From positions 32,001-96,000 of IMG/VR virus record IMGVR_UViG_3300037067_015211: 64,000 nucleotides of DNA; one strand, given 5' to 3'. A model generated the notes under the pieces. The model saw nothing but the letters and a program-made list of their open reading frames with translations, was not told where the DNA came from and did not search any database. The stretch is from a virus. Taxonomy: Duplodnaviria > Caudoviricetes. How positions within the stretch are numbered: the first letter of the stretch is position 1; the number at the start of each line of letters is the position of its first letter. Shown in pieces: positions 1 through 64,000 of this stretch. A program made the position numbers and the translations under genes.

Positions 1-485
1 AATTCTTTTTCATATTCCATAAGTTGTGCTATGTACTCACGAAATAATGAAAATGGAGGATTTGTCACTACAATATTGGCTTGCTTTAACAATTCAACAC
101 TTTCCTCACTTCGAAAATCGCCATCGCCCTTTAAGTGTTTTATACCAATTTCTTCTGGATCGGGAATATTATTTCTATTTTTGTCACCGGTGTATTCTAA
201 ATAAATTGCTTTTTCAGACTTGTTGTTGCTAAATAAATCGATGTTCTGATTTTTGTAACAAGTAGTAATTAATTTTTTGAGACCCAGTAATTCAAAGTTA
301 TATGAAAAATAATGAAAAAAATTACTAATACGTGGATCATCACAATTGCAATAAACTACCTTATTTTTAAAATGATTTTTATAATATTTCAACTCTCTCT
401 CAATATCAGTTAATTGAGTATAAAATTCATCTTTTTTTGATTTCTTTGCTTTACGTAAATCTTTATTTTGTGACTTTATTGACAT
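1..485 (-). CDS. EcoRI-family adenine-specific DNA methyltransferase, 3'-partial (runs off window; absent from ORF track)
   Basis: Manual translation from ATG 485, no stop in 161 codons: MSIKSQNKDLRKAKKSKKDEFYTQLTDIERELKYYKNHFKNKVVYCNCDDPRISNFFHYF...GDGDFRSEE...IVVTNPPFSLFREY. DEFYT, CNCDDP, GDFRS and catalytic NPPF are hallmarks of the M.EcoRI family. Confidence 0.9.
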   Translation of the reverse strand, partial: MSIKSQNKDLRKAKKSKKDEFYTQLTDIERELKYYKNHFKNKVVYCNCDDPRISNFFHYFSYNFELLGLKKLITTCYKNQNIDLFSNNKSEKAIYLEYTGDKNRNNIPDPEEIGIKHLKGDGDFRSEESVELLKQANIVVTNPPFSLFREYIAQLMEYEKE

Positions 486-650
486 TGTACCCCTTATAAC
501 TAAGTCTTTTTCCCACAAATCCCTTTATAGCCTCTGTGGCTCTCTCTCCGTCCTTGACGGACCTCCAATTCCAACGAAAATTAAATTCATCACAGTATCT
601 ATAAAGATGATCCTTAGACACATGATGAAATATACCATATAACCCATTCC
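463..650 (-). pseudogene. IS1595 (ISXO2-like) transposase C-terminal remnant
   Basis: ORF 463..699 contains GLYGIFHHVSKDHLYRYCDEFNFRWNWR...GKRLSY, the typical IS1595 DDE C-terminus. The N-terminal bulk is missing and replaced by an unrelated short segment. Confidence 0.75.
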
Positions 651-817
651 CATCAATGTAACCATTCAAATCAACACCACATTGTCTGCATACGTCCATA
701 TAACACCCTTTCTATAAAATCTTCCAAATATACTAACCCAATATCCCAAATACGTCAAATAAAATCTTAAAATTATAATAAATAAACAAAAATTTGTACC
801 AAATATCAACAAAATAC

Positions 818-966
818 AATGTAGTTTGCCCTAAATTATAATAAAATAAGATGGGGTGCATGGCAAAGTAATGGGCGAATCAGGTCGGAACAAATGTAAT
901 TTGCCCTAAAATATATTAAAAATAACAAAATATAGCCAAAAATAAGAAGGGGGGCAAAGTAATTTG
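818..966. repeat. Repeated GGGCAAA-n-TAATTT / TTGCCCTAAA motif cluster in a divergent intergenic region
   Basis: aatgtagtttgccctaaattata (~818) and aatgtaatttgccctaaaatata (~893); gggggcaaagtaattt (~950); related copies at ~1338, ~5511, ~19432. Confidence 0.45.
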
Positions 967-1282
967 TTGATATATATAGACTTACAATTCCATAGAGAGA
1001 TTTTCAAAATTGGTACAGCCTAGTACACACGTCAGCACCATTCCCCCGCCATTGCCCTGCCCTTTCTGTACCCTCCCCCCCTTTTCTCAAACTCCTTTGC
1101 CCCTCGACCACCAACAAGCCTTTCTGTCGATCTACGGGCAATCTAATAGATAGATACAAACATATTTGCTTTCTTCTGTCTATTTTAGTTATTCTCAGGC
1201 CGATCTTATCTCTTTTATAAGCGTAACATTGTATGTGCAAATAGTTTGCACTTATATGTACATAAATTATTTAAAATAGCTC

Positions 1283-1310
1283 TTGACAAGACAAGAAATA
1301 TACATACAGT
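1283..1310 (+). promoter_or_regulatory. sigma70-type promoter TTGACA-N16-TACAGT
   Basis: Perfect -35 hexamer, 16-nt spacer, upstream of the first + strand gene. Confidence 0.7.
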
Positions 1311-1388
1311 ATAGGTAACATAAAGATGAGCAAATAAGGGGCAAACTAATTTGTCTTCTTGCAGTTAGGTTTATAAGGGAGATATATC

Positions 1389-3186
1389 ATGAAGATTAAG
1401 CGTGATAGGATTAAGGTGGCGGAGAGGGTTCTTAGGTTGGTGGAGAAAAAGATTAAGGATTATGATGCACCTAATATTTATCTAGGTACTTATCAGAATG
1501 GGAGAGAACAGGGCTATTCTTTACATATTTTAGTCGCAGATCCAAGCAAATGGGAATGGGTAGCGTGGAGCGAGGATCGTAGTTCAGATAGTGTTGTAGT
1601 GTATATAGAACAATTCGATTCTTGTCAATCTGTTTCTGATGATGCTTATGCAACTAGACAATTATTTGACAGTGAAAATGACGCTGCCAAATACATTGCC
1701 CAACTCATTAAGGAACATGAAGATTAATTTGCTCTTTTATAAGCGTAAATGAAACTATTAAAAGGAGATAGAAGATGGCTATTAGCGCGATGCAAATTTA
1801 TTTGATTGGACAAGCCGATTCGCTTATTACGACTTGTTCTGTTATTTTTTTTATTGGGTTTGTTGTTTCGCTTTTTATATTCATGCTGGGCATGGGCAGT
1901 ATTGAGAACATTGAAGATAGTAGTTGTATTGCTGTACTTGTAAGGTCTAGTAAAAAGCTATTGTATTGGCTGACCATTCCGTTGGCTATTGTTGTTTTTA
2001 CTCCTTCTTCCAAAACGCTTGCCGCTATGTATATCATCCCTAAGATCGCCGACTCCCAGTTTATGAAACAGGTGCCCGATAAACTTACTTCCCTAGCCAA
2101 TGAATGGCTCGATAAACAGATTAAAGATATCAAGGCAGAAGAAACTAAATAGTTTTTAAGGGTAACATATTATGAACAAACAATTTGCAGTTGGAGGCGG
2201 ATAAGATGCAAATTACTTTGGCGAGAATCAGATATGACGGACCTGAGAACTATTACTATTCGGATATGAATGATTGGAAATATATCGTTGCCGTCAAGAT
2301 GGGCACTATACATATGACCAAGAACAAACTGTTTGTGCTCAGTAATAGTGAAGGAATTCATTGTACTATAAAGACAGAATATGTAGCAGAACTATGGCTA
2401 CGAGAACAACCAGTTAATCAATCTGCGGTCGTCCCTGACGAACTAATGACAGAAGTACAAAATATTTTGAAGTAGAAATAGATTATAAACGTAACTATTT
2501 GAAAGGAACATATCTATGAACTACGCCCCTTTAGCTTTTACTCTTGGTTTCTTCGAAGTGCTCGTATTCCTCTATCTTCTATTTCTCACCATCTATATTG
2601 TTACCCCAGATAACCAAAACGACAATGATAAGATAACCACTACAAATTATTTGCTTCAAGTGTTTTGTGGATTACTGCTAATGGTAGCCCTTTCGCTAGG
2701 CGTGGGTAAAGCAATCTCGATGGGAGACAATACTAAAGTAGAACAGGAGAATACCAAATGAACAACAATGATTTTCATGAACATATGGAAAGAGTAATCA
2801 AGTGGAGCAAAGGAAAATCTATGAACAACAATGATTTGAGAGCTAAAATTCAAGCAGTGCTGGACGAGCGGGAACAGGAGAGACTTCAGAGAAAAAAACT
2901 TACTATAACTGAATATGTTGATGCCGTTGATGCAATTGCTTTCGATAAAATCAAACAAATCCTTGCCGCTAAACCATTCGAAGAATTTTTAGATACTCTC
3001 TTAGACTATAAACAAAAAGGCTACACTTATTTGAAGCAAATTAATTTTTTCCCCAGACAAATCCATGCGACCATAAATAATGAAGCCACCGGCTATACAT
3101 TTACCTCCAACTACAATCTTCAAGCCAACGAATCCTTCTCCGATATCTCCAAACAAATTGTTGATGCTTTCTACAATAATCCTTGA
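1389..3186 (+). CDS. Five small hypothetical phage proteins (1389-1727, 1775-2152 membrane, 2185-2475, 2516-2761 membrane, 2758-3186)
   Basis: Co-oriented, AGGA(G)-type RBS, tight spacing; two have hydrophobic helices. Confidence 0.7.
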
Positions 3187-3483
3187 CAAACGTTCAGTGT
3201 TCTGATATATTGGATAAAAAAAAACTATGTAGCAAAGAAGTAGTATGCAAATATTTTACACCAAACTATTGTTCCTAGATAAATATTCCACCCAGTCTTC
3301 TGATGTGATCCCCTTCTACACAGACGATACACCAAAAGATATATCGTTTGCCGCCTCGCTCATGGAAACACTTCTCCACCAAAAAAACATCTTAAGGAAA
3401 AATGATGAGTAGCAAAATGCAATAATTTGCTTCAAAATAATGAAACAAATTTGTATCAGGGGCAAGAATTTGATACAAAGTTG

Positions 3484-3582
3484 TGCCAAAATGGCAGGAA
3501 TTTGGACATCGGACAGCAAACTATTTTGTATTTTATAATATTTTACAATATTTTTCTAAAAAGTCTGCCAAAATGGCAGGAA
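3484..3582. repeat. 17-bp direct repeat TGCCAAAATGGCAGGAA (palindromic core TGCCA-aaa-TGGCA) in a ~750-bp non-coding region
   Basis: Copies at 3484-3500 and 3566-3582. Confidence 0.7.
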
Positions 3583-3901
3583 AGTGGGTGATATTGGTAT
3601 GATATCATAGTGATATCACTGTTTATAACAGTGATAAGAAAATGGGTTAAATTATGGGCGTAAAAAGTATTTGAGGGACAAATTAATTTGCATTTTCTGG
3701 TGTAATACAGGTATAAAGTATAGGCTAGTTGTGTAATGTATGAAAACATGGTGAAAAAGGGGTATTATTACCGATTATTAGGAAATTTATGTCCGGCCAT
3801 GACCGGAAGGGATGTGGCCATATTTAGTTGACATCTGTGGTAGAATTCCATAATAGATATATGGGTTTTGTGTAATTGTGCAATAATTTTAAAAAAATAG
3901 C

Positions 3902-3929
3902 TTGACAAGTGTGGGATTGTGCATACAGT
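3902..3929 (+). promoter_or_regulatory. sigma70-type promoter TTGACA-N16-TACAGT
   Basis: Followed by GAAGGGAGA RBS and ATG 3957. Confidence 0.75.
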
Positions 3930-3956
3930 ATATTTAGTATGTGAAGGGAGAAGGAT

Positions 3957-5819
3957 ATGGAGTTGACAGACATAGATGAGATTAGGGAGTATGTAAAGAA
4001 CAAGGGGTATAATGAGCGTCATTGGCTTAATGATGTGATAAGGTGTTTGGAGCATTGTGAGCGTGGTGAGGCTCGTGTTATTTGTTTTAATGAGAGTGAC
4101 AAGGCTAGTGTTCATGACAAGTATTTGATGATAAGGTTGTTGTTTGGTGGTAATAAAGAGGAAAGTCCGTGGTTTTTGGTCTGAGTGGTGGCAAATGAGT
4201 TTGCGGCTTAAATTTTGATAAAAAGGGGTTATATTATGAGTACATTTAAAAACATTGAGATTGTTGTAGTTGAGCATTATAACAAGGTGGAGGATTATAA
4301 AACTTTTAGTGTAAACATAGAACGTGGTGATGAGCATATAAGCATTAAGGCTCCGACGCAACAATTGGCGTATGTTTTGGCCCAAATGATTAGCGAATTG
4401 CTTGTGAAATATACTCGTGAAAATATTTGTAATTATGAGAGGTATTGTGAAGATTAAAAGGGGGTTATGGATCATGAATATTGAGAAGGTAGTCAGGAAG
4501 TTGAATAGGCTTAAGGGTAGCATTAAGACCAAGGCTGAGGATTGACAACATGAACTATTATGATATTAATGGCAAACCATTGAAAAAGTACACATGTGTT
4601 ATATGTGGTAATGATACGGTTAATGAGAGATGTATATGTTATATGTGCAGGCGACATAAGAACCAGCCGCACAATGTTATATTTTATCGTGAGCGTAAGA
4701 GACTAGAAGATGGGTTTGCGATGTTAAATGGCTATCAGGATTATGATGATTATTGTGATGATGAATATTAATAGGTTGGTTTGTAAATTACATTATTTTA
4801 CTTAAATTTTAGTTAAAAAGGGGTTGGATCATGTTAGTGAAGGTAACCGGTGAGGATATGGCGGAGCATAAGGTAGTATGTAGGTGGGTTGGATTAAGAT
4901 GCAAGGCCATTGATTCTATTTGTTATGGGCTTGATATAAGCGTGGGGGACACCAAATCGAGTGTTAGTTTAGTTTGCTTTGAGGGGACGGAGTCTATTAT
5001 TAGGCTAAGGTTTATTGTAGTCTCTGGTGATGATCGATATATTTCTGTTAGTGGTGGTGGGGGATATTTTTTTGAGGGGGAAAATAGGATAGAAGATGCG
5101 ATTGATTATATTGTGTGCAAGGTTAAGGATTATCTTTGGGGAGATTAAATAATGAGCAAGCGTATAATTCAAATAAATTTGGAGGGCATAGGAGATTGCC
5201 CCAATAAATCTATTCTTGACAAACTTTCTACTCCGCAGCTTTTTATTATGATGCGTAATTGCCTTGATGGCTATTTGGGTATTAGGGCTGTAGCGGAGAT
5301 CGAGATTAACGAGGTGGTGCAAACAATTTGTTCTGGAGGGATATATGGTTTAGAGAGTAATGATACGGAGTATATGGTTGTTGTAGAGGGTGAGCAACTT
5401 TCTGAGCTAAGGTATATGCTTATGGAGATAGGGTTTGGTGAGCGGGAGATTAAAACTGCTATCGAGCGGCGTAGGAATGGAATTACTTAAATTTTAATTA
5501 AAAAGGGGTTGGGGCAAATTAATTTGTATTTTTAGCTTGACAGGGGGAGGATTATACATAGAGTATAATTAGTGAAAGGGGGCTGATGATGGAAACGATA
5601 ACGGTAGATAAATCGGAGTTGGTGGAGAGGCTTCTGTGGTGGCAGAAGCAGGGGCTATCATTTAGTGGTAGTGGATATGGGGGGAAGATTCCTACCAGAT
5701 ATTTGTATAAGCACAACAATATCCTGAAGCGGGTATATTGTGCGTGTTACGGGAATTCCGGCACGTGTTATGTCGTGAGCGGCAAGGACAAGATTATTTT
5801 GCGGGTTTTAGGTGGATAA
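3957..5819 (+). CDS. Small early hypothetical proteins (3957-4184, ~4236-4457, 4550-4771 Zn-ribbon, 4831-5148, 5152-5490, 5586-5819)
   Basis: Co-oriented; several are preceded by a recurring TTAAATTTT..AAAAAGGGGTT spacer/RBS (~4209, ~4802, ~5487). Confidence 0.65.
5537..5564 (+). promoter_or_regulatory. sigma70-type promoter TTGACA-N16-TAGAGT
   Basis: Upstream of 5586 and rtcB. Confidence 0.7.
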
Positions 5820-7026
5820 AATGATTGAACTTCGTGGTAAGTATGCTATTGCCAAAGTATTTACGGATAATATTGAGCAAATGGCGGTATCACAGATCAT
5901 TGAACTGCTTAATCAGCCGTTTACTAAAGGTAGTCATATTTGTATTATGCCGGATGTTCATGCTGGTAAAGGTTGTGTTATAGGCACTACCATGACCATT
6001 ACCGATAAGATAGTGCCGAATCTAGTGGGTGTGGATATTGCATGTGGCATGTTGACTGTAGAGTTATTTGACTGGATTCCTAGTGAGATAAATCTTAGGC
6101 GTTTGGATGAGGCTATTAAGAAGCGGGTTCCGTCTGGGTTTGACGTACACGATAAAGCTGTAGCTACATTTGATTTTTTGGAAAGGCTTAGGTGTTACAA
6201 ATATTTGCATGATGTGCCTAGGATTGGTCGTAGTATAGGGACTTTAGGTGGAGGCAATCATTTTATTGAGATAAACAGATCGACTGGTGGTGACAAGTAT
6301 TATATGGTTATTCATTCTGGTTCACGTAATTTGGGAAAACAGGTATGCGAGCATTATCAGAATTTAGCCATAAAGGAAACTTGCAAGATTGATATGGATG
6401 TTGTGGCTGAGATAAAAAACAAATTAATTTGTGATGGTCGTAGTTCTGAAATTGCAGGGGAGTTAAAAAGGCTTAAGGGGGAGGTTCCGCAGAAGCATCT
6501 TGCATATTTGGCCGGTAATTCCTTTAGGGACTATCTTCATGATATGCAGATTGTGACTGAATATTCATATGCTAATCGTAAGGCAATGGCAACGGCAATT
6601 ATGCATGAATTGGGAATTCATTGGTCTGATTGGTTTACTACACTACACAATTACATTGATTTGGTAAATATGATGCTGAGGAAGGGCGCGGTTTCCGCTC
6701 AGGCTGGGGAGAAGTTGTTAATTCCTCTTAATATGCGAGATGGTAGTTTATTGTGTTATGGTCGAGGTAGTCCTGATTGGAATTATTCTGCTCCGCATGG
6801 GGCTGGGCGGACGATGAGTAGGGGTAATGCTAAGCGGAGTATTAATATTGAGGACTTTAAAAAGTCTATGGAGGGTATTTTTACCACATCTGTTGGGCAG
6901 TCTACAATTGATGAGTCGCCATTTGCTTACAAACCATTTGAGGAAATTATTGCAAACATTGGGGATACGGTAGATATTGTAGATAAGATTGTTCCAGTTT
7001 ATAATTTTAAGGCTGGTGGTGATTAA
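5812..7026 (+). CDS. rtcB: RtcB-family RNA ligase (3'-P/5'-OH)
   Basis: IMPDVHAGKGCVIG, VGVDIACG, GTLGGGNHFIE, HSGSR, HNY, RKGA, SAPHGAGR, DESPFAYK motifs. Confidence 0.95.
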   Translation: MDKMIELRGKYAIAKVFTDNIEQMAVSQIIELLNQPFTKGSHICIMPDVHAGKGCVIGTTMTITDKIVPNLVGVDIACGMLTVELFDWIPSEINLRRLDEAIKKRVPSGFDVHDKAVATFDFLERLRCYKYLHDVPRIGRSIGTLGGGNHFIEINRSTGGDKYYMVIHSGSRNLGKQVCEHYQNLAIKETCKIDMDVVAEIKNKLICDGRSSEIAGELKRLKGEVPQKHLAYLAGNSFRDYLHDMQIVTEYSYANRKAMATAIMHELGIHWSDWFTTLHNYIDLVNMMLRKGAVSAQAGEKLLIPLNMRDGSLLCYGRGSPDWNYSAPHGAGRTMSRGNAKRSINIEDFKKSMEGIFTTSVGQSTIDESPFAYKPFEEIIANIGDTVDIVDKIVPVYNFKAGGD

Positions 7027-7035
7027 AGGGAATAT

Positions 7036-10000
7036 ATGAAACTTACAATGAAGCAGAAGAATCAAATAGCAATTCGAATTATTGCCGATACGATACGGCG
7101 ATATTATTTTAAGCCGGTTACTTATAAACAAATTGTCAAATTTTGTGATAAGGGTGGATTTACTTTCCGTAAGTTCGTAAAACTTTTGGGCATGGACAAG
7201 AAAATTGACATGAAAAAGTTGGAAAGGGAAGCTTGGGATGCGATAAACATATTGTCTATTGCGGGGGCGAGCAGGAAAGACATGATACAAATAATTGATC
7301 TAGTTATGGAAAAAGGCAAGTATTATCCTTGACAAACGGCTTTTTATGCATAGACTATGAATAGCTGAAGGGAGAACAATAGATGATTTTAAAGTATTGT
7401 GACAAATTCAAGCACGAGGCCAACGGAGAGACATATTGGCAAGGTGATGGGACGATGGAATATGAGACTGCGTTGGAGTTCATGGCGCACACGGCATTTG
7501 GTTTTTGTGGTTGTGGGGAGCCAGAAAAAACCCTGCCGGTTATAAAAAACTATTTTAACATGTTATACCAATGGGAAAGCCGCTTGGAAAACAACAAGAA
7601 AAAGAAAATTACTTGGGATGATATTGTAAAGGAATGTTTTTCTGGCCGAGATGATTTAGCGTATATTACGGCGTATGCCTTGCATAATGCGCACCTAACA
7701 ACTCATGGTGGAAGTGTCAATTACTCTTGGCTAACGGATCTGGGGCAGGATATTTTGCATGATCTGAATGCTTTGATGGGCAAGGAACAATAAGATGTCG
7801 GCAGATAAGCTTCAAAAACAAATAGTTATTCACGAAAAAGCCCTGTCGATATTGAAAAGACAAAACTCCTCATCTATATGGCCCGTTAAAGTTATTGGCA
7901 CCAACTTTAAACATAATTTTGAATGGGATGATAGAAGCAAGTGGACCCACGTAATTATAAAGGGTGATGTGGACGGATCGGACTGTGACGTTTATTATTC
8001 GCCTACTTTTGATTTCTTTGTTGCGTGTAAAGATAATTGTTACGAAAAGATTGAAAATGATAAAGCGGGTCAAATGTGGCTTTCATTAAATGAAAATCAA
8101 CCGGACAGTAAGCCGCCGCAGTTGTTATTGGATAAGACCTTTTTAGGAGAATTAATTAAAAAGGCAAACTCCACACCAATATCAAAGGCGATGTCGGTCA
8201 TGCTATCGGTTATGTCTTCCGTATCATTGGTAATCGCCCCAAGATTAGCCATAACCGGTGTGGTCGCCATTCCTCTTTATATTTGGGTTCACCATATTGT
8301 TGCCTATATAGCGGCAGGACTTATTTTCATTGTGTCCTTTAAAAATTTTGATGATTGAAAGATAATAATTATGTTAAATTGGCGACATGTGTGTAATGAT
8401 GATAATCCAATTGCACATCTTGGAGAATATGACGCTTACATTGAGGATTAAAAACAATGAATAAGAACAAACTAATTTGGACCAAGAAAGATCGGCTTTT
8501 TGAGACTGTATATACTTTGTATGTTGGTCGTGCTCAATGTGATGTGATAATTTCTAAAGATGGTTTTATTTCTTGGAGAGTTTATTTGCCACTGTCGCTT
8601 AATAATTATTATATAGGCAATTACGCCAATAGTGTAAAACAGGCTAAGCGCAATGCTATTAGTAGGCTTAAGCATGAATGCAAACATTTTGTAAATATTT
8701 CCAGTGAAATCTTGGATAGGATTGGTTAGGGGCATAACATGACTTTTCATATCGAATGGTTTGATGTTGCAAAATTAATTGCCTTTGCCATTGGCGTTAC
8801 AATGGGAAGTTTTATTTTTCGTTGTGTGAAGGATTTTTTTAGAGGAGATGGTTTATGAAAGCACATAAATTTGTTATTGGTGGATCTAGCTCGGATACTG
8901 TTACAGTATTTTGTGAGCATTGTGGGATAGTGGCACCAAATTGTGTGTTAATGAGGCAAATGACAATGGCCGAAATTGACAGGGAAAGGGCGAGAATTAA
9001 TTCAGGTTGTCCGCTTGCTCCGGAATCTACTAATGATGGAGATGGGGACAAAATGGCCAGTGAAAGAATATCTCGTAAAGAAGCCCTTGAAATTTCTCGC
9101 AAAATTTTGCTTGATGCTGAAAGAAAAAGATATGGGATTGTAATACAAGAAGCTGAGGAAGATGAGGGCGATAAAATTATTGCTGATGCATCTGCGATTA
9201 TTATGGAAAATGGCGATATTGACGGCGTACACCATAAGACTTGGGTGATAGACCGAGTTCTTCGTAAATTATTGGGGGAAGATAAATACAATAAATTTGT
9301 TGCGAGTTGCAATGGCAATTGGGATGAGGGGATAGCACCGTGAAATATCTTTCCGAATGCACGAAAAAGGGATTTCCCTGTGGGTTTATGACGCCAGAAG
9401 GCAAATGTTCTGACGATGAAGGAGTTTGCTTAGGCGATTTTAATGTGTTTACAAAAAGGCAGTTTGTGTGTTGTAGTGACTTTGTAATGTTTCATCTACA
9501 TGATGGACGCAGAGTTTATGTTATGCCAAACAATATTTGCGGCATTACGGAAGCCCCAGAAGCAGGATGTTATATTGGTACGGGTGAGGGGAAGGACAAG
9601 TGGTATGAGATAAGGGAATCGGTCGAAGACGTGATAAAGACAATTAACGATTACATAAATAGATATGTGGATGATTATGAAATCTAATTGGAGAGTGTCA
9701 TGAAAGATAGACATAGGTGTAACGCCATAAATAAAGATGGAACGCGCTGTAAAAGGCGCGGGATGTGGACAATCCCAAATTGTTATCTCTATAAAGACAA
9801 AAGATTTTATGGGCGGGAAATCCATCTTTGCATGACCCACTATTTAAAATATCACAGGAACAAATATTTGAAGCTATCTCCGTGTGGATATTTACAACCG
9901 TACAATCAATACAAGTATGGCACTGCCGTATATAGCAGGATAATTAACTGGGATAAAAAACCTAAAGTGGTAAAGACAAGCAAATATTGGATAAACCGAG

Positions 10001-10940
10001 AGTTGGAGAGTATTGTATGAATTTTCTGATGGCGGTAGAAAAGGTTGCCGAAGAGACACATAAAATAGGCTGGCCTGAACAATTGTGTTTTTTGTTTGTA
10101 TATTTTCTTTTGGTGCCTATGTTGTATACTTGACAAGAAAAGATTAACAAATGATACTAAACAAACTATATGAACGGGGCTTGATAAACTGTCCCAATGG
10201 GTTATTAAATTTAAAAAAGTTAAAAAAAGGCTATTGACAAACACTGAATCGTCCATATGATATAAGCGTGTATTCTTTTTAAAAGAAAGGTGTATATGCC
10301 GACGAAGAAGAAACAGCATTTGAAGATCGAGATCATTGAAGCGAAAGGATACACCAAGAAGGTATTGGTTCGTGTTGTTTCCCAGTCTCATAGGGGCAAA
10401 GAGTTTGGAGAGAATGGAAGTGATGAGTTTATTTCTTCACAAAACTTTAAGCTACGCTCTGAAAATTGCCCAGAATATTATGGGGAAGGTTGTTATTCTT
10501 TGTGTGTAAGGGGAATTAAACATAGTTATGATAACGATGTTGTTCTTTTTCCAAAAGAAAAATTGCCACTTTTAAATCAAGCAATAGAGGAATACAACAA
10601 ACATTTTGCACAAAGCGAAAGGAATAACAAAATGCAGAAGCAAGATAATTTTAGCGCACTTTGCAAAAGCCTTGACACATGGTATTCCCTTGTTCAATCA
10701 AGATCAGCCTTTGGCCCTCTAGTTAGCAAACAATATGTGACAGGTGTAGTAATAAATGATTTTACTGACGAAGAATACAGGCTTGTACAAAACGCAATCT
10801 TCAATCTTTCCCCACAAATCATTGTAGAGGCGGCAAAAATTCTTGCAGAGGAATTTGAGCAACACAAGAAGGAATGGGAAGAAGAAAAAAATGATTTGCT
10901 TTATATTATTGACAAGTTGAAAAACATATCGGAAAAATAA
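7036..10940 (+). CDS. Hypothetical proteins (7036-7332, 7383-7793, 7795-8358, 8457-8729, 8855-9343, 9340-9687, ~9700-10020, ~10296-10940)
   Basis: Co-oriented and abutting or overlapping; several Cys-rich. No function recognised. Confidence 0.65.
7329..7356 (+). promoter_or_regulatory. sigma70-type promoter TTGACA-N16-TAGACT
   Basis: Followed by GAAGGGAGA RBS. Confidence 0.75.
10234..10261 (+). promoter_or_regulatory. sigma70-type promoter TTGACA-N16-TATGAT
   Basis: A-tract (UP-like) upstream; intergenic position. Confidence 0.7.
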
Positions 10941-10941
10941 C

Positions 10942-11796
10942 ATGAATATTCAAACATGTTCTATTGTAGTTGGTACAACCGCATGTAATGCCAAATGTCC
11001 GTTTTGTGTGTCAAAGATGACCAATAATGGTTGTGTTGTTTCCGACGAAACCATTAATGTTAGAAACTTCAAAAAGACTTGTATCTTGATGGACAAGGTT
11101 GGAGTTACTACTGTTTTACTCACCGGGCGCGGGGAACCCACTCTATACCCGATGCAAATTACTTCATATTTGGAAATGCTTGACAATAGAGTGCCTTTTA
11201 TTGAGTTACAAACAAATGGTTTGCTCTTGGAAAAGCTAAATGATAGTATTAGGAAATGGCATGAACTTGGGCTGAATACTATATGTTTATCGGTCGTATC
11301 TCACAACAGACAGGACAATATTAATATTTATGGTGGTGACCACTACGATTTGTTTGATATGATCCATTATCTACATTCTTTGGGGTTTATGGTTAGATTG
11401 TCGGTTATGCTGATAGACGGCATTATCGACTCAATGGATAAATTTTTGGACTTGGTTGAATTTTGCAAAATGGGCAAAGTAGATCAATTAACTGTTAGGC
11501 CAATTACAGTTCCTTTTGAAAAGACAAAAGAGAATAAGGATATATATGCTTGGACGGTAGATCATGGTGTATCTTGTCTGTTTCTTGACGACCTTAAGGA
11601 CTATCTAAATGAAAATGCCGTCAAATTATTGTCATTCGATTACGGCGCGGTCGTTTATGATTATGCGGGGCAAAATATTTGCTTGTCAAATTGTTTGACG
11701 GAGGGGAATGGAGATGGTAATATAAGGCAAATTATTTTTTACCCTGATGGGCGATTGATGTACAGTTGGCAATATGAAGGGGCGAGATTGTTGTAA
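10942..11796 (+). CDS. Radical SAM protein
   Basis: CNAKCPFC (CxxxCxxC), TGRGEP, ELQTNG. Confidence 0.9.
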   Translation: MNIQTCSIVVGTTACNAKCPFCVSKMTNNGCVVSDETINVRNFKKTCILMDKVGVTTVLLTGRGEPTLYPMQITSYLEMLDNRVPFIELQTNGLLLEKLNDSIRKWHELGLNTICLSVVSHNRQDNINIYGGDHYDLFDMIHYLHSLGFMVRLSVMLIDGIIDSMDKFLDLVEFCKMGKVDQLTVRPITVPFEKTKENKDIYAWTVDHGVSCLFLDDLKDYLNENAVKLLSFDYGAVVYDYAGQNICLSNCLTEGNGDGNIRQIIFYPDGRLMYSWQYEGARLL

Positions 11797-11803
11797 AATT
11801 TGC

Positions 11804-11831
11804 TTGACAATAGTTATTTTGTGCATAGACT
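11804..11831 (+). promoter_or_regulatory. sigma70-type promoter TTGACA-N16-TAGACT upstream of the NAD operon
   Basis: Lies just after the radical SAM stop; precedes 11854-12180 and pncB. Confidence 0.7.
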
Positions 11832-11853
11832 TCTTATGAAAGGAAAAATTATT

Positions 11854-12180
11854 ATGAAAAAATGGACTAAATTGGGCGGCGGAGACATCTCCCTAGAATA
11901 CAATGAAGGTGTTGTTAAGATTCTTGTGACCAAAAACAAGATTAAATTGACAAAGCCATCCGGCAGATACCATGTTTATGATATTTATGTGTTTGGGAGA
12001 AGCATGGGCGATGGTTATGCTACGACTCTAAAACGAGCACAGGAGAAGGCCATAAAGGCCGCCGGAGAGGCTCTGCTGACTATGGCCGATCAGATTAGAG
12101 AAACCTTGAATTATTTTCCACATGAAGCAAGCGAATATCCATTTCAGCTATATTGTTCCAAGTTTTGTAATCGGTCGTAA
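11854..12180 (+). CDS. Hypothetical protein, first gene of the NAD salvage transcription unit
   Basis: AAGGA RBS before ATG 11854; ends 12 nt before pncB. Confidence 0.6.
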   Translation: MKKWTKLGGGDISLEYNEGVVKILVTKNKIKLTKPSGRYHVYDIYVFGRSMGDGYATTLKRAQEKAIKAAGEALLTMADQIRETLNYFPHEASEYPFQLYCSKFCNRS

Positions 12181-12192
12181 AGGAAAAAAATA

Positions 12193-13332
12193 ATGCAATC
12201 TCTTTTAGATAATGACCTTTACAAATTCAGTATGCAACAAGCAGTTTGGAAACTATATCCTGCTGCTCAGGTGCAATATCGATTTGTAAATAGGGGCAAT
12301 ACCGAATTCCCGCAAGGTTTCGCCCAACAGTTAAGAACACTCGTATATAATATGTCTTTAATCAAATTGTCGCCATTCGAATACGATTATTTGAAATCGC
12401 TTCCTTATTTTTCCGAAACATATTTGGAGTTTTTGAAAAATTTTACTTTAGATCAATCAAACGTGGATATTATTCAACCCAATAAAAATTTGCTTATTGT
12501 AATTAATGGCCCTTGGTATCAAACGATTCTTTGGGAAGTACCTTTGATGGCCGCGATCAGCGAATTATATTTTAACATGACGGGCCAACGAATAACCACA
12601 AAAGAAAAAGCCGATTATGAAAAAGCAGATGCTTTGTGCGATCATAGAATAAAATATGCAGACTTCGGAACTAGACGCAGATTTTCATTTGAAAACCATA
12701 AGAGAGTGGTAAACATTTTTAAGAATTATGAAAACTTTCTTGGCACTTCAAATGTTTTGCTGGCCATGCAGAACGACATTAAACCAATCGGTACTATGGC
12801 CCACGAATGGTACAGCTTTCATGCCGCCAAGTATGGCTACAAGCTGGCAAACAAAATTGCCCTAGATAAATGGGTAGAGATATATAACGGCCAGCTTGGC
12901 ATTGCCCTGCCTGATACGTTTACTACGGATGTTTTTCTAAGAACATTTGATTCCTATTATGCAAGATTGTTTGATGGTGTCAGACAAGATAGCGGAGATC
13001 CAATTGAGTTTGGCAATAAGATGATAAAGCACTATAATGAACTTGGGATTAATCCAAAGGAAAAGACAATTGTATTTTCCGATAATTTGAATGTTGACAA
13101 GTGTATTGAAATTAATGAACAGTTTAAGGACAAAGTAAAGGTTGTGTTTGGCATAGGCACTAACCTAACAAACGATGTTGGCGTAAAGCCCTTGAATATG
13201 GTTATTAAGCTATTTTATTGTGCAAATAAGGGTGGTGGTGATTTTTGTATCAAATTGAGCGATACACCCGGGAAACACACTGGGGACGAAGAAGAAATTA
13301 ATCTTTGTAAAAAAACTTTAAAAATTGCTTAA
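12193..13332 (+). CDS. pncB: Nicotinate phosphoribosyltransferase
   Basis: LLDNDLYKFSMQQA, DFGTRRRFS, GTSN, GTMAHEW (phospho-His), GVRQDSGDP, FGIGTNLTND, KLSDTPGK. Confidence 0.95.
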   Translation: MQSLLDNDLYKFSMQQAVWKLYPAAQVQYRFVNRGNTEFPQGFAQQLRTLVYNMSLIKLSPFEYDYLKSLPYFSETYLEFLKNFTLDQSNVDIIQPNKNLLIVINGPWYQTILWEVPLMAAISELYFNMTGQRITTKEKADYEKADALCDHRIKYADFGTRRRFSFENHKRVVNIFKNYENFLGTSNVLLAMQNDIKPIGTMAHEWYSFHAAKYGYKLANKIALDKWVEIYNGQLGIALPDTFTTDVFLRTFDSYYARLFDGVRQDSGDPIEFGNKMIKHYNELGINPKEKTIVFSDNLNVDKCIEINEQFKDKVKVVFGIGTNLTNDVGVKPLNMVIKLFYCANKGGGDFCIKLSDTPGKHTGDEEEINLCKKTLKIA

Positions 13333-13342
13333 GGAACGGCAA

Positions 13343-14086
13343 ATGAATTTTATCAATGAAGTTCAACATTGTAGCGATTGGATTAAACAAGTGGTAAACA
13401 ATGCCGGTAAACAAGGCGTTGTGATTGGTATTAGCGGCGGAATTGACTCTGCCGTATCCGCTTCTCTATGTGTTAATGCTTTAGGAAATGCAAATGTATT
13501 TGGTGCTATTATGCCGTGCTTTTCCAACCCTGATGATACGAGATGTGCTAAGGAGTTGATTGAGAAGCTAGGCATTGAGCATAGGGTTTATCCGCTAGGC
13601 GATGTGTGCAATGAGTTTGAGGCGGTTATGTGTGGGAAGAAAGAGGCCGACAAATATCATTTGGGAAACGCCAAGGCCAGAATGCGCATGATGACCTTAT
13701 ATTATCTCTCGGGTGTTAAGAATTACCTTGTGTGTGGGACGGAGAACAAAACTGAACATTGGCTAGGATATTGTACTAAATATGGGGATTCGGGCACTGA
13801 TTTTGAGCCTATTGTGGATTATTTCAAGCGAGAAGTATATGAACTGGGCAGATATTTGGGAGTACCCGATTGTATTCTCGATAGGAAGCCCTCAGCGGGG
13901 CTGTGGGAGGGCCAAACAGACGAGGGCGAGATTGGCGTCACGTATAAGGAAATCGACGAAATTTTGGCCTCTGGGGCTTGGCAGAACGATAGTTTAGTGG
14001 CAACCAATCCTGCTGTTGCAAAGGTGGCGGAATTGGTAAGGAAATCTGAGCATAAGAGACGGGATATCCCCCGTTATATTAGGTAA
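13343..14086 (+). CDS. nadE: NH3-dependent NAD+ synthetase
   Basis: GISGGIDS PP-loop, GNAKARMRM, GTENKTE, TKYGD, PSAGLWEGQTDE; no glutaminase domain. Confidence 0.95.
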   Translation: MNFINEVQHCSDWIKQVVNNAGKQGVVIGISGGIDSAVSASLCVNALGNANVFGAIMPCFSNPDDTRCAKELIEKLGIEHRVYPLGDVCNEFEAVMCGKKEADKYHLGNAKARMRMMTLYYLSGVKNYLVCGTENKTEHWLGYCTKYGDSGTDFEPIVDYFKREVYELGRYLGVPDCILDRKPSAGLWEGQTDEGEIGVTYKEIDEILASGAWQNDSLVATNPAVAKVAELVRKSEHKRRDIPRYIR

Positions 14087-14091
14087 TCATT

Positions 14092-14664
14092 ATGAAAACA
14101 GTTATCTTTGGCGGTGCATTTAACCCAGTCACAAAGGCCCATATCGCTACGGCTTCCGAAATAGCCGATAGACTGGAAGCATATATTTGGTTTATGCCAT
14201 GCGATTCCCATACCTTCAACAAGAAAATGGAAAGCTTCGAACATCGATACAACATGCTTTCTCTTGCGCTCCAAATTAATATGTCTATCTCTACTTTTGA
14301 GAAAGAAAACAAGATTGGTGGATGTACGTTTGATTTAATGACGGCATTGAAAGTGGAATACCCAGAACAAGACTTTTATTTTTTAATCGGCATGGACAAT
14401 GCAAACTGTTTGTCGAGATGGAAAAACTGGACTAACCTTGTAAAAGAGGTTAAATTCATAGTTATTCCCAGAAGGGGGACTATTCCACAAACTACTTGGT
14501 TTATGTCGGAACCACATATTTTCATGAAGGATGTTTTCATAGACGAAATGTCTTCCACCAATGCAAGGAATTCTTTGGCTAATGGCGAAAATCCTTGCAT
14601 GCTGGATGATAAGGTTTATGATTACATTATTGAACATGGGCTATACAAAGGAGATATCAAATGA
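14092..14664 (+). CDS. nadD: Nicotinate-nucleotide adenylyltransferase
   Basis: FGGAFNPVTKAH (T/HxxH), R..ML, FLIGMDN, W, MSST..R, YIIEHGLY. Confidence 0.92.
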   Translation: MKTVIFGGAFNPVTKAHIATASEIADRLEAYIWFMPCDSHTFNKKMESFEHRYNMLSLALQINMSISTFEKENKIGGCTFDLMTALKVEYPEQDFYFLIGMDNANCLSRWKNWTNLVKEVKFIVIPRRGTIPQTTWFMSEPHIFMKDVFIDEMSSTNARNSLANGENPCMLDDKVYDYIIEHGLYKGDIK

Positions 14665-15245
14665 ATGCACTGGTTATTGTGGACGTTCAGAATGATTTCT
14701 GTTCAGGCGGTAGTTTGGCTGTCCCTGAAGGCGAACAAGTTGTACCTATAATCAATAGTCTATTTGATAGGTTTGACTACGTTGTGGCCACACAGGATTG
14801 GCATCCCAAGGAACACAAATCATTTGCATCCAACAATGGGCGGCAACCATTTGAGATGGGCGAATTGAATGGCAAGCCGCAAATGATGTGGCCGGATCAT
14901 TGTGTACAAGGTACTAAGGGCGCGGATTTTCATCCTGATTTGGAGAGTGGGTTTCTTATCTTCCGCAAGGGCATGGTTCCCGATGTTGAAGAATACAGCG
15001 GATTTGCCAATACAAATATGGCCGATAGGCTGACTAAGAAGGGCATTAAAGAACTGTATGTTTGTGGGCTGGCCTTGGATTATTGTGTTTTGCAAACAGC
15101 ACTTGATGCAATTAAGTTTGGGTTTAAGGTAAATGTTATTCTGGATGCATGTAGAGCAGTTGATGTAAAGAGCATTGATGATGTCAGGAAGCAAATGGCT
15201 GATGCTGGGATTAATCTTATTTATAGCAAGGACTGTCGATTATGA
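14661..15245 (+). CDS. pncA: Nicotinamidase/pyrazinamidase
   Basis: VDVQNDF, GSLAVP, TQDWHP..H, WPDHCVQGT.GA, KG, GLALDYCV (D-K-C triad). Confidence 0.95.
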   Translation: MNALVIVDVQNDFCSGGSLAVPEGEQVVPIINSLFDRFDYVVATQDWHPKEHKSFASNNGRQPFEMGELNGKPQMMWPDHCVQGTKGADFHPDLESGFLIFRKGMVPDVEEYSGFANTNMADRLTKKGIKELYVCGLALDYCVLQTALDAIKFGFKVNVILDACRAVDVKSIDDVRKQMADAGINLIYSKDCRL

Positions 15246-16586
15246 ACAAAATTAAACCAATGGGCGAAGAGCAGGTCGCTGCAATATTGGATTTTATTGA
15301 GGCTAAACCAAAATCGGAAAATCCAATTGATGGAATGTTATTTGTGGCAAGACACTTAATGGATGCTAAAAGAGTTATTGAGGTGTTGCTGATTGAAGTT
15401 GGTAGATTGCGGCCCGAACTTAACATAGATATTGAAAAGCTATGGAGAAAATATGAAAACTAAAATTAAACCGTGGAATACGCCAAACTATGTGATGAAT
15501 AAAAATAGAGAGGTAAAGCTACATATTAGAGATGTGAATGTCGATACTTTGGAAGAACAATGCAAACAATTTGTGCAAGATGTTTATAAAAAGGCCGGTA
15601 GAGAATATTTGTTGCGTCATGATATACAAATAACATATTGAAAGGGTAAACATGGGATTTTATACATTTGAAAGCAAGGCTTCAAACGGCGATTACTGCT
15701 GGATACTCGAACCAACACTTCGTGAGGTAAAAACATGCTCTAGGTGTGGGCTTCGCAAAAAGATTAAGGGCTATAAACCAGTAAAGTATAAAATACAGGG
15801 ATTTGAAATTACAATTAAACAATGTGGACATAGAGCAGAAAAACAATTAAGGTATATCATAGGAGATCATCTTTATGTTAACGCCAACAATGCCTTTACT
15901 ACAAGAAAAATTGCCAGACTTGCCAAAAACAATCGTTTAAAGGCTAGATTTTTTACACAACAATTAAAAAAGTTTAGTTGTGGAATTAGCACTACTTATG
16001 AGTTGGGACAAAAAGTTTGGTATTGGGAACGCTTCAGAGATGCGTATACGTGTAAAGATTGTGGTGAACAATTAGAATATGATAATTGGAAATTAAAATC
16101 TTCAAGAATACGTGAAATTGTTGCTGTGTACGATCAAATAAATCAAGTGTTGCCTCGTTGTTATTATTGTGTTGGAGATGAAATGTATTTGCAAGAAGGT
16201 GAAATTTACACATCTAAAAAAAGAGCTATGAACTTTAAAAAAATCTTAAGGTGAATCCAATCATGCGAACAGACAATCATGGCAATAAAATAGAAATTAT
16301 CGACAAAAACACTCATTATGATGTGCCGGGAAAATTATTGTCTCTCTTGGAAGAAACAGCGTATAGCATGAGGGTTTACACGCTCTCTGAAGAGGGACAG
16401 GCAGACTTATGTAAACTAATTTATGAAACTATAAAAAATGCAAAATTTATCCGTGAAGAAGAAGAACAAAAAGTAATTGATATGAAAATTGACATTGATA
16501 TTAAAAATGCCATAATCGAATCTCTAAAGAAAGAATTGACTAGAGTAATGAGGGAATTAATTTCGCACGAAAGCCACAGATCATGA
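15242..16586 (+). CDS. Hypothetical proteins (15242-15463, ~15453-15641, 15652-16254, 16251-16586)
   Basis: Overlapping start/stop codons. Confidence 0.6.
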
Positions 16587-17230
16587 AAATAGCCGAACAA
16601 TCGGCGCAATTGATTTGGGTTACGCCAAACGCTGAAAAGGTTATTGAACGCGCTGGAAGAGTGGCGTACAAGAGCGAAGATAAAATTACGGATACTTCTC
16701 ATGTAGACTTTATCCGTAAAATCATAAAAGCCGGGCATGATGCCGTCATAGAACATGCTTGTGCGTCAATGCAATTTGTTTGTGACAGGGGCATCTCCCA
16801 TGAGATTGTGCGCCACAGAATCGCCAGCTACACACAAGAATCTAGCAGATTTTGTAACTATTCTAAAGATAAATTTGGTAATGAAATCACTGTAATTGTA
16901 CCGTCAGAATTTAACGGCGGCTATGCTATGATGTGGGCGGACGGAACAATAAGACACTTTAATTCAGACTGGTATCAGGCCACAAAGGGGGCCGAAAAGT
17001 CTTATATGAATCTACTAGCAAATGGATTTGCCCCTCAAATAGCCCGATCAGTTTTACCGACATGTCTAAAGACAGAGATTGTAATGACGACTAATTTTAG
17101 AGAGTGGAGACACTTTTTAAAGCTTCGGATAGCCCCTGATGCACATCCACAGATGCGGGAATTGGCTAGGATGGCGTTAGATATTTTGAAAAAAGAAGCA
17201 CCGATTGTTTTTGAAGATTTGGAGTCATAA
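16583..17230 (+). CDS. thyX: FAD-dependent thymidylate synthase
   Basis: GH.AVIEH, RGISHEIVRHRIASYTQESSR (RHRx7S), AR.VLP, NFREWRHF..LR...AHPQMR. Confidence 0.95.
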   Translation: MKIAEQSAQLIWVTPNAEKVIERAGRVAYKSEDKITDTSHVDFIRKIIKAGHDAVIEHACASMQFVCDRGISHEIVRHRIASYTQESSRFCNYSKDKFGNEITVIVPSEFNGGYAMMWADGTIRHFNSDWYQATKGAEKSYMNLLANGFAPQIARSVLPTCLKTEIVMTTNFREWRHFLKLRIAPDAHPQMRELARMALDILKKEAPIVFEDLES

Positions 17231-17232
17231 TT

Positions 17233-18883
17233 ATGCCAGAAGAGTTAAAAATTGAAATTGGCCAAACAAAAGAAAAATACATCAAAGAATATATTTACGA
17301 CTACAAAATTGTTGATTGTTATATTGTGGGCAACAAAAAGTTTAGAAGCAAAGAGGATGCAGAACAGCACCTTAATTGGCTAAAAATACAAGAGGGTGAA
17401 AAATTTCTACAATCATTGCCGACAACAGAGATAATGGGCAACACATTTTATTTGATTAAAACAGAAAAAATATGGGAAAGGTTTAAAGAGATTAAAAATA
17501 CCACAAAAGAGATTACATTTGACTTTCCTTTCTTGGTGTCGTATTATTATTGTGATATATATGATGGTCCTCCAACACATGAATGGAACTTTATTACGCA
17601 AGATGATGTTAAAAAATTACAGGAGATTTTGAAAAATGGAAGCAACAGCTAGGTTTTTTATCCTTGGCCTTATATTTATTGCCTTGACAATATCTATGGC
17701 GAGTTCATTTAAATTACAAGTATTAGAAAAAGAACGCAATAACCTAAGACAAAAATGCGCCGCTCTTGAGGAAACCAATAGACAATACCGCAATGCATTT
17801 GAAACAGCGTATAAGATAGAACAAATGAAGGGTGGCAATAATTTAATGCTGGATATGGTTAAGGAAGGTCTTGAAAAATGATTAAGATCATCATCAATGG
17901 AAATGTGGCAATGGCTATCGAACCAAGGGAGGGCGGAGTTTATACGGGAGATTCAATCGTTGTTACAAGGACACATTCTGTTGACGAGAATAATGTGGCA
18001 AGGCTAGTAGAGGGGCTTCCAATACATCTTCAAGTCCACGTAGACAAAAAAGAGTATTATGGGCTGTCTTCAGTAGAAAAATTAATTGCACTCGTAAAAG
18101 ACATATTTTTAAACTATAACATTGATGAATGCGATGGGGAAAAAATAACAAACATCATCAAAGAAATCGAAGAAGCGCAAAATACCAAGGACAAACAATT
18201 TGCACAATACAAAAAGTTTGTTGAGGCGTTATGCGAAGAAGATGATGACCTAGACTTCTGGGCCTCCGAATATAAGCATGCTTTGGAAAAATTGTCCAAG
18301 ATAGAAGAATTGGAAAAGCGGTGTGAAGAACTTGAAAAACATATTCTTGCAAAATATCTCGATGATAAAAAAACACAAGATGAAAAGTAACATCGAACTA
18401 AAACTAAAAAAATATTGCAAACGAAAAAGAAAAGTTGACGTAAATGTTGCGGACGAACTGCATCAAATCATTTGCTCCAATTGGGATAAGATTGCAAAAT
18501 GTTTATGTGATAAAAGATTAAATGACGCGCTTGCCATCATTATGTTGCCGATCATGAACATTGCCGCCAAAAAATCCAAGATAGAGTCTGGTAAATTCAA
18601 TGATTTATATCAGAAAAACCATAGGATGGTACGGCAAGAGGCAAGGAAGATGTTGAGTAATTATTTGCCCCTGTCTCAGACAAGGTACATGAAATGCTAT
18701 GGCAATATCTGTCCAATATGTAAATCATCGTTTGTTTACACCTTTCAGGAGCAGATAGAAAACATTAAGCTGGCCGGTGGAGTGCTAGAAGTTCATTATG
18801 AGTGTGATGAGTGTGGGGCGGAATGGGCAGAGGCATACAAGCTAAGTGGCTATCATATTAAAGAACAAGAGCAATCTCGTTAG
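17233..18883 (+). CDS. Hypothetical proteins (17233-17652, 17636-17881 TM+coiled coil, 17878-18390, ~18380-18883 with C-terminal Zn ribbon)
   Basis: Overlapping operon-like arrangement. Confidence 0.6.
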
Positions 18884-19367
18884 AAGTTGCCGTCATTGCT
18901 TCATTACTTATTGGGAACAGTTGCAAAGAGATTTGTTTATCTAGTGGTAATGGTTCATCTCGATATAGTACACCAATTTTGCCGTCCTTGTTTGCTGATT
19001 TTAGACCATCTACCATTACGCCAGACAACGGACGATATATTGACACATATTGGTATTCTTGAGCAAAAAGTTCATCTTTGATTGGACTTTCAAAAGTGGC
19101 CTCTTCCCAAGCAAAAATTTCCTTGCCGCCACAGGATTTTCTAAGGTTGAAAACAGGGTGATCTATTTGTTTCCAGTTGTCCTTAACGGCTTCGCCAATC
19201 GTGTTGTATTCAGTATGGCCAATTGGCTTGCCATCTTCCGTAAAATATGTGTATTGTATTTTGTTTGTGCTGGCGGAGTTATGGATAATACCACCACCAT
19301 ATCGGCCTTTCCCGACAACAATACCACGTTTTAATTGAGCCATTATTTTATATGTTCTATAGATCAT
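18858..19367 (-). CDS. Hypothetical protein with MIYRTYK..A leader
   Basis: Lone - strand ORF with AGGA RBS; N-terminus resembles the leader family at 34.6-43.9 kb. Confidence 0.6.
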   Translation of the reverse strand: MIYRTYKIMAQLKRGIVVGKGRYGGGIIHNSASTNKIQYTYFTEDGKPIGHTEYNTIGEAVKDNWKQIDHPVFNLRKSCGGKEIFAWEEATFESPIKDELFAQEYQYVSIYRPLSGVMVDGLKSANKDGKIGVLYRDEPLPLDKQISLQLFPISNEAMTATSNEIALVL

Positions 19368-19439
19368 TGACTATCCTATATTTCTTTTTACATCATAGCC
19401 TTATTGCAATCATTTATTGCTTTTTTGTCAAGGGGGCAA

Positions 19440-20729
19440 ATTATTTTCTGCGAAACTTTGAATAAACTTTAGTGTTTAACATAATAGGTACAGTTATGTT
19501 AAAAGCATATAAATACAGAGTATATCCTGACGGCCATCAAGCCAAACAGATAAAGCAGACTTTCGGCTGTTGCAGGTTTATCTACAACTGGGCTTTGGCT
19601 TTTAAGACAGATAGGTATAAAAAATTTCTTCAAAATGTATCCAGATTCGAATTATCTAAGATGATTACATTTTTCAAAACAACTGAAGAGCGTAAGTGGC
19701 TTGGTAATGTTAATGCTCAGTCATTACAAGCTGAGTTAAGACATCTCGAAACTGCTTTTACTAACTTTTTTAGAAAGAATGCTAGTTATCCCAATTTCAA
19801 AAAGAAGTTCAAAAAGCAATCATTCGAATGTCCACAGAATGTCAAGATTGATTTTGATAGTAAGATAATTACAATACCCAAAGTAGGGGGATTGATATAT
19901 CGGGATAAGAGAGATAAATTTATTGGCGAGATCAAGACCTGTACAGTTTCTTTCAAAAACGAAAAATATTTTATTTCAATCTTGGTGGATGATGGGAAAG
20001 ACTTACCGGTTAAAGTAGAGATAACTGAAGATAATTCAATTGGCATAGATTTAGGGTTAATAGATTTCATAACAACATCTGAGGGCGTGAAAATACCTAA
20101 TCCTAGAAATCTCAAGAAGTTTGAGAATAAAATAAAGTTTCAACAAAGGAGGTTATCGAGAAAGGTCAAGCGTAGTAAAAACTGGATTAAACAAAAAAGA
20201 AAAATCAATCGGCTACATGGGAAGTTGGTTGATGCACGTAATGATTTCTTACACAAACTGTCAACAAGTATTGTCAAAAACCACGACACTATATTTGTTG
20301 AAGACTTGAACGTAAAGGGAATGGTAAGGAATCACAAGTTAGCTAAGTCAATATCTGACGCTAGTTGGAGTGAGTTTATTAGACAGCTTGAGTACAAGTC
20401 GGATTGGAATGGGAAGAATCTAATTAAAATAGGCCGGTTTGATCCTTCTAGTAAACTCTGTACATGCGGATATCTTAATAAAGATTTGAAATTGTCTGAT
20501 AGGAAGTGGAAATGCCCTCAATGTAATTCTGTTAATGACCGGGATAAACTAGCGGCTGATAACATCAAAAGATTTGGCTTGATGAAATTAAAGTACAATA
20601 CGACAATACATTCAGGCTTGGACAAAGCCGGTGTGCTTGTGGAGGCTTGCGTTAGTGAGTCGATGAAGCAAGAAACTCGTAGGTTCTCTAGTAGAACCCC
20701 ACGGCTTTAGCCGTGGGAGTATGTGCCAC
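19440..20729 (+). mobile_element. Non-autonomous tnpB-only IS200/IS605 element
   Basis: No tnpA; right-end hairpin CCCACGGCTTTAGCCGTGGG at ~20698-20717. Left boundary is approximate. Confidence 0.75.
19496..20710 (+). CDS. tnpB: TnpB RNA-guided endonuclease (IS200/IS605 family)
   Basis: KAYKYRVYP, FGCCRFIYN, RuvC-I GIDLG, RuvC-II VEDL, Zn finger CTCG..CPQC, RuvC-III DRD..AADNI. Confidence 0.95.
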   Translation: MLKAYKYRVYPDGHQAKQIKQTFGCCRFIYNWALAFKTDRYKKFLQNVSRFELSKMITFFKTTEERKWLGNVNAQSLQAELRHLETAFTNFFRKNASYPNFKKKFKKQSFECPQNVKIDFDSKIITIPKVGGLIYRDKRDKFIGEIKTCTVSFKNEKYFISILVDDGKDLPVKVEITEDNSIGIDLGLIDFITTSEGVKIPNPRNLKKFENKIKFQQRRLSRKVKRSKNWIKQKRKINRLHGKLVDARNDFLHKLSTSIVKNHDTIFVEDLNVKGMVRNHKLAKSISDASWSEFIRQLEYKSDWNGKNLIKIGRFDPSSKLCTCGYLNKDLKLSDRKWKCPQCNSVNDRDKLAADNIKRFGLMKLKYNTTIHSGLDKAGVLVEACVSESMKQETRRFSSRTPRL

Positions 20730-20750
20730 ACTACAATTAGTTCTTTAAAA
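20620..20750 (+). ncRNA. Predicted TnpB omegaRNA/reRNA (scaffold overlapping tnpB 3' end, plus flanking guide)
   Basis: Standard TnpB architecture and right-end hairpin; boundaries inferred. Confidence 0.55.
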
Positions 20751-20820
20751 AATTTGTCGCGGTTGGTAGCTCTCCTAGTACGGCAAGTTCTGCCGGAATT
20801 AAAGCCTGTGAACCACTTTC

Positions 20821-20983
20821 ACTACAAATAGTTTGAAGGGAAATAGACGAAGAAAGCCAATAATTTAAAAAAACATCTTGACAAGCATATAAATATGTAT
20901 ATGCTTATCTATAGTTGAAGGGAGAAAACAATGAAGCTTATCACAAAAGAAATTGAAAAACAAATTCCTATCCTTTACTCCCA
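20821..20983 (+). repeat. ~163-bp near-identical duplicate of 33006-33168 (promoter, RBS, first 16 codons of the DUF2958 gene)
   Basis: Both read actacaaatagtttgaaggga...cttgacaagcatataaatatgtatatgcttatctatagttgaagggagaaaa..atgaagcttatcacaaaagaaattgaaaaacaaattcct...tactccca. Confidence 0.95.
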
Positions 20984-21110
20984 TTTGATCTTTAAAAACA
21001 GGCAAAGCCATAAAATATACGGATTTTCCTGCCATATTCGGCTGTTTGCACATTTATTAGAATGCAGTACTCGCACATCCATCCTTTTTTTGTGAATGAA
21101 AGGAAAAATC

Positions 21111-21714
21111 ATGGAAGAAGAATATTGCCCCATCTGTGACGGAGTCGGAGAACCGATTGGAAATCTCGGACATCTCGTATGGTATCGTTGCCGACAATGT
21201 GGTGTGTACTTCAATGTTAAAGAGGAACAAATTGTTTGCGCCCAGACTGTAGCTTTGGAGCAAAAATGACTGACGGTCTAACCAGCTTTAGGGCAAACAT
21301 TTGTAAAGAGTTGCACAACAAAGCAGTTTTTTACAAGGAAGTGGCGGACGGCAAATTATTGAACTTTAATGTCCTGAGTGAAAACGATTGGGATAACATC
21401 TTGACACAAAAAAGTAAATATGATAGAATTTCTTTTAACCTGAAAAGACTGGCAGATTTTTGGCAAAAAAATGAATTGCCCAAAAATTATATGGAGATGA
21501 TTGAATCTGCTGAAAAGGGCTTATCATGAAAAACTTTTTGCGGTTTACCGAAGTCGGCGGACACTCTAAAAAAGAAGTGGCAATTAACATTGCACATATT
21601 TGCGCCGTCGAAAAATATGACGACAACGTTACAATGATCTTTACCGAAGATGGCTTTCAATATCGAGTACAAGGGAATTTTGAGGACACATTAGAACTAA
21701 TCACCGGGGTGTAG
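21111..21714 (+). CDS. Small hypothetical proteins (21111-21269 Zn ribbon MEEEYCPICD..CRQC, not in ORF track; ~21266-21529; 21526-21714)
   Basis: AAGGA RBS and ATGA overlaps. Confidence 0.6.
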
Positions 21715-21781
21715 CTAAGTGGTTTATAGCACCGGTCTTATAAACCGGAGGACGTGAGTTCAAATCTCACCACCCCCACCA
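21705..21781 (+). tRNA. tRNA-Ile(UAU)
   Basis: Cloverleaf; anticodon arm CCGGT-CT TAT AA-ACCGG; T arm GTGAG-TTCAAAT-CTCAC; encoded CCA; C1:C72 mismatch. Confidence 0.9.
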
Positions 21782-21813
21782 AATTATAGTAGCTTTAAGC
21801 TAAAGGAAATAAA

Positions 21814-22911
21814 ATGCTAGTCCAAAACTTCATATTCGAACACGGAATAGAAAAACTAAAAGAACCACCCTACAACATCGAAATACGTGAGTACGACGAT
21901 AGAATCGTCCTCAACTACAGCCAAATCAATTCGCCTAAGCACGATCCTATCGTAAGAGAATGCCGCGCTCTTATTTTGAGCAAACCCGAATGCAAAGTAT
22001 TGGCAAGATCGTTTGACCGCTTCTTCAACTACGAGGAAGATCCAAACAGCAAACAATTTGCCCCCCATACTATCTTGGAAAAGATCGATGGTTCATTAAT
22101 TTCCGTCTATCATGATAGACGGCAATGGTGCGCGGCCACTAGATCGATGGCATTTGCAGAAGGACTAACCGCTAACGGCAACACCTTTTTGCAAGTATTT
22201 GAAAAGGCCATTGGGGGCAATGTAGACGAGACATTTACTATGTTGGATTTGGCTAAAAACAATACATATGTATTTGAGCTAGTCTCGCCTGAAACTCGTG
22301 TAGTAACGCCATATCCCGATTATGATGTTTATCTGTTGGCAGTACGCTGTAATTTAGATGGTGAAGAGTATAACTTGGCCAGCCTAGATGCCAATTATTC
22401 TCTCCGCAGATTTAAACAGCCAAAGAGATATAATGTGAATAGCATTGCCGATGTGGTTAAAATGGCCAAGGAACTACCGGCCATCAACGAGGGATATGTG
22501 TGTTTGAATGACAGGGGAACGGAACATACTTATTGGCGGGTAAAGGTCAAGAATCCTTCGTATCTGGCTATTTCACATATGAGAGCCAATGGTGTTTTGA
22601 GCCAAAAGAGAATTGCCTACTTGGTAGTACATGGAGATGAAGAGGAATATCTGTCCTATTTCCCCGAAGACCGCAAACATTTTGCATCCTATCAAACTGC
22701 TTTGCTTAAAGCCAAGGGGGATGTGGAGTCCCTTATGCAATATATGAGCATTGAGGACAAAAAGGAATTTGCGCTGAAGGTAAAGGATTCTCCTGTAGGA
22801 TTCATTATGTTTGGTCTTAGAAAGGGCTTGACGGAAGGGCAAATATTTGCTAATATGACTGATGATCGATGTTTGGAGTTTTTGGGCAAATATATTTGTG
22901 GGGAATCATGA
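21814..22911 (+). CDS. T4 Rnl1-like ATP-dependent RNA ligase
   Basis: ECRALI, RSFDRFFNY.E, motif I EKIDGS, FELV, EGYV, KVKN..Y. Confidence 0.88.
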   Translation: MLVQNFIFEHGIEKLKEPPYNIEIREYDDRIVLNYSQINSPKHDPIVRECRALILSKPECKVLARSFDRFFNYEEDPNSKQFAPHTILEKIDGSLISVYHDRRQWCAATRSMAFAEGLTANGNTFLQVFEKAIGGNVDETFTMLDLAKNNTYVFELVSPETRVVTPYPDYDVYLLAVRCNLDGEEYNLASLDANYSLRRFKQPKRYNVNSIADVVKMAKELPAINEGYVCLNDRGTEHTYWRVKVKNPSYLAISHMRANGVLSQKRIAYLVVHGDEEEYLSYFPEDRKHFASYQTALLKAKGDVESLMQYMSIEDKKEFALKVKDSPVGFIMFGLRKGLTEGQIFANMTDDRCLEFLGKYICGES

Positions 22912-23477
22912 ATAACATCAAAAAATTCGCCAAGCACACTAGGCAAATCGCCCAACTAGCGGGAAAATCTATCGATATGATGCCCGTATTCAGCGATTTG
23001 GCTAAATTCTCGAATTATGCCGTTTGTGGGGGTGTGGCGGTAGCCTTAAATGGTAGGATTCGGGCTACGGAAGACATAGATATCCTAATTGCCTCAGAAA
23101 CGGCCCTAGAAAGGCTTGCCCTGCAATACGCGGATAAGTTCAGGCAAATACGCCCACATGCCTTCCAACACCGCCAGACGGGCGTAGAAGTGGATGTACT
23201 GACCCCTGAACATATAAAGGTGCCCAATGGTATTGTGGAGTCCGCTATTGACTCTGCTGGATCAAATTATGGGATTAGAGTTGTAAACAAGACATATTTG
23301 ATTATACTCAAGATGTTTAGCGGTAGACGGCAAGATTACGTGGACGTAGTTTCTTTATTGGCGGATAAGTCTAATGCAGACATTGATTTTATCGAAGAAA
23401 CGATCCCTGCCGATAAGGTTGAGCTATTCAAGGAATTAGTAAAAGAGAGTGAAACAGCAGATGATTTGATGGGCTAA
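22908..23477 (+). CDS. Nucleotidyltransferase (DNA pol beta superfamily, DUF6036/AbiEii-like)
   Basis: VCGGVAV...RATEDIDILI...VDVL...LIILK...R.QD..D. Confidence 0.75.
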   Translation: MNNIKKFAKHTRQIAQLAGKSIDMMPVFSDLAKFSNYAVCGGVAVALNGRIRATEDIDILIASETALERLALQYADKFRQIRPHAFQHRQTGVEVDVLTPEHIKVPNGIVESAIDSAGSNYGIRVVNKTYLIILKMFSGRRQDYVDVVSLLADKSNADIDFIEETIPADKVELFKELVKESETADDLMG

Positions 23478-23480
23478 ATC

Positions 23481-24441
23481 ATGCTAGTAGATATTTCTCA
23501 AATTAAAGACCCCGACATTTTGGGCGAGATGTTTAGAGAGTTGTTTTTCGAACAGGATGAAAAAAACCTTGGTTGTTACAATAATTTTAAATTGAAACCA
23601 GATGTTAAAAATCTAGGCAAACAAAAAACAAAACAAGGTGAAGGAGTCGTGGCAAATCTTTTGCTCTCTGATAATACCAACGTAGAAATGTTCTACACTT
23701 GGGAAGGTGGAGATGGTTTTTTGATGTTCACTACAAATGAGTTTGTAGTTGGAAATTATGACTGTAAGAAAACATATGGATGGATGTTTTTATGAAAATC
23801 AGAACAGGATTTGTATCGAACAGTTCTACGGCGTCATTTATTTTGCGCAGAGACGCTTTAACCTCCGCATTACTCAATAGATTAAAAGAATTGGGCGATG
23901 ATTGGTATATAAAGTATGAGGACAGTTATACCTATGGCGGGACCATTATGGACAATGATGGAATAGTTAGAATTTTTAAGGAACATGGGCTAAAAGAATA
24001 CAGGGATTTTTATGTATCTGACCACTGCGAGTCAATTCCTGTGACGCAAGAAAATTTGGAAGAGTTTTTTGCGCCCGAGATAAACGCCAATAGAGATAAA
24101 GACTTCGACAAAGAAAAACTCTGCGAAGAGCATGCAATGAAGATGTTTGAAATGATTTTATTTTCTTAGGAATAATGATAAAAAAGACATGCTATATTAT
24201 TAATCGATGTGAAAAAAATATTTACGTAGATATAACGTCAAGTCTTTTGCGTCTACAAGAACAACATATGGTTGGCTTAGCAGACGAGGATAATGGTTTG
24301 ATGGGGATGGCCCCTGTGTACAGTGATTTGAACAAAGCATTTGAGAAATACGGCAAAGATATTAAGTGGACTACTGTGGTGATTGATGTGCCTGAGACAA
24401 AGCATCCCAAGAAGAAGAAAACCAACAAGAAAAGATTGTGA
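23481..24441 (+). CDS. Hypothetical proteins (23481-23795; 23792-24169 with MKIRTGFVSNSS N-terminus; 24175-24441)
   Basis: MKIRxGFVSNSSS is a recurrent phage N-terminal motif; a paralog lies at 31298-31591. Confidence 0.7.
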
Positions 24442-24448
24442 GTTGGAA

Positions 24449-25018
24449 ATGATATTGTACACAGTCCAAGACGAATCGGCATATAGATTCTTCGACGAAT
24501 TTGGCGTTCTCTACGCCAAACAACAGTATATCTTTATTACTGAATGCGTTAGATCATACGATTACATGCGGCAAAAGATGCGCGAAAGAATTGGTAAGCC
24601 CTTACACAAAGACGACTATCCTATCTGGGCGTCTCTTACCAAGCCTAATATGAGAGGCTATTTTTATCCCCACCGATCTTCCTACAGGATAACATTGGAT
24701 GTCGATGAGCGTAGAGTGTTGATTTCAGACAGACATGGTTGGAATGCAGTTTGGAACTTCCACCCTCCATATATATCTGGCAGAAAAATGGATAAATTTT
24801 TCAAGGAAATAGATGCCGACGATGGATTAAAAAAACTAGAACAGCTACACTGTTCAGGCGAGAATAAAAAACTGTATTTTCAACTTCTTAAAGAATACCA
24901 GTGGCTCCCCGATTCATGGGACAAAATATTTTGCAAGAAAGTAGCGGACGACGATAAACAAGCATGTCTTTGGTATATCACAAGAGACGATGTTAAAAAG
25001 GTGGAACATTTCAAATGA
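24449..25018 (+). CDS. DUF3841-like protein
   Basis: LYTVQ...SYDYM..KM..RIG....YPIWA...VLISD...W..V.N...W..IF...QACLW.I...V pattern. Confidence 0.65.
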   Translation: MILYTVQDESAYRFFDEFGVLYAKQQYIFITECVRSYDYMRQKMRERIGKPLHKDDYPIWASLTKPNMRGYFYPHRSSYRITLDVDERRVLISDRHGWNAVWNFHPPYISGRKMDKFFKEIDADDGLKKLEQLHCSGENKKLYFQLLKEYQWLPDSWDKIFCKKVADDDKQACLWYITRDDVKKVEHFK

Positions 25019-25413
25019 ACGAAAAAATTAAAATACCAGATGGATTTGACGTAGAAGGATGTCCTTTCTGTGGGTCAAGAAATATAGTATACACAAATGA
25101 ATCTGTCAAAACAACATTCAAATCACTTTATGGATTATCAAACTTTAGGTTGATTTGTGAAAACTGCGGAGCAAGTGGCCCTATATGCGAAACATTGATT
25201 GTAGCAGTTGAAATATGGAACGCCCAACAAGCATCACAACAAAAAACTATCGACGATCTAAAAAGCCACCTATACGAGATTGAAAACATCCTTGGAGAAG
25301 CCCTATATGGTAGGGACAAGGATAACATGCCGCGCTGGAAACCCGAGCCAGCGGCAATTACACTGGCAAAGGAGTTTGCGTGGCGACATAATAATAATGT
25401 TAAATCGGAGTAA
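25015..25413 (+). CDS. Lar-like (restriction alleviation) Zn-ribbon protein
   Basis: CPFCG...CENCGASGP......AVEIWN. Confidence 0.65.
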   Translation: MNEKIKIPDGFDVEGCPFCGSRNIVYTNESVKTTFKSLYGLSNFRLICENCGASGPICETLIVAVEIWNAQQASQQKTIDDLKSHLYEIENILGEALYGRDKDNMPRWKPEPAAITLAKEFAWRHNNNVKSE

Positions 25414-25416
25414 ACA

Positions 25417-27734
25417 ATGGAAATTAAAATAGAACTAACAGTCGAAGAAGAAGAGTTTTTGAAAGACCTTAAAAATCTTCCAAATAACTATCCAAAAATT
25501 GAAGTAAAGTCGTCCTTTCGAGACACAGATAGAGACATGTTTTCTAAAGCCGAAGATTCTATGGGCACTATTGCAAAAATCGATATGGGAAGCGTAATTG
25601 ACATTCCACTAAGAGCACTTGTAGTTTGTGGATGTTGTAAACAATGCAGAGAAAGATCATTGATGTATTCAAAAATTTTATCCAAACTCATTGCCGCTTT
25701 TTTCTTGGGAGATAGTAAGCAATGAACAAAAAAGAAAAGCGAGAAAGAGCCTTCCATATCAGACTATTGAAAAGGCACCCATGCTATGATTGTGGGAGAG
25801 AGATAGGCACACTCAATATCTATAACTACGCTCTTTGCGATGAGTGCATAGAAAAAAGATGTAGCAACACACAAGACACTTTCAATGTAAACAGAATTGC
25901 CAAGAGACTGGCTAAAAACTTCAAAATACCTTTTATTATGCTCCCCATATTAACAAACCACGTTGTTATGACCACAATGAACTTTCAGCATCACTCTTCA
26001 TATACGAACAACCAAATCACTGAAGACCTTATCTACAGCCTAGCATCTTGCTGTTTAAGAAAAAAGCACAAGAAAACCAATAAACAAATCATTGAACAAT
26101 TGAAATCATGGGGATTTTGCTATGAAAAATAAACCAGATCGTTTGACGATGGAAATTAACCTAATCGTGTACATCTTGGAATATATCGCGCCCTACGTGG
26201 ATATAACTACCCCACAGCAATTATTTGACAATCTAGCCGTTATACTCAAGACAAACAAAATTGAATTTGACCGATCCATATCGGGCATTATGGACGCCAT
26301 ATTTACAAAGATGCATCCGCAGCATTTATTTGACGAGTTGAAAAACAACCACAAAATCTGGCATTTCCTAACAAAAAACAAAATTACCCCCCAACATCTG
26401 AAGCTACTGGGGGATATGGCCGACGATGATACAATATTGAAATTTGACGATCATGTGTTATCCTATCCTGTTCACAATGAAGAGGATTATGACGCCGCAG
26501 TAGATTTTTTAATTTCTCAGGATTTTCCACAAAATTTAGCTTGACAAACCACGATCTAGCCATATACTTTTGGTAGTTGTGGAGGGAAGTAAAATGGAGT
26601 TTTTGATTGAGGGTAAGAAGGAACTTTGGCACTTCAGGGGAGCCGATGAGATTGAGATTGTTGGACTTATGATGGACGCGGCCCTTGGGTCCAAGGAAGA
26701 AAAATCATGGCTTCCTTGGAACCTTGTGTTTGACTCCATTGTCATTCTCAAGGCTGGACGCAATCATTTGGTGGAAGTATGATAAAAATCATTGTCGATT
26801 ATCTAACCAATCCCAAAGAGGGCGGAAGATACAAACTATATTTGCCCCAACAGTTTGGAGATACTATCTTTAACAACAAGGTCGGAGAATATATTGTATC
26901 TAAATTTTCTGACAATGTAGGAGAGTGGTTCGATAACTGGCAAAGGCCCATCAACTACTCTACCGATCATATTCCCCAAGAAGCAAAATATTTTGGCCGT
27001 AGGGGAAAGGGAATTAAAAGACTGACACTTATGGCCGATGAGACTAAGGTTGAACAGGCATTGAATAAGATAAAGGAGATGGTGCAATGATTTCGCAAAA
27101 CATAAAGGAATATATTTTAGAGCACCCCGAACTGCAAGATTATTTGGACGAGGACGATACGAGTGATGCCTTTTTTGTCGAAAAAGAAAAAGTGGCAAAA
27201 CAGTTGACTCCTGACGAAATTTTGACTATGATGGTATTGTTCAAAAATAGTTTTAGTTCATTTTTGACCGAGCTAAACGAAAAAGAAAAAGAAATTGAAG
27301 AACTGCTAGAACGATTGGAAGAAAGAGACGAAATGGAGGCTAATACTTGAATATTTCTATTATTGTGAAAGATGCGGCCACCAAAGAAGACATGGCGGAA
27401 ATCCTAAAACAAATTGCAGTAGAGGTTGAAGCGGGACAAAAACAAGGCGATAAAAAGGTCAACAATAGCACTTACAGGTATCGCGTTTATTCTTCAGCAT
27501 CCAATCTTGACAGCTATTGAAAGGCTAATAATGCACATGAGCGAACGTTGGGAAACGTGTTCGTATAGTATGGTAGTTTACGCCAAGGACGACGCCCCAG
27601 TGGGCGAGGAAGCAATAGACAAGGCCAGAGTAGTAGTTCCTATGTGTCGGCTCACAAGAAAATATACCAAGGACGGCCATGAATGCAACTGTTGCCTAGA
27701 CTATAATCCATTGCAATATGTTTTGGACAAGTAA
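25417..27734 (+). CDS. Hypothetical proteins (25417-25725, 25722-26132, 26122-26544, ~26594-26782, 26779-27090, 27087-27350, ~27347-27520, ~27530-27734)
   Basis: Overlapping operon-like arrangement. Confidence 0.6.
26541..26568 (+). promoter_or_regulatory. sigma70-type promoter TTGACA-N16-TATACT
   Basis: Followed by GGAGGG RBS. Confidence 0.7.
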
Positions 27735-27819
27735 ATATTTTGGGGAGGGGCGGCTGAGGCTCCACCGGGTTTCAGCCGATTTAAAATAAAAACGCATGGC
27801 AGTGCGTTCCTTAAAGATG

Positions 27820-27851
27820 CCGCAGCAAGATCAAACTTGTTGCGGTTTTTT
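27820..27851 (+). terminator. Rho-independent terminator at the convergence of + and - units
   Basis: CCGCAGCAAG-atcaaa-CTTGTTGCGG followed by T6. Confidence 0.8.
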
Positions 27852-27874
27852 ATTGGCTAAAATCACCACCACAA

Positions 27875-28180
27875 TCATTTTATTGTAAGTATTTTTATCC
27901 CGAGATCGGATGCTTTACTCGCACAGGCATTACAGGGCTTGATGGGCTTCAGGTCGCCGCTTACATTGGTACGACAGATTACAATAGATTTGAGTTTCTG
28001 GCCATACTTTGACATTAGGCGCATCTCAGCGTGGAGACCACCCCCGTATTTGCAGAAACGGGGTATATTGTGGCTATAGCCGATTATGTTGCCCTTACGG
28101 TCAAATCCAATTGCACTTACTTTATGCTTGCACGTAGACCGCTGGGCGACCTTGATAGCCAGTGGTATAAGGCTGGTCAT
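27875..28180 (-). CDS. Small zinc-dependent deaminase (CDA fold)
   Basis: HKVSA, HAE, KPCNAC motifs. Confidence 0.75.
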   Translation of the reverse strand: MTSLIPLAIKVAQRSTCKHKVSAIGFDRKGNIIGYSHNIPRFCKYGGGLHAEMRLMSKYGQKLKSIVICRTNVSGDLKPIKPCNACASKASDLGIKILTIK

Positions 28181-28443
28181 TTCTTTTTCTTTTCCACAAA
28201 CACTTTGCTCAGATCAATATCCATGCTCAAAGCATCTGCTAATCTAAGTAGATCAGAAAGCCTAAAATCTGCCGGTAGGTCATCAAGAAGCATGTCAAGA
28301 TGAGTTTCAAAAACACGCATCTTTTTGGCCAATTTCTTTCTACTTATATTTCTTCTGTTAAGTTCACTACAAACAAACTCTGTTATATCGAGAGTATGCC
28401 TATATAGGCGTCTTAAAAATTCTTCTCTAGTTTCCTTTTTCAT
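28177..28443 (-). CDS. XRE-like HTH protein
   Basis: ISRKKLAKKMRV...L.DLLRLADALSM; paralog at 42260-42505. Start chosen at MKKETR. Confidence 0.65.
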   Translation of the reverse strand: MKKETREEFLRRLYRHTLDITEFVCSELNRRNISRKKLAKKMRVFETHLDMLLDDLPADFRLSDLLRLADALSMDIDLSKVFVEKKKK

Positions 28444-28556
28444 GCTTGACCTTTTCCACAAACTCTTTGCATTTTCTCTTCCTGCCCCCCAGCTTAGACG
28501 CATTTTTGACTCCGCAAACTCCATCTACATAATGTTTGCAATGTTCACATGTAACT

Positions 28557-29009
28557 TCAGTCATTTGTGTATATCCTTATCGTAATGTGTTTAACGCCCC
28601 ATTCTAATGCTTCTTGATGAGTTGGGAATCTAACATCTATCTTATCGCCCTTAATGGCTCCCCCAACATCATCGGCTATTACAAGCATATCTTCATTATA
28701 GCCGGGAACAAAAAGTTTGCTACCTAATTTTATCTTTTTCTTGTCTACAGCCACTCCGGGCAGATATGCATCGGTCATAGTGGCCGTTTTCCCATCGGCG
28801 TATTCCCCACAGCACTTTTCGCACGGACAATAAGCAGTGGCCTTTACGTACATTTCGATGTATTGTGGTTTTTCTTCTTGGATATCTTCGGGGATTGTTT
28901 CTTCCACAACAACTTCCTCTCGATACAATGGTTTTAGTTCATCTTCATTTGGCTTGCGCATCACATACAAGCTAAATGTAACAATACAAATTACTGCCAC
29001 GTTGTTCAT
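28557..29009 (-). CDS. 3D-domain (MltA-like) cell-wall enzyme with N-terminal anchor
   Basis: ATAYCPC..CCG, TAT, VAVD, LGSKLFVPGY, ADDVGGAIKGDKIDV.F....A.EWG. Confidence 0.9.
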   Translation of the reverse strand: MNNVAVICIVTFSLYVMRKPNEDELKPLYREEVVVEETIPEDIQEEKPQYIEMYVKATAYCPCEKCCGEYADGKTATMTDAYLPGVAVDKKKIKLGSKLFVPGYNEDMLVIADDVGGAIKGDKIDVRFPTHQEALEWGVKHITIRIYTND

Positions 29010-29026
29010 ATTTTCCCCCCTTCAAT

Positions 29027-29743
29027 TTATTTTTTATGATTTAAATTTTGACAAAACTTCTTCTCCCATCCTTTTTCTTCAAAAAAACAAAATAATTTTT
29101 CTGGTATTCTTTTATGTTTTTTCAATTCTTTATTGTATATCCAAATAGTATTTTTTGTTGCCCTTGAAATATTCTGTCTTGATTTTTCAGATAAATTTTT
29201 TAAACCATAAATCATTTTTTTTCTTTTTTCTTCAGAAATTGTTATTTTCCTTCTTCTTTGTCCAACACTCATATTTTTTCTTGCTTCTAATGAAGTAATT
29301 TTATTTTGGTTTCCTTTACTTATGTTTCTTTTATGCTCTTCCGACAGTTTTCTTCCAGTATAAGTTGGTCCACCATCTCCGCCAATCGTCATATTTGTAA
29401 GTGGTCCTCGTTTTATTTCTGGTATTTTATATAGTGTCCCAATTTCACTTATTAACTTTTTTTCTAATTCTTTTGCTCTATTTTCGCCTATTCCTGTTTT
29501 TATTTTATAAACAATTGGCTTTAGCCCCCTGTTTAATATTGCTTTTATTTTGTTTTTCTTTATTCTATTTTTATCGCCCTTATACAGCTTCAAATGAAAA
29601 AATTTTCTGGCTTCTTTTTTTGAAACACCAATATAAATTGGCAAATTTTTGAATTCATGATTTATTGTATTTATTTTTAAATTTACTTTATGCCTTGGAT
29701 CACAATAAACATATATATAATAATCTCTTTTCATTAAAAGCAA
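29027..29743 (-). CDS. Free-standing GIY-YIG homing-endonuclease-like protein with NUMOD3-type repeat
   Basis: YIYVYCDPR...PIYIG...R...E..LI...LTNMTIGGDG, GRKLSEEHKRNIS; very low GC. Confidence 0.8.
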   Translation of the reverse strand: MLLMKRDYYIYVYCDPRHKVNLKINTINHEFKNLPIYIGVSKKEARKFFHLKLYKGDKNRIKKNKIKAILNRGLKPIVYKIKTGIGENRAKELEKKLISEIGTLYKIPEIKRGPLTNMTIGGDGGPTYTGRKLSEEHKRNISKGNQNKITSLEARKNMSVGQRRRKITISEEKRKKMIYGLKNLSEKSRQNISRATKNTIWIYNKELKKHKRIPEKLFCFFEEKGWEKKFCQNLNHKK

Positions 29744-29748
29744 AATCC

Positions 29749-30230
29749 TTAAATATCGTCATTATTAATATTGCACATTTTACACTGATCCCATAAAAAA
29801 CTAAAGCCAAAATTCCCAAATTTTTCATTTTTTATAACCAATTGATATCCCCCTTCGGCTATAATTTCTTTATCACCCATCCCCAAATAATCACACCATC
29901 CGTTTTCTTGCCCATCTCTTTCCTTTATACACCGCCAATATGGGCACATTATTATCTTATCATTTTCATCATAGGAATAACAATAAATTCCCTTTGGAAT
30001 TACACTTTCATCAAGCATCACACTTCCTCATCTAAATCTTCATTTATACCGCACATTTTACATTGCTCGAAAAGCAGGCTAAGACCTTCTTCCTTTTCAT
30101 CATCGGTGTCCAAATATTTGCAGCAGCCTATTAGGTCTCCATATTCATCTTTTCTGCTACTCCAATAGGGGCAAATATTTTGTTCATCGTGACAATAAAT
30201 ACCCTTTGGAATTACACTTTCATCAAGCAT
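29749..30230 (-). CDS. Tandem paralogous Cys-rich proteins (29749-30021, 30018-30230)
   Basis: Both start MLDESVIPKGIYC and share CPYW, C.YL and QCKMC.IN; 5' DNA is near-identical. Confidence 0.8.
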
Positions 30231-30708
30231 CGTACTTCCTCACAAAGATTATGTAGTTTGTTCCTAAGCCCTTCCAAAGCCTCATCGTGCATGACCGCCA
30301 GTCTGGCCTGTTTAAGAGCGGTCTTGGTATTGCCAAACAATTTGTTGTATCCAGCTTGTTCCACCAGTTGACAAATCCTTTTTTCTCTCGTTTTGATTTG
30401 CATGTCCAGATATCGAATGTCCAGCAGAATGTTTTTCATGATAATTCCCTCCTTCTACTGGATATTATCGGTACAATTATCGGACGGCTTTAAATAATAT
30501 CACAAAATCTTTTGCTCCTAATTCTAGGGGATTCTGCCGTGTGGAAAAAGTCTCCTGCATGACCGTCATTAAAATAAATTGTCTTAACCTTCTTGACCAC
30601 CTTCCCGCAGTTCTTGCACACTTCCACACCCATATAGCCTTTAGGCAAATTGATTGGAGATTCCGATTTGTGGACAAACTGATAAACCCCGTCACAGCAT
30701 TTCTTCAT
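30212..30708 (-). CDS. Hypothetical proteins (30212-30439, 30490-30708)
   Basis: RBS present, operon context. Confidence 0.55.
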
Positions 30709-31301
30709 TATTTTCCTTTCAAAATTTCGTCCATGTCATCATGCAAATAATTATAAACCATATCCCAATTTTTCACCCTGACAAGATTGTTGCCGTTTAC
30801 GCTCTGATTAAACGGCATGTCCCATACAAAACATTTGATGCCGTTGTTGGCGTAGTCCTTACACGTCTCGGGATGATCCTCTACGGCATATACGCATCCA
30901 AGGGCTTTGGCCACCTTGGCTTTCTCGGAACTATGTACGAACAAAATGTCCCCAAAAGCCAAATCCCAGTTACTAAGCCATGCAATAGTCTGGGCAGACG
31001 TATATCTGGGGCGACCTGTAATATAAGTAACTTCGGATGTGTAGCTTATTTTTTGTAGAAATTGTTGCACATCTTTTTCTGGATAAGGCCAGTACCAACC
31101 ATTTTCTTCGGTAAAGACTTCAAAGGCTTTTTTTAGCTGGGCGGCAGTGATTTGAATATTGGGGCTGGATATGTAATCGTAATGAGTAATGTCTTCCGGT
31201 TTGTTCTGCAAATTAAATTGCTCGTTGCAAAACGGAATAAAGGTATCGTTAAATCTAGCTACGGGACCATCGATGTCTATGGCTATTCGCATTGTTTTCA
31301 C
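30708..31301 (-). CDS. HAD-family 5'(3')-deoxyribonucleotidase-like protein
   Basis: IAIDIDG, ITGR, T..WL, K, VEDH, PFN. Confidence 0.85.
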   Translation of the reverse strand: MKTMRIAIDIDGPVARFNDTFIPFCNEQFNLQNKPEDITHYDYISSPNIQITAAQLKKAFEVFTEENGWYWPYPEKDVQQFLQKISYTSEVTYITGRPRYTSAQTIAWLSNWDLAFGDILFVHSSEKAKVAKALGCVYAVEDHPETCKDYANNGIKCFVWDMPFNQSVNGNNLVRVKNWDMVYNYLHDDMDEILKGK

Positions 31302-31872
31302 CCCATTCTTACCGAAAATACAGCATCTTCATTTTTTTTGATTAGCTCTTTCCACTTATCCAAAGCTTCTTCTTTTTTGTTGTCATACTCGTAATCTTCG
31401 TCGCGCCCAATTACCTCTCCATAATATTTTAAAATTTTTCCCAAAAACTTTTCCTCACCCGTCAACTCATTAATAATTTCTTGTTCTCGTTCAGTCATCT
31501 GGGAAAGAGCGGTTTCGTGGTTTTCTTTCGTGGTGGCGATAATGAAAGATGAAGAACTTGAATTGCTTACGAACCCCATTCTGATTTTCATTGAAACTCC
31601 TTCCTCAAAACTTCTAAAACTTTTTTACCGTGAATTGAAATATATTTTGCCAATTCTTCTGCGCAATCATAGCAAAGTTGCATGGTTTCTTTATTGTATT
31701 CGCCATCTATCAAATACCAATAGGATAACTTTCCGTCTGCCTGACCACAACCACCCCATACAAACGTTTCATCATTAGGGGTTTTAGACTCTTTGCCACA
31801 TAGATCACAAACATATTTGGTGCAAACTTCTTTGCTCACGACCACTTCTTTTATAGTTTCATATTTTTTCAC
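31298..31872 (-). CDS. MKIRMGFVSNSSSSSF-family protein (31298-31591) and Zn-ribbon protein (31588-31872)
   Basis: N-terminal motif; CDLC...CYDC. Confidence 0.7.
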
Positions 31873-31874
31873 GC

Positions 31875-32903
31875 CTAATCTCCCACATCAAACATCGGAC
31901 ATCTGCGTCCATTACTCAATAATTTCTGACGCCATTGTACGAGTCTATCCGAAAGCCAAATATCTGTCAAGAAATTCTCGCATTTTAAAACATCCATTCC
32001 AACCGCCCATTCTTTTTCCCCCTCACAGAAAGAACAGGGAAAGAATTCCCCCTTCCAGTTAATGTAGGCCGAAAATAGTCCAGATTCACATGGTTCGATC
32101 ATAGTGAGAAATTGTTCATATTGACCATGTTTTAATATCCACCGCTCAAACTTAGTTGACGAGCAGGAGTCAAACCCTATCTTGTCGGTAAACACATCGT
32201 TCAGGACGGCCTCAAATTTATCCTGTCTGACCACATGATATCCCACTCCCCTACCTTTAGGCTTTAGGCCAAGCAACACAATAGCATTCAGCTTTTCCAA
32301 CCTCTTATCTGTCTTGGCGTCTCGAAAGACCTCTCGTACAAATTCCTCTGTTTCTTCAGCCAGAAGTAGATGGATATTTGTCTGCTTTACCCCCAGATCG
32401 GTAAAAGTTTTTACCGTATTATATCCAGTATCCTTATCATTCGGATATACGCTAACCGCCAGACCGCCAATATATTTGGCTACCTTCTCGGCCATTTCTG
32501 GCTCCAAATCCTTGCCAGTCAAAGTAAAATTAGGCACTATTCCATTATCTCTTGTGTATTGGAGGATTTGGACAAACTGTCTGTTTGTTTTGACCCCAGT
32601 AATGCCTAGAGCGACCTGTGTGACAGTCTTGGGCATTTTGTATATAATATCCTTATATACGCCCAAAGTCATTACATCGGCCCTCTTGTAGTCCGCATTG
32701 CCCTTGTAGCAGTGGGGGCAATTATTTGGGCAATATCCAGCGGCAATCTCGATATCTAGGATTTCGGGTCCGTATGGGGAATAAACGGGATCTTCGTCTT
32801 CCGTTCTGCCCCATCTAGCAAAAGCCCCAGACATTTTGTGGAAAATGTAGTTGTAATCACTTGACCGCAAAATCTTTAGCCCATCTTTTTCGGTAATTTC
32901 CAT
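31875..32903 (-). CDS. Radical SAM protein with SPASM/twitch-like C-terminus
   Basis: CPNNCPHCYK; CESG...YINWKGEFFPCSFC...CP. Start moved to ATG 32903 behind a GGAG RBS. Confidence 0.88.
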   Translation of the reverse strand: MEITEKDGLKILRSSDYNYIFHKMSGAFARWGRTEDEDPVYSPYGPEILDIEIAAGYCPNNCPHCYKGNADYKRADVMTLGVYKDIIYKMPKTVTQVALGITGVKTNRQFVQILQYTRDNGIVPNFTLTGKDLEPEMAEKVAKYIGGLAVSVYPNDKDTGYNTVKTFTDLGVKQTNIHLLLAEETEEFVREVFRDAKTDKRLEKLNAIVLLGLKPKGRGVGYHVVRQDKFEAVLNDVFTDKIGFDSCSSTKFERWILKHGQYEQFLTMIEPCESGLFSAYINWKGEFFPCSFCEGEKEWAVGMDVLKCENFLTDIWLSDRLVQWRQKLLSNGRRCPMFDVGD

Positions 32904-32980
32904 GATAAACTCTCCTTCTATGCCTATACTGTATGCATAAACGGAGAAAAAGCAAGCGATATTTTTAAAAATTTTTGCTC

Positions 32981-33090
32981 TTGACAAACGGGAGTTTATG
33001 TATAGACTACAAATAGTTTGAAGGGAGATAGACGGAGAAAGCCAATAATTTAAAAAAACATCTTGACAAGCATATAAATATGTATATGCT
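32981..33090 (+). promoter_or_regulatory. Two tandem sigma70-type promoters (32981-33008, 33063-33090), both with N16 spacers
   Basis: TTGACA-N16-TAGACT and TTGACA-N16-TATGCT. Confidence 0.75.
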
Positions 33091-33115
33091 TATCTATAGT
33101 TGAAGGGAGAAAATA

Positions 33116-33448
33116 ATGAAGCTTATCACAAAAGAAATTGAAAAACAAATTCCTGCCCTGTACTCCCAAGATGGAAAAGAAATGGCAGATGTGATTTGTT
33201 ATGCAAAATTGTTTGACCCCTACGGTCAATCCTTTTGGTTTCTCACCGAATATGATCCTAATGAGCGGCTGGCATTTGGCTGGGCATGTTTGGGCGGAGA
33301 CACTGACAATGCTGAATTTGGATATGTCAGCATTGCCGAACTGGAAAAAATTCAATTCATGGGCAAACCTCGTATTGAGAGAGACAAGTATTTCCGGCCC
33401 TGTCCGCTTGGGAAGGCTGTAAAAGAAAGATTGGATGTGGTAATTTAA
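33116..33448 (+). CDS. DUF2958-family protein
   Basis: IPALYSQD...AKLFDP....W.LTEYDP...AFG.......EFGYVS..EL......IERD.YF. Confidence 0.85.
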   Translation: MKLITKEIEKQIPALYSQDGKEMADVICYAKLFDPYGQSFWFLTEYDPNERLAFGWACLGGDTDNAEFGYVSIAELEKIQFMGKPRIERDKYFRPCPLGKAVKERLDVVI

Positions 33449-33517
33449 AAAAATATATTGACTTTTTGGAAAAAATATGATAAAAATAAAACAGAATTTT
33501 TAAAAAGGAGAACAATA

Positions 33518-34150
33518 ATGGGTCTGGGGCGAGAACTTAGCAAGGCGTTTAGTGGGTTGGAAAAGAGAATTTCTTACTTGGAAAAGGAAAATGCCCGATT
33601 GCGCAAGAAGGTGGAGGGCGAGACGGTTCGAAAGCGGTCTTCTAGGGCGGCGAAGAAGGTCGGCAAGCGTGGTCCCGGTCGCCCCCCGAAGGAAGTCGCC
33701 AATGAAGAGGTCAAGCCCAAGCGACGGGGACGGCCTCCGAAGAAGGCTGCGCCCAAGGATAATACTCCAAAGAAGCGTGGGCGACCCCCGATAGATAGGT
33801 CGATCCCTGTTAAGGTGCCCAAGAAGCGTGGGCGTCCACCTCTCCCTGAGCACTTGCTGAAACACAATCCGTTTGCCCATCGGCTTAAGCTTGGCGAGCA
33901 AAAGGTAGAGTATAAGTCTGTACCCGAGCCTATTGTCGAACAGGAAGCCGAAGAGACCAAAGATTTGCGCTTGGCCGCGCAAGGCGAAATCTACGACGAC
34001 AAAGATTTGTTGGAATTGGCTGAGGTTTTGCCCAAAGAAGAGGAAGATGACGACGATGGGGGAGAAGACGAGGATTGGAGCAGTGGGGTAAGCGAAGATA
34101 TTCCCTTTGCGGACGACGACGAGCCGGATGAGGATGCAGACGACGAATAA
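33518..34150 (+). CDS. HMGA-like protein: coiled coil, four AT-hooks, acidic tail
   Basis: KRGPGRPPK, KRRGRPPKK, KKRGRPPI, KKRGRPPL, then a D/E-rich C-terminus; AGGAG RBS. Confidence 0.8.
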   Translation: MGLGRELSKAFSGLEKRISYLEKENARLRKKVEGETVRKRSSRAAKKVGKRGPGRPPKEVANEEVKPKRRGRPPKKAAPKDNTPKKRGRPPIDRSIPVKVPKKRGRPPLPEHLLKHNPFAHRLKLGEQKVEYKSVPEPIVEQEAEETKDLRLAAQGEIYDDKDLLELAEVLPKEEEDDDDGGEDEDWSSGVSEDIPFADDDEPDEDADDE

Positions 34151-34176
34151 AAACCCCTAATTCCCCCTTTCACAGT

Positions 34177-34207
34177 GGGGCTAGGTGCAATGCCTAGCCC
34201 CTTTTTT
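34177..34207 (+). terminator. Rho-independent terminator
   Basis: GGGGCTAGG-tgcaatg-CCTAGCCCC followed by T6. Confidence 0.9.
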
Positions 34208-34238
34208 ATTAGATTGTCTTGGAAGCAATTTGGAAGAA

Positions 34239-34610
34239 CTACACTAAATGATTTATTTGATCTATTGTGTTTTCCAATTTGGTAAATAAATCGCGCATAA
34301 CATCGGGTTCATTCTTGTTGGCCGCAACGAAATCATTTAATATCTTTCCCAACTCCGCCACTTTCATTTGATTCCACTTGTTCATATCTATTTTTTCTTC
34401 AAAGCAAGAAAGAATTTTATCCATATCATTAACGTTTAGGAAAAACAAGATAAACTTTCTTGCTTCATAGTCACATTTATCACATATAGGAAGATAAAAA
34501 TCGCTAATCATATTTACTTTAATTTGAGAATAGCAAGGGGATTTTCCACAACGGAAACATTTGACTTTTCTTACTTGTTTTACAGAATACTTTTTGTTTG
34601 AGAAATCCAT
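34239..34610 (-). CDS. Hypothetical Zn-finger protein
   Basis: CFRC...CDKC. Confidence 0.6.
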   Translation of the reverse strand: MDFSNKKYSVKQVRKVKCFRCGKSPCYSQIKVNMISDFYLPICDKCDYEARKFILFFLNVNDMDKILSCFEEKIDMNKWNQMKVAELGKILNDFVAANKNEPDVMRDLFTKLENTIDQINHLV

Positions 34611-34622
34611 ATTGTTTTTTTT

Positions 34623-37600
34623 CTATTTGTTTTTTGTTAATTCATTGTATTTTTTCATTAGCAATTCTTTGTCCGCGCCTTTAACGTCAAATGTAAACTT
34701 ATAAATCCACTTTGCATTGCCAGACTTAATCACCATATTTTGAAGTACATTTATCTGTTCTGGCAACAAACCTTTAATTGCATCAAAAAAATTACCGCTT
34801 TTAAAAGTCTTAAACAACTTATTATAATCCACATCATAACCTCTTTCAGTGGGTAAAATACCCCTATACTTTTTCATTATTTTCTTAACATCCGGACTTA
34901 ACTCATCATAATAAGAATAAGGAGTTTTAGCAGAATACTTTTTATCTAGCACATCTTTAATCCACCTAGATTCACCCTTTTCAAACTTAGTAAAAATTGA
35001 TCCGGTATTGTGTTCAATATCATTGATTCTATCGATAATATACATTAGCTTTTTATGATCTGTTACAGAAGTATTTTTAAGGTCAATCAAATACTGAGTA
35101 ATAGCTGCCCATCTAGGTCCACCATATTGATAAGCCCAAGGAAGTTCATTAAATACCCTATGTGCCAATTCAAGGGGAATATAATCTCTTTCGCCATTCA
35201 AAATATGATCCGCTTGCTCTTTCGAAATATTTAACTTCTTTGCCAACTCATCTGCATTATTAATACCAGTTCTATTGCCCACATATCCAAAATACATATG
35301 CTCATCATATACCGCCTTGGTAAGATTCTTCACATATTCGTCTTTAACCTCTTCCAAAATCTGATAAGCCACTTGTTTATCTTCATCGTCTAACTGATCC
35401 ATCACAGTAGATAGAGCATAAAAATCATATACTTGTGATGGCTGTAAAGCTAGTCTTTTACGCCATGTATTGTATATCATATTTGCTGACACTTCCCATG
35501 TTTGTGTGGGTTCATAATATTTCTTTGCATCTTCTGGCTTCATGGACTCCGGAAAATCCATTTGTCGCATACCCGGATCCAACTCCAACTCTTCCACATC
35601 GCTAAATTCTTCGTATTCGCTTTTATCCGTTAGACTGTTGCTCTCACGTATTTTTCCCCTAACGAAATCTTCGAATCCTTGGTCATGAATTCCGTATGTC
35701 ATATCGCCCCAGACAAATATAAAATCACCGCAGGCATTCTCGTATCTTCTCAAATCAATCCTACCAAGTGGATGTTCTATTTCTTTATCGCCTTCTCTTA
35801 CCAAATACGCGACCATCCCGCCTCTGGCTATTTTGCTAAACACATATTGTTTCTCGTCCCCATGCATAAATCCAGCCGCTCCGTAGTTTTTTAACTCCTC
35901 GGGCCTCAATGTAAGGCAGGATGTCCATCCCCGGTCCGTGCTCATCCCAGCAATATCTTCCGGTTTATGCGTGAATACGATAAAATGCGGCTGTTGCGAT
36001 TTAATACCACCCTGTAAGCGATCTACAAAAATGGCTAGTAATTCAGGTTGGTCCTTTAGAAGCTTCCCTATGCCTATTTCTCGGCCTGTACGGGCATTTT
36101 GAGCGAGTCCTTGCCGATAATCAACAATTTGGTAACCGTTCCTGAGCAAATGAGATTCCAAGTTCCAAGGCACTTGAATTTTGTCTGCCTTTGGGGTGTA
36201 TGGAAAATATGTCCGCTCTTGCTGGAAGAGCAGCCCCCAAGTAAGTGATTTTGGTCTTTTCTTGGCATATTCTTCCGCCGCTTTTAACTCTTCTTCAGAA
36301 AGTTTGGATTGCTTCTGCCATGTGGTGTAGATAGATGCGAATTTTTTATTTTTTAACTCCTCATATTTTTTCATCAACAATTTTTTATTAGCTCCATTTA
36401 CACCTTCGGCAAAACGGTAAATCCAATGTTCATTGCCAGACCTAATTATTGCATCTTGTAATTTGGATATATTGACTCCCTTAATATCCTTGGCAACCTT
36501 ATAAATTAAAGGCCCATAGAAAAAAAGGTTTCCTTCCTCATCGTCGTTTGCGGTTTTCGCGGTTAGCCTATTTTCTACTATTTTTAGAGCATCTCTTTCG
36601 TCCTTAGTGTATTGACTTACTTCTTTTTTATCACTTTGTCCTTCAATCCTGCCAAAATTATCCAAAAAATATTGTTCACTTGAACGCCATAAATCATTAT
36701 TGCTTACAATCTCCAGCCAAGAATAAGTATTAAGCTTAGTTCCCATAACCTCTAAATTATTATCCTCGATCCACTTCCTTACGAACGGCATATACTCACT
36801 GTTTGGTCTACTATCGGACTTCCCATATACTTGCCAGACTTCATTGCCCCTTACATCAATCGTTACATGAGGCTCATTGGTAGAATCTCTTAAAGAATAT
36901 ATCTCTTTCTCGCCGCTCTCTACGTCCCGCCAATAATTTTCTCCCCCCACACAATGCCCCATCTTGTTGCCTTCTTCAACAAGATCGACATTACTGTGGA
37001 TATTTACCATCTTCATAGACTGGCCATCTACGGTAATTGTTTGGTCTCCTAGATGACCTACGCGGTATTCCTCTACTTTTTCTACGCTGGAACCGCCCGT
37101 ACCAATACGATGCCATTCATAAGAAGAATTAACCGCCTCATCATAAGACATATTTGAAACTTCTGCATATCCAACATCTATATACCAGTCATAAACTTCA
37201 TTTAAAGATTGCCGATTGCTCGAAATGTATCCACCCTTTACCCAGCCAACAAACTTTTCCATTATCGTTTGCATGCCACCTCTATCTGTTGGTGGATATT
37301 GTTTAACTATTCCTTCTATTCTAATCAAATATTTGCTATCATCTGCATTCAACTGTGACTTGTCTTCCTCTATCTCTAACTTTTTGTTGGGAATCAAAAT
37401 TTCCCAAGTCTTCTTGGAATCCTTTTGGGACAGGCCCATTATCTTAGTATAGTTGTTAATAATGAAGTTTGGGTCTTGCTTAATGGCCTTTATGGGTACC
37501 ACGACATTAGCCGGTAGATTAAACTCCTGTCTAACTAGGTCCGCTATCTCCTTACTTTTTACCTGCTCACCCTGCATGGAGTCTTGTAGCCTATCTACTA

Positions 37601-39116
37601 AACCAGCTAATAATTTCTTTGCAAATATTTGCCGTTGCCATGTGGTATGTATCAGCGATCCAGTTCTTTTTTGATATTCATTATCCATCAAAGCAACCGG
37701 TCCCTTATGATATTTTTCCCTACGAGTATTCTCATTCTGTAACTTCTCTTTCCAAAATGAAGTAACAGGATACTCGCCAAAAAATATCGGATCAACAGCC
37801 CCCATATCCCTACCTGACCACGTTGTTCTTACGCGATACGTTCCATCTGGATTAACGGCAAGAATTTGGGCACCCTCTTCAGTGGCATATCCATCACCGA
37901 TAATAATGGCTAAATCAGGGTTATTTTTAGATGTGGCAAATTGTTTGACCTTTTCTTGTCCTTCTCGTTTTTTTTCATAATTGGAATAAATCAATGACGC
38001 TTGTTTTTTGTTTTTCAATTCATTGTATTTTTTCTTTAATAATTTTTTGCCTGCCCCTTTAACATCTTGGGCAAATCTATAAATCCACTCTGTATTACCA
38101 GACTTAATCACAACATCTTGTAATCTGGGTATATCCGCGCCTTTAATATCTTTGGCAAACATATAGATCCACTCTGCTTTGCCAGTTTTAATTATTGCTT
38201 TCTGCAATTTAGATATATCGGCCCCTTTTACATTTTTTGCAAAATAAAAAATAAATTCTTCGTCTTTAGATTTAATTATTTGATCTTGTAATTTAATAAT
38301 TTGTTCTTTAGGTATAAAATCTCCGTATTTAGAAATATAATCAAATGCAAATATTCCTTCTGGGAATATATCATGATATCCCTTTTCGACATCTTCTAAA
38401 GCAAAATCTTGTAAATCCAATATAGTAGCAGTTATTTTATTGCTTTCAGCTAATTTGCTATTAACAAACTCTACAAAATTGTTGTCTTGAATACCGTAGC
38501 ATTCATTACTTCCAACAAAAATAAAATTGCCATTATTATCTCCATATCTCCTAATAGCTACTCTAGCCAATGGGGCTTCAATATTCTTATCGCTCTCTTT
38601 AATCAAATAGGCTACTAACCCACCCCTTTCTATTTTGTTAAATACTTGTTCATGGTGCTCACCGCCCCTTAAATCTACACAAGATTTCCAGTTTCTATCG
38701 GTAGATGATCCAGCTATATCCTCTGGCTTATGGCTAAATACTACCAATAAGTTTTCATTATATTGCTTAGCCTGTCCTTGTAGCCTATCATCAAATAGCT
38801 TTTTAAGGTCTTGTCTATTTTCCCTATTTAAAATCTTGCCTATCCCTATTGGTTGATTTTTGACCTTCTTCTTCGCCAATCCCTGTCGATAATCTACTAC
38901 CTCGAATCCTATAGAATCCAAAAATGCCTGAATCTCTTGAGGCACTTCTAGGGGCTGTTGTGTGGCTGTTTTATAAGGAAAATATGTCCGCTCTTGTTGA
39001 AAAAGCGGTCCCCATGTTAATTTTTTGCTACGCTTCTTGGCCGCTTCTTCAGCCATAGCAAGTTCTTCTTGGGATAGCTTGGCCTTTACTGTTCTTTTCC
39101 AAGTATCGTATATCAT
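34623..39116 (-). CDS. 1497-aa modular protein (putative virion-cargo polyprotein) with duplicated domain, ~28-aa helical repeats and PcfJ-like domain
   Basis: aa ~1-250 repeated from aa ~928 (LTWG.LFQQERTYFPY, HKPEDIAG.STDR.W.SC); repeats FAKDIKGADISKLQDAIIKSG; PcfJ-like EGNKMGHCVG..Y......IYSLRD..N.PHVTI. Confidence 0.8.
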   Translation of the reverse strand: MIYDTWKRTVKAKLSQEELAMAEEAAKKRSKKLTWGPLFQQERTYFPYKTATQQPLEVPQEIQAFLDSIGFEVVDYRQGLAKKKVKNQPIGIGKILNRENRQDLKKLFDDRLQGQAKQYNENLLVVFSHKPEDIAGSSTDRNWKSCVDLRGGEHHEQVFNKIERGGLVAYLIKESDKNIEAPLARVAIRRYGDNNGNFIFVGSNECYGIQDNNFVEFVNSKLAESNKITATILDLQDFALEDVEKGYHDIFPEGIFAFDYISKYGDFIPKEQIIKLQDQIIKSKDEEFIFYFAKNVKGADISKLQKAIIKTGKAEWIYMFAKDIKGADIPRLQDVVIKSGNTEWIYRFAQDVKGAGKKLLKKKYNELKNKKQASLIYSNYEKKREGQEKVKQFATSKNNPDLAIIIGDGYATEEGAQILAVNPDGTYRVRTTWSGRDMGAVDPIFFGEYPVTSFWKEKLQNENTRREKYHKGPVALMDNEYQKRTGSLIHTTWQRQIFAKKLLAGLVDRLQDSMQGEQVKSKEIADLVRQEFNLPANVVVPIKAIKQDPNFIINNYTKIMGLSQKDSKKTWEILIPNKKLEIEEDKSQLNADDSKYLIRIEGIVKQYPPTDRGGMQTIMEKFVGWVKGGYISSNRQSLNEVYDWYIDVGYAEVSNMSYDEAVNSSYEWHRIGTGGSSVEKVEEYRVGHLGDQTITVDGQSMKMVNIHSNVDLVEEGNKMGHCVGGENYWRDVESGEKEIYSLRDSTNEPHVTIDVRGNEVWQVYGKSDSRPNSEYMPFVRKWIEDNNLEVMGTKLNTYSWLEIVSNNDLWRSSEQYFLDNFGRIEGQSDKKEVSQYTKDERDALKIVENRLTAKTANDDEEGNLFFYGPLIYKVAKDIKGVNISKLQDAIIRSGNEHWIYRFAEGVNGANKKLLMKKYEELKNKKFASIYTTWQKQSKLSEEELKAAEEYAKKRPKSLTWGLLFQQERTYFPYTPKADKIQVPWNLESHLLRNGYQIVDYRQGLAQNARTGREIGIGKLLKDQPELLAIFVDRLQGGIKSQQPHFIVFTHKPEDIAGMSTDRGWTSCLTLRPEELKNYGAAGFMHGDEKQYVFSKIARGGMVAYLVREGDKEIEHPLGRIDLRRYENACGDFIFVWGDMTYGIHDQGFEDFVRGKIRESNSLTDKSEYEEFSDVEELELDPGMRQMDFPESMKPEDAKKYYEPTQTWEVSANMIYNTWRKRLALQPSQVYDFYALSTVMDQLDDEDKQVAYQILEEVKDEYVKNLTKAVYDEHMYFGYVGNRTGINNADELAKKLNISKEQADHILNGERDYIPLELAHRVFNELPWAYQYGGPRWAAITQYLIDLKNTSVTDHKKLMYIIDRINDIEHNTGSIFTKFEKGESRWIKDVLDKKYSAKTPYSYYDELSPDVKKIMKKYRGILPTERGYDVDYNKLFKTFKSGNFFDAIKGLLPEQINVLQNMVIKSGNAKWIYKFTFDVKGADKELLMKKYNELTKNK

Positions 39117-39451
39117 GATTTTCGCACCTTCTTCTCTACCGCATTACAAATCTCGTGCGCCTCGTCGTATGACAAACCCATGTGTTTCATAAGCGTTCTC
39201 TCTATCATCTCGTGCAGGATAATCGGAAAATGCTGAGACGAATCAATGTTACCATCTATCCAAATTTCTTTGTCGGGAATAAAGGAGTATCTCTCTCCGT
39301 TACCACCCTCTACGAAATCCATTTCGTACTTTGTCTTTACGGCATCCCCGTCAACAATTTTTATCACAACATCAGTGTCTACGGGAAGGCGATTTTCTTT
39401 CGCTATTTCCTTGATTTTATTTATCATCCAAGTCTTGAAAATCTTGTCCAT
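39113..39451 (-). CDS. Zincin-like metal-binding protein
   Basis: EIWID...ILHEMIER.LM...SYDEAH. Confidence 0.6.
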   Translation of the reverse strand: MDKIFKTWMINKIKEIAKENRLPVDTDVVIKIVDGDAVKTKYEMDFVEGGNGERYSFIPDKEIWIDGNIDSSQHFPIILHEMIERTLMKHMGLSYDEAHEICNAVEKKVRKS

Positions 39452-39596
39452 ATTGATATAATAGTCTATAGAAAAACTATTATATTTTTATGAGATTAAA
39501 AGATATTGGGAAAGATAAAGTACCAGCAAGAGAAGATGACGATCCATTCTTATGGTTCGTCCAAAATTTTAGACGAGAATTTCCAGTAAAGGACAA

Positions 39597-39743
39597 TGAT
39601 GACAAATCAAGAATGCCAAAAGCTAATAAAAGAACTTAGACGGCTAAAGAAATCACTAGATACGCCAGAAAAATCACTGAAATTCTTGGTAGATGCAGGG
39701 ATTTGCGCTAAAACAGGTAAGCTGTCTAAGAATTACCGCTAAA
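39597..39743 (+). CDS. Small hypothetical protein (not in ORF track)
   Basis: AAGGA RBS; MMTNQECQKLIKELRRLKKSLDTPEKSLKFLVDAGICAKTGKLSKNYR. Confidence 0.45.
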
Positions 39744-40364
39744 TCTAAACAAAACCATATTTACATTATGTGTCTCGGGCAACACGCCTACCAACTCTAC
39801 TCCAAATTTTTGTAGCCTATCCAGATTGGGCTGTCCACCGCGCATAAGCAAATTATATGAATCTGGCGTCATGGAAGCCGCTAAATACTTGTATCCTTTA
39901 CCCTTTAACTGTTGCAAATAATTGATAAGCAACTTGGTTACAACGATTCCCCTCTTTACATCCGCCATACTCTTAAGCACATTAAAATTGGCCACGTAAT
40001 GCACTTTACCCTTTCTGGCAGACTTTAGGACATCCTTGTACAATGATTTGATGTTATCGGTCGTATAAAGCTGTATGTCCTTAAATTCGTCATAATCGGG
40101 TGCATTGTCCGTATTGATGAAATCATAGCCGCCTAGATAGCCCACGGGCTTGTTCTCGTCCTTGGCTATGTTAAACACAGCACCCGGCTGTTCCGTGTCG
40201 TCTATAAGGTCGTCCGCTGGCTGGGGACCATAATAGGTAAGGCCATCGCCAAATCCTTGCTCTTCTAACTCGGCTAGTTGATTGGCGGTCTGCTCGTCCA
40301 GTTTGTCTTTAACTTCCTGAACAATGATTTTCGCCAGCCGTCTGAGGTACGTTTGGTAAATCAT
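39726..40364 (-). CDS. GNAT-like acetyltransferase with leader MIYQTYLRRLA
   Basis: IAKDENKPVGY, YVANFNV, RGIVVTKLL..L..KGYKYL, SYNL match GNAT topology. Confidence 0.6.
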   Translation of the reverse strand: MIYQTYLRRLAKIIVQEVKDKLDEQTANQLAELEEQGFGDGLTYYGPQPADDLIDDTEQPGAVFNIAKDENKPVGYLGGYDFINTDNAPDYDEFKDIQLYTTDNIKSLYKDVLKSARKGKVHYVANFNVLKSMADVKRGIVVTKLLINYLQQLKGKGYKYLAASMTPDSYNLLMRGGQPNLDRLQKFGVELVGVLPETHNVNMVLFRFSGNS

Positions 40365-40753
40365 TTACCATCTTCTTTTATTTTTATCGATTTATCAATA
40401 AAATATTTTTTATTAGTAATGTGTGTGCCCCCAAAACTAATTCCCAATAAAATTCCCATTCTTGTTTTCCACTCAGTTAGATACCCAACAAAATCATCAT
40501 ATTTATCGCCAATTGGAGTTGGAATTACATCCATACTTCCAACCGTAGAATAAAAGACTTTCTCTGTAACCTCTTGCATAGTATCGCTAAACCTATTAAT
40601 ATAGGCATCCCACTTACATCTAGCGGGGCTTGATGGGTCACACTTATCCATCGACCTAAACTTTTCTTTTATATCTCTAGCGTTCCAGTCTTCAAAGTTA
40701 AAATATTTTTTTTGTGCTTGTTTTTTTTCTTTCCAATTTTTAAATATTTCCAT
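40361..40753 (-). CDS. Hypothetical protein with leader MEIFKNWKEKKQA
   Basis: GAGG RBS; flanked by a 20-bp direct repeat. Confidence 0.7.
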   Translation of the reverse strand: MEIFKNWKEKKQAQKKYFNFEDWNARDIKEKFRSMDKCDPSSPARCKWDAYINRFSDTMQEVTEKVFYSTVGSMDVIPTPIGDKYDDFVGYLTEWKTRMGILLGISFGGTHITNKKYFIDKSIKIKEDGK

Positions 40754-40958
40754 GTTACCTCACTCCTAAGGTACGTTTGGTAGATCATCTTTACTCTTCT
40801 TAGTAGTGGCCAAATAACGCTTGCTCTTCATTTGGTCAGCAAATTTATTCGCCTGTCGCTCTTCCTTAGTTCTAGTCTTCCACTTACCATGTTCGAATTT
40901 TTGGCTTCCATTCCGCTGAGTCCTATTAGCCATTACATCTCTCCTATAATAGTTGTTT

Positions 40959-41828
40959 TCAGCCTTTTATTCTAATTGATATTTCTACTTCTTTTTTGCA
41001 CTTAGGACAATCAATCAGTTCCTTATCTGTAATCGTCTTGCCATGTAGACCAATCTTTTGAGCACAAAATGGACATCTTATAATGATCTGCCACTTTTCC
41101 TTCTCATTAGATTTAGGCATCGGAGGACACATGTTTTTAAATACATCACTAAAATCAAATGGATTTGACATCATTCGACTTTCAAAATAGTTTTTACTTT
41201 ATCGTAGTCAATGACTGTAAATGTTACTCCGGCAAATAAATTTGTATGCTCATTCCAATGGTCTTCATCATCGTCAGAACAATTAACAATGTATGGACAA
41301 AAGATTCTGTACAACTCTCGTCCATAAACATAATCTATCGCATTATCAAAATGGCCTTGAAATATATCTACAAACTCTCTATATTTCCGATCAAGAAGTT
41401 TTTCTAAAAAACAAATTATTTTCTTTTTTATTTCATCTTTTTTCTTTGTAGTTATGTCTTTGTAATTTTCTAAAAAAGAAAAATCGATATTGCTTATCTT
41501 AAAGTCGTCCGGGAACAACAATATGATTTGTTCGCAGTCACTCATCCTAAAATCTCTCTATCCTGTTCCCGCTCTCAATATCAAGGGCAACTCCATATCT
41601 ACCACCTTCAAATTCTTGCTCTTCTACGGGCCATACATAGTAGGCAAAGCAGAAGTGGCAATACAAATCATAATCATGAATTTCGAATAATTGATGCAAA
41701 TGTCCTGTTTTCATATCAACTACAAGTTTTTTGTCTGTGCCCTCTTTTGCCTTTTCTTTCCATTGACTCCACTTCTTATAGTGCCATTGAGACATCACAT
41801 CGAGAAGTTCAATTGTGGCGTTAGTCAT
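40959..41828 (-). CDS. Hypothetical proteins (40959-41174 Zn ribbon, 41171-41545, 41547-41828)
   Basis: Abutting - strand ORFs. Confidence 0.6.
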
Positions 41829-41906
41829 TGGTGTTGTCCTTTAATTATGTTCATATGTTCCGTTCCGTCAACAAATATTTGCAAGTGCCTACGTTTAGCA
41901 ACAAAA

Positions 41907-41979
41907 TTGCCCGACCAAGACTCGAACTTGGAACACAAGATTCAAAATCTTGCATGTTAGCCAATTACACCATCGGGCA
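41907..41979 (-). tRNA. tRNA-Gln(UUG)
   Basis: Reverse complement TGCCCGA...CAAGA-TT TTG AA-TCTTG...TTCGAGT...TCGGGCA; no encoded CCA. Confidence 0.9.
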
Positions 41980-41983
41980 AAAA

Positions 41984-42055
41984 AGCCCCGAGTGGGAATC
42001 GAACCCACAGTCTCCGATTTACAAAACCGGTGCTTCACCGTTAAGCTATCGAGGC
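41984..42055 (-). tRNA. tRNA-Thr(UGU)
   Basis: Reverse complement GCCTCGA...CCGGT-TT TGT AA-ATCGG...GTGGG-TTCGATT-CCCAC-TCGGGGC-T. Confidence 0.9.
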
Positions 42056-42219
42056 GTATTCTTCATCTTCTCGAAACACACTGCACAAAACATATTGTGC
42101 ATGCGCAAATCAATTTCACTCGCCTTAAATGATTTACCACATTCCTGACAGGTGACATAGATTTTCTTCTTGGTCGCCTTGTCCCCGTATACAAGTTTCA
42201 GTTCCGTGTTGTTGTCCAT
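42046..42219 (-). CDS. Small Zn-ribbon protein between tRNAs (not in ORF track)
   Basis: GAGG RBS; MDNNTELK...CQECGK...CAVCFEK. Confidence 0.55.
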   Translation of the reverse strand: MDNNTELKLVYGDKATKKKIYVTCQECGKSFKASEIDLRMHNMFCAVCFEKMKNTPR

Positions 42220-42259
42220 TTCTGTTCCTCATCATTATGTTGTTGTCACCAATATGATC

Positions 42260-42505
42260 CTACTTCTCTATAAATATTTTAGTCAAATCAATTTGCATGT
42301 CAAGCGCAATTGCTATTTTTAAAAGTTGTTTAATAGTGATTTTGTTGGGGAAGTCACCTAATAGGCGGCAAATGAATTTGTGGCTAACGTTAGCTTTCTT
42401 TGCCAGCTTTCTTTTGGACAAATGTAGTTCATCCATTCTGTCTGATATAGGTTCAGAAATATCAAGGATAAGGTCATAGTATTTTTTGAGAAAGTCTTCT
42501 TTCAT
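42260..42505 (-). CDS. XRE-like HTH protein
   Basis: LSKRKLAKKANVS...ITIKQLLKIAIALDM; paralog of 28177. Confidence 0.7.
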   Translation of the reverse strand: MKEDFLKKYYDLILDISEPISDRMDELHLSKRKLAKKANVSHKFICRLLGDFPNKITIKQLLKIAIALDMQIDLTKIFIEK

Positions 42506-42536
42506 TTTTATATCCTCGCTTTTAGCGTTTGTTTTT

Positions 42537-42609
42537 CTCCGAGGGGAGAATTCGAATCTCCAGTCTACTGATTAACAGTCAGTTGCATAACCAATTATGC
42601 TACCTCGGA
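42537..42609 (-). tRNA. tRNA-Asn(GUU)
   Basis: Reverse complement TCCGAGG...ACTGA-CT GTT AA-TCAGT...TTCGAAT...CCTCGGA-G. Confidence 0.9.
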
Positions 42610-42618
42610 TCTTCAAAA

Positions 42619-42700
42619 TGGATGGTGGTGGATTTGAACCACCGAAGACGGAGCCACCAGATTTACAGTCTGGCCCCTTTGACCACTCGGGCAACCATCC
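42619..42700 (-). tRNA. tRNA-Tyr(GUA)
   Basis: Reverse complement GGATGGT...CCAGA-CT GTA AA-TCTGG, long variable arm, TTCAAAT. Confidence 0.92.
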
Positions 42701-42710
42701 AAACAAATTT

Positions 42711-42788
42711 TGGTAGGACGAGAAGGATTCTAACCTTCGATCCCCGGATTAAAAATCCGGTGCTTTGAAACAACTAAGCTATCGTCCT
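42711..42788 (-). tRNA. tRNA-Lys(UUU), atypical elbow
   Basis: Reverse complement AGGACGA...CCGGA-TT TTT AA-TCCGG...GAAGG-TTAGAAT-CCTTC-TCGTCCT-ACCA. Confidence 0.85.
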
Positions 42789-42909
42789 ATAAAAACGGAT
42801 AGCAAACCAACAATCTCATTTAATCGTGTCCGCAACGAGCCTTGTCCATACACCTATGGGCACTTTCAAGAGCCGAAATGTCAGCTTGCCATCAAGCGGA
42901 CTAACATCT

Positions 42910-42937
42910 AGTATATGCGTGATTTTCAGTTTGTCAA
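42910..42937 (-). promoter_or_regulatory. Promoter of tRNA cluster, TTGACA-N16-TATACT
   Basis: Immediately downstream of a terminator, upstream of tRNA-Lys. Confidence 0.8.
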
Positions 42938-42939
42938 AT

Positions 42940-42967
42940 AAAAAAGCCCGACTTTTTAAGCCGGGCT
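42940..42967 (-). terminator. Rho-independent terminator
   Basis: Reverse complement AGCCCGGCTT-aa-AAAGTCGGGCT followed by a T-tract. Confidence 0.8.
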
Positions 42968-42993
42968 AATATATTTTTTATGATTATTCTACG

Positions 42994-43473
42994 TTATTTC
43001 TTAGCCGCCCCACGCCATACTTGGTCAACATTGGTATTTACCATGCCAGCTTCTTTTTCCTCGTCTTCCTTGCCCTCTATGGCCTCTTCTGGGGCATTTT
43101 CACCACCCTTGGCCTTCCCATCGCCCACAAGGGCCATAATGCTGTCCTGTAGCTCTGTAATCTCATCTGCGGACATTTCTTCGGTCTTTTTCATAAGCTG
43201 TTCAGCAAACGGCAACCATTTATAATAGTTTTTGTTCTCATCGATATGAACATTGGCAATCTTTTCGGCTTCCTTGGGGTCATCCGTATGCTCCATTTCG
43301 ATTTCTATGCCAACTTCAAGGTCTGAGTCGGCTTCAACTTCAGGAATCTCTTCCTTTACTTCTTCGGCCTTTTCTTCTTCGCTATCTTCGGGCTTGCCAC
43401 TATCCTTGTCGCCCTGCCATTGATTCTTTTCCTGCGCGACTCTATTTCTCTTCCAGTTTTCGAATGTTTGCAT
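42994..43473 (-). CDS. DUF5661-like acidic protein with leader MQTFENWKRNRVA
   Basis: LEVGIEIEMEHTDDP..A.KIA..H..E...YY..L. Confidence 0.75.
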   Translation of the reverse strand: MQTFENWKRNRVAQEKNQWQGDKDSGKPEDSEEEKAEEVKEEIPEVEADSDLEVGIEIEMEHTDDPKEAEKIANVHIDENKNYYKWLPFAEQLMKKTEEMSADEITELQDSIMALVGDGKAKGGENAPEEAIEGKEDEEKEAGMVNTNVDQVWRGAAKK

Positions 43474-43500
43474 GATACATTTCCTTTTTAAAGTTGTTTA

Positions 43501-43944
43501 TTACTCTCCACCAAAATATCCCGGGTCTTCCACAACATCACCAATATGATCGTCCAAATATTGACGCGCACTTTCAATGAACTCTCCGACCGTAACACCA
43601 CATACTTTACAATCAGTTGTACCATCTGTGTAAGGATGTCTGCATGGAGTAAAATTGGCCTGTGCATCAGCCAATGCTTTGTTTTCCTGTTCCGCAGTCC
43701 AATCTTCATCGAAAGCTTTTTTCTCAATCTCTTTAGTAAAATCCTTCTGCACCATTGCCGGACTCCAACCAAATGTTGAAGCGGTGCCCGGGAAGTCAAG
43801 ATCAGTTTGCACCAACATATCTTGCCCTGTGTCCAAATCAGTTACAGTATATGTTCCAAAATTGCTATAGCCAAGTTCTATCTGTCCAGCCTTAGTCTTT
43901 TTAGATGCAAGTTTCTTTTGCCGCCAATTTTCGTATGTACCCAT
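43501..43944 (-). CDS. Hypothetical protein with leader MGTYENWRQKKLA
   Basis: AAGGA RBS; VQTD.DFPG.A..FGW...C.H..TDGT.DC..CG. Confidence 0.75.
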   Translation of the reverse strand: MGTYENWRQKKLASKKTKAGQIELGYSNFGTYTVTDLDTGQDMLVQTDLDFPGTASTFGWSPAMVQKDFTKEIEKKAFDEDWTAEQENKALADAQANFTPCRHPYTDGTTDCKVCGVTVGEFIESARQYLDDHIGDVVEDPGYFGGE

Positions 43945-43998
43945 TGAATAATCCTTTAAAATTAATGCTATCTCAATTATAGCAAATCATTGCACTTT

Positions 43999-44621
43999 TT
44001 ATCTTTTTTTTTCCGCATCCACACATCTAACCAATTCTTCATAATAATGTTGCATGATATCCATTCTCTCGTCCAAAACTACGTCATCCAAATCATCTAT
44101 GTCCACCATCTTACCAGACAGCATTATCTTCCCGTCCTTCTCTTCCTTTATCATCTCGTTGTAGACATATTCCACCGCAGTCTTGTAGACCTTAAATAAC
44201 CGCTCTATACCAACCGACAAAATAATTTGTTCCCGACTCATCCCCTCATGTGGATTAAAGAACTCATAGGCCAATAGGAATAGATCGTCATCTTTCAATC
44301 GGGAGATAATCTCATATTTTGTCATTTCTTAAACTTCTTAAAACACTTTTCACAAAGGAAAATGGGTATGCCAAACCCATTGACTTCACAATATGTTTCA
44401 TCAAAGCCTATTATATTATAACACTTATCGCACTGACTGGAAGCAGAATAATGGATTACGAGTGGGGTCAGAGCCTCCATGATTTTCAAATAAAATTTGT
44501 ATTGTTCGGCCACACTAGCTTTTTCCTTAGGTTCAAAATCGCACGACAACCCTGCCTTTTCCAGTGCAATGGTTAAGTTTTGTAAAACTAGATTAAAGTC
44601 CTCGTCTTTTAGTTTTTCCAC
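43999..44621 (-). CDS. Hypothetical proteins (43999-44325, 44322-44621)
   Basis: Overlapping ORFs. Confidence 0.6.
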
Positions 44622-47600
44622 TATCCCCGCCCCTTTATGCTAAGTTTTATTTCATTTCCGGAAGAACTAAGTTTAATATTTCTGTTGGGCATAACATTCC
44701 AAATCTTTACAATTTGTGCATCTTCAAATAAATGCTCTCCAATATCATCTCCAGAACCAGCCTTTAATCCTTCTATTAAAGCAATTTGTTTTCCAAAATA
44801 ATTGCTTTTCATAAACGTTGCCATATCAGAAGCGACTGTTTTATTATTTCTAATGCCTGTAGCAGACGTTGCTCCAATTTCTTCCCCCGTACATTCACCA
44901 TCATCCCAATGATAAGATGATGGTAAAACATCGCCAATTTTGTTTGTTGTACTTGATGGCAACATTCTAAGCCCATATTGAAGGTTTGGATTTTGGGAAA
45001 CAATGGCAGATGTTTCACTTATTATTTGATTTTTCAAATCTTCTGAAATGTGGCTTGAACCAATTTGTGCTAACCTAACAGTCTTTTTGGCATCCGTGGA
45101 ATAATCTGCGTCTGAATATCCATCACCATCATATTTGTTCTCTTGAGTAACCGGCAAGCCCTTAATATCGAAATCCGTGTAGCCTGTGCCCATACTGACC
45201 ATCTTAGTCTTATATATCTCTTTCAAATCTTTTGCAAACGCTTTCCAAGCCTGTTCTATTTCGGCCTTTTGTTTCTTCATAGCATCCATAGATGTGGTGC
45301 CCATTATTTTCATATCGGGAACATTATAATGATCTTGATACAGCTTTAACCAAGCGTTTAGCAATTGATTGTTGCCGACAATGGCGGTCGATTTTACAAA
45401 CATATCGTGGAACTCGATTGAGTCAAATAACAAATATCTGTCTTCGGCCTTAGATAAAGAGATTGTTCCACCTTCATTTTTAATGGAATACCAGCCAAAC
45501 AATTTGTTCTTACCAGCCGTTTCATTCTCAAAATAATATTCCTTGTCTGGATCTAAGTTGAGCAATGATTTGTATATTTTCATTCTATTCGTAACCGGCA
45601 CTACTACTGGGCTTTCTTGTATGTGGTAGTAAAGTATACCCTGCGATACGGGAATATCGTCTATCTCCCTATACAGGACAGAAAATGCATGATCTGGTCT
45701 TAGATATCCCCTTTCCATAGCCGCTTGTCCAGCCCCGCCAAATTTTTGGCAACAACCGGTTAAGAGTCGTTCTCCTAATACCATGCCAAGAGGATCATCC
45801 TTGCGCAGTATCTCTATACGATATTTGTTGCCATTAACCTCGTATACCTTTTGTAAGGGCTTAATAATGGCCGCTTCTAAATCTGCGAATCCTTCTTGTC
45901 TGGATAATCTATCCACATAATCGTCTATTCTATCAGCATCTTTACCTTCAGAATATTTGTACATCATGTTCTTAAACTTGGACAAATTATTATTTGATGG
46001 CACAAACTCTACACCTTCTTGTATTTTTAATAATTCGGGTATGGTAGGTGTTTCCACTTTCTTTAACTCTTCGTCTATTTTTCTCTTTAATTCCTTGTAG
46101 TCGTGGATAACTATTGTGCCGTCTGCCATTTGCTTGCGAATATCGGCATCGATTTGTTGGCGTTTTTGTGAATAAAATATGGGTAGTTTAGAAGCCGCTA
46201 CAATCAAATCGGGGAAGTTGGAGTAATCGGCCCTGCGTATTACGTAGGACAACACCAGACTGCCAAATTGTTTGTCCCTAGTGGCTTTTTGGAATTGGTC
46301 ATTTTGTAGGTTGACTACGATATCGTGTAGGCTCGTCCCCCGGTTTAGTTGAGCATTATACAGAATCTTTATCTTCTTCTCACCCCCCGTATTTTTGCCC
46401 CCCATAAGGTCTGCCAAGACGCCCATTGCGTCTTGTTGTTTATTGCCGACAATAAACTCTTTTGTCTCTTCCAGTTCTTTTTGGAATAGCTGGTTCTTGG
46501 TAGACTCTTTATTTAGGTTGTTTTCCGGCGCGGCCATATTATTGCTCTTTAGGATTTTTGCCACGCTGTTGTATAGGTTGTTTTTGTGTTGCCAAGATTT
46601 TCTGTCATCTGATAGTGGTAAATAGTTTATCGCCCCATTGAGGACTAATGGTTCTTCCTCTATGGATGGTTTATATTTAAAAATTTGTTCCGGATTAGTA
46701 AGAATTGCTGCGCTTGCGGCCTCAATCATGTTCTTTTTTACATCTTCATCTTTAAACTTTTTTGTTCTTGTCAAGAAATAATTTGCATTTCCTATATGTG
46801 AATAGTAAATGGATAAAACTTTTTGGGTGTCGAAAGTCATGGTAAACTTGCCAACCGGGAGAGTAAAGTTACTTTCTAGTTTGGCATCAGTGGCTTCTTT
46901 GAAATAATTGTTCATAAAAAAATTTTCCGAAAATGCTTTGTATCCATCGTCGTCAATTATTTTTTGTAGTTGGTCTTGAGTAAGCAACTCACTATATACT
47001 GCGGTAGATAAATTAATGTCACGCCTAATTAGCCCATGAAGCGTTAATACAAATTTATCGCCAATATTATATTTTTGTGCAATCTTATAGAGTCTGTAAA
47101 AATCAACGCCATCTAATTCCTTATAATAACTGTTAATGGTAGAAAATATTGCATCAATATCTATAGAGCCTTTAACGGCAACTTCAATGATCTTGTAAAA
47201 GAAATCCAAGCTTGTCATTTGATTGGTTACAAACTCATTTATTACTATACTAAAAAAATCTGGGTCGTAACTGGAAACATAATTTAATAAATTGTCGTCA
47301 ATTATTTTTAGCACTTGTTTGTGATAATCATCACCAAATTCATGTATTTGCGTTTCCGTATTTTTTAGCTGTATTAATAGACTAACAACATTCTTAAAAT
47401 ATACACCCTTTTTCGCCAAAGTCTCTAAAATCTTTTGCTTTAGTAGTGGTACATTAACCTTAACATCATCTTCGTACAATAAAAGTAATATTTTTGTTAG
47501 TCCGCGTATAGAAAGATATCGTGATGTTTCAAGCATTTCATTAATATTGCTCTCCGCGTCCTCCGTTCTTGCCATAGTCTCAACAGATTGCCCATCTGTA

Positions 47601-48913
47601 TAATATTCCGCCCAGCCCGTTTTCTTCAGTAGTTGCCAAATTTTGTTTGCCGTCTCTCGTGGGAATTTCGACAAATCCATTTGCGGTACAATATGAGATG
47701 CAAAATATTCCAGAGATTCCTCTTGCCCGGGCTTTTCCAACAATTCCAATATTCTAGGCATCACCTCTATAACACCTATGTCAATGGCAATGTAGTCTTC
47801 CCACTTTTTAAGTACATCAGGAAGAATGGGCAATATTTCTTCGTCTGGCAGTTCAAACAAGAAGCCAGCATACCTCATGGATAAAATATTTTTATCGTCA
47901 GTGGTCAATAGATATTTAATAATCTGCGAGTAATCTCCGCCATTTTCCTTTATCTCGTTAAATAGGGATAATAAATACCGATATGCATATGCGGTTGCTT
48001 CTAAATTAATTGTTGATATATCGTCTGTTGTAATAGGTGTTTGAGAAAAGTGTTTTACCAATGCTTTAAAAACAGTTTTGTTGGGGTCAAATTTTGACTC
48101 CCCGGGGGCAAAAAATAAACTCAACAAAACACGAACCCCCTTTTCTTGCAAAATTTTTACCCATAGATCGGCATATCTATCATCATCATCAGCGTCTATT
48201 ATATTCTGAAACATTCTACTAATGGCAGAAGTACGCCCAAAAGTAATAATAATATCCGTCCCCGCATAGAATTTCCAAAGATTATTAATCAAATCAAATG
48301 CATTGTTCACATACTTTTGATACACAAAAAGTAACTTCAAGAAAAACAAATAATTAGCTTCTGATAATATTTTTTTCATTTCTTGTTGCGCTTCTGTAAC
48401 AACCTCGGCGGGGTTGCCGATAATGCTTAAAACTTGTGGCTCGTTCAATTTTTCCGCGCTATTCACCTGCACCAGAATATAATGTGCCAACTCCTTTTTA
48501 GACTGAGGGGAAATCTGAATTTGATGCTGATCTATTGCCTTGGCAAGAGCAAGCAAATTTGTTGGAACATGTCTATTATATTCCATAAACCTAATACAAT
48601 ATTCAACAAACTGCCCTTGATATTCTTGTGGGATTTGGGTAATTCTAGCCGCCATAAGCATAGTATCAAAAAACCAATCTGCATCTCTATCAACAAACTT
48701 TTCTTTTAAAATCTCTGCACAATGTTCATCAAAATATTTTTTAATCGCCTTTTTATATTCTGGATCCGTGTTCCCACCCCCAAATGATGGATACATTTTT
48801 GTTGCATATTCAGCAATCATTTTTTGCGCCTCTGGCGTATTGATAAGACTCGCACCTTCTTCTTGCGCATGCCTACTAAGCTGAATCTCTCTATTGTTGT
48901 TGCTAAGTTCCAT
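44621..48913 (-). CDS. 1430-aa protein: helical N-terminus, conserved Cys-motif domain, C-terminal ART-like module
   Basis: Paralog of 48926-52939 (LADLMGGKNTGG...LRKDDPLG.VLGERLLT.CCQK.GGAGQ.AMERGYL...LLFDSIEFHDMFVK...TVRLA), with an extra ~150-aa tail. Confidence 0.8.
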   Translation of the reverse strand: MELSNNNREIQLSRHAQEEGASLINTPEAQKMIAEYATKMYPSFGGGNTDPEYKKAIKKYFDEHCAEILKEKFVDRDADWFFDTMLMAARITQIPQEYQGQFVEYCIRFMEYNRHVPTNLLALAKAIDQHQIQISPQSKKELAHYILVQVNSAEKLNEPQVLSIIGNPAEVVTEAQQEMKKILSEANYLFFLKLLFVYQKYVNNAFDLINNLWKFYAGTDIIITFGRTSAISRMFQNIIDADDDDRYADLWVKILQEKGVRVLLSLFFAPGESKFDPNKTVFKALVKHFSQTPITTDDISTINLEATAYAYRYLLSLFNEIKENGGDYSQIIKYLLTTDDKNILSMRYAGFLFELPDEEILPILPDVLKKWEDYIAIDIGVIEVMPRILELLEKPGQEESLEYFASHIVPQMDLSKFPRETANKIWQLLKKTGWAEYYTDGQSVETMARTEDAESNINEMLETSRYLSIRGLTKILLLLYEDDVKVNVPLLKQKILETLAKKGVYFKNVVSLLIQLKNTETQIHEFGDDYHKQVLKIIDDNLLNYVSSYDPDFFSIVINEFVTNQMTSLDFFYKIIEVAVKGSIDIDAIFSTINSYYKELDGVDFYRLYKIAQKYNIGDKFVLTLHGLIRRDINLSTAVYSELLTQDQLQKIIDDDGYKAFSENFFMNNYFKEATDAKLESNFTLPVGKFTMTFDTQKVLSIYYSHIGNANYFLTRTKKFKDEDVKKNMIEAASAAILTNPEQIFKYKPSIEEEPLVLNGAINYLPLSDDRKSWQHKNNLYNSVAKILKSNNMAAPENNLNKESTKNQLFQKELEETKEFIVGNKQQDAMGVLADLMGGKNTGGEKKIKILYNAQLNRGTSLHDIVVNLQNDQFQKATRDKQFGSLVLSYVIRRADYSNFPDLIVAASKLPIFYSQKRQQIDADIRKQMADGTIVIHDYKELKRKIDEELKKVETPTIPELLKIQEGVEFVPSNNNLSKFKNMMYKYSEGKDADRIDDYVDRLSRQEGFADLEAAIIKPLQKVYEVNGNKYRIEILRKDDPLGMVLGERLLTGCCQKFGGAGQAAMERGYLRPDHAFSVLYREIDDIPVSQGILYYHIQESPVVVPVTNRMKIYKSLLNLDPDKEYYFENETAGKNKLFGWYSIKNEGGTISLSKAEDRYLLFDSIEFHDMFVKSTAIVGNNQLLNAWLKLYQDHYNVPDMKIMGTTSMDAMKKQKAEIEQAWKAFAKDLKEIYKTKMVSMGTGYTDFDIKGLPVTQENKYDGDGYSDADYSTDAKKTVRLAQIGSSHISEDLKNQIISETSAIVSQNPNLQYGLRMLPSSTTNKIGDVLPSSYHWDDGECTGEEIGATSATGIRNNKTVASDMATFMKSNYFGKQIALIEGLKAGSGDDIGEHLFEDAQIVKIWNVMPNRNIKLSSSGNEIKLSIKGRG

Positions 48914-48925
48914 ATAAGCTTCCCT

Positions 48926-51900
48926 TTAGTTTTTACTCAGCTCTATTTTTTTCTTCTTTTTCTTCTCGCCAATGAAAAATTTTTGCACTTCAGGAGCGGC
49001 CACTTCTTTGGCAATACTAAGAACTATATCTTTCTTGGCCAACCTCACCGTATGTTTAGAGTCCAAACTATAATCGGCATCTGAATACTGATATTTGCCA
49101 GTCGTGTTTACATACCTATTCTCCGGCGTTTCAGGCAACCCGTCAATGTTAAAATCAGTATATCCAGTGCCCATGCTGACCATACGACACTTATACATAT
49201 CACGCAAATCTTTTGCAAATAATTTCCATGCCGTCTCAATCTGCTCTTTTGTCTTGTCCAGAGAAATATCCTGCCACTTTAAATCGCCCGTATTTATTGT
49301 CTTACCCGATTTATAGTACAAATAGTTTGCCGCCAAACTTTGGCCTTCTTGTACATCATCTTCATCATCGTCGTCTTTGACGAACATATCGTGGAATTCA
49401 ATGGAATCGAATAGTAAATAGTTGTCTGCCGGTTTAACCAACAAAATAGCCTTTTTGTCTTCATTCCACATTAAACCGTACCAGCCTATAACACTCTCGC
49501 CGTCTATATTTTCGTCAAAGTAGTATTCTTTTGTGCTAAATGCCCTGTAGGGAGATATTTCCAGCTTAGACAATTCTTGATATTTTTCAGTATCCTTGTC
49601 AACTATAACCAATTTGTTAGTCGGGTTCTCTGTGTGATAATAAAGTATCCCCTGTGATACTGGTATTTCGTCGCCCTCTCTATAGAGTACGGAGAATGCA
49701 TGGTTGGGGCTTAGATAACCACGCTCCATAGCAGTCTGCCCCGCACCACCTAGCTTTTGGCAACACGATGTCAATAGCCTTTCGCCCAATACCAACCCAA
49801 GCGGATCGTCCTTGCGTAAAATTTCAAGCCTATATTTGTGGCCATCTACAGTGTACACCTTTTGCAAGGGTTTAATACTCGCCATCTCTACATCGCCAAA
49901 AGCAGTGTCCCGAGAAAGCCTTTCCACAAACTCGTCAATAGATTCCTTGGAACTTTCAGAGTATTTATACATCGTATTTTTGTGTATCGATAATGGCGTA
50001 TCGGCTGTATCTACGGCAACATTTGTGTCCACCTTCAGTAGTTCCACCACTGACGGCAATTTAACCTTTTTCATTTCCTCGTCTACTAGCTTTTTTAGCT
50101 CCTTGGGGCCACTGATTTGTATTAGGGCATCTTTGTCCTGTTGCTTCAAATCCGCTTCAATAGAAGCCCGTTTCTGGCCCATATAGACAGGAATCTTAGC
50201 CGCCGCGCTAACTAGATCGGCAAATATTTGATAATCCGCCCGTCTAACCAAATAAGACAACACCAGATTGCCAAATTGTTTGTCCTTTGTAGCGTTTTGA
50301 AAGTTTTCACCCTGTAATGCTACGGCTATATCGTGCAAGCTTGTGTTTCGCTTTAACTGGGCATTGTAGACAATTTTTATTTTCTTCAACCCACCCGTAT
50401 TTTTGCCGCCCATAAGATCCGCCAGTGCATCTATTGGGTTTTCGCCGACGATATCCTTAATCGAATTCGCCTCATCGTTAAATAGTTTGTTCTTTACATC
50501 TTCGGAATAGAGATTAGACTCTGGTTTAGGCACATTTAAATTATTGATTTTAGTCGCCAAATTTATTGTATCGACGACCTTAGATTTTTCAAACCATGCC
50601 TCTCTGTCGTCATATTCATTGAAGTTTACAGAGTAGTTTGCAAGATTCGCCAATAATTTTTCCCTTTCTGGCTCATCCAAATTCCAACTATCAAGTACAT
50701 ATATAGGATCATGATTTCTAATGCCTGCTTTTAATATGAGATTTTTTTCCTCGAAAGAAAGCGTGGCAACCCCAGATGATTTTCGATAATAATTACCCCA
50801 TAAAGGTGAATGAAAGAAATTCTTGTCAAACAGCGCAGATTTTAATAGATTAGTTTTGTTTATATTTATGGAAAATTCACCATCTTTACTTCTTATTTCA
50901 TTGCCATTGCCTTCTGGGCCAGTCAATATAACATATGCAAACTTTTTGTCGAAAGAATATTTATCGTATTGTTCCTGAAGAAGATCATTATTCAAATCTT
51001 TGTATACCGGTTGTCTGCCGCATCTTAGCGCAGAATTAATAATCGTGGCTATAATGCCTTTTTCATATTTTTCATATATGTCAAATATTCTTGACCAATC
51101 TAGTTTGATAATGGGTTCTTCTTTATGCGTTGTTAATTTAATAAAATATATCGTACCATAACTTTGTCCTGCGTAATCGTCTAATAGTTTGTAAAACTGA
51201 TCTTCGGTCGGGACAAAATTATTGGCTTGCAAAAAATCGATAAAATCATTCATGTTACTATTTGGCGATACGGATATATTGTCAATTATAGTTAAAATCA
51301 TTTTTTTGTTAAATTCGGCACCATAAATACCTTTAAATTGTGACGACATACTTATTTTATCTTCGGCATCGTCTCTTGACAAATATGTTATCACCGCATC
51401 CTTCAAATCAATGTTACTTTCTCCCGCCCTTATTTTATTGAACATTAGCGCAAGAAAATTCGACAAACTATCTGTATTTATCCTATTGATGTTTTCCAAG
51501 ACGGGAGAATACATATCTTTTTCATTCTCTTTTGATACGCCCATAACAAGGGCAACATTTCTTCTGGTAATTAAAGTGGCATATGCGCTCAAATCATTGT
51601 CTTTACAATATTGCATGAATGATTTTGTTGTATTTTCATCAGAAAAAATATCGCGAGACTTTAATGTTTCTCTAATTACTTTGTAAAAATAATTTTCTTT
51701 TTCTGCTATCTGGGCAGACTCTAATATCTTTTTATATTCCTCGTCCGTAAGCATAATGTTTGTATGGCGCATTATCTGATCTAATATAGCATTAATGTAA
51801 TCAGACAACTCGCTGGTAGAAAATTTATCTATTGCATAGTAAAAAGAATACAGGATACTACTCCACAATGCTTTTACTAACGTCAAATCAAGCTTTAATG

Positions 51901-52939
51901 CATCCAAAATCTTTTGTATCTTATCTTTGTCAGAAGAAAACCTTTCCAACATATCCTTTACTACCAATATATCCGGAGTGAAATTTAGTTTAGCCAACTC
52001 TTCTAACAAGGCGTTAAAAAATAGAGTAGAAAATTTTTCATTCTCTATCGAGACAAAAGTATGAAACAATGCTAAATTTATAACCCCGTCTTTCGTTAAA
52101 AAATTACTCTTAAAAAATGTAATGTAATCAAGATTATCATAAGTTACAATAAATCTATATCCGGCCATTTGAGTACATCTATTTAAAGCAAACAATATTT
52201 TTTCCGGATGCATCACCTTATTGGCAATAGCAAAGTTTAAGAGCAAAGTATTTGTTTCCACACCCCCTAACGACTCTTTATATTTTACCAACAAATCATC
52301 TAACACTCTATCGTTGGTGTATTCTTCTCCAAGAACTTCTCTGTCTTTAGATAAATCCCATGCTTCACTATATGTAGAAATGTCTGTTAAATTGTTGAAC
52401 AACAACTCTTTTGCCTTTGTGTATTGCGCGTCAGAAAATATAGTCCTATACTCTTTCATAAGAAATTTGACTCTATTCAAATCACTGGGCAAAAACTGCC
52501 CGCTATAATGAAACAATATATTTATTACAAACATTGGAATGTGCTGTTTTGGTATAAGAAACGATCTTTCACTACGTAACATTACATCAAAAAACCATCC
52601 CTTATTATCTTCATTAACATAAAATTCCATAATGGACAAAAAATTAGAGCTAAATTTTTCACTAATTTTATCTGCTATGTATTTCGGAGTGCCAGTGACA
52701 ATACATCTGGGATAATTGTATGCGGCCACTGTAGTCAAATAATCTATTTCATTGACTGGCAATTGTGACAATAAGTTTGGCTCCCCAAAAACTATTTGGG
52801 TAAAATAACTTGTTTCTAGCGCATTGATGTTGTCAAATAATTCATCATTAGGATGTTCCTCACGAAGTATTCGCGCTAGTGTAGGAATTTTACTCTCATC
52901 CGTATTCAACACTGCTTGTCGTTTATTGCTTAGTTTCAT
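48926..52939 (-). CDS. ~1337-aa protein, paralog of 44621-48913
   Basis: Shared C-terminal ~450 aa; divergent helical N-terminus. Confidence 0.8.
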   Translation of the reverse strand: MKLSNKRQAVLNTDESKIPTLARILREEHPNDELFDNINALETSYFTQIVFGEPNLLSQLPVNEIDYLTTVAAYNYPRCIVTGTPKYIADKISEKFSSNFLSIMEFYVNEDNKGWFFDVMLRSERSFLIPKQHIPMFVINILFHYSGQFLPSDLNRVKFLMKEYRTIFSDAQYTKAKELLFNNLTDISTYSEAWDLSKDREVLGEEYTNDRVLDDLLVKYKESLGGVETNTLLLNFAIANKVMHPEKILFALNRCTQMAGYRFIVTYDNLDYITFFKSNFLTKDGVINLALFHTFVSIENEKFSTLFFNALLEELAKLNFTPDILVVKDMLERFSSDKDKIQKILDALKLDLTLVKALWSSILYSFYYAIDKFSTSELSDYINAILDQIMRHTNIMLTDEEYKKILESAQIAEKENYFYKVIRETLKSRDIFSDENTTKSFMQYCKDNDLSAYATLITRRNVALVMGVSKENEKDMYSPVLENINRINTDSLSNFLALMFNKIRAGESNIDLKDAVITYLSRDDAEDKISMSSQFKGIYGAEFNKKMILTIIDNISVSPNSNMNDFIDFLQANNFVPTEDQFYKLLDDYAGQSYGTIYFIKLTTHKEEPIIKLDWSRIFDIYEKYEKGIIATIINSALRCGRQPVYKDLNNDLLQEQYDKYSFDKKFAYVILTGPEGNGNEIRSKDGEFSININKTNLLKSALFDKNFFHSPLWGNYYRKSSGVATLSFEEKNLILKAGIRNHDPIYVLDSWNLDEPEREKLLANLANYSVNFNEYDDREAWFEKSKVVDTINLATKINNLNVPKPESNLYSEDVKNKLFNDEANSIKDIVGENPIDALADLMGGKNTGGLKKIKIVYNAQLKRNTSLHDIAVALQGENFQNATKDKQFGNLVLSYLVRRADYQIFADLVSAAAKIPVYMGQKRASIEADLKQQDKDALIQISGPKELKKLVDEEMKKVKLPSVVELLKVDTNVAVDTADTPLSIHKNTMYKYSESSKESIDEFVERLSRDTAFGDVEMASIKPLQKVYTVDGHKYRLEILRKDDPLGLVLGERLLTSCCQKLGGAGQTAMERGYLSPNHAFSVLYREGDEIPVSQGILYYHTENPTNKLVIVDKDTEKYQELSKLEISPYRAFSTKEYYFDENIDGESVIGWYGLMWNEDKKAILLVKPADNYLLFDSIEFHDMFVKDDDDEDDVQEGQSLAANYLYYKSGKTINTGDLKWQDISLDKTKEQIETAWKLFAKDLRDMYKCRMVSMGTGYTDFNIDGLPETPENRYVNTTGKYQYSDADYSLDSKHTVRLAKKDIVLSIAKEVAAPEVQKFFIGEKKKKKKIELSKN

Positions 52940-53360
52940 TTTTTTTGATCCTATCAATTGCCTTGACCAAATCCAATATCGAAAACCATCGTATATCGTT
53001 CTTCTTCTCGTCGAACCACCACGTACTCAAATTACTTTGCTTCATATCCACCCACGCCAAATAGTGCAAACTAACCTCACACAAAAGAGCGTCCCAGTTG
53101 TCATTTTTTCCGGGCAACATGAATACATCTTCTTTTGTTCTAGGTGGCTCCATGTTCCCGCTTAAAAGAAAATGATTAAGCGCAATCCACACACTCCCCT
53201 GTATCGTCACAGGATCGCCCAAATCACTAGATATCCCATCATAGAATATTTGCATATCGTAATACAAATCGACACATTTTTCAACATACTCCATAAACTT
53301 ATTAAAGTCTTTGTAGCAAATAAGTTCCGTGATCTTCATGGGGATACTATCCGTGGACAT
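52923..53360 (-). CDS. Hypothetical protein
   Basis: AAGGA RBS; overlaps the next gene. Confidence 0.6.
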   Translation of the reverse strand: MSTDSIPMKITELICYKDFNKFMEYVEKCVDLYYDMQIFYDGISSDLGDPVTIQGSVWIALNHFLLSGNMEPPRTKEDVFMLPGKNDNWDALLCEVSLHYLAWVDMKQSNLSTWWFDEKKNDIRWFSILDLVKAIDRIKKNETKQ

Positions 53361-53415
53361 AGCACATCCTTAAAAATGGTGTCTTAAGGATAATAGTATA
53401 ATGGAAGGAGATTAT

Positions 53416-53673
53416 TTAATCTAGTGAGTTTTGAGTGAGAATATTTTCATCAAACTTGAAGGAATCCCAAACATCTTTGTCCAATATCTCAATCCCACAT
53501 ATCTGATTGCCCTCGCCCATATCGGCGTAAATTTCGTCCGCGACCACTTCTGCCGTTCTGGTAACATCCTTTTTGAGCAACCTGATATACCCAGCCATAA
53601 ACTCCCCATCGTCATCACGCTGTACGCTTATGATAAGACTGGCATTTTCTCGACAAATTATTTTGCTTTGCAT
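53416..53673 (-). CDS. DUF2283-like protein
   Basis: YIRL......T.EV...IYAD....QICGIEILD. Confidence 0.7.
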   Translation of the reverse strand: MQSKIICRENASLIISVQRDDDGEFMAGYIRLLKKDVTRTAEVVADEIYADMGEGNQICGIEILDKDVWDSFKFDENILTQNSLD

Positions 53674-53686
53674 AAGAGTATAATAG

Positions 53687-54370
53687 CTAAATTTTCATTA
53701 AATATTTATTTGCAAAATATTCATTGGCCTTGCTGGACCCATGATAGGCATTGCTCTCGTCTATTACCAGCATGGGATCGTTGGTGTTGTAGCCTAAACC
53801 ACCTACCATAGTGTCCAAGTTAGCCGCTGACCTGTTCCGCTTCCACTCGGCCAAGACGATATCCCTGTATTCGTCGTCCAAAAAGAATTGGGCATGCTTA
53901 AACTCGTGCTTAAATAGTCCGTCTATTTTGCCACCATTCTCAATGGCTTTTTTAATGGAATCGCCCATAGTTACTATGAGATAATATTTGGGAAGATCAT
54001 AATTGGCTTGAAACCAAAGTAGGACATCCCGCAGAAGCATTTCTACTGTGTTCAAAAAGCGTCCGCTCTTCCCGTCATCAAACAATTTGTAAAATTTATC
54101 AATCGTATCTGAAGATACATTCCACCCACACCAATCAGTCGCGTAGGTGAATTCCTCATTGCCAGATTGTTTTGTATACCAATCTTTGTATTCGTCTAGT
54201 GTAAAATATTTGCCTGCAAATTCAGGGGATTCTTGAAACTCAGAGAGTCTAGTAATTAGTGGGCCAATTATGACGGGATCATCGACGGCAATATAAATTA
54301 CGTTCCTATCGACTAGGTAAATCTCGCCCATTTCTCGAAAAGACGTAATGTATTCCCATTCAAACTTCAT
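53687..54370 (-). CDS. Putative zinc metalloprotein (HExxH)
   Basis: R..EFQESP.F.GKYFT..EY..WY...Y..DW.G.N, HEFKHA, DE..AY. Start placed at ATG 54370 because the longer ORF overlaps tRNA-Leu. Confidence 0.7.
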   Translation of the reverse strand: MKFEWEYITSFREMGEIYLVDRNVIYIAVDDPVIIGPLITRLSEFQESPEFAGKYFTLDEYKDWYTKQSGNEEFTYATDWCGWNVSSDTIDKFYKLFDDGKSGRFLNTVEMLLRDVLLWFQANYDLPKYYLIVTMGDSIKKAIENGGKIDGLFKHEFKHAQFFLDDEYRDIVLAEWKRNRSAANLDTMVGGLGYNTNDPMLVIDESNAYHGSSKANEYFANKYLMKI

Positions 54371-54420
54371 ATTCGCTCTCCCAACCGTCAAATATTGTTT
54401 GACAGTTGCGTTAAATTCAG

Positions 54421-54505
54421 TGTCCGAGGTGGGATTTGAACCCACAATGGGCTGACGCCCGACGGGGCTTAAACCCGTTGCCTTTGCCAGTTTGGCCACT
54501 CGGAC
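54421..54505 (-). tRNA. tRNA-Leu(UAA)
   Basis: Reverse complement GTCCGAG...ACGGG-TT TAA GC-CCCGT, variable arm GGGC-GTCA-GCCC, GTGGG-TTCAAAT-CCCAC. Confidence 0.92.
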
Positions 54506-54507
54506 GG

Positions 54508-54582
54508 CACCGCCGGTAGGGTATGATCCTACAAACTTTCGGGTTAGAAACCCGATACTCTATCCATTTGAGTTACGGCGGT
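54508..54582 (-). tRNA. tRNA-Arg(UCU)
   Basis: Reverse complement ACCGCCG...TCGGG-TT TCT AA-CCCGA...GTAGG-ATCATAC-CCTAC-CGGCGGT-G; atypical T-loop. Confidence 0.82.
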
Positions 54583-54604
54583 ATTTTTTCAATGAACCAA
54601 ATAG

Positions 54605-54632
54605 ATTATATGTACAATTTGCCCGTTGTCAA
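54605..54632 (-). promoter_or_regulatory. tRNA promoter TTGACA-N16-TATAAT
   Basis: Consensus hexamers within the 3' end of the zinc-finger gene, ~20 nt upstream of tRNA-Arg. Confidence 0.8.
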
Positions 54633-55496
54633 GCGTCTTTTTGTGTATTTTTTCTTGCACTTAACACATAAATCCCCGTCTGGGCCACGATATCTTCGAT
54701 GTAGCCACTCCCCACACTTTACGCACTGATATCGGAATATACCCTTAGCTTCCATCTTAGGCCCAGCAAACTTCGTGCTCCCATTAAAAAGGAGTGCATC
54801 ATCTGGAATTAGCCCATGATTTGCAAACAAATGTTTTGTCAAATCGGAAAGTTGCTTATATTTTTTTTCACACAATGGACAATGATAATTTTTTATCCTC
54901 TCTCTTGGAACACCCTCATGCATTGTGTGAAGATGTCTCTTATACAATCTCTTTTGAATCTTCGCCCCGCACACTTCACATGTTACGTACACCCCCTTTT
55001 TCTCATGTACATATTTCACATGTTCATCTCGTGTCCATTTTTTATTAAACACCCTTCCACATATTTTACATGTATAAAAAACTTTATGCAATTTTTCATG
55101 ATTGTTTTTTGCGCCCCTTGATCCTAATTCTTTCCCACATATAGAGCATTTATATTTTCTATCTAAAAAATGCTCCTTGCGCATATGCGTTTCAAGTCTT
55201 CCTCTTGATGCAAATATTTGTTGACACAAATAACATTTGTAATTTTTTTGATGCCGTTTAATATGTTCTTTTATTTTGACAATAAATTTACCACATATAG
55301 GGCACTTCTTCTTTTTCTTCGGTCCATGAACATATTTTTTATGACTCCAAAGACCATCATAATCGGCAAATCTTTTTCTGCATATATTACATTCATATTT
55401 CAGTTTATCATAATGTTTTTCCATATAATGATTTGACAAATGAGCCGGGCAATAAAATTTTTCTCCACAAAATTTACAAACATATTCATACTTCAT
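54606..55496 (-). CDS. Tandem C2H2 zinc-finger array protein (8 fingers plus a C4 unit)
   Basis: Eight CxxC...H-x3/4-H units, most with Y-x-C and F/L core residues. Confidence 0.92.
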   Translation of the reverse strand: MKYEYVCKFCGEKFYCPAHLSNHYMEKHYDKLKYECNICRKRFADYDGLWSHKKYVHGPKKKKKCPICGKFIVKIKEHIKRHQKNYKCYLCQQIFASRGRLETHMRKEHFLDRKYKCSICGKELGSRGAKNNHEKLHKVFYTCKICGRVFNKKWTRDEHVKYVHEKKGVYVTCEVCGAKIQKRLYKRHLHTMHEGVPRERIKNYHCPLCEKKYKQLSDLTKHLFANHGLIPDDALLFNGSTKFAGPKMEAKGIFRYQCVKCGEWLHRRYRGPDGDLCVKCKKKYTKRRLTTGKLYI

Positions 55497-56370
55497 TGAT
55501 TCGGACTTCCTTGATATCTACGATCTTTCCATCTCTTCGGACAATCATTTCCAGCCAGCCACACGGAGACGGTTTCATGCCCTTGGAAATAGCATAGTTC
55601 CAACGATTATAGAGAGTAGCATCTAACATATCGCCTGTGATGCAAAGCCATGCGGTATGATCGTCCATTACTTCCGTGTCGTAATTCGGAATGAAGTCGT
55701 CCTTTTTAACAGCCTTTAGGTCGTGCATATGCCCAGAAAAAGCGGCCTGAATTTTGTGGAACTTGCCATTGTCCACAATGAAGCCGCCCCTATCTTGTAA
55801 GAATTCTCTTACTACTTTGATTTTACTATCTGCTCTAACCGCATTGGAACTACCATGTTTGCCGATAAAATATACGTCTTTGTATTTTTTGTTGTTCAAG
55901 GATAGCGTAAGCTTCACATCGGCCTCGACGCCCATGTATTTGCCACGCCAGCCATTGCATGTATTCATATCATCCAAAAACTCATGGACTACCCTATGGC
56001 CCTTGGCATGCATCTTGGCCTCATGGTTGCCGATAAAAAATCCAAGCACATGCTTTGCAATCGGCTTAAATAATTTTTTAAGCAACCTTTTTTGGTCAGT
56101 AACATCCATTTGGGCTTCAGTTGTTGCATCTTCTGCAATATCTACTGTGCAGAGATTAAATCTCTTATCATCGGGCAAAATGCACTCCATCATATCCCCG
56201 TAGGAGTAAATTCCTTTTACGCCCTTTACTGATTTTACTCTATCAGTAAATGCTTCCATCCCGTCAATTCTAGCACAACAATTGCCAATGTGCCAGTCCC
56301 CAGTATGAAAAATCGTTGCATACTCGGCTGTTCCCATGTAGATCGTGTTTTCAATAAGTTTTCTTGACAT
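55486..56370 (-). CDS. Calcineurin-like metallophosphoesterase
   Basis: GDWHIG, GDMME, GNHE, HG, GHMH. Confidence 0.88.
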   Translation of the reverse strand: MSRKLIENTIYMGTAEYATIFHTGDWHIGNCCARIDGMEAFTDRVKSVKGVKGIYSYGDMMECILPDDKRFNLCTVDIAEDATTEAQMDVTDQKRLLKKLFKPIAKHVLGFFIGNHEAKMHAKGHRVVHEFLDDMNTCNGWRGKYMGVEADVKLTLSLNNKKYKDVYFIGKHGSSNAVRADSKIKVVREFLQDRGGFIVDNGKFHKIQAAFSGHMHDLKAVKKDDFIPNYDTEVMDDHTAWLCITGDMLDATLYNRWNYAISKGMKPSPCGWLEMIVRRDGKIVDIKEVRINEV

Positions 56371-56379
56371 TTTTTTCTC

Positions 56380-58356
56380 CTAAATGATTCCCATACCGCC
56401 GCCGCTTCTTGGTCTGATATTTCCTCTACCAGCCCTTTGCGGCTTAGATGATTCTCCACGATTCGCCAACTCGTTAAATCCCCCCACCCCTATAATACCC
56501 TTGGCAACTCTCGGCCTTGGCGGTGCCTCTGGAGCGTCTCCTGCTAAAATTTCTTCCACCACCCTAGCCACACATTCAATTTCGTCGTCAGTGGCCCCAA
56601 TCGATTTTTCAATTACAGTTCCCTTGTCTTCCAATCTTTCCGCTTCCCAAAGCAATTGATTGTCGTAAAAAATATCTAACCTTTGCCCATACCATAATTC
56701 CTTCAAACAGTTGAATGAGACAACGGTGGGCCGCTTCTTTTCACAAAGCATCCCCAACGAATTAAAATCCTGAATTGTTTCTGTCGATTGATATTGGTCT
56801 AAAGTTATCTTGTTAAAACGAAACTGAAAGCCCCGCTTTTGCAATAGGTTGATGAAAAACTTCTTGACATCCTTTATCCTAATTTCTTTGACTCCATTTG
56901 ACACAAATGATGCCGACAAATCAATAATTGCCGTTTTAAAACCAACTCCATCTATCGTTACATCCGGCCCCCTATGGCCTACACACAGCCCAACATGGTC
57001 GTTTATGGTAGCTAGGTCGATGTGAGCATAGTACCTAACGCTAGGATCATCATCGGCAAAAAAACTACCGTCTAACATCTGCCATGCGTCATTCGGATAA
57101 AACGGCAATAATTTGCCTTCAGGAGAAATAGGATTAGGCAATGGATCCACCCTAGCCCTGTTAATGTTTTCTTTAATCCTGTCCAGTTCCTTGAAAAATC
57201 TGCTAATAGCCATAGCGGGAATTGAAGCATTATTTCTCAAAAACCGCTCTGGATTATCTCGATATTCCGCTTCCAATGATTTGGGGACATCTAGTTCATA
57301 TACAATCTTTTCCCCCTTACGGTCTTCCCTCATTATGGAAATGTGAAATGTATGCCCGGCGTCAATATCAGGCTGATATTTGGGGTTTACTTCCCACGAT
57401 GGGTGTCGGCGTATCATGACCTTGCCATGAGGAACGCTAATAGGCGTATCTTTAATCCGATCCTTGGCAAACTCTTTGTATTCATTCTTATATCTACACT
57501 CTGCTTCAAACATGAATTCTTCAAAATACCTTGCTTCTGTCCCAGCCGTAGAAGTGCAGATTACCAGCCCTTTACACGCCGCATATTCGAAACGAGATTT
57601 TCTACGGTTGTTTACCATATAAAAAATATCTTGAAACAAATCTTCTGTTTTTGTGATAAAACAATCGTCAGCCGCGCATTCATCTACCCCGCAGAATAAA
57701 AGGTTAAAACCAGTAGGGGCAGATTTAAGAGAAGATTCGGCTGGCATAATTTCAAGTTCAGGGTAGCCCTTGAATTTAATTCTGCTCGTAACTTGTGGGT
57801 CAATTACAAATCCATTGCGTTCAAACCATTTGCATTTATTCACATTAGTATACAAGCCGGAGAATACAATGTCCTTGGCCTTATTGGCAGTCGGCCCTAC
57901 GTTCATAAAGGCAAATTTGCTTCCCTGCATCTGACCATAAAAGGTACACATTGATTTGAGATGTAGATTCCATAGCAAGAAATAGTATTCAGCTAGATAG
58001 GCAAATGTTGATTTACCGGCACCGAAGCCAGCATTGAAGAAAAATATTTCAGATATAGGCGCGTAATCTTCGCCTGAAAAAAGTATCTTTAAGTTTTCTA
58101 TGATCTTGGGGAATATTTCTTTTTCGTTACAGTTAAGGTAATTTTTCCCAAATATGGCCTCTTCAGGGGATGGTGGTCTTTCTTTCCATGTGGCGTTCTT
58201 AGAATTTTTAATGACAATATTGTTTGATAGATCGGCCACTTCGGATTTTTTGCTACTAATAAGCGCATCCAAATTAATTTTGCCCTTGATACCCAAAGCC
58301 TTTGTAATATCGGGCTTGTTGATGTTTGGGAGCGATTTCGGAGCGCGACGACCCAT
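56380..58356 (-). CDS. terL: Terminase large subunit
   Basis: Walker A AGFGAGKS, Walker B GVDE, TST; RNase H-like C-terminus AHIDLA...TLDQYQS...DD. Confidence 0.85.
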   Translation of the reverse strand: MGRRAPKSLPNINKPDITKALGIKGKINLDALISSKKSEVADLSNNIVIKNSKNATWKERPPSPEEAIFGKNYLNCNEKEIFPKIIENLKILFSGEDYAPISEIFFFNAGFGAGKSTFAYLAEYYFLLWNLHLKSMCTFYGQMQGSKFAFMNVGPTANKAKDIVFSGLYTNVNKCKWFERNGFVIDPQVTSRIKFKGYPELEIMPAESSLKSAPTGFNLLFCGVDECAADDCFITKTEDLFQDIFYMVNNRRKSRFEYAACKGLVICTSTAGTEARYFEEFMFEAECRYKNEYKEFAKDRIKDTPISVPHGKVMIRRHPSWEVNPKYQPDIDAGHTFHISIMREDRKGEKIVYELDVPKSLEAEYRDNPERFLRNNASIPAMAISRFFKELDRIKENINRARVDPLPNPISPEGKLLPFYPNDAWQMLDGSFFADDDPSVRYYAHIDLATINDHVGLCVGHRGPDVTIDGVGFKTAIIDLSASFVSNGVKEIRIKDVKKFFINLLQKRGFQFRFNKITLDQYQSTETIQDFNSLGMLCEKKRPTVVSFNCLKELWYGQRLDIFYDNQLLWEAERLEDKGTVIEKSIGATDDEIECVARVVEEILAGDAPEAPPRPRVAKGIIGVGGFNELANRGESSKPQRAGRGNIRPRSGGGMGII

Positions 58357-58553
58357 TATTTAATGCTCCGCTTTAAATCGTCTATTGAGGTTTCTAGGCT
58401 ATCGATTTTCATCTTAAGATCATTAATTTGTTGCGCCACGGCAACCAAACCGCTCATGCTAGACAGAATAGTTTCGAAGTTTGCATTTAACTTTTTTATT
58501 TCATCTCTTACGGCATTAAATGCATTTATCACTTGTTTGTTGTCAACTGTCAT
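58356..58553 (-). CDS. Small coiled-coil protein
   Basis: Heptad pattern; stop overlaps the terL start. Confidence 0.6.
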   Translation of the reverse strand: MTVDNKQVINAFNAVRDEIKKLNANFETILSSMSGLVAVAQQINDLKMKIDSLETSIDDLKRSIK

Positions 58554-58595
58554 ACATACACCTTAAAACATCATAGGGGATTTTTGCGTCTTTAT

Positions 58596-59132
58596 CTAAA
58601 CCGAGTCAATTCGGCATACCTTGATCTTCGCCGCCTTCAGCATCTTCTTGGCAAACTCAAAGTTGTACAAACTTTCTCTTTCAGACTTTAGAGTTTCTTT
58701 ATCGCCTGAGCAATAAATTGTTTTGATGCCAGCATTGATAATTGCCTTGCAACATTCAATACAAGGAACGCCACATGTTAAATAAAGTGTTGCTCCATTC
58801 GTTTTTCTCCCATATCTAGCCGCGTAGACAATTGCATTCTGCTCTGCATGATGGGCCAAACAATATTGCATTGCCTCACCAGATCGTTTAATGCCCAATC
58901 GTTTTCTAATACAGCCGTTTTCAACCGTATCGTTTTTGTTGGTATTAAAATCTAGCCATCCGTCTATAACACCATGATTTGAACAGTCTCCAATTTCAGA
59001 AGGAGGGCCATTATGTCCTATGCCGATAATCTCCCCATCATTTACCAGCACGGCACCAATTTTCCTAGAATAACAATTGCTTTCTTGAGCAAAATATTTT
59101 GCCCACATAATATACCATCTTGCAGTATTCAT
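58596..59132 (-). CDS. dCMP deaminase
   Basis: S.C.SRKIGAVLV, G.NG.P, HAEQNAI, PC.EC.KAIINAGI. Confidence 0.92.
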   Translation of the reverse strand: MNTARWYIMWAKYFAQESNCYSRKIGAVLVNDGEIIGIGHNGPPSEIGDCSNHGVIDGWLDFNTNKNDTVENGCIRKRLGIKRSGEAMQYCLAHHAEQNAIVYAARYGRKTNGATLYLTCGVPCIECCKAIINAGIKTIYCSGDKETLKSERESLYNFEFAKKMLKAAKIKVCRIDSV

Positions 59133-60386
59133 AAATTTTTGAGGCAAGGAAACCGCCACCCTTGTGGTGGCGGAGGAATTGCCTCCCTCCTATCTAAAAC
59201 TACTATATGTCAAAAACCGAGTACATTCAACTCTGGCGTTTTGTGTCAACCGTTTTCCTGTCTTCAAATCGTGCAAACTCAACCTGTTTTTTAAACTACC
59301 TCCAACATAACATAAACCAAATTTCTCATTCTTAACCAGACTACCTTTCTTGAAACCCAAACTCATTGTGCCACCATATCGTTTTCTTTCGCTGCCAGTG
59401 TCGGGTTGAAAACGATGCAATTGTCTTCTGTGAAATCGTATCGGAACCATCCTTTTGATTTTTGTATTGTCGGGTTTTGTATGACCTCCGATTAACCAAT
59501 TTGCCAACACCCAAGAATCAACATTATGAGCGTCAAAAGATTCCAACATCTTATTTTTTGTTTTCTTCAACCCAAGATTATTTCTCATTTCAAACGTTTC
59601 GTATCCTTGTCTTGTTTCGAGATTGCCGAGTTTCTTCAATTCCGAGTAAAACCATTCTTTCCCAACCTCCAATGGGCTGAATGATTTGTTCCACTTCTTT
59701 TGACCCGTTTTTGTCTTCGCCTTGATGTTCTCAACAACATAATCGGTGATGGGAAAAACTCTTTTAAGACGATTCACGATTCTTAATTTCAATTGCCATC
59801 TCGCTTTTGTCGATGGTGCAAGATAACATCTTGCTCTATTTTTTCTGTTTTGACGACATGGTGTCTTCCGTTGTCGTCTACTTCTTCGAGCGTTTCGTTT
59901 GCTTTCAATAGCATCCTTAACCCAAGTCACAGCATCAGAAAGCACGTTCAGATAAGTATGACTTTCTGACTTGACTGTAAATGCTTCTCGTTTACTACCG
60001 GGGTCAATGCCAACCACGATATCCTGTTTCTTAGTGTCGCTTGGTTCTTGGTTCAATCGAACACAAAATATTCCGTTACTCCAAAACGGCGTTGCTTTGT
60101 TTTTCTTAATCCATTGTGCCACTCGCCAATTTGTGGTTGGCATAAGTTGTTGATTTTTAAAATCGACAACCGGAACAAACATCTATACATTCCTTAAAAA
60201 TGGCGTTTATTTTCTATAAGACGGAAAACGCCGTCAAAACCTTGTTGTATACATCCCTTCGACACTGACTCACAGAGGGAAAGAGAACTAGGGAAGCATC
60301 CTCAATGTCTTTTGGACTACCACGTCCAGTGAGTTCAGTTACAAACTGTCTAGTCAATCAGTCGCCCTTAAAAATCGGTGGTTGGT
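59133..60386 (-). mobile_element. IsrB-encoding IS200/IS605-superfamily element
   Basis: Upstream omegaRNA-like region, isrB, and terminal hairpin CCGCCACC-ACAA-GGGTGGCGG. Confidence 0.8.
59190..60182 (-). CDS. isrB: IsrB (PLMP domain, split RuvC, bridge helix; no HNH), RNA-guided nickase
   Basis: QLMPT, GIDPGSK, RRSRRQRK, VVENI, H.VDS, RRQLH; 330 aa with no HNH insertion. Confidence 0.88.
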   Translation of the reverse strand: MFVPVVDFKNQQLMPTTNWRVAQWIKKNKATPFWSNGIFCVRLNQEPSDTKKQDIVVGIDPGSKREAFTVKSESHTYLNVLSDAVTWVKDAIESKRNARRSRRQRKTPCRQNRKNRARCYLAPSTKARWQLKLRIVNRLKRVFPITDYVVENIKAKTKTGQKKWNKSFSPLEVGKEWFYSELKKLGNLETRQGYETFEMRNNLGLKKTKNKMLESFDAHNVDSWVLANWLIGGHTKPDNTKIKRMVPIRFHRRQLHRFQPDTGSERKRYGGTMSLGFKKGSLVKNEKFGLCYVGGSLKNRLSLHDLKTGKRLTQNARVECTRFLTYSSFR

Positions 60387-60405
60387 TAAACTCCTTTCTT
60401 CAAGC
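60183..60405 (-). ncRNA. Predicted IsrB omegaRNA (5' guide plus scaffold)
   Basis: Reverse complement ACCAACCACC...GATTGACTAGAC...GATGCTTCCCTAGTTCTC...GTCGAAGGGATG resembles IscB/IsrB scaffolds. Confidence 0.7.
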
Positions 60406-60932
60406 CTCTGGCCTTGTACCAGAGGTGATTGACAGATTTCCACTTCTGGAATATCTTCTTCTTTCTTTTCCTCCTCTTGTTTTTCCGCCTCGTTCCGTTT
60501 CATTTCCAAAAATCCCTGTAGACAGATATTTCTCTGGTATACGGTTTTCCCATACTTCTCGCTCTTTGGGTTACCGCACTGACCCGATTGACTGCCAGCG
60601 GCGTCTTGGAAAAAATGCTTAGTACAGGTTTCGCAACAGAATTTTTTGATGTTTTCCATTTTGTGATGATAGTTGTAATAAATGGGGCTTAGCTTTACCT
60701 CACACCTAACCAGAGGTGTTTCGTACTTCTTTCGCTTCTCTTCGTCCAAATCATATGTATTGCCCCGCAGTTCATAGGTAGCGTATTCGTAGGCGTCTAC
60801 ACGATAAATATTCATTATCTTTCTATCTACTCGCCGTTTGATTTTGAGCCTAGACCCTATCTTGGGCAACTCATGTACCATTACCTCGAAACTAAAATCC
60901 GTTTCACGACACATTAGAATAACTCGTTCCAT
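60354..60932 (-). CDS. Hypothetical protein; C-terminus runs into the IsrB element
   Basis: AAGGA RBS; Cys cluster. Confidence 0.6.
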   Translation of the reverse strand: MERVILMCRETDFSFEVMVHELPKIGSRLKIKRRVDRKIMNIYRVDAYEYATYELRGNTYDLDEEKRKKYETPLVRCEVKLSPIYYNYHHKMENIKKFCCETCTKHFFQDAAGSQSGQCGNPKSEKYGKTVYQRNICLQGFLEMKRNEAEKQEEEKKEEDIPEVEICQSPLVQGQRLEERSLTNHRFLRATD

Positions 60933-61046
60933 AGCATCCTTTCTCTATAACTATAAAAAACTACATTAACTTAAATGATAAACGAAATTATTGCAGTTGG
61001 CAAGTAAAAAATGCAAAAAATTTGTAGGTGTGAATTACAGAGATAA

Positions 61047-63002
61047 TTACTTCGCGGCTTGCAAAACTTTATTATAGATTTCTTCTCCAATCGCCTTAAT
61101 GGCAACTGTTTTGTTATCGCGGAAATCTTTTACCGATCTAATTCCGTATTCATACAATTTTTTGGCCCTAACGCCTCCGATATGCGGCAATGAACAAAGA
61201 AGTGCGGCTTCTCTCTGAACTCCATATTTCACGCGATATTTCAAAATCTCCAAATCACTGCCCCTATCCCATCGAGCACACATTTTGTCGATCATCCCAA
61301 TTGTGGTAAAAACTCTCTCGATATCGTAAACAAAATTTCTGAAATCCAGCTTGAAAGAATCCATATCCCTATTTTTAAGCTGCAAATAAATTGCAGTCGC
61401 TTTTACCTTCCCTTGACAAATATTTGTTCCAAGCGTATTTCGCATTTCCGACTCGAATATACTAACCAGTTTTTGATGATAACTGGCCACATAGGGGTCT
61501 GCAAAATTAGATACATTAGCCAATGCCCATGCAATGGCAATCTCGTTGTTATGCAAATTTTGTTCAAATATATTTGCAAAGTTTCTCTTCCATTGGTAGA
61601 CCGTCCAAGGATCATAATACATAGCCGTGCAGATAATGCCCAATTTTTTGATTACAAACTTATCGTCTTTTTTGTCAATAATTCCCATTTCTACAAATTT
61701 TTCCAACATAATGGAGATTTGTTCTCGGTCAAACTCTTTGTAGTGGAAATATCTAAATGTTCTTTGATACCATTTGAGTGCGGATTCCAAATCATTGATT
61801 TCACCATTCTTGATCTCGGCCACAATATGAGCACCCATTTTTCTCACACCACCATCACTGTCGATCATGGCAGATTCAATGGGCGGCAGATCCTTTAGGA
61901 TTTTTTTCCACTCATACATTTCTTCCATATTGCAAACGTAATAGACTTCTCCGGTCTTGCTATATCCAATGCGCCCTGCTCTACCAGCCATTTGAACGAC
62001 ATCGTAAGGGTTGATAAGGCTTTGACCCCGCTTGAACCCGCACAGAATAACTACTGCGGCGGTTGTATTGACCCCCCATGCAATAACAGAAGTAGCTACA
62101 ATACACCTAATAGAGTCCTCGGTGTTTTTGTTGAAGTCGTCAATTATTTTCAACTTTTCTGACTTTTCTAGGTCAGCGGATAGAAAAACAACTTGTTTGC
62201 CAAATATTTGCTCTAGTTTTTCCGTAGCTACTGCGCCCTCTTTTTTGGAATGGACAAAGAAGATGATTTTCTTGTTTTTTAATTGTCGGGCCACGTCTAC
62301 AGCAGTTTGAATGCGCATTTTAACTTCATCATTATATCCCCTTTGTCTTGAATACGCAATCCACTCTTGACTGGTTTCGATAGGCCGATAATCGGATATA
62401 ATGGTTTTATATGGTTTGCCGTTCAGGAGAGCAAACCATTTGCCGATATCCTCTACGTTGGGCAGGGTGCCCGAGATAGCCAGTAGTCTAGCGTCCTTGT
62501 TGTAGTTGGTAAAGCGCATTAACCCCGCTTCTAGGGCGTCTCCGCGCCCGTCTATGGCAAGCAAATGCACCTCATCGACAATTATACACCCCACATCTAA
62601 AAGCCATGAATGCTTCTCGGCAACCATCATTCTGGTCTTAGAGTCAAGAGATTCCGATGTCATGATGATAATTTCCGCCTCGGCAAATTTATTTGCCGGG
62701 ATATTCATGTAATCTCCCGTACAAATCAGTATTTTTTTGCTGGAAAAACCATGATTTGTATTGGTCCATTCAGCGGCTTTTTGTTCGGAGATGGCCTTCA
62801 AGGGGCTTAAGTAGATTGCCTTCTTTTTATGCACTGCCAGAGTATGGGCTATGAGCATCTCGGCCAAGGTGGTTTTACCGGCCGATGTACGGGCGGCTAT
62901 GATGAAATTAGCATCCTGATCGTATTGATTTAGGAATTCAGCCTGAACTGGGTTGAATTCAGGATACGGGAATTGCAAGTATTTGAAATCTGATGTTGGC
63001 AT
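61047..63002 (-). CDS. Ski2/Hel308-like SF2 helicase
   Basis: FNPVQ, ARTSAGKT, PLKA, TGD, DEVH, SGT, AWGVN, QMAGRAGR, C-terminal HhH LPHIGGVRA. Confidence 0.92.
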   Translation of the reverse strand: MPTSDFKYLQFPYPEFNPVQAEFLNQYDQDANFIIAARTSAGKTTLAEMLIAHTLAVHKKKAIYLSPLKAISEQKAAEWTNTNHGFSSKKILICTGDYMNIPANKFAEAEIIIMTSESLDSKTRMMVAEKHSWLLDVGCIIVDEVHLLAIDGRGDALEAGLMRFTNYNKDARLLAISGTLPNVEDIGKWFALLNGKPYKTIISDYRPIETSQEWIAYSRQRGYNDEVKMRIQTAVDVARQLKNKKIIFFVHSKKEGAVATEKLEQIFGKQVVFLSADLEKSEKLKIIDDFNKNTEDSIRCIVATSVIAWGVNTTAAVVILCGFKRGQSLINPYDVVQMAGRAGRIGYSKTGEVYYVCNMEEMYEWKKILKDLPPIESAMIDSDGGVRKMGAHIVAEIKNGEINDLESALKWYQRTFRYFHYKEFDREQISIMLEKFVEMGIIDKKDDKFVIKKLGIICTAMYYDPWTVYQWKRNFANIFEQNLHNNEIAIAWALANVSNFADPYVASYHQKLVSIFESEMRNTLGTNICQGKVKATAIYLQLKNRDMDSFKLDFRNFVYDIERVFTTIGMIDKMCARWDRGSDLEILKYRVKYGVQREAALLCSLPHIGGVRAKKLYEYGIRSVKDFRDNKTVAIKAIGEEIYNKVLQAAK

Positions 63003-63028
63003 TCTTTGCCTTTTTTATTTTTTCTTTT

Positions 63029-63850
63029 TTATTCATCCTTGCCATAAACCAAAATAACGGCATCTTCACAAATACTCACGGTTTTATGGAAAAGCTTAGC
63101 TTTGACAATTGTATTTTGACACTGTTCATGAAAATTCATGGCAGCATTTCTTTTTTTGTCTATATGGGCCGCCTCTCTTTTAATTTTTTCTAACTCTTTT
63201 TCAAGCACTTCCAACTTTGCAAGTTTTTCCTGTTTATTCATATTTAACATCATACCCTCAATAACAATATTTCTGACCAAATTTTCATTGATTCATCAAA
63301 AAGCCTACCCATTGGAGCAACTTTGTCACATGTTGCATTTCGAACAGTCGATAATTTTTTCATTTTTTCTCTATTTTCGATAAGTTTTTTTTCTAATTCT
63401 GCAAACTTTCTTGTTTTTTCTTTTTTATTCATATATGTCTTTTTTAATAAGAATTACGACGGCATCAGAAAATAATTGAATGGATTCATTTAACACTTTT
63501 GACATTGCCACTATATTTTTACACTTATCTATAGTGGTTGTATTTGCAATCTTTTTTTTACTCAAATTACTCATTTTTTTATCATTTGCAATAATTTTGT
63601 TTTCAAGTCTTTCAAAGTCAAGTTTTGCTTGTTTGTTCATGTTTTAATTTATTTCCATGCCATCTTCATACATATCTTTTTTAATAAGAATTGCCAAGGC
63701 CATCACCTTGAATTTGAATTCACTCAATTCTGCCTCTTCTTTTTCCACAGATAAAGATGCAATTCTTTTATTATTAATGGCACTTTGCCTTTTTTCTAAT
63801 TCTTTTTCAAGGCTTTTGAGTTTTTTATTTTTTTCTTCCTGTGTCAGCAT
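63029..63850 (-). CDS. Four tandem paralogous small coiled-coil proteins (63029-~63241, 63250-63432, 63425-63640, 63644-63850)
   Basis: Shared MNK.EK......LEK.L start and hydrophobic A.IL[IV]KKD end. Confidence 0.7.
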
Positions 63851-64000
63851 ATTTATATAGACGATTTTAATTCAATTGCCCTCACCGCCCTTTGAAACGC
63901 CCTGTCCACCATTGCCCGTCTATCCGCCCTACTCATATTTTTTGCATTTCTTTTTTTAAGCCCTTCATCTTCTTCATATTCCTTGTCCATCTTTTCAAAT

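Follow-up and report, generated by a model that had tools for sequence, protein, structure and literature searches.

An N-terminal leader peptide shared by unrelated proteins of an uncultured huge phage and its possible role in head loading

Short terminal peptides that bring unrelated cargo into an HK97-fold shell are known from the encapsulins. In phages, proteins injected with the DNA act first during infection; those of T4 serve as anti-defence weapons. For phages other than T4, we know of no sequence rule by which injected proteins can be recognized. The T4 internal proteins IPI-III and Alt carry a capsid-targeting sequence (CTS) leader, and this cargo consists of anti-defence proteins that are injected along with the DNA (PMC3012670; 10.1101/2021.01.19.427310). 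In the phiKZ-like phage SPN3US, the prohead protease gp245 removes N-terminal propeptides, some of them of only 20-24 residues, from several head proteins, and its cut motif recurs in portal and scaffold-like proteins (PMC10052503). Polyvalent proteins of phages and conjugative elements string unrelated modules together, and it has been predicted that they accompany the DNA on delivery and are split into parts by processing (Iyer, Burroughs, Anand, de Souza, Aravind 2017; PMC5512222).

The leader described here belongs to an uncultured phage with a 212-kb genome, and was noticed in a stretch of 64,000 nucleotides, hereafter the window (genome 32001-96000). Throughout the genome, 17 clear and about four weaker genes begin with the pattern M-x(0-5)-[I/T]-[Y/F]-x-[T/S/N]-[W/Y]-basic. 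The original prediction, made from seven ORF starts at window positions 39116, 39451, 40364, 40753, 43473, 43944 and 19367, held that a common leader stands on otherwise unrelated proteins; the starts are as written, all on the minus strand, and the leader is real. Among the tagged proteins, all-against-all BLASTP leaves only three paralogous module families and about 13 singletons. A genome-wide scan shows enrichment at N-termini. The core [F/Y]-x-[T/N/S/D/E]-[W/Y]-[K/R/Q/L/M/V] falls inside the first seven residues of 15 of 303 called genes, against 33 matches at 59,859 internal positions (odds ratio 12.9, Fisher p=3.7e-11), and five of those 33 'internal' matches are themselves tags at module junctions or mis-called starts. 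As controls, out-of-frame shadow ORFs of the same genome carried the core in 2 of 1,059 cases, and genes from twelve loci of other huge phages in 0 of 202.

The leader is built of two parts, a short amphipathic helix with an aromatic pair three apart (I/T-Y/F-x-T/S/N-W/Y) and basic residues after it, mostly followed by a second element, basic-basic-x-Ala/Gly-Ser/Gln. Its aromatic spacing (i/i+3) is that of the T4 capsid-targeting decapeptide, as had been proposed, and agrees with the literature (PMC3012670; 10.1101/2021.01.19.427310). After the aromatic pair the leaders are hydrophilic and pass into charged linkers, which are acidic or proline-rich after several tags; the hydrophobic core of about 10-20 residues that follows the basic N-region in Sec, Tat and lipoprotein signals is absent. 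Because the tags differ freely in synonymous codons and the DNA upstream of tagged genes is conserved only at ribosome-binding sites, the conservation lies at the protein level. It is very improbable that the tag acts on translation, through favourable A/T-rich early codons or a nascent-peptide boost to initiation: the I, Y, N, T and K codons of which it is made are indeed A/T-rich, but the same synonymous variation, the invariant Trp codon TGG, the fixed aromatic spacing and five internal copies without start signals would go unaccounted for.

Within the window, a 147-aa protein (43501..43944, minus strand) begins M-G-T-Y-E-N-W, followed by R-Q-K-K-L-A-S, and its leader (residues 1-21) occupies 43882-43944. 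The second gene of this operon, closed by a terminator at 42945-42967, encodes a 159-aa protein (42994..43473, minus) that starts M-Q-T-F-E-N-W-K-R-N-R-V-A-Q and continues in an acidic low-complexity stretch. A 130-aa protein (40361..40753, minus; M-E-I-F-K-N-W-K-E-K-K-Q-A-Q, with the site motif K-K-Q-A-Q) has no family match, and its gene is translationally coupled to that of a 212-aa protein (39726..40364, minus; M-I-Y-Q-T-Y-L-R-R-L-A-K). The gene for a 112-aa protein (39113..39451, minus; M-D-K-I-F-K-T-W) shows neither the second element nor a visible ribosome-binding site, and its stop overlaps the start of a gene for a protein of 1497 aa. A 169-aa protein (18858..19367, minus) begins M-I-Y-R-T-Y-K-I-M-A-Q.

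The cargo was originally labelled as GNAT (212-aa protein), zincin-like (112-aa protein) and DUF5661 (159-aa protein). For the first two labels neither Pfam nor PHROG gave any support, even with the limit relaxed to E<=1, and the DUF5661 match, at E=2e-4, lies below the cut-off. The only solid cargo domain is PcfJ-like (PF14284), present in two tagged proteins at 39.8-43.9 bits against a gathering cut-off of 25; in its homologues from elsewhere, fusions to ArdC-N and lytic transglycosylase domains are seen, in the manner of polyvalent proteins. No peptidase family matched any tagged protein, and an exhaustive HMMER search with a tagged protein of 138 aa (genome 185212-185628) returned only itself.

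That the leader is appended to its cargo is seen in the 147-aa family. A close relative (P0030) retains M-G-T-Y-E-N-W, and 10 of the 12 other homologues begin at residue 22, exactly past the leader. In the AF2 model of the 147-aa protein, a linker joins a helix (residues 4-14) to a domain that starts at residue 21; Foldseek gave no match for this model in the PDB. The tag is fully conserved in a 73%-identical orthologue, and homologues outside the lineage are without it; the comparison with a relative (L028) covered 21 kb of its 104-kb sequence and single orthologues. In another lineage (L061) the same cargo family bears a different leader, M-N-W-Y-K...A-Q, which speaks for head loading.

Tags also mark the starts of modules inside two multi-module proteins, one of 669 aa with two modules and the other the 1497-aa protein (34623..39116, minus). 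The latter has five modules of three families, ended by runs of a repeat of about 33 residues, with a PcfJ-like domain at residues 695-775. Besides the tag at residue 1, it has one at each of four internal junctions, likewise on the minus strand. Junction 1 (residues 370-380; 37977..38009) reads K-K-Q-A-S then L-I-Y-S-N-Y, junction 2 (residues 483-493; 37638..37670) K-R-T-G-S then L-I-H-T-T-W, junction 3 (residues 924-933; 36318..36347) K-K-F-A-S then I-Y-T-T-W, and junction 4 (residues 1209-1218; 35463..35492) V-S-A-N then M-I-Y-N-T-W. The module behind junction 4 is 84% identical to the N-terminus of a separate gene (genome 99799-101808). In a relative (P0006), a protein starts as M-I-F-K-T-W with the module found behind junction 2 (internal module 3) and has another junction of the same form, so that the same modules occur in changed order. 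Such rearrangement, with tag-bounded modules both fused and free, would be expected if the tag were the conserved edge of shuffled, fused mobile gene modules, a relic of cassette evolution with no present function. We find this quite improbable, as no DNA-level conservation able to drive recombination is present, about 13 bearers of the tag are unrelated singletons, the tag survives a module divergence of 37-42% and is fully conserved in the orthologue described above, and homologues outside the lineage do not have it. The retention of internal tags at that divergence shows that an N-terminal position is not required of the peptide, which suits processing but also a position-independent docking helix, and is counted against head loading.

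The original prediction placed a cleavage site after [K/R]-x-A. A basic-x-Ala-type element does follow the leader, but it is not conserved between paralogous modules. A better-defined putative site is [K/R]-[K/R]-x-[A/G] then S/Q. The motif [K/R]-[K/R]-x-[A/G]-[S/Q] occurs in 28 copies where 11.5 are expected; nine or ten of these directly follow tags, four directly precede internal tags, and five are in head-module proteins, namely two in the scaffold part of the protease-scaffold, one at the portal N-terminus and two in a 659-aa protein (genome 206711-208690). Against head loading, the element is short, varies among the paralogous A modules and is missing from some tags: that of the 112-aa protein lacks it, and family D has A-L instead. 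The R-Q-R-I-A-Q of the capsid protein was rejected as a sure cut site, as the segment of phage G gp27 to which it aligns is a conserved part of the N-arm. The protease-scaffold itself is a 1162-aa protein in which a head maturation protease domain (phrog_18299, E=3e-16), resembling phage G gp19, is fused to a very acidic scaffold. A search of the genome for Peptidase_S77 (PF03420) gave no match, and neither did its control.

Several features of gene context point circumstantially to the head. One tagged gene (genome 204577-205311) adjoins the portal, and two more (183599-184393 and 185212-185628), about 13-14 kb from it, belong to the genes that lie upstream of the head genes. A T-rich CTATTAT element, defined from few sites, is found in 5 of 23 structural upstream regions compared with 0 of 39 early ones, and also 5' of five tagged operons; the association is counted for head loading and the small number of sites against it. 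In the window, a promoter-like element of late type, GCTATAAT, lies 31 nt 5' of the 147-aa gene (43976..43983, minus), and CTATTATA lies 5' of a 55-aa ORF that heads the operon with the 130-aa and 212-aa genes (40945..40952, minus) and again 6 nt 5' of the 112-aa gene, hence of the 1497-aa gene (39457..39464, minus). Sigma-70-like sites showed no enrichment in these upstream regions.

Genes 183599-184393 and 185212-185628 do not lie among the head genes themselves but among genes without an assigned function that stretch from the putative tape-measure gene to the head genes. Their position would also suit a peptide for docking proteins on the particle's exterior, or on another virion substructure such as neck, tail or fibres, instead of in the head interior. 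This is distinctly unlikely, given that PcfJ-like and further enzyme-like modules, with no adhesin or fibre features, are among the bearers, and that multi-module proteins and a site-like motif in common with the scaffold fit internal processing better. The majority of tagged genes lie outside the head module, which counts against head loading and fits an explanation that we consider unlikely, in which the tag addresses some other partner or destination in the infected cell, as a host-protease degron or adaptor site, a chaperone or modifying-enzyme site or a localisation signal, with no head loading. Most bearers are coded among non-structural genes, and the 169-aa gene, unlike the other tagged genes, stands behind an early-type TTGACA promoter-like site, again counted against head loading. 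Polar-T-aromatic-basic may be likened to one class of the N-terminal motifs that ClpX recognises, and the genome offers a precedent in a shared G-F-V-S-N-S-S N-terminal tag tied to an enzyme system. However, the I-Y-x-T-W genes have no candidate partner enzyme clustered with them. The tagged genes beside the portal and upstream of the head genes, and the second element in portal and scaffold, weigh against this explanation, as does the concentration of the analogous phage G leader round its head genes. A phage ClpP was rejected as partner, as none is encoded. The radical-SAM/SPASM enzyme beside the cluster was rejected as well; it has its own, different tag set, to whose serine-rich G-F-V-S-N-S-S the I-Y-x-T-W tag is unrelated, and the latter does not qualify as a tag of such a system. 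This enzyme is encoded at window 31875-32987, with G-F-V-S-N-S-S-tagged ORFs two genes downstream (31298-31591) and at 23780-24169.

The exact tag is restricted to the phage's own lineage, because the 16 matches to a degenerate DNA pattern for M-I-Y-x-T-W-basic-basic in IMG/VR were all chance, with 0 at ORF starts. A near-identity search of the region against cultured phages gave no match, and single-protein scans of IMG/VR with one tagged protein, family D and the terminase found no relatives. The capsid protein, portal and protease have homologues in Bacillus phage G, whose own leader, M-K-R-L-hydrophobic-K-K, heads 9 of 60 head-region proteins and is found also at other ORF starts of its genome; this is counted for head loading. 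No description of this leader was found in the literature searched. Like the leader studied here, it is hydrophobic and basic, then has a small residue, and it stands on unrelated bearers that are enriched round the head genes and also scattered; it differs in sequence and is without the aromatic pair. Somewhat doubtfully, the phage-G capsid/protease lineage of huge phages may use lineage-specific N-terminal address codes (I-Y-x-T-W plus basic-basic-x-A/G-S/Q here, M-K-R-L-x-K-K in phage G, M-N-W-Y-K elsewhere), each defining the whole head-loaded and injected set, with the scaffold-fused protease cutting multi-module proteins at leader junctions.

The best explanation of the peptide is an N-terminal address leader, specific to the lineage and about 20 residues long, that has been added to many unrelated proteins. 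Circumstantial pointers to the head are the portal's tagged neighbours, the site-like motif that recurs in portal and scaffold, the promoter-like element in common with structural genes and the analogous phage G leader. We give a probability of roughly 45% to a T4-CTS-like leader for head loading and processing in a non-T4 system. If so, and by analogy with the T4 CTS, the basic aromatic helix would dock each protein on the very acidic scaffold part of the 1162-aa protein during prohead assembly, and the fused head-maturation protease would then cut at the second element, removing the leader and severing multi-module proteins at their junctions. The cargo, PcfJ-like modules included, would remain in the head and enter the host with the DNA. 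Should this be true, leader and cut site together would flag about 20 candidate injected proteins here, the PcfJ-like modules among them, and the giant multi-module proteins would be accounted for as bundles that are packaged in advance and cut within the head. The effectors that uncultured huge phages inject would become readable directly from sequence, which would open a route to mining such phages for counter-defence cargo. With its analogous leader, the cultivable phage G makes the idea directly testable.

Like the T4 CTS, this leader is short and N-terminal, stands on unrelated proteins, has aromatics three apart, ends in a site-like element and is borne by genes scattered outside the head cluster. 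The T4 sequence is acidic, whereas that of the leader is different and basic; the T4 gp21 site is I/L-x-E, and in its place the leaders here have the candidate basic-basic-x-A/G then S/Q or no such element. The head system also appears unlike that of T4, with a small capsid protein of phage-G type and a scaffold-fused protease resembling gp19, and bearers number about 20 compared with a handful in T4. Copies at internal junctions of multi-module proteins are a further difference from T4. The propeptides of SPN3US have only the A-x-E cut motif in common and no common leader, and their protease is T4-gp21-like. Encapsulin peptides, unlike the leader here, are usually C-terminal and bind the shell protein directly, with no protease step. 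The 1497-aa and 669-aa proteins resemble polyvalent proteins, which have two to fifteen unrelated domains per polypeptide, but no zincin-like or other processing peptidase domain was found in the tagged proteins; moreover, each of their modules carries the same leader with a common junction motif, and the suggested processor is the head protease. On the best reading, this is a non-T4 variant of a T4-CTS-like leader, its exact tag limited to the phage's own lineage.

All seven open reading frames singled out in the original prediction begin with the leader as described, and 17 genes across the genome clearly carry it, their products starting M-x(0-5)-[I/T/C]-[Y/F]-x-[T/S/N/D]-[W/Y], usually followed by K or R. 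Beyond the window, clear tagged genes lie at genome positions 1902, 5340, 7212, 8603, 97966, 99799, 111750, 183599, 185212 and 204577, and weaker cases at 101805, 206711, 208687 and 211782. The motif is 13-fold denser at N-terminal than at internal positions (p=3.7e-11), and in controls it was found in 2 of 1,059 shadow ORFs and in 0 of 202 genes from twelve other huge-phage loci. Only three paralogous module families occur among the bearers, the remainder being singletons. A signal at the level of DNA or translation was considered and rejected, as the tag codons vary at synonymous sites and the DNA upstream of tagged genes is unrelated; this codon evidence, together with the internal copies of the tag, leaves a translation effect with a very slight chance. 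We conclude, with a probability of about 0.9, that this peptide functions as an address leader specific to the lineage.

The tag is an addition to the proteins that bear it. Twelve homologues of the 147-aa tagged protein (window 43501-43944, minus strand) were found in the protein database: in a 73%-identical relative M-G-T-Y-E-N-W is unchanged and the pattern basic..L-A-S/T is retained, one more distant homologue has a different N-terminal extension, and the other ten begin directly at the conserved domain, which starts at residue 22 of the 147-aa protein. An AlphaFold2 model built on the homologue alignment (mean pLDDT 83.5) places a helix at residues 4-14, with confidence below that of the body, then a short linker and the domain's first strand from residue 21. 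In its body, a small conserved domain, Cys/His residues are present and the C-terminal E-D-P-G-Y-F-G is invariant; the confident model had no Foldseek match in the PDB. In several other bearers, acidic or proline-rich low-complexity sequence directly follows the tag. Family D is represented by the module in the 353-aa protein (genome 111750-112811). A 71%-identical relative (locus L028) keeps I-Y-x-T-W, more distant members among 40 metagenome loci have other N-terminal extensions or are embedded in giants of 2,000-3,300 aa, a homologue from a Vibrio siphophage has no N-terminal extension, and the member at L061, from another lineage, starts M-N-W-Y-K-K-I-F-R-V-A-Q. The family D domain (window 34623-35480, minus strand; loci L028-L067) reads Y-D-F-Y ... 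W-x-x-x-Y-G-G ... D-I-E-H-N-T, is covered by no Pfam family and has only a weak PHROG match; it is widespread in metagenome contigs, often as the N-terminal part of huge-phage proteins of 2,000-3,300 aa.

Tags also mark module boundaries. The 1497-aa protein (window 34623-39116, minus strand) has them in five places, at residues 1, 375, 488, 929 and 1213, and in a 669-aa protein (genome 99799-101808) an internal tag lies at residue 389. Before each internal tag, the preceding module closes with a C-terminal helix that ends K-K-x-A/G-S. In a relative, the 1115-aa protein P0006 (57-59% identical) begins with the third module of the 1497-aa protein, so that the tag is truly N-terminal there, and continues through a repeat run into the first module by the same kind of junction. 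This order and junction indicate that the unit of shuffling, fusion and splitting is the module from tag to junction. That the leader is a relic of such shuffling we consider improbable; internal tags are kept between paralogous modules at 37-42% identity. Runs of a ~33-residue repeat (I-I-K-S-G-N-x-x-W-I-Y-x-F-A-x-D-V-K-G-A-D) close each module of the 1497-aa protein, at residues about 270-365, 870-925 and 1440-1497, and P0006 has a run that is much longer.

The tag has no hydrophobic core and is therefore not a secretion signal. A link to a phage ClpP was also rejected, as the phage encodes none. The cargo labels GNAT and zincin-like of the original prediction found no HMM support, and a PcfJ-like domain is the only firm cargo domain among tagged proteins. 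Its homologues elsewhere are fused to ArdC-N and transglycosylase domains, which are typical of delivered 'polyvalent' proteins (PMC5512222). The leader may target another cellular partner or act as a degron, which we rate as rather unlikely. The radical-SAM-linked serine-rich tag, rejected as the identity of the leader, is present separately: a radical-SAM/SPASM enzyme (window 31875-32987, minus strand; Pfam E=2e-5 and 1.5e-4) is followed, two genes downstream, by a 97-aa ORF (31298-31591, minus strand) starting M-K-I-R-M-G-F-V-S-N-S-S-S, and a 129-aa ORF elsewhere in the window (23780-24169, plus strand) has the same serine-rich start. This is a second N-terminal tag system, unrelated to the I-Y-x-T-W leader.

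The window covers bases 32001-96000 of the phage's IMG/VR record, which comprises 212,568 bp (38% G+C, estimated completeness ~95%); no close cultured relative was found, and the phage terminase shares only 22-26% identity with actinophage terminases. Sequence matches assign the head genes to the Bacillus phage G type, including the major capsid protein (genome 197512-198396; PDB 6wkk gp27, E=1e-22; phrog_2522) and the portal (202513-204267; phage G gp14, E=6e-42). Between them, a 1162-aa protein (198982-202470, minus strand; L004:2982-6470) matches a head maturation protease over its first ~240 residues (phrog_18299, E=3e-16; 31% identity to phage G gp19, E=1.5e-18) and continues as a long, scaffold-like region that is very acidic and includes a zinc ribbon (residues 405-429). 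The protein is a fusion of protease and scaffold-like region; phage G has its protease (gp19) as a gene apart from those that follow.

A second element, [K/R][K/R]x[A/G][S/Q], has 28 occurrences in the proteome, where composition alone predicts 11.5. Nine to ten copies fall within a few residues after a tag, four immediately ahead of internal tags, two in the scaffold-like portion of the 1162-aa fusion, one in the portal (residue 21) and two in a 659-aa protein three genes upstream of the portal (genome 206711-208690). Portal, protease and capsid protein have a related R-x-R-T/I-A-E/D/Q close to their N-termini; in the capsid protein it falls, when aligned, on a conserved stretch of phage G gp27 and so may simply be N-arm. 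The motif is short, and its distribution is that expected of a putative maturation-protease site; a specific cut rule is doubtful. That the leader directs proteins into the prohead, where the protease fused to the scaffold would remove it or cut at the junctions, is a tentative reading to which we give slightly less than an even chance. Docking elsewhere on the virion is a rival with a slim chance.

Gene context suggests that tagged genes are co-regulated with late genes. A tagged 244-aa gene lies directly upstream of the portal; tagged 264-aa and 138-aa genes lie ~13-14 kb off, upstream of the head genes and amid others whose function is unknown. A T-rich stretch followed by CTATTAT(A/T) lies in 5 of 23 structural-block upstream regions against 0 of 39 in the early plus-strand block, and this element or a near variant precedes five tagged operons (genome 8603; 71113, with the 1497-aa gene; 72766, with 72361 and 71726; 75501, with 74994; 185212). 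More copies of CTATTATA than expected lie in intergenic DNA, which holds 9 of 20 while making up 12% of the genome, two copies including the T4 late-promoter-like TATAAATA. The tagged cluster shows no enrichment of sigma-70-like sites (36 vs 32.8 expected), and the operon at window 43944-42994 ends at a terminator. The tagged gene at window 18858-19367 is an exception, with an early-type promoter-like site. A tagged 112-aa gene (upstream region, window 39452-39470) has no ribosome-binding site; CTATTATA ends 6 nt ahead of its ATG and a second copy is mirrored on the other strand 20 nt away, an arrangement that may reflect leaderless transcription or two divergent promoters. The middle of the tagged cluster holds five tRNA genes (Gln, Thr, Asn, Tyr, Lys; window 41906-42788, minus strand) with their own strong sigma-70-like site upstream (42937-42910); the tag itself contains Asn, Tyr, Lys and Thr.

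Phage G itself has a recurrent leader, M-K-R-L-[I/V/M/F]-K-K-[A/S/G], on unrelated proteins, with a concentration near the genes for its portal, protease and capsid protein. Of 60 annotated proteins in the 40 kb around the head genes (L027, 3337-44026), 9 have [K/R]-[I/L]-x(0-2)-K-[K/A] within their first nine residues, against 7 internal matches in 10,815 positions. A DNA pattern for M-K-R-L-hydrophobic-K gave 8 coding-strand matches and none on the opposite strand or in the reversed control; seven of these are genuine ORF starts that have ribosome-binding sites and are spread across the 498-kb genome. Besides L027, the leader was noted at W01 73330, 207449, 244460, 255160 and 446709. We found no mention of this leader in the phage G multi-omics paper or a 2026 jumbo-phage review. 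A phage whose capsid protein, portal and protease are homologous thus has an analogous but different leader. The leader described here would resemble the capsid-targeting sequence of T4 internal proteins in its working, but it differs in sequence and site motif and apparently also in protease and scaffold architecture, and is therefore not a member of the T4 system.

Follow-up and report, generated by a model that had tools for sequence, protein, structure and literature searches.

A Chain of Five Once-Separate Modules in an Uncultured Jumbo Phage, Joined and Rejoined by Recombination Within Tag-Coding DNA

Introduction

How has a single phage reading frame come to hold five modules which all open with the same short peptide, and what might this peptide do? 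The question is raised by P0001, a 1497-aa ORF of an uncultured 212-kb phage (genome 95%-complete) located in a window of 64,000 nucleotides (positions 32,001 to 96,000 of IMG/VR record IMGVR_UViG_3300037067_015211), whose numbering is used throughout. A preliminary description had regarded this ORF as a concatemer of cargo genes fused in frame, forming a shuffleable cassette and cut apart by the head protease. As detailed below, the chain is real: five modules that were once separate are joined in frame in P0001.

The Five-Module Chain

P0001 combines, in one polypeptide, four unrelated module types and a solenoid (Table 1). It is extremely improbable that this ORF is an assembly chimera or a decaying pseudogene. 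A 24-kb contig from run X1 (probably the sample from which the record was assembled) covers positions 35397-39700 with zero mismatches and spans all four junctions, while a contig from an independent landfill run, X2, crosses from module 3 into module 4, also with zero mismatches; the frame is open over 4.5 kb and like junctions exist in the paralogue P0030 and in P0002 from a sister phage. The one feature recalling a chimera is the module-5 part, which is fragmented into short unitigs owing to a paralogue of 91% identity. A joint between positions 39113 and 34626, present in contigs, was considered as a deletion of the whole ORF and rejected, as it corresponds to the internal junction of P0030.

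Table 1. Features of P0001 and of tag-bearing genes in its vicinity (window numbering)
Feature	Position	Strand	Basis
1497-aa multi-module ORF P0001	34623..39116	-	open frame; contig support
Tag 1, aa 1-12, MIYDTWKRTVKA	39081..39116	-	pattern match; helix 2-12, pLDDT about 66
Module 1 core, aa 13-255, alpha/beta domain, DIAGxSTDRxWxSC motif	38352..39080	-	predicted structure; jumbo-phage homologues
Helical-repeat solenoid 1 and cap, aa 256-369	38010..38351	-	self-comparison, model
Junction KKQAS and tag 2, aa 370-386, LIYSNYEKKR (L = TTG)	37959..38009	-	pattern match
Module 2, aa 387-481	37674..37958	-	no homologue found
Junction RTGS and tag 3, aa 482-499, LIHTTWQRQIFA	37620..37673	-	pattern match
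Module 3, aa 500-870; PcfJ-like domain aa 695-775 (36792-37034)	36507..37619	-	PF14284 match
Solenoid 3 and cap, aa 871-922	36351..36506	-	repeat comparison
Junction KKFAS and tag 4, aa 923-938, IYTTWQKQS	36303..36350	-	pattern match; bridged by independent X2 contig
Module 4, aa 939-1200, module 1 paralogue	35517..36302	-	self-comparison
Low-confidence linker and tag 5, aa 1201-1224, MIYNTWRKRLAL	35445..35516	-	pattern match; pLDDT < 50 at aa 1201-1219
Module 5, aa 1225-1445, all-alpha, YGGPRW...EHNTGSIF	34782..35444	-	predicted structure, motif
Solenoid 5 and cap, aa 1446-1497	34626..34781	-	repeat comparison, model
Tag-bearing 112-aa gene, MDKIFKTW	39113..39451	-	ATGA-coupled to P0001
Tag-bearing 212-aa gene, MIYQTYLRRLA	39726..40364	-	N-terminal tag
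Tag-bearing 130-aa gene, MEIFKNWKEKKQA	40361..40753	-	N-terminal tag
Orphan tag copy, ATG..., MIYQTYLR	40765..40788	-	out of frame with next gene
Tag-bearing 159-aa gene, MQTFENWKRNRVA	42994..43473	-	N-terminal tag
Tag-bearing 147-aa gene, MGTYENWRQKKLA	43501..43944	-	N-terminal tag

The architecture first proposed for these modules was borne out. Modules 1 and 4 are paralogous (49% identity between aa 2-229 and 929-1163, E 1e-75), and a common 28-residue helical repeat closes modules 1, 3 and 5 (68% between aa 317-373 and 871-927; 70% between aa 329-370 and 1455-1497), capped by KKYNELKNK (aa 362), KKYEELKNK (916) and KKYNELTKNK (1488). The PcfJ-like domain of module 3 matches PF14284 with 39.8 bits (cut-off 25), and the YGGPRW...EHNTGSIF motif of module 5 is the signature of a large family of 1577 clusters at 50% identity. 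Pfam returned nothing above its cut-offs for modules 2 and 5, for the additional modules carried by the paralogues or for the small tag genes, and no recognised effector domain was found in any module of P0001. PHROGs, searched with the whole ORF only, returned a single family of unknown function, which matches module 3. Elsewhere, long PcfJ homologues carry ART-PolyVal and SLT domains alongside PcfJ. The nearest named cluster to the module-1 family in an Atlas feature search has 21% PcfJ members; alignment of this family to the PcfJ region of module 3 was not significant (hhalign probability 0.7%). No related locus was returned by searches with the whole protein, with a module-1 alignment or, in a word index, with module 1 alone; a degenerate DNA pattern for DIAGxSTDRxWxSC retrieved 67 loci. 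The composite alignment of modules 4 and 5 (A4) was misaligned and left out.

Two constructs were folded, module 1 and module 5, each with its solenoid, and neither has a clear match in the PDB. The module-1 model was searched with Foldseek against the PDB, VIA wide and BFVD, and the module-5 model with Foldseek against the PDB and by shape in the ESM Atlas. Across these searches, the solenoid has HEAT/ARM-like matches (Z 7-8.6) and the module-1 core a marginal GNAT/HAT1 match (Z 6.0), and no other fold was clearly matched. In BFVD, the module-1 model retrieved only uncharacterised jumbo-phage proteins; it matches A0A2L0V045 of phage Atu_ph07 with a structural E of 8e-14. The Atlas feature search gave no usable match for module 5. 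Burial of the tags within continuous folded domains, an outcome against which the initial reading had to be checked, was not seen in these models, in which the tags look exposed. Tag 5 lies in a stretch of pLDDT < 50; helices of moderate confidence are predicted for tags 1 and 2, that of tag 2 being long and exposed. When the solenoid (aa 250-375) was modelled in complex with tag 1 (aa 1-35), the score was 0.02, a value counted neither for nor against docking of the tag on the solenoid.

A Tag Shared by Many Genes of the Phage

The motif I-[YH]-x-[TN]-[WY]-basic-basic is present five times in P0001, once per module boundary. Matches to I[YH]x[TN][WY][KRQE][KRQ] start at aa 2, 376, 489, 929 and 1214, against 0.004 expected from 20,000 shuffles, a count to be read with the pattern having been fitted post hoc, after the hits were seen; across all six frames of the 64-kb window, this strict pattern is confined to P0001. 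All the tags reported earlier at module boundaries were thus recovered, with one correction: residue 928 is a serine and the fourth tag therefore begins at I929. The junctions share a common anatomy, i.e., a module end (often the HEAT/ARM-like solenoid with its KKYNEL cap), K-[QF]-[AG]-S and the next tag, whose methionine is lost or replaced. A possible start codon is present in just two of the internal tags of P0001, tag 2 (TTG) and tag 5 (ATG), and no clear ribosome-binding site was seen before any of them.

About 16 other genes of the phage open with the same tag, of which five internal copies were also counted. The motif [YF]x[TSNI]W occurs within the first 12 residues of 14 ORFs out of 354, about two being expected. 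In the tag, two aromatic residues at a spacing of three ([IT]-[YF]-x-[TSN]-W) are followed by a run of basic residues and then by an alanine; the [YF]-x-x-W pair occupies positions 3/6, 4/7 or 5/8, and the leaders, which lack Glu, have [KR]-x-A at their end. Alanine closes all 16 N-terminal tags and four of the five internal ones, tag 4 ending in S instead. Two tag genes are located in the structural region, one of them directly upstream of the portal gene. As for the 112-aa gene upstream of P0001, the idea of a small peptidase (HEMIE...H motif) was dropped because family support is absent.

Fusion and Shuffling of Tagged Genes

The proposal that once-separate genes were fused in frame is well supported, as is their shuffling. 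The same genome encodes stand-alone paralogues of modules 1, 3 and 5 (P0031, P0032, P0030, P0027), each starting with the tag, and a sister phage encodes the related protein P0002. P0030 consists of module 5, a solenoid, KKQGS, a tag and a new, sixth module; P0002 of module 3, a solenoid, KKQAS, a tag, module 1 and a solenoid. Three multi-module chains are known across the phage and the sister contig. P0002 and P0030 sit behind the same upstream gene, so that P0002 represents a reordered fusion at a syntenic site. The N-terminus of P0002, MIFKTWQRQIFA, is identical to the tag 3 stretch of P0001, LIHTTWQRQIFA.

The DNA itself records the exchanges. The nucleotide match of P0002 moves from the P0030 locus to module 3 of P0001 at nt 420-426, within the tag, and the internal junction of P0030 is composed of the 3' end of P0001, 12 nt, and then 22 nt identical to the 5' tag of P0001, the modules downstream of this identity being unrelated. 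It is shown by these breakpoints that the chain has been built, and rebuilt in relatives, by recombination within tag-coding DNA, and the notion of a shuffleable cassette is upheld.

Breakpoints inside the tag, 22 identical nucleotides between tags of unrelated modules and an orphan tag copy might suggest that the tag is retained chiefly for recombination at the DNA level, as microhomology for cassette exchange, and has no function in the protein. We consider this very unlikely. Most tags vary synonymously while their residues are kept (ATA TAC, ATT TAT and ATC TAC; ACT TGG, AAT TGG and TCT TGG), and selection therefore acts on the peptide. Moreover, recombination at the tag fits equally a protein role, as proposed for the internal-protein loci of T-even phages (PMC3012670).

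A Probable Virion-Loading Signal

The T4 capsid-targeting sequence (CTS) is MKTYQEFIAE, of which residues 4 and 7 target the protein while residues 8 and 10 are required for processing (PMC8442874, PMC9026906). In an alignment of 30 module-1 homologues (A5), the tag occupies the position of leaders such as MRATEF-IIE-AL and MSFKTF-LLNE-KL, and module-5 homologues open alike (MNFRQFLEAF, MKFHQFLEVF). Leaders of module-1 and module-5 relatives in other jumbo phages hence resemble the T4 signal, with the form M-x-[FY]-x-x-[FW]…Φ-x-E. Two module-1 homologues have been found in virions: ORF132 of RsoM2USA, one of the ten bands of its virions to which mass spectrometry assigned a protein (PMC8504454), and gp394 of Atu_ph07, whose N-terminus is MQYTDLIEAL, with 18 peptides and 41% coverage in the virion proteome (PMC6102473 supplement). 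The virion-detected proteins all belong to the module-1 family and have about 30% identity to module 1. The view of the modules as cargo is thereby supported indirectly, through CTS-like leaders in homologues and these two virion proteins.

Judging from sequence comparison, the tag is probably a virion-loading signal. It would be this phage's counterpart of the T4 CTS, loading otherwise unrelated proteins into the prohead, so that the 172-kDa chain would enter the virion and, together with the DNA, be delivered to the host cell as a multi-effector ('polyvalent') protein.

Some observations weigh against this account. The tag, which is predicted helical, with pLDDT up to 87 at aa 11-20, may just be the first helix of each domain. 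Also, P0001 lies in a replication-type neighbourhood of helicase, HNH, exonuclease and radical-SAM genes and is some 100 kb distant from the capsid and portal genes, and virion finds are limited to the module-1 family. The missing phi-x-E site, the empty protease searches described below and the lack of recognised effector domains or clear PDB matches count against it as well.

P0001 might alternatively be a cytoplasmic multi-domain protein, never packaged, with the tag serving as a short interaction or localisation helix, for instance one binding a shared phage or host partner or the membrane. Its neighbours in replication and nucleotide metabolism, the predicted amphipathic and basic nature of the tag helix and the failure to find a protease would all agree with such a role. 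We nevertheless judge it unlikely, since it leaves unexplained why the tag stands in place of T4-CTS-like leaders in two unrelated families and why module-1 homologues occur in virions.

Is the Chain Cut?

The preliminary description had the modules cut apart by the head protease, and this part found no support: none of five protease families searched was matched and the tags are devoid of the phi-x-E ([LI]-x-E) cleavage site. Searches of the 95%-complete genome for S77, S78, ClpP, S49 and S21 prohead proteases were empty (S21 being run without a positive control), with no match to PF03420, the gp21-type S77 protease, at E <= 1. An S77 protease is encoded in all three complete jumbo genomes with module-1 homologues that were examined.

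A true polyprotein, in which a prohead protease cuts at every tag and yields five separate cargo proteins (about 44, 12, 50, 33 and 32 kDa if cut after the tag Ala), is nonetheless a tentative alternative. Nearly all tags close with a small residue followed by K/Q/S/L, in the alignment the tag-end position falls on the E of the cleavage site (phi-x-E) in T4-type leaders, small residues ([AG]-[SN]) precede each internal tag, tag 5 lies in a flexible linker, and T4 internal proteins and ejection proteins of giant phages are processed likewise (PMC9026906, PMC5694885). Besides the empty protease searches, this alternative has to face that tag 4 closes with S and not A, that junctions 1 and 3 are predicted as single continuous helices and that the profile match of the 294-aa major capsid protein already begins at residue 13, so that a long propeptide would not fit. 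Phages whose capsid protein lacks a long propeptide often mature without a protease. We view cleavage of the chain as rather doubtful; if it is cut, the likeliest site would be behind the conserved Ala at the end of every tag, the protease being one that has so far escaped recognition.

Taken as a whole, the best explanation is a five-module chain drawn from a pool of tagged genes by recombination in tag DNA, with the tag as an inferred loading signal, an account for which we see even chances.

Significance and Comparison With Known Systems

Should the tag prove to be a loading signal, the proteins which an uncultured jumbo phage injects could be listed from sequence alone, in this case about 16 genes and three multi-module chains across the phage and the sister contig. 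Recombination in tag-coding DNA offers a simple evolutionary route to multi-effector proteins, two widespread families of unknown function become tied to virions, and T4-like targeting leaders are indicated far beyond T4 relatives. Such a short, portable tag would be useful for putting foreign proteins into phage heads, as has already been done with the T4 targeting sequence. A bolder reading, which we regard as possible but somewhat improbable, is that the tag represents a new capsid-loading code, protease-free or relying on an unrecognised protease, that strung tagged modules are released as separate injected effectors, and that CTS-like leaders mark the module-1 and module-5 families as a virion-delivered effector repertoire across jumbo phages.

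Among known systems, the internal proteins of T4 and T-even phages (IPI-III, Alt) likewise have a short N-terminal leader common to unrelated, fast-evolving proteins, with key aromatics three apart (positions 4 and 7 in T4) and cassette exchange of genes, and module-1 and module-5 homologues in other phages bear T4-type leaders. In contrast, the P0001-type leader is basic, Ala-ended and without phi-x-E, S77 was not found, and further copies of the leader lie within ORFs, where modules meet, an arrangement that to our knowledge has not been described for T4.

The inner-body and ejection proteins of phiKZ and SPN3US are, similarly, multi-copy paralogous virion-internal families with conserved N-terminal propeptides (PMC5694885), but they are encoded by separate genes and processed by a T4-like protease at [AS]-x-E, and no homology of P0001 to them was found. 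The uncharacterised virion proteins RsoM2USA ORF132 and Atu_ph07 gp394 have the module-1 domain (about 31-33% identity) at their N-terminus and a helical region behind it; unlike P0001, each has a single module and a leader of the phi-x-E type, and both come from phages with T4-like head genes, a prohead protease being annotated in RsoM2USA (PMC8504454).

Finally, the polyvalent proteins of phages and conjugative elements (Iyer et al. 2017, PMC5512222) also gather several unrelated domains in one giant phage polypeptide, with proposed delivery along with DNA, possible later processing and PcfJ relatives bearing ART-PolyVal and SLT. P0001 differs in that Pfam matches none of the hallmark domains (zincin metallopeptidase, ART, SNF2, methylase) in it, PcfJ being the only hit, in that its modules are set apart by a repeated tag and in that these modules also occur singly, as tagged genes elsewhere in the genome. 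We rate the arrangement of P0001 as a variant on both T4 capsid-targeted internal proteins and polyvalent proteins.

The module chain and its assembly

In the virus record (212,568 bp, 38% G+C, estimated to be 95% complete), P0001 is a reading frame open over 1497 residues, whose five modules each open with a short leader, the tag ([IT]-[YF]-x-[TSN]-W, a basic stretch and Ala). The recurring leader put forward in the preliminary description, together with the paralogy of modules 1 and 4 and the common repeat tails, is borne out. The motif I-[YH]-x-[TN]-[WY]-[KRQE]-[KRQ] occurs at residues 2, 376, 489, 929 and 1214, the fourth tag thus starting at I929 and not at residue 928 as had been stated, and no copy of it was found outside P0001 in all six frames of the 64-kb window, which spans positions 32001-96000 of the record; shuffled copies of P0001 gave a mean of 0.004 matches, for a pattern fitted after the hits were seen. 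Modules 1 and 4 are 49% identical in an alignment of 241 columns (E 1e-75), and modules 1, 3 and 5 have repeat tails, each closed by KKY[NE]EL, that are pairwise 57-70% identical. The sole Pfam match is a PcfJ-like domain (residues 695-775, 39.8 bits, cut-off 25), the same region matching the only PHROGs family found, which is of unknown function.

The P0001 sequence is no assembly artefact. A 24-kb contig of X1, a sequencing run that is probably the source sample, bridges all four junctions with zero mismatches, and an independent landfill run (X2) yields a mismatch-free contig over the module 3/4 junction. A 91%-identical paralogue elsewhere in the genome breaks up the assembly of the module-5 part into short unitigs.

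Coordinates of P0001 and associated features (genome, numbering of the whole record; minus strand marked (-))
Feature	Numbering	Position	Remark
P0001	window	34623-39116 (-)	1497 aa
Module 5 core	window	34782-35444	no Pfam family
X1 contig match	window	35397-39700	
Six tag genes in a row	window	34623-43944	
112-aa tag-bearing protein	window	39113-39451 (-)	HEMIERTLMKH motif
Start of gene resembling orphan tag	window	40364	
Orphan tag	window	40765-40788 (-)	MIYQTYLR
Giant ORF	window	44621-48913 (-)	1430 aa
Giant ORF	window	48926-52957 (-)	1343 aa
C2H2 zinc finger protein	window	54606-55496 (-)	296 aa; PF13894, E 2e-20
RRXRR/HNH-like protein	window	59190-60182 (-)	PF14239, E 1e-31
DEAD-box helicase	window	61047-63002	
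Module-3-type paralogue	genome	8603-10465	37% identity; MNIYRSW
Module-1-type paralogue	genome	97966-99438	58% identity; MIYKTW
Module-5-type paralogue (P0030)	genome	99799-101844	91% identity; MIFNTW
P0002 contig match	genome	102212-101790	83% identity
Module-5-type paralogue	genome	111750-112811	56% identity; MIYNTW
Tag gene, structural region	genome	183599-184393	
Major capsid protein	genome	197512-198396	294 aa; profile match from residue 13
Zinc-ribbon protein	genome	198982-202470	1162 aa
Portal protein	genome	202513-204108	531 aa
Tag gene, structural region	genome	204577-205311	directly upstream of portal gene

Paralogues and recombination at the tag

Four paralogues of P0001 modules were found in the same genome, among them P0030, itself a chain in which module 5 and a solenoid (a helical repeat with a KKYNEL-type cap) are followed by KKQGS, the tag LIYDTWKRK and a sixth, unrelated module. 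The sister-phage protein P0002 (Logan contig), with about 58% identity to the corresponding P0001 modules, begins with module 3, its N-terminus MIFKTWQRQIFA matching the internal LIHTTWQRQIFA of P0001; after module 3 come a solenoid, KKQAS and the tag AIYKTWQRS, then module 1 and a second solenoid. At the nucleotide level, the P0002 contig first matches the conserved gene (269 aa) lying upstream of P0030, together with 19 nt at the start of the tag, and from nt 420 the match moves to the internal module 3 of P0001 (75% identity). This switch falls inside the tag, and a single syntenic site thus holds a different chain of modules in each of the two related phages. At the internal junction of P0030, the P0001 3' end is followed by 12 nt, CAAGGATCATTA, coding for Q-G-S-L, and then by 22 nt identical to the P0001 5' tag, beyond which the sequences are unrelated; an apparent joint from 39113 to 34626 in contigs is explained by this junction. 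In addition, an orphan tag copy (ATG ATC TAC CAA ACG TAC CTT AGG) lies 35 nt upstream of another tag gene (MEIFKNW) in a different frame, is almost the same as the beginning of the following gene and, judged by its sequence, looks like a recombination scar. Tagged stand-alone paralogues, the P0002 and P0030 chains and breakpoints in the tag thus uphold the proposal that once-separate genes were fused in frame and are shuffleable, and fusion and shuffling through recombination at the tag are well supported. Most tags differ at synonymous sites, and it is therefore the peptide that selection maintains.

Occurrence of the tag and neighboring genes

Within their first 12 residues, 14 of 354 ORFs (at least 80 aa) carry [YF]-x-[TSNI]-W, against about 2 expected, and about 16 genes are tag-bearing once start codons are corrected, including six in a row and two in the structural region. 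The closing Ala follows the basic stretch in all 16 N-terminal tags and in four of the five internal ones.

The 112-aa tag-bearing protein is ATGA-coupled to P0001; its family search returned no match, leaving a small metallopeptidase unsupported. The two adjacent giant ORFs have no Pfam match and a single weak PHROG match (E 0.0006). The window also encodes a protein with strong C2H2 zinc finger matches, unusual for a phage, and an RRXRR/HNH-like protein adjoining a DEAD-box helicase. In the structural region, a zinc-ribbon protein is encoded between the capsid and portal genes.

Module families and proposed virion loading

The module-1 family comprises uncharacterised jumbo-phage proteins (Erwinia, Dickeya, Lu11, RsoM2USA and Atu_ph07 phages) and 67 metagenomic viral loci, the module being mostly the N-terminal domain of 350-800-aa proteins, with several copies in some genomes. 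The 199-kb viral contig IMGVR_UViG_3300011005_000048 (53% complete) has six module-1 matches, probably four gene copies, and the closest outside homologue (40% identity, N-terminus MNKFNQLYNLIMEEL). For module 5, with the signature YGGxxW...IDHxYDL[QE]HNTG (proteins P0034-P0180), a profile search gathered 1577 clusters (clustering at 50% identity) whose proteins range from 134 to 3468 aa; we regard the domain, from sequence, as a candidate new domain family. It is often N-terminal, behind a leader resembling the T4 capsid-targeting sequence, some relatives also having LRV or HEAT repeats; one 2263-aa protein has three module-5-type modules in series, the same N-terminal segment preceding each.

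In other phages, N-termini of both families conform to M-x-[FY]-x-x-[FWY]…Φ-x-E, with A or L as the next residue (e.g., MRATEFLIEAL, MKTFKTFILEEL, MNFRQFLEAFG and MKFHQFLEVFG). In T4, MKTYQEFIAE serves as the capsid-targeting sequence (PMC8442874): its positions 4 and 7 direct the protein to the prohead core, and gp21 cleavage requires positions 8 and 10 (PMC9026906). The T-even internal proteins are described as a varied group with anti-restriction roles that have nothing but this sequence in common (PMC3012670). In the module-1 alignment, the tag sits exactly at the position of these T4-type leaders. Presence in virions is documented for two module-1 homologues: RsoM2USA ORF132 (76.64 kDa, N-terminus MKTFKQFLNTLMEA), one of the ten bands that mass spectrometry identified in virions, and Atu_ph07 gp394 (N-terminus MQYTDLIEAL), with 18 peptides and 41% coverage in the virion proteome. 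A virion-loading signal is the best-supported reading of the tag, and we hold it with about even confidence.

Predicted structure

AlphaFold2 with family alignments was used for two models. That of residues 1-400 (mean pLDDT 89) predicts tag 1 as a helix (residues 2-12, pLDDT about 66), an alpha/beta core (43-256), a helical solenoid (257-351) and a long helix (357-397) that spans the cap, KKQAS and tag 2 and along which pLDDT drops from 92 to 63. In that of residues 1190-1497 (mean pLDDT 84), module 5 is all-alpha, and the linker and tag 5 (1201-1219) have pLDDT below 50. Tags 1, 2 and 5 are therefore predicted not to be buried in continuous folded domains, burial being an outcome that the preliminary description had named as refuting its proposal. 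Compared with solved structures, the solenoid is similar to HEAT/ARM repeats (Z 7-8.6), and neither modelled core (module 1 or module 5) has a clear counterpart.

Possible cleavage and comparison with known systems

Cutting by the head protease, as originally envisaged, found no support. The genome gave no match to Peptidase_S77, S78, ClpP, S49 or S21 (the S21 search having no positive control), and no recognisable protease in the portal-to-capsid region; the three complete jumbo genomes tested, all with module-1 homologues, have an S77 protease. The major capsid protein, of just 294 aa and with a profile match beginning at residue 13, also speaks against cutting. Moreover, the tag has K/R and Ala at the place of Φ-x-E in T4-type leaders. 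Either the tag would load proteins uncut, or an unrecognised protease would cut after Ala; cleavage of P0001 into five proteins appears less likely than not.

P0001 comes closest to two known kinds: T4 capsid-targeted internal proteins, whose defining Φ-x-E site and S77 protease were not found here, and polyvalent proteins as described by Iyer et al. (PMC5512222), whose hallmark effector or peptidase domains were likewise not found. Because defining features of each are lacking, P0001 is set apart from both kinds.

What the first reader, a model, noticed from the sequence alone, without database searches (positions are those of the whole stretch)
54606..55496. Eukaryote-style tandem C2H2 zinc-finger array in a bacteriophage
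Seen: eight consecutive fingers (e.g. YKCYLCQQIFASRGRLETHMRKEH, YTCKICGRVFNKKWTRDEHVKYVH) with short linkers and variable recognition helices, plus a terminal C4 unit. The gene overlaps the phosphoesterase downstream of terL and contains the tRNA promoter, so it is integrated in the phage sequence. Known: poly-C2H2 arrays (TFIIIA/Kruppel type) typify eukaryotes, while bacterial Ros/MucR proteins have a single atypical finger. Canonical TGEKP linkers are absent. Inference: a long-site DNA/RNA-binding protein, perhaps a late regulator or packaging-site recogniser.
Basis: partly seen in the sequence, partly recalled or inferred. Interest (0 to 1): 0.78.

Follow-up and report, generated by a model that had tools for sequence, protein, structure and literature searches.

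The report
Eight-finger C2H2 protein in jumbo phage
A 212-kb uncultured bacteriophage and its two known relatives carry a real, fast-evolving gene for eight classical "eukaryote-type" zinc fingers plus a conserved zinc ribbon, placed just after the DNA-packaging motor gene. This is a rare design for a bacterial virus; it probably reads DNA, but its target is unknown.

Summary
Window 54606-55496 (-) is an intact 296-aa ORF with eight C2H2 units and a C-terminal C4 ribbon. Pfam zf-C2H2_4 scores 2.2e-20 and zf-C2H2 1.4e-16. AlphaFold2 gives eight beta-beta-alpha units, and the best structural matches are CTCF, ZFP568 and TFIIIA.

It is not a chimera. Orthologues (47-57% identity) lie in the same slot in two other viral lineages: TerL, phosphoesterase-motif gene, zinc-finger gene, promoter, tRNA-Arg, tRNA-Leu. 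All 36 zinc ligands are invariant.

The gene changes 2-4 times faster than its neighbours. The C4 ribbon and finger 3 stay conserved.

The host is bacterial by promoter content. No similar protein was found in 50,697 GenBank phage records, and no paper describing one was found. Three uncultured tailed-phage proteins that UniProt labels C2H2 match the model weakly, so phage C2H2 arrays are rare but not unique.

Function is inferred. The likeliest role is a long-site DNA reader with a variable head and a conserved anchor, acting with the operon's DNA-processing or packaging proteins. A plain transcription factor is nearly as likely.

The scan has noted this same stretch once before from another window.

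The parts
54606..55496 (-). Zinc-finger gene: 296 aa, eight C2H2 fingers plus a C4 ribbon, pI 9.7, 71 K+R against 27 D+E
   Evidence: The start at 55496 is supported by an AAGGAAG Shine-Dalgarno-like motif 9 nt upstream and by conservation of finger 1 in the orthologues.
55413..55484 (-). Finger 1 (aa 5-28), C-x2-C-x12-H-x4-H
55326..55397 (-). Finger 2 (aa 34-57), canonical spacing
55251..55310 (-). Finger 3 (aa 63-82), a short C-x2-C-x9-H-x3-H variant preceded by a lysine run. It is the most conserved finger (60% invariant).
55170..55241 (-). Finger 4 (aa 86-109), canonical spacing
55086..55154 (-). Finger 5 (aa 115-137), C-x2-C-x12-H-x3-H
55005..55076 (-). Finger 6 (aa 141-164), canonical spacing
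54918..54986 (-). Finger 7 (aa 171-193), a short C-x2-C-x11-H-x4-H variant
54816..54887 (-). Finger 8 (aa 204-227), canonical spacing
54633..54740 (-). C-terminal C4 zinc ribbon and basic stretch (aa 253-288). It is 67% invariant among orthologues, against 33% for the finger region.
54605..54632 (-). Sigma-70 consensus promoter TTGACA-16-TATAAT (12/12) for the tRNA pair, embedded in the last nine codons and the stop
   Evidence: It is conserved in L002 (inside the ORF) and in L005 (intergenic).
54506..54582 (-). tRNA-Arg (TCT)
   Evidence: conserved in L002 and L005
54420..54505 (-). tRNA-Leu (TAA)
55486..56370 (-). 294-aa metallophosphoesterase-motif protein. Its stop overlaps the zinc-finger start by 11 nt.
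   Evidence: PHROG 7339 'DNA repair exonuclease', E 2.2e-9. The motifs GDxH, GD, GNHE, H and GHxH are invariant. There was no Pfam, NCBIfam or PDB sequence hit.
56380..58356 (-). 658-aa large terminase (Walker A motif GFGAGKST)
   Evidence: ESM Atlas clusters are named terminase large subunit, carry PF27249 and are Uroviricota; orthologue annotation
58356..58553 (-). 65-aa coiled-coil-like ORF whose stop abuts the TerL start; possible minimal terminase partner
   Evidence: a 65-80 aa ORF lies at the same place in L002, L016 and L017

Best explanation
This is a genuine, vertically inherited phage gene. It encodes a strongly basic protein made of eight classical beta-beta-alpha C2H2 fingers followed by a conserved C4 zinc ribbon. 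I read it as a DNA-site reader in two parts. The first part is a fast-evolving finger array that contacts a long, asymmetric nucleic-acid site, most likely double-stranded DNA. The second part is a conserved anchor (the ribbon and finger 3) that holds it to an invariant partner. The gene is translationally coupled to the metallophosphoesterase-motif gene and lies in the same co-directional block as the large terminase. No classical small terminase is recognisable in the genome. The likeliest job is therefore site recognition for a DNA transaction of that block: choosing the packaging site, or guiding cleavage or processing. Shown here: the gene is real, the fold prediction, ligand conservation, synteny, rate asymmetry and promoter overlap. 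Inferred: zinc binding, DNA binding, the partner and the site.
For: The fingers are classical. All 32 finger ligands and the 4 ribbon cysteines are invariant across orthologues that share only 43-57% identity. Net charge is about +44 and pI is 9.7. The C-G-K/R motif after the second Cys, typical of DNA-backbone contact, is present in most fingers (together with established zinc-finger structure knowledge). Helix positions -1, 2, 3 and 6 are invariant at 3 of 32 sites, against 58 of 148 elsewhere in the fingers (Fisher p = 0.0008, or p = 0.13 once ligands are excluded). dN is 0.33-0.59, against 0.12-0.30 for the neighbours. The ribbon is 67% invariant and finger 3 is 60% invariant, against 25-42% for the other fingers. 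The 11-nt overlap with the phosphoesterase-motif gene is kept in the orthologues. The zinc-finger gene and the phosphoesterase-motif gene show the same narrow distribution. The slot is empty in a relative whose TerL is 42% identical. No Terminase_2 or T4 gp16 family hit exists in the genome. No repeated intergenic operator-like motif was found that would suit a multi-promoter regulator.
Against: No binding has been measured. Several fingers carry small residues (A, G, S) at the base-contact positions. Two linkers are two residues shorter than canonical. A continuous Zif268-like wrap over 24 bp is therefore unlikely. The excess variability at recognition positions loses significance once ligands are set aside. 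Gene neighbourhood is weak evidence, and the block also holds a helicase and a dCMP deaminase. Part of the conserved C-terminal tail is explained by the embedded promoter rather than by protein function. The phosphoesterase-motif protein could not be modelled (pLDDT 34), so its nuclease nature rests only on PHROG 7339 and its motifs.
Confidence: 0.35

Rival explanations
1. It is an ordinary transcription factor. The array binds one or a few operators in phage or host DNA and represses or activates transcription, as most eukaryotic C2H2 arrays and the archaeal-virus protein AFV1p06 do.
For: This is the default role of C2H2 arrays; AFV1p06 binds DNA (PMC3541406). The best structural matches are the DNA-bound regulators CTCF, ZFP568 and TFIIIA. 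Fast change at helix positions fits co-evolution with operators.
Against: No repeated asymmetric motif was found in 17 kb of intergenic DNA. The gene is not in an early or regulatory region; it is coupled to a phosphoesterase-motif gene after TerL. The conserved ribbon suggests a fixed partner, but that partner could equally be RNA polymerase.
Confidence: 0.27
2. It is an RNA-binding protein, for example binding tRNA, mRNA or a structured phage RNA. TFIIIA fingers 4-6 bind 5S RNA in this way, as do zf-met/JAZ fingers.
For: Finger 4 matches zf-met weakly (E 9.9e-6). Linkers are non-canonical and base-contact positions carry small residues. TFIIIA is among the structural matches. The gene lies immediately upstream of two conserved tRNA genes.
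Against: No RNA element was identified. Adjacency to the tRNAs is explained by their separate promoter. The Pfam signal is dominated by the DNA-type families.
Confidence: 0.1
3. It is a protein-binding scaffold or counter-defence factor. The fingers bind host or phage proteins, or the protein acts as a general DNA coat or zinc store, and the rapid change reflects an arms race.
For: It evolves 2-4 times faster than its neighbours. Many eukaryotic fingers mediate protein contacts (established knowledge). Its GC3 is the lowest in the neighbourhood, 0.30 against 0.35-0.49, which is typical of accessory genes.
Against: There is no PADLOC match. The array is collinear and fixed at eight fingers in all three lineages, unlike arms-race arrays that gain and lose repeats. 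It lacks the N-terminal leader that earlier notes propose for virion cargo (compared with the sequence).
Confidence: 0.12
4. It is an artefact: an assembly chimera with eukaryotic DNA, or a chance ORF.
For: The closest hits outside the family are metazoan poly-zinc-finger proteins at about 30% identity.
Against: The same gene lies in the same slot in other assemblies at 47-57% identity, flanked by orthologous phage genes and tRNAs. It overlaps the upstream phage gene and contains a conserved bacterial promoter. Its GC content is phage-like.
Confidence: 0.01

Closest known systems
Eukaryotic tandem C2H2 arrays (TFIIIA, CTCF, ZFP568/KRAB-ZNF; Pfam PF00096, PF13894, PF13465)
   Same: Both have the C-x2-C-x12-H-x3-4-H motif with the aromatic/Leu core. 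The phage protein has a predicted beta-beta-alpha fold repeated eight times at a 26-33 residue period. It aligns collinearly over all eight fingers with metazoan proteins at about 30% identity. These families are also the best PDB matches.
   Different: The phage protein has no TGEKP linkers, and two linkers are two residues short. Two fingers have short x9 and x11 spacing. There are no KRAB, BTB or SCAN partner domains. A C4 ribbon sits at the C-terminus. It is encoded by a bacteriophage under bacterial signals (Shine-Dalgarno-like motif, sigma-70 promoters).
Ros/MucR prokaryotic zinc finger (PF05443)
   Same: Both are bacterial-world C2H2-type zinc sites. Finger 3 has a short Cys-His spacing, which I recall from memory as Ros-like.
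   Different: Ros/MucR proteins have one finger inside a larger globular domain. Pfam gave no ROS_MUCR hit at E <= 1, and this protein has eight classical units.
C2H2 proteins of archaea and archaeal viruses (AFV1p06, PDB 2LVH; SSV1 B-129, PF22034) and C2H2 arrays fused to archaeal Tn7 TniQ
   Same: Both are classical zinc-finger folds outside eukaryotes. AFV1p06 binds DNA. In the TniQ fusions a tandem array serves as the target-site selector joined to a conserved docking domain, which is the closest functional analogy to my reading (PMC3541406; bioRxiv 10.1101/2025.07.27.667033).
   Different: Those are archaeal; this host is bacterial by promoter content. AFV1p06 has one finger. The TniQ arrays are fused to TniQ, whereas this protein stands alone. 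The B-129 model matched only at E 0.79.
Zinc-finger-array homing nucleases and nuclease-free Cys4 arrays noted earlier in this scan (giant viruses, Asgard archaea, a giant soil phage)
   Same: Both are long arrays of zinc modules with variable reading residues in viral genomes, placed next to packaging or capsid genes.
   Different: This ORF has no nuclease domain. The array is fixed and syntenic rather than mobile. The earlier giant-phage arrays are Cys4, not C2H2. Those notes are unchecked leads.
Small terminase subunits (TerS)
   Same: Both are encoded beside TerL, and both have a proposed role in recognising phage DNA for the motor. No other TerS family is detectable in this genome.
   Different: TerS proteins are oligomeric rings with an HTH or similar N-terminal domain. 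This protein shows no sequence or fold similarity to them, and it lies downstream of TerL with another gene in between.

Membership tests
Classical C2H2 zinc finger (PF00096 / PF13894) | The Cys2-His2 ligand pattern C-x2-4-C-x12-H-x3-5-H, with a conserved aromatic residue and Leu | tested here: met
   Six of the eight units have the exact spacing; fingers 3 and 7 have x9 and x11. All ligands are invariant in three orthologues.
Classical C2H2 zinc finger (PF00096 / PF13894) | The score exceeds Pfam's curated gathering threshold | tested here: met
   zf-C2H2_4 scores 71.8 bits against 27, zf-C2H2 60.3 against 25.2, and zf-H2C2_2 51.7 against 40.
Classical C2H2 zinc finger (PF00096 / PF13894) | A beta-hairpin plus helix fold for each unit | tested here: met
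   The AlphaFold2 model shows the E-E-H pattern eight times. Mean pLDDT is 64, about 62-88 across fingers 1-7 and about 50 for finger 8. Foldseek gives CTCF and ZFP568 at E 1e-12 to 1e-13. This is a prediction only.
Classical C2H2 zinc finger (PF00096 / PF13894) | One Zn(II) ion bound per finger | not testable with these tools
   This needs metal analysis of purified protein.
Krueppel-type arrays | A conserved TGEKP-like seven-residue linker between fingers | tested here: not met
   The linkers are YDKLKYE, GPKKKKK, QKNYK, FLDRKYK, KVFYT, EKKGVYVT and EGVPRERIKNYH, with lengths 7, 7, 5, 7, 5, 8 and 12 and no TGEKP.
Ros/MucR (PF05443) | A single finger embedded in the ROS_MUCR domain | tested here: not met
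   There is no PF05443 hit at E <= 1, and the protein has eight tandem units.
Zinc-finger nuclease / homing endonuclease | A nuclease domain (HNH, GIY-YIG, PD-(D/E)xK or Vsr) in the same protein | tested here: not met
   Pfam, PHROG, NCBIfam and PADLOC detect only zinc-finger or ribbon families.
Zinc-finger nuclease / homing endonuclease | Sporadic, mobile distribution | tested here: not met
   The gene occupies the same slot in three lineages, with collinear fingers.
Small terminase (TerS) | Homology to known TerS families or to their oligomeric fold | tested here: not met
   No TerS family appears among the hits for this protein. The function could still be analogous.
TFIIIA-like RNA/DNA dual binder | Binding to a specific RNA and to its gene | not testable with these tools
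   The only evidence is a structural resemblance, Foldseek hit 8ffz_A at E 2e-10.

The most novel reading that the evidence does not exclude
Bacteriophages have recruited a eukaryote-type modular zinc-finger array as a programmable DNA address reader. The variable eight-finger head picks a long site. The conserved C4 ribbon docks it to the co-translated phosphoesterase-motif enzyme or to the terminase. This would make a natural two-component targeted DNA-processing or packaging-initiation system, filling the place of the missing small terminase.
Probability: 0.18. Interest if true: 0.85.

Novelty: new variant of a known kind. Interest (0 to 1): 0.6.

Why it matters
Tandem classical C2H2 arrays are the largest family of DNA readers in animals. 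The literature treats them as practically absent from bacteria (PMC3541406; bioRxiv 10.1101/2025.07.27.667033). Here a conserved eight-finger array is encoded by a virus of bacteria, expressed through bacterial signals, and wired into the packaging and DNA-metabolism block.

This shows that the module works, or is at least maintained by selection, in a bacterial cytoplasm. It offers a small natural test case for how such arrays are anchored and retargeted. It also gives a concrete candidate for the unidentified DNA-recognition component of packaging in this jumbo-phage lineage.

The origin of the gene is unresolved: it could have come from eukaryotes, from archaea or from old viral stock.

Tried and rejected
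**Complex prediction.** Complex prediction on the phosphoesterase-motif protein plus the zinc-finger protein, each as an alignment, returned no verdict (score 0.00). It is not used either way.

**Phosphoesterase-motif protein.**
- The AlphaFold2 model failed (pLDDT 34), so no fold search was possible.
- Sequence and profile searches against PDB gave nothing meaningful.

**More family members.**
- None were found in IMG/VR, metagenome contigs or genome contigs. Those scans use family-specific peptide patterns and cannot find generic arrays.
- The word-indexed protein search found only two orthologues, plus two unrelated generic zinc-finger proteins on short contigs of unknown origin.
- The exhaustive representative search was swamped by metazoan poly-zinc-finger proteins (51,862 hits) and could not be filtered for prokaryotic or viral ones.

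**Relatives through neighbouring genes.** IMG/VR scans with the phosphoesterase-motif protein and with TerL found nothing.

**Host assignment.** A search with the IS605/TnpB gene gave only 34-48% identical hits across Methanobacteriota, Ktedonobacter and Bacilli. This is not informative.

**C-terminal ribbon.** The ESM Atlas feature search returned only sub-threshold hits.

**Binding-site search.**
- The intergenic motif search returned only the extended -35 box and Shine-Dalgarno-like words.
- The genome-wide motif CAAA-N2-5-TTTG was considered as a target and set aside. It is palindromic. It is also present in the window's genome and in L002 but not in L005, which does not follow zinc-finger similarity.

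**dN/dS.** It could not be used, because dS is saturated for every gene.

Full report
**1. What is there**

Window 54606..55496 on the minus strand is an uninterrupted 296-codon ORF. A pattern search finds eight Cys2-His2 units at residues 5-28, 34-57, 63-82, 86-109, 115-137, 141-164, 171-193 and 204-227. A C-x2-C-x15-C-x2-C unit follows at residues 258-280. Six units have the canonical C-x2-C-x12-H-x3-4-H spacing. Fingers 3 and 7 are short variants, with x9 and x11.

Shuffled versions of the same protein give 0.28 such motifs on average and never more than 5, against 8 observed. Pfam places the protein well above the curated thresholds:
- zf-C2H2_4: 71.8 bits, E 2.2e-20
- zf-C2H2: 60.3 bits, E 1.4e-16
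- zf-H2C2_2: 51.7 bits

In a six-frame scan of the 212,568-bp genome, PF00096 hits occur only in this ORF.

An AlphaFold2 model built from the three-member alignment has a mean pLDDT of 64. Confidence is about 62-88 across fingers 1-7 and near 50 for finger 8. The model shows a strand-strand-helix pattern eight times. Its best matches among solved structures are DNA-bound CTCF, ZFP568, TFIIIA and a designed six-finger protein.

The protein is very basic: 71 K+R against 27 D+E, pI 9.7. TGEKP linkers are absent. The His-to-Cys linker lengths are 7, 7, 5, 7, 5, 8 and 12.

**2. It belongs to the phage**

The window is part of an IMG/VR virus record of 212,568 bp, estimated 95% complete.

The upstream 658-aa ORF falls in ESM Atlas clusters named large terminase. 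Those clusters carry PF27249 and are Uroviricota. The window also carries PHROG families typical of tailed phages: a branch-migration helicase, dCMP deaminase, an HNH-type protein, and the RNA ligase/tail-fibre attachment catalyst.

Near-consensus sigma-70 promoters (at least 11 of 12 positions) number 34 in the genome, against 9.2 in Markov shuffles. The zinc-finger start has an AAGGAAG motif 9 nt upstream. The host is therefore a bacterium, although I could not name it.

The word-indexed protein search found exactly two orthologues, P0002 at 57% identity and P0003 at 47% identity. Their contigs show the same gene order:
1. TerL
2. Phosphoesterase-motif gene
3. Zinc-finger gene
4. tRNA-Arg(TCT)
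5. tRNA-Leu(TAA)
6. A roughly 224-aa gene
7. A DUF2283 gene
8. A roughly 140-aa gene
9. A roughly 1300-aa gene

The neighbouring proteins are 66-83% identical among the three lineages. This rules out an assembly chimera with eukaryotic DNA.

The start of the zinc-finger gene overlaps the end of the phosphoesterase-motif gene by 11 nt, and the orthologues overlap in the same way.

**3. The embedded promoter**

A perfect TTGACA-16-TATAAT lies at 54632..54605 on the minus strand. It is one of only four 12/12 matches in the genome. It occupies the last nine codons and the stop of the ORF and lies 23 nt upstream of tRNA-Arg.

The DNA alignment shows the same promoter, nearly base for base, inside the ORF of L002. 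In L005 the ORF stops earlier and the promoter is intergenic. The C-terminal residues after about position 288 are therefore shaped by the promoter and should not be read as a protein motif.

**4. How the gene evolves**

All 32 finger ligands and the four ribbon cysteines are invariant in the three-way alignment. The alignment is collinear, with no gain or loss of fingers.

The protein nevertheless diverges much faster than its neighbours. Identity is 43-57%, against 82% for TerL and 73% for the phosphoesterase-motif protein. dN is 0.33-0.59, against 0.12-0.30 for the neighbours. dS is saturated for every gene, so no dN/dS ratio can be given.

Conservation is uneven:
- Ribbon region 253-288: 67% invariant
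- Finger 3, with its preceding lysine run: 60% invariant
- Other fingers: 25-42% invariant

The canonical base-contact positions (-1, 2, 3, 6) are invariant at 3 of 32 sites, against 58 of 148 elsewhere in the fingers. Fisher's test gives p = 0.0008. This weakens to p = 0.13 when the obligatory ligands are left out. I therefore treat it as suggestive only.

GC3 of the gene (0.30) is the lowest in the neighbourhood, where other genes have 0.35-0.49.

**5. Distribution and precedent**

- tblastn of the protein finds nothing at E <= 1e-3 in 50,697 GenBank phage records, and only chance-level hits at E about 7.
- A canonical metazoan array used as a query also finds nothing there. Classical poly-C2H2 arrays are thus at least very rare among deposited phages.
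- The exhaustive representative search gives 51,862 hits. The top hits that carry source names are metazoan poly-zinc-finger proteins at about 30% identity: killifish, scallop, sea slug and tick. This reflects the shared finger framework and says nothing reliable about origin.
- In BFVD the best structural matches are proteins of giant viruses of eukaryotes. Three proteins from uncultured tailed phages that UniProt labels C2H2-type also appear, with weak scores of E 4e-5 to 7e-5 and 13-17% identity. Phage C2H2 arrays are therefore not unique to this lineage.
- Four literature searches found no paper that describes one.
- The literature calls the classical finger practically absent in bacteria and scarce in archaea and their viruses (PMC3541406). 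A recent preprint reports tandem C2H2 arrays as the target-selecting domain of archaeal Tn7 TniQ proteins, and none among thousands of bacterial TniQs (bioRxiv 10.1101/2025.07.27.667033).
- A relative whose TerL is 42% identical has neither gene after TerL. A relative with 55% TerL identity has the phosphoesterase-motif gene, but its contig ends before the slot.

**6. Context relevant to function**

The co-directional block reads:
1. Helicase
2. A 192-aa gene
3. An HNH-type gene, absent from L002
4. dCMP deaminase
5. A 65-aa coiled-coil-like ORF
6. TerL
7. Phosphoesterase-motif gene
8. Zinc-finger gene

The phosphoesterase-motif protein matches PHROG 7339, 'DNA repair exonuclease', at E 2.2e-9. 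It keeps the five metallophosphoesterase motifs invariant. It is too divergent for Pfam, NCBIfam or PDB sequence searches, and its model failed.

The genome has a separate canonical pair elsewhere: a Rad50-like ATPase and a Metallophos gene. This one is therefore an additional enzyme.

No Terminase_2 or T4 gp16-type small terminase is detectable in the genome.

**7. Interpretation**

Three features fit a targeting subunit, meaning a DNA (less likely RNA) reader held to a fixed partner:
- A rapidly changing, ligand-perfect finger array
- A much more conserved C-terminal ribbon
- Conserved translational coupling to an enzyme gene beside the terminase

I give 0.35 to the reading that it serves a DNA transaction of its own gene block, either packaging-site choice or guided processing. 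I give 0.27 to a conventional transcription factor. RNA binding, protein binding or counter-defence roles each get about 0.1.

The points against a Zif268-like 24-bp wrap are real. Two linkers are short, and several fingers carry small residues at the contact positions. A TFIIIA- or CTCF-like mode, in which only subsets of fingers read bases, is more plausible.

I found no candidate site. Intergenic motif counting returned only promoter and Shine-Dalgarno words.

**8. Side observation**

The genome is strikingly enriched in the inverted repeat CAAA-N2-5-TTTG. There are 334 sites, against about 85 expected, and against roughly 80 for the reversed or direct arrangements. This is the only 4-mer inverted repeat that stands out.

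The sites are evenly spread and lie mostly in coding DNA. The same enrichment is seen in L002 (32 against 7.5 expected) but not in L005 (5 against 3.7). In window 44000-63100, 18 of 33 mappable sites lie at the same aligned position in L002.

Its meaning is unknown. I do not link it to the finger protein, because it is palindromic and its presence does not follow zinc-finger similarity.

**9. Verdict**

The finding is real, and the gene is conserved and unusual. It is a new variant of a known kind of protein in an unexpected host setting, and its function is still inferred.

The scan noted this same stretch once before from another window. Elsewhere it has noted C2H2 arrays in giant viruses and Asgard archaea, and a single C2H2 finger in another phage's packaging module. 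These notes are unchecked leads.

Noticed in passing
whole genome; e.g. window 44229-62695 (37 sites), three of them inside the zinc-finger gene at 55239, 55220 and 54838: The inverted repeat CAAA-N(2-5)-TTTG is enriched about 4-fold genome-wide: 334 sites against about 85 expected, with the peak at N3-N4. Sites are evenly spread and mostly in coding DNA. The relative L002 shares the enrichment, L005 does not. About half of the sites are positionally conserved with L002. The cause is unknown; it could be a site for an abundant DNA-binding or DNA-modifying protein.
   Followed up: partly
window 59190-60182 (-): A 330-aa HNH-type ORF (PHROG 32617 / 2214) sits between the dCMP deaminase gene and the 192-aa gene. 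It is absent from the same junction in L002, so it looks like a mobile homing-endonuclease insertion.
   Followed up: partly
window 58356-58553 (-): A 65-aa coiled-coil-like ORF has a stop that abuts the TerL start codon. An ORF of 65-80 aa is conserved at this position in L002, L016 and L017. It may be a minimal terminase partner. No known TerS family was detected in the genome.
   Followed up: partly
window 53687-54499 (-): The mechanical 270-aa ORF runs into tRNA-Leu. Orthologues have 223-224 aa, so the true start is probably the ATG at 54367 (226 aa). No family was found for it in Pfam, PHROG, NCBIfam or PADLOC.
   Followed up: partly
genome G000:C1:127701-128342 (-) and 131508-132128 (-), outside the window: A canonical Rad50/SbcC-like ATPase (AAA_23) and a canonical Metallophos gene lie here. 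The phosphoesterase-motif gene beside the zinc-finger gene is therefore a second, highly divergent copy of that enzyme class.
   Followed up: no
genome-wide; window 54605-54632 (-), and genome positions 12243 (+), 8598 (-) and 96078 (-): There are four perfect TTGACA-16-TATAAT promoters and 34 near-perfect ones, against about 9 expected. Their strands largely follow gene direction. The phage relies heavily on host sigma-70.
   Followed up: partly
window 19472-20710 (+); L002 181-1422: IS605/TnpB-type transposase genes are present in this phage and, at a different place, in its relative. The nearest genomic homologues are only 34-48% identical and are spread over unrelated phyla.
   Followed up: partly
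window 48926-52957 (-) and 44621-48913 (-): Two very large ORFs (1343 and 1430 aa) lie downstream of the tRNA pair. They have no Pfam or PHROG family. The 1343-aa protein is 78% identical to its L002 orthologue but only 40% identical to the L005 one, a sharp rate difference between lineages.
   Followed up: no
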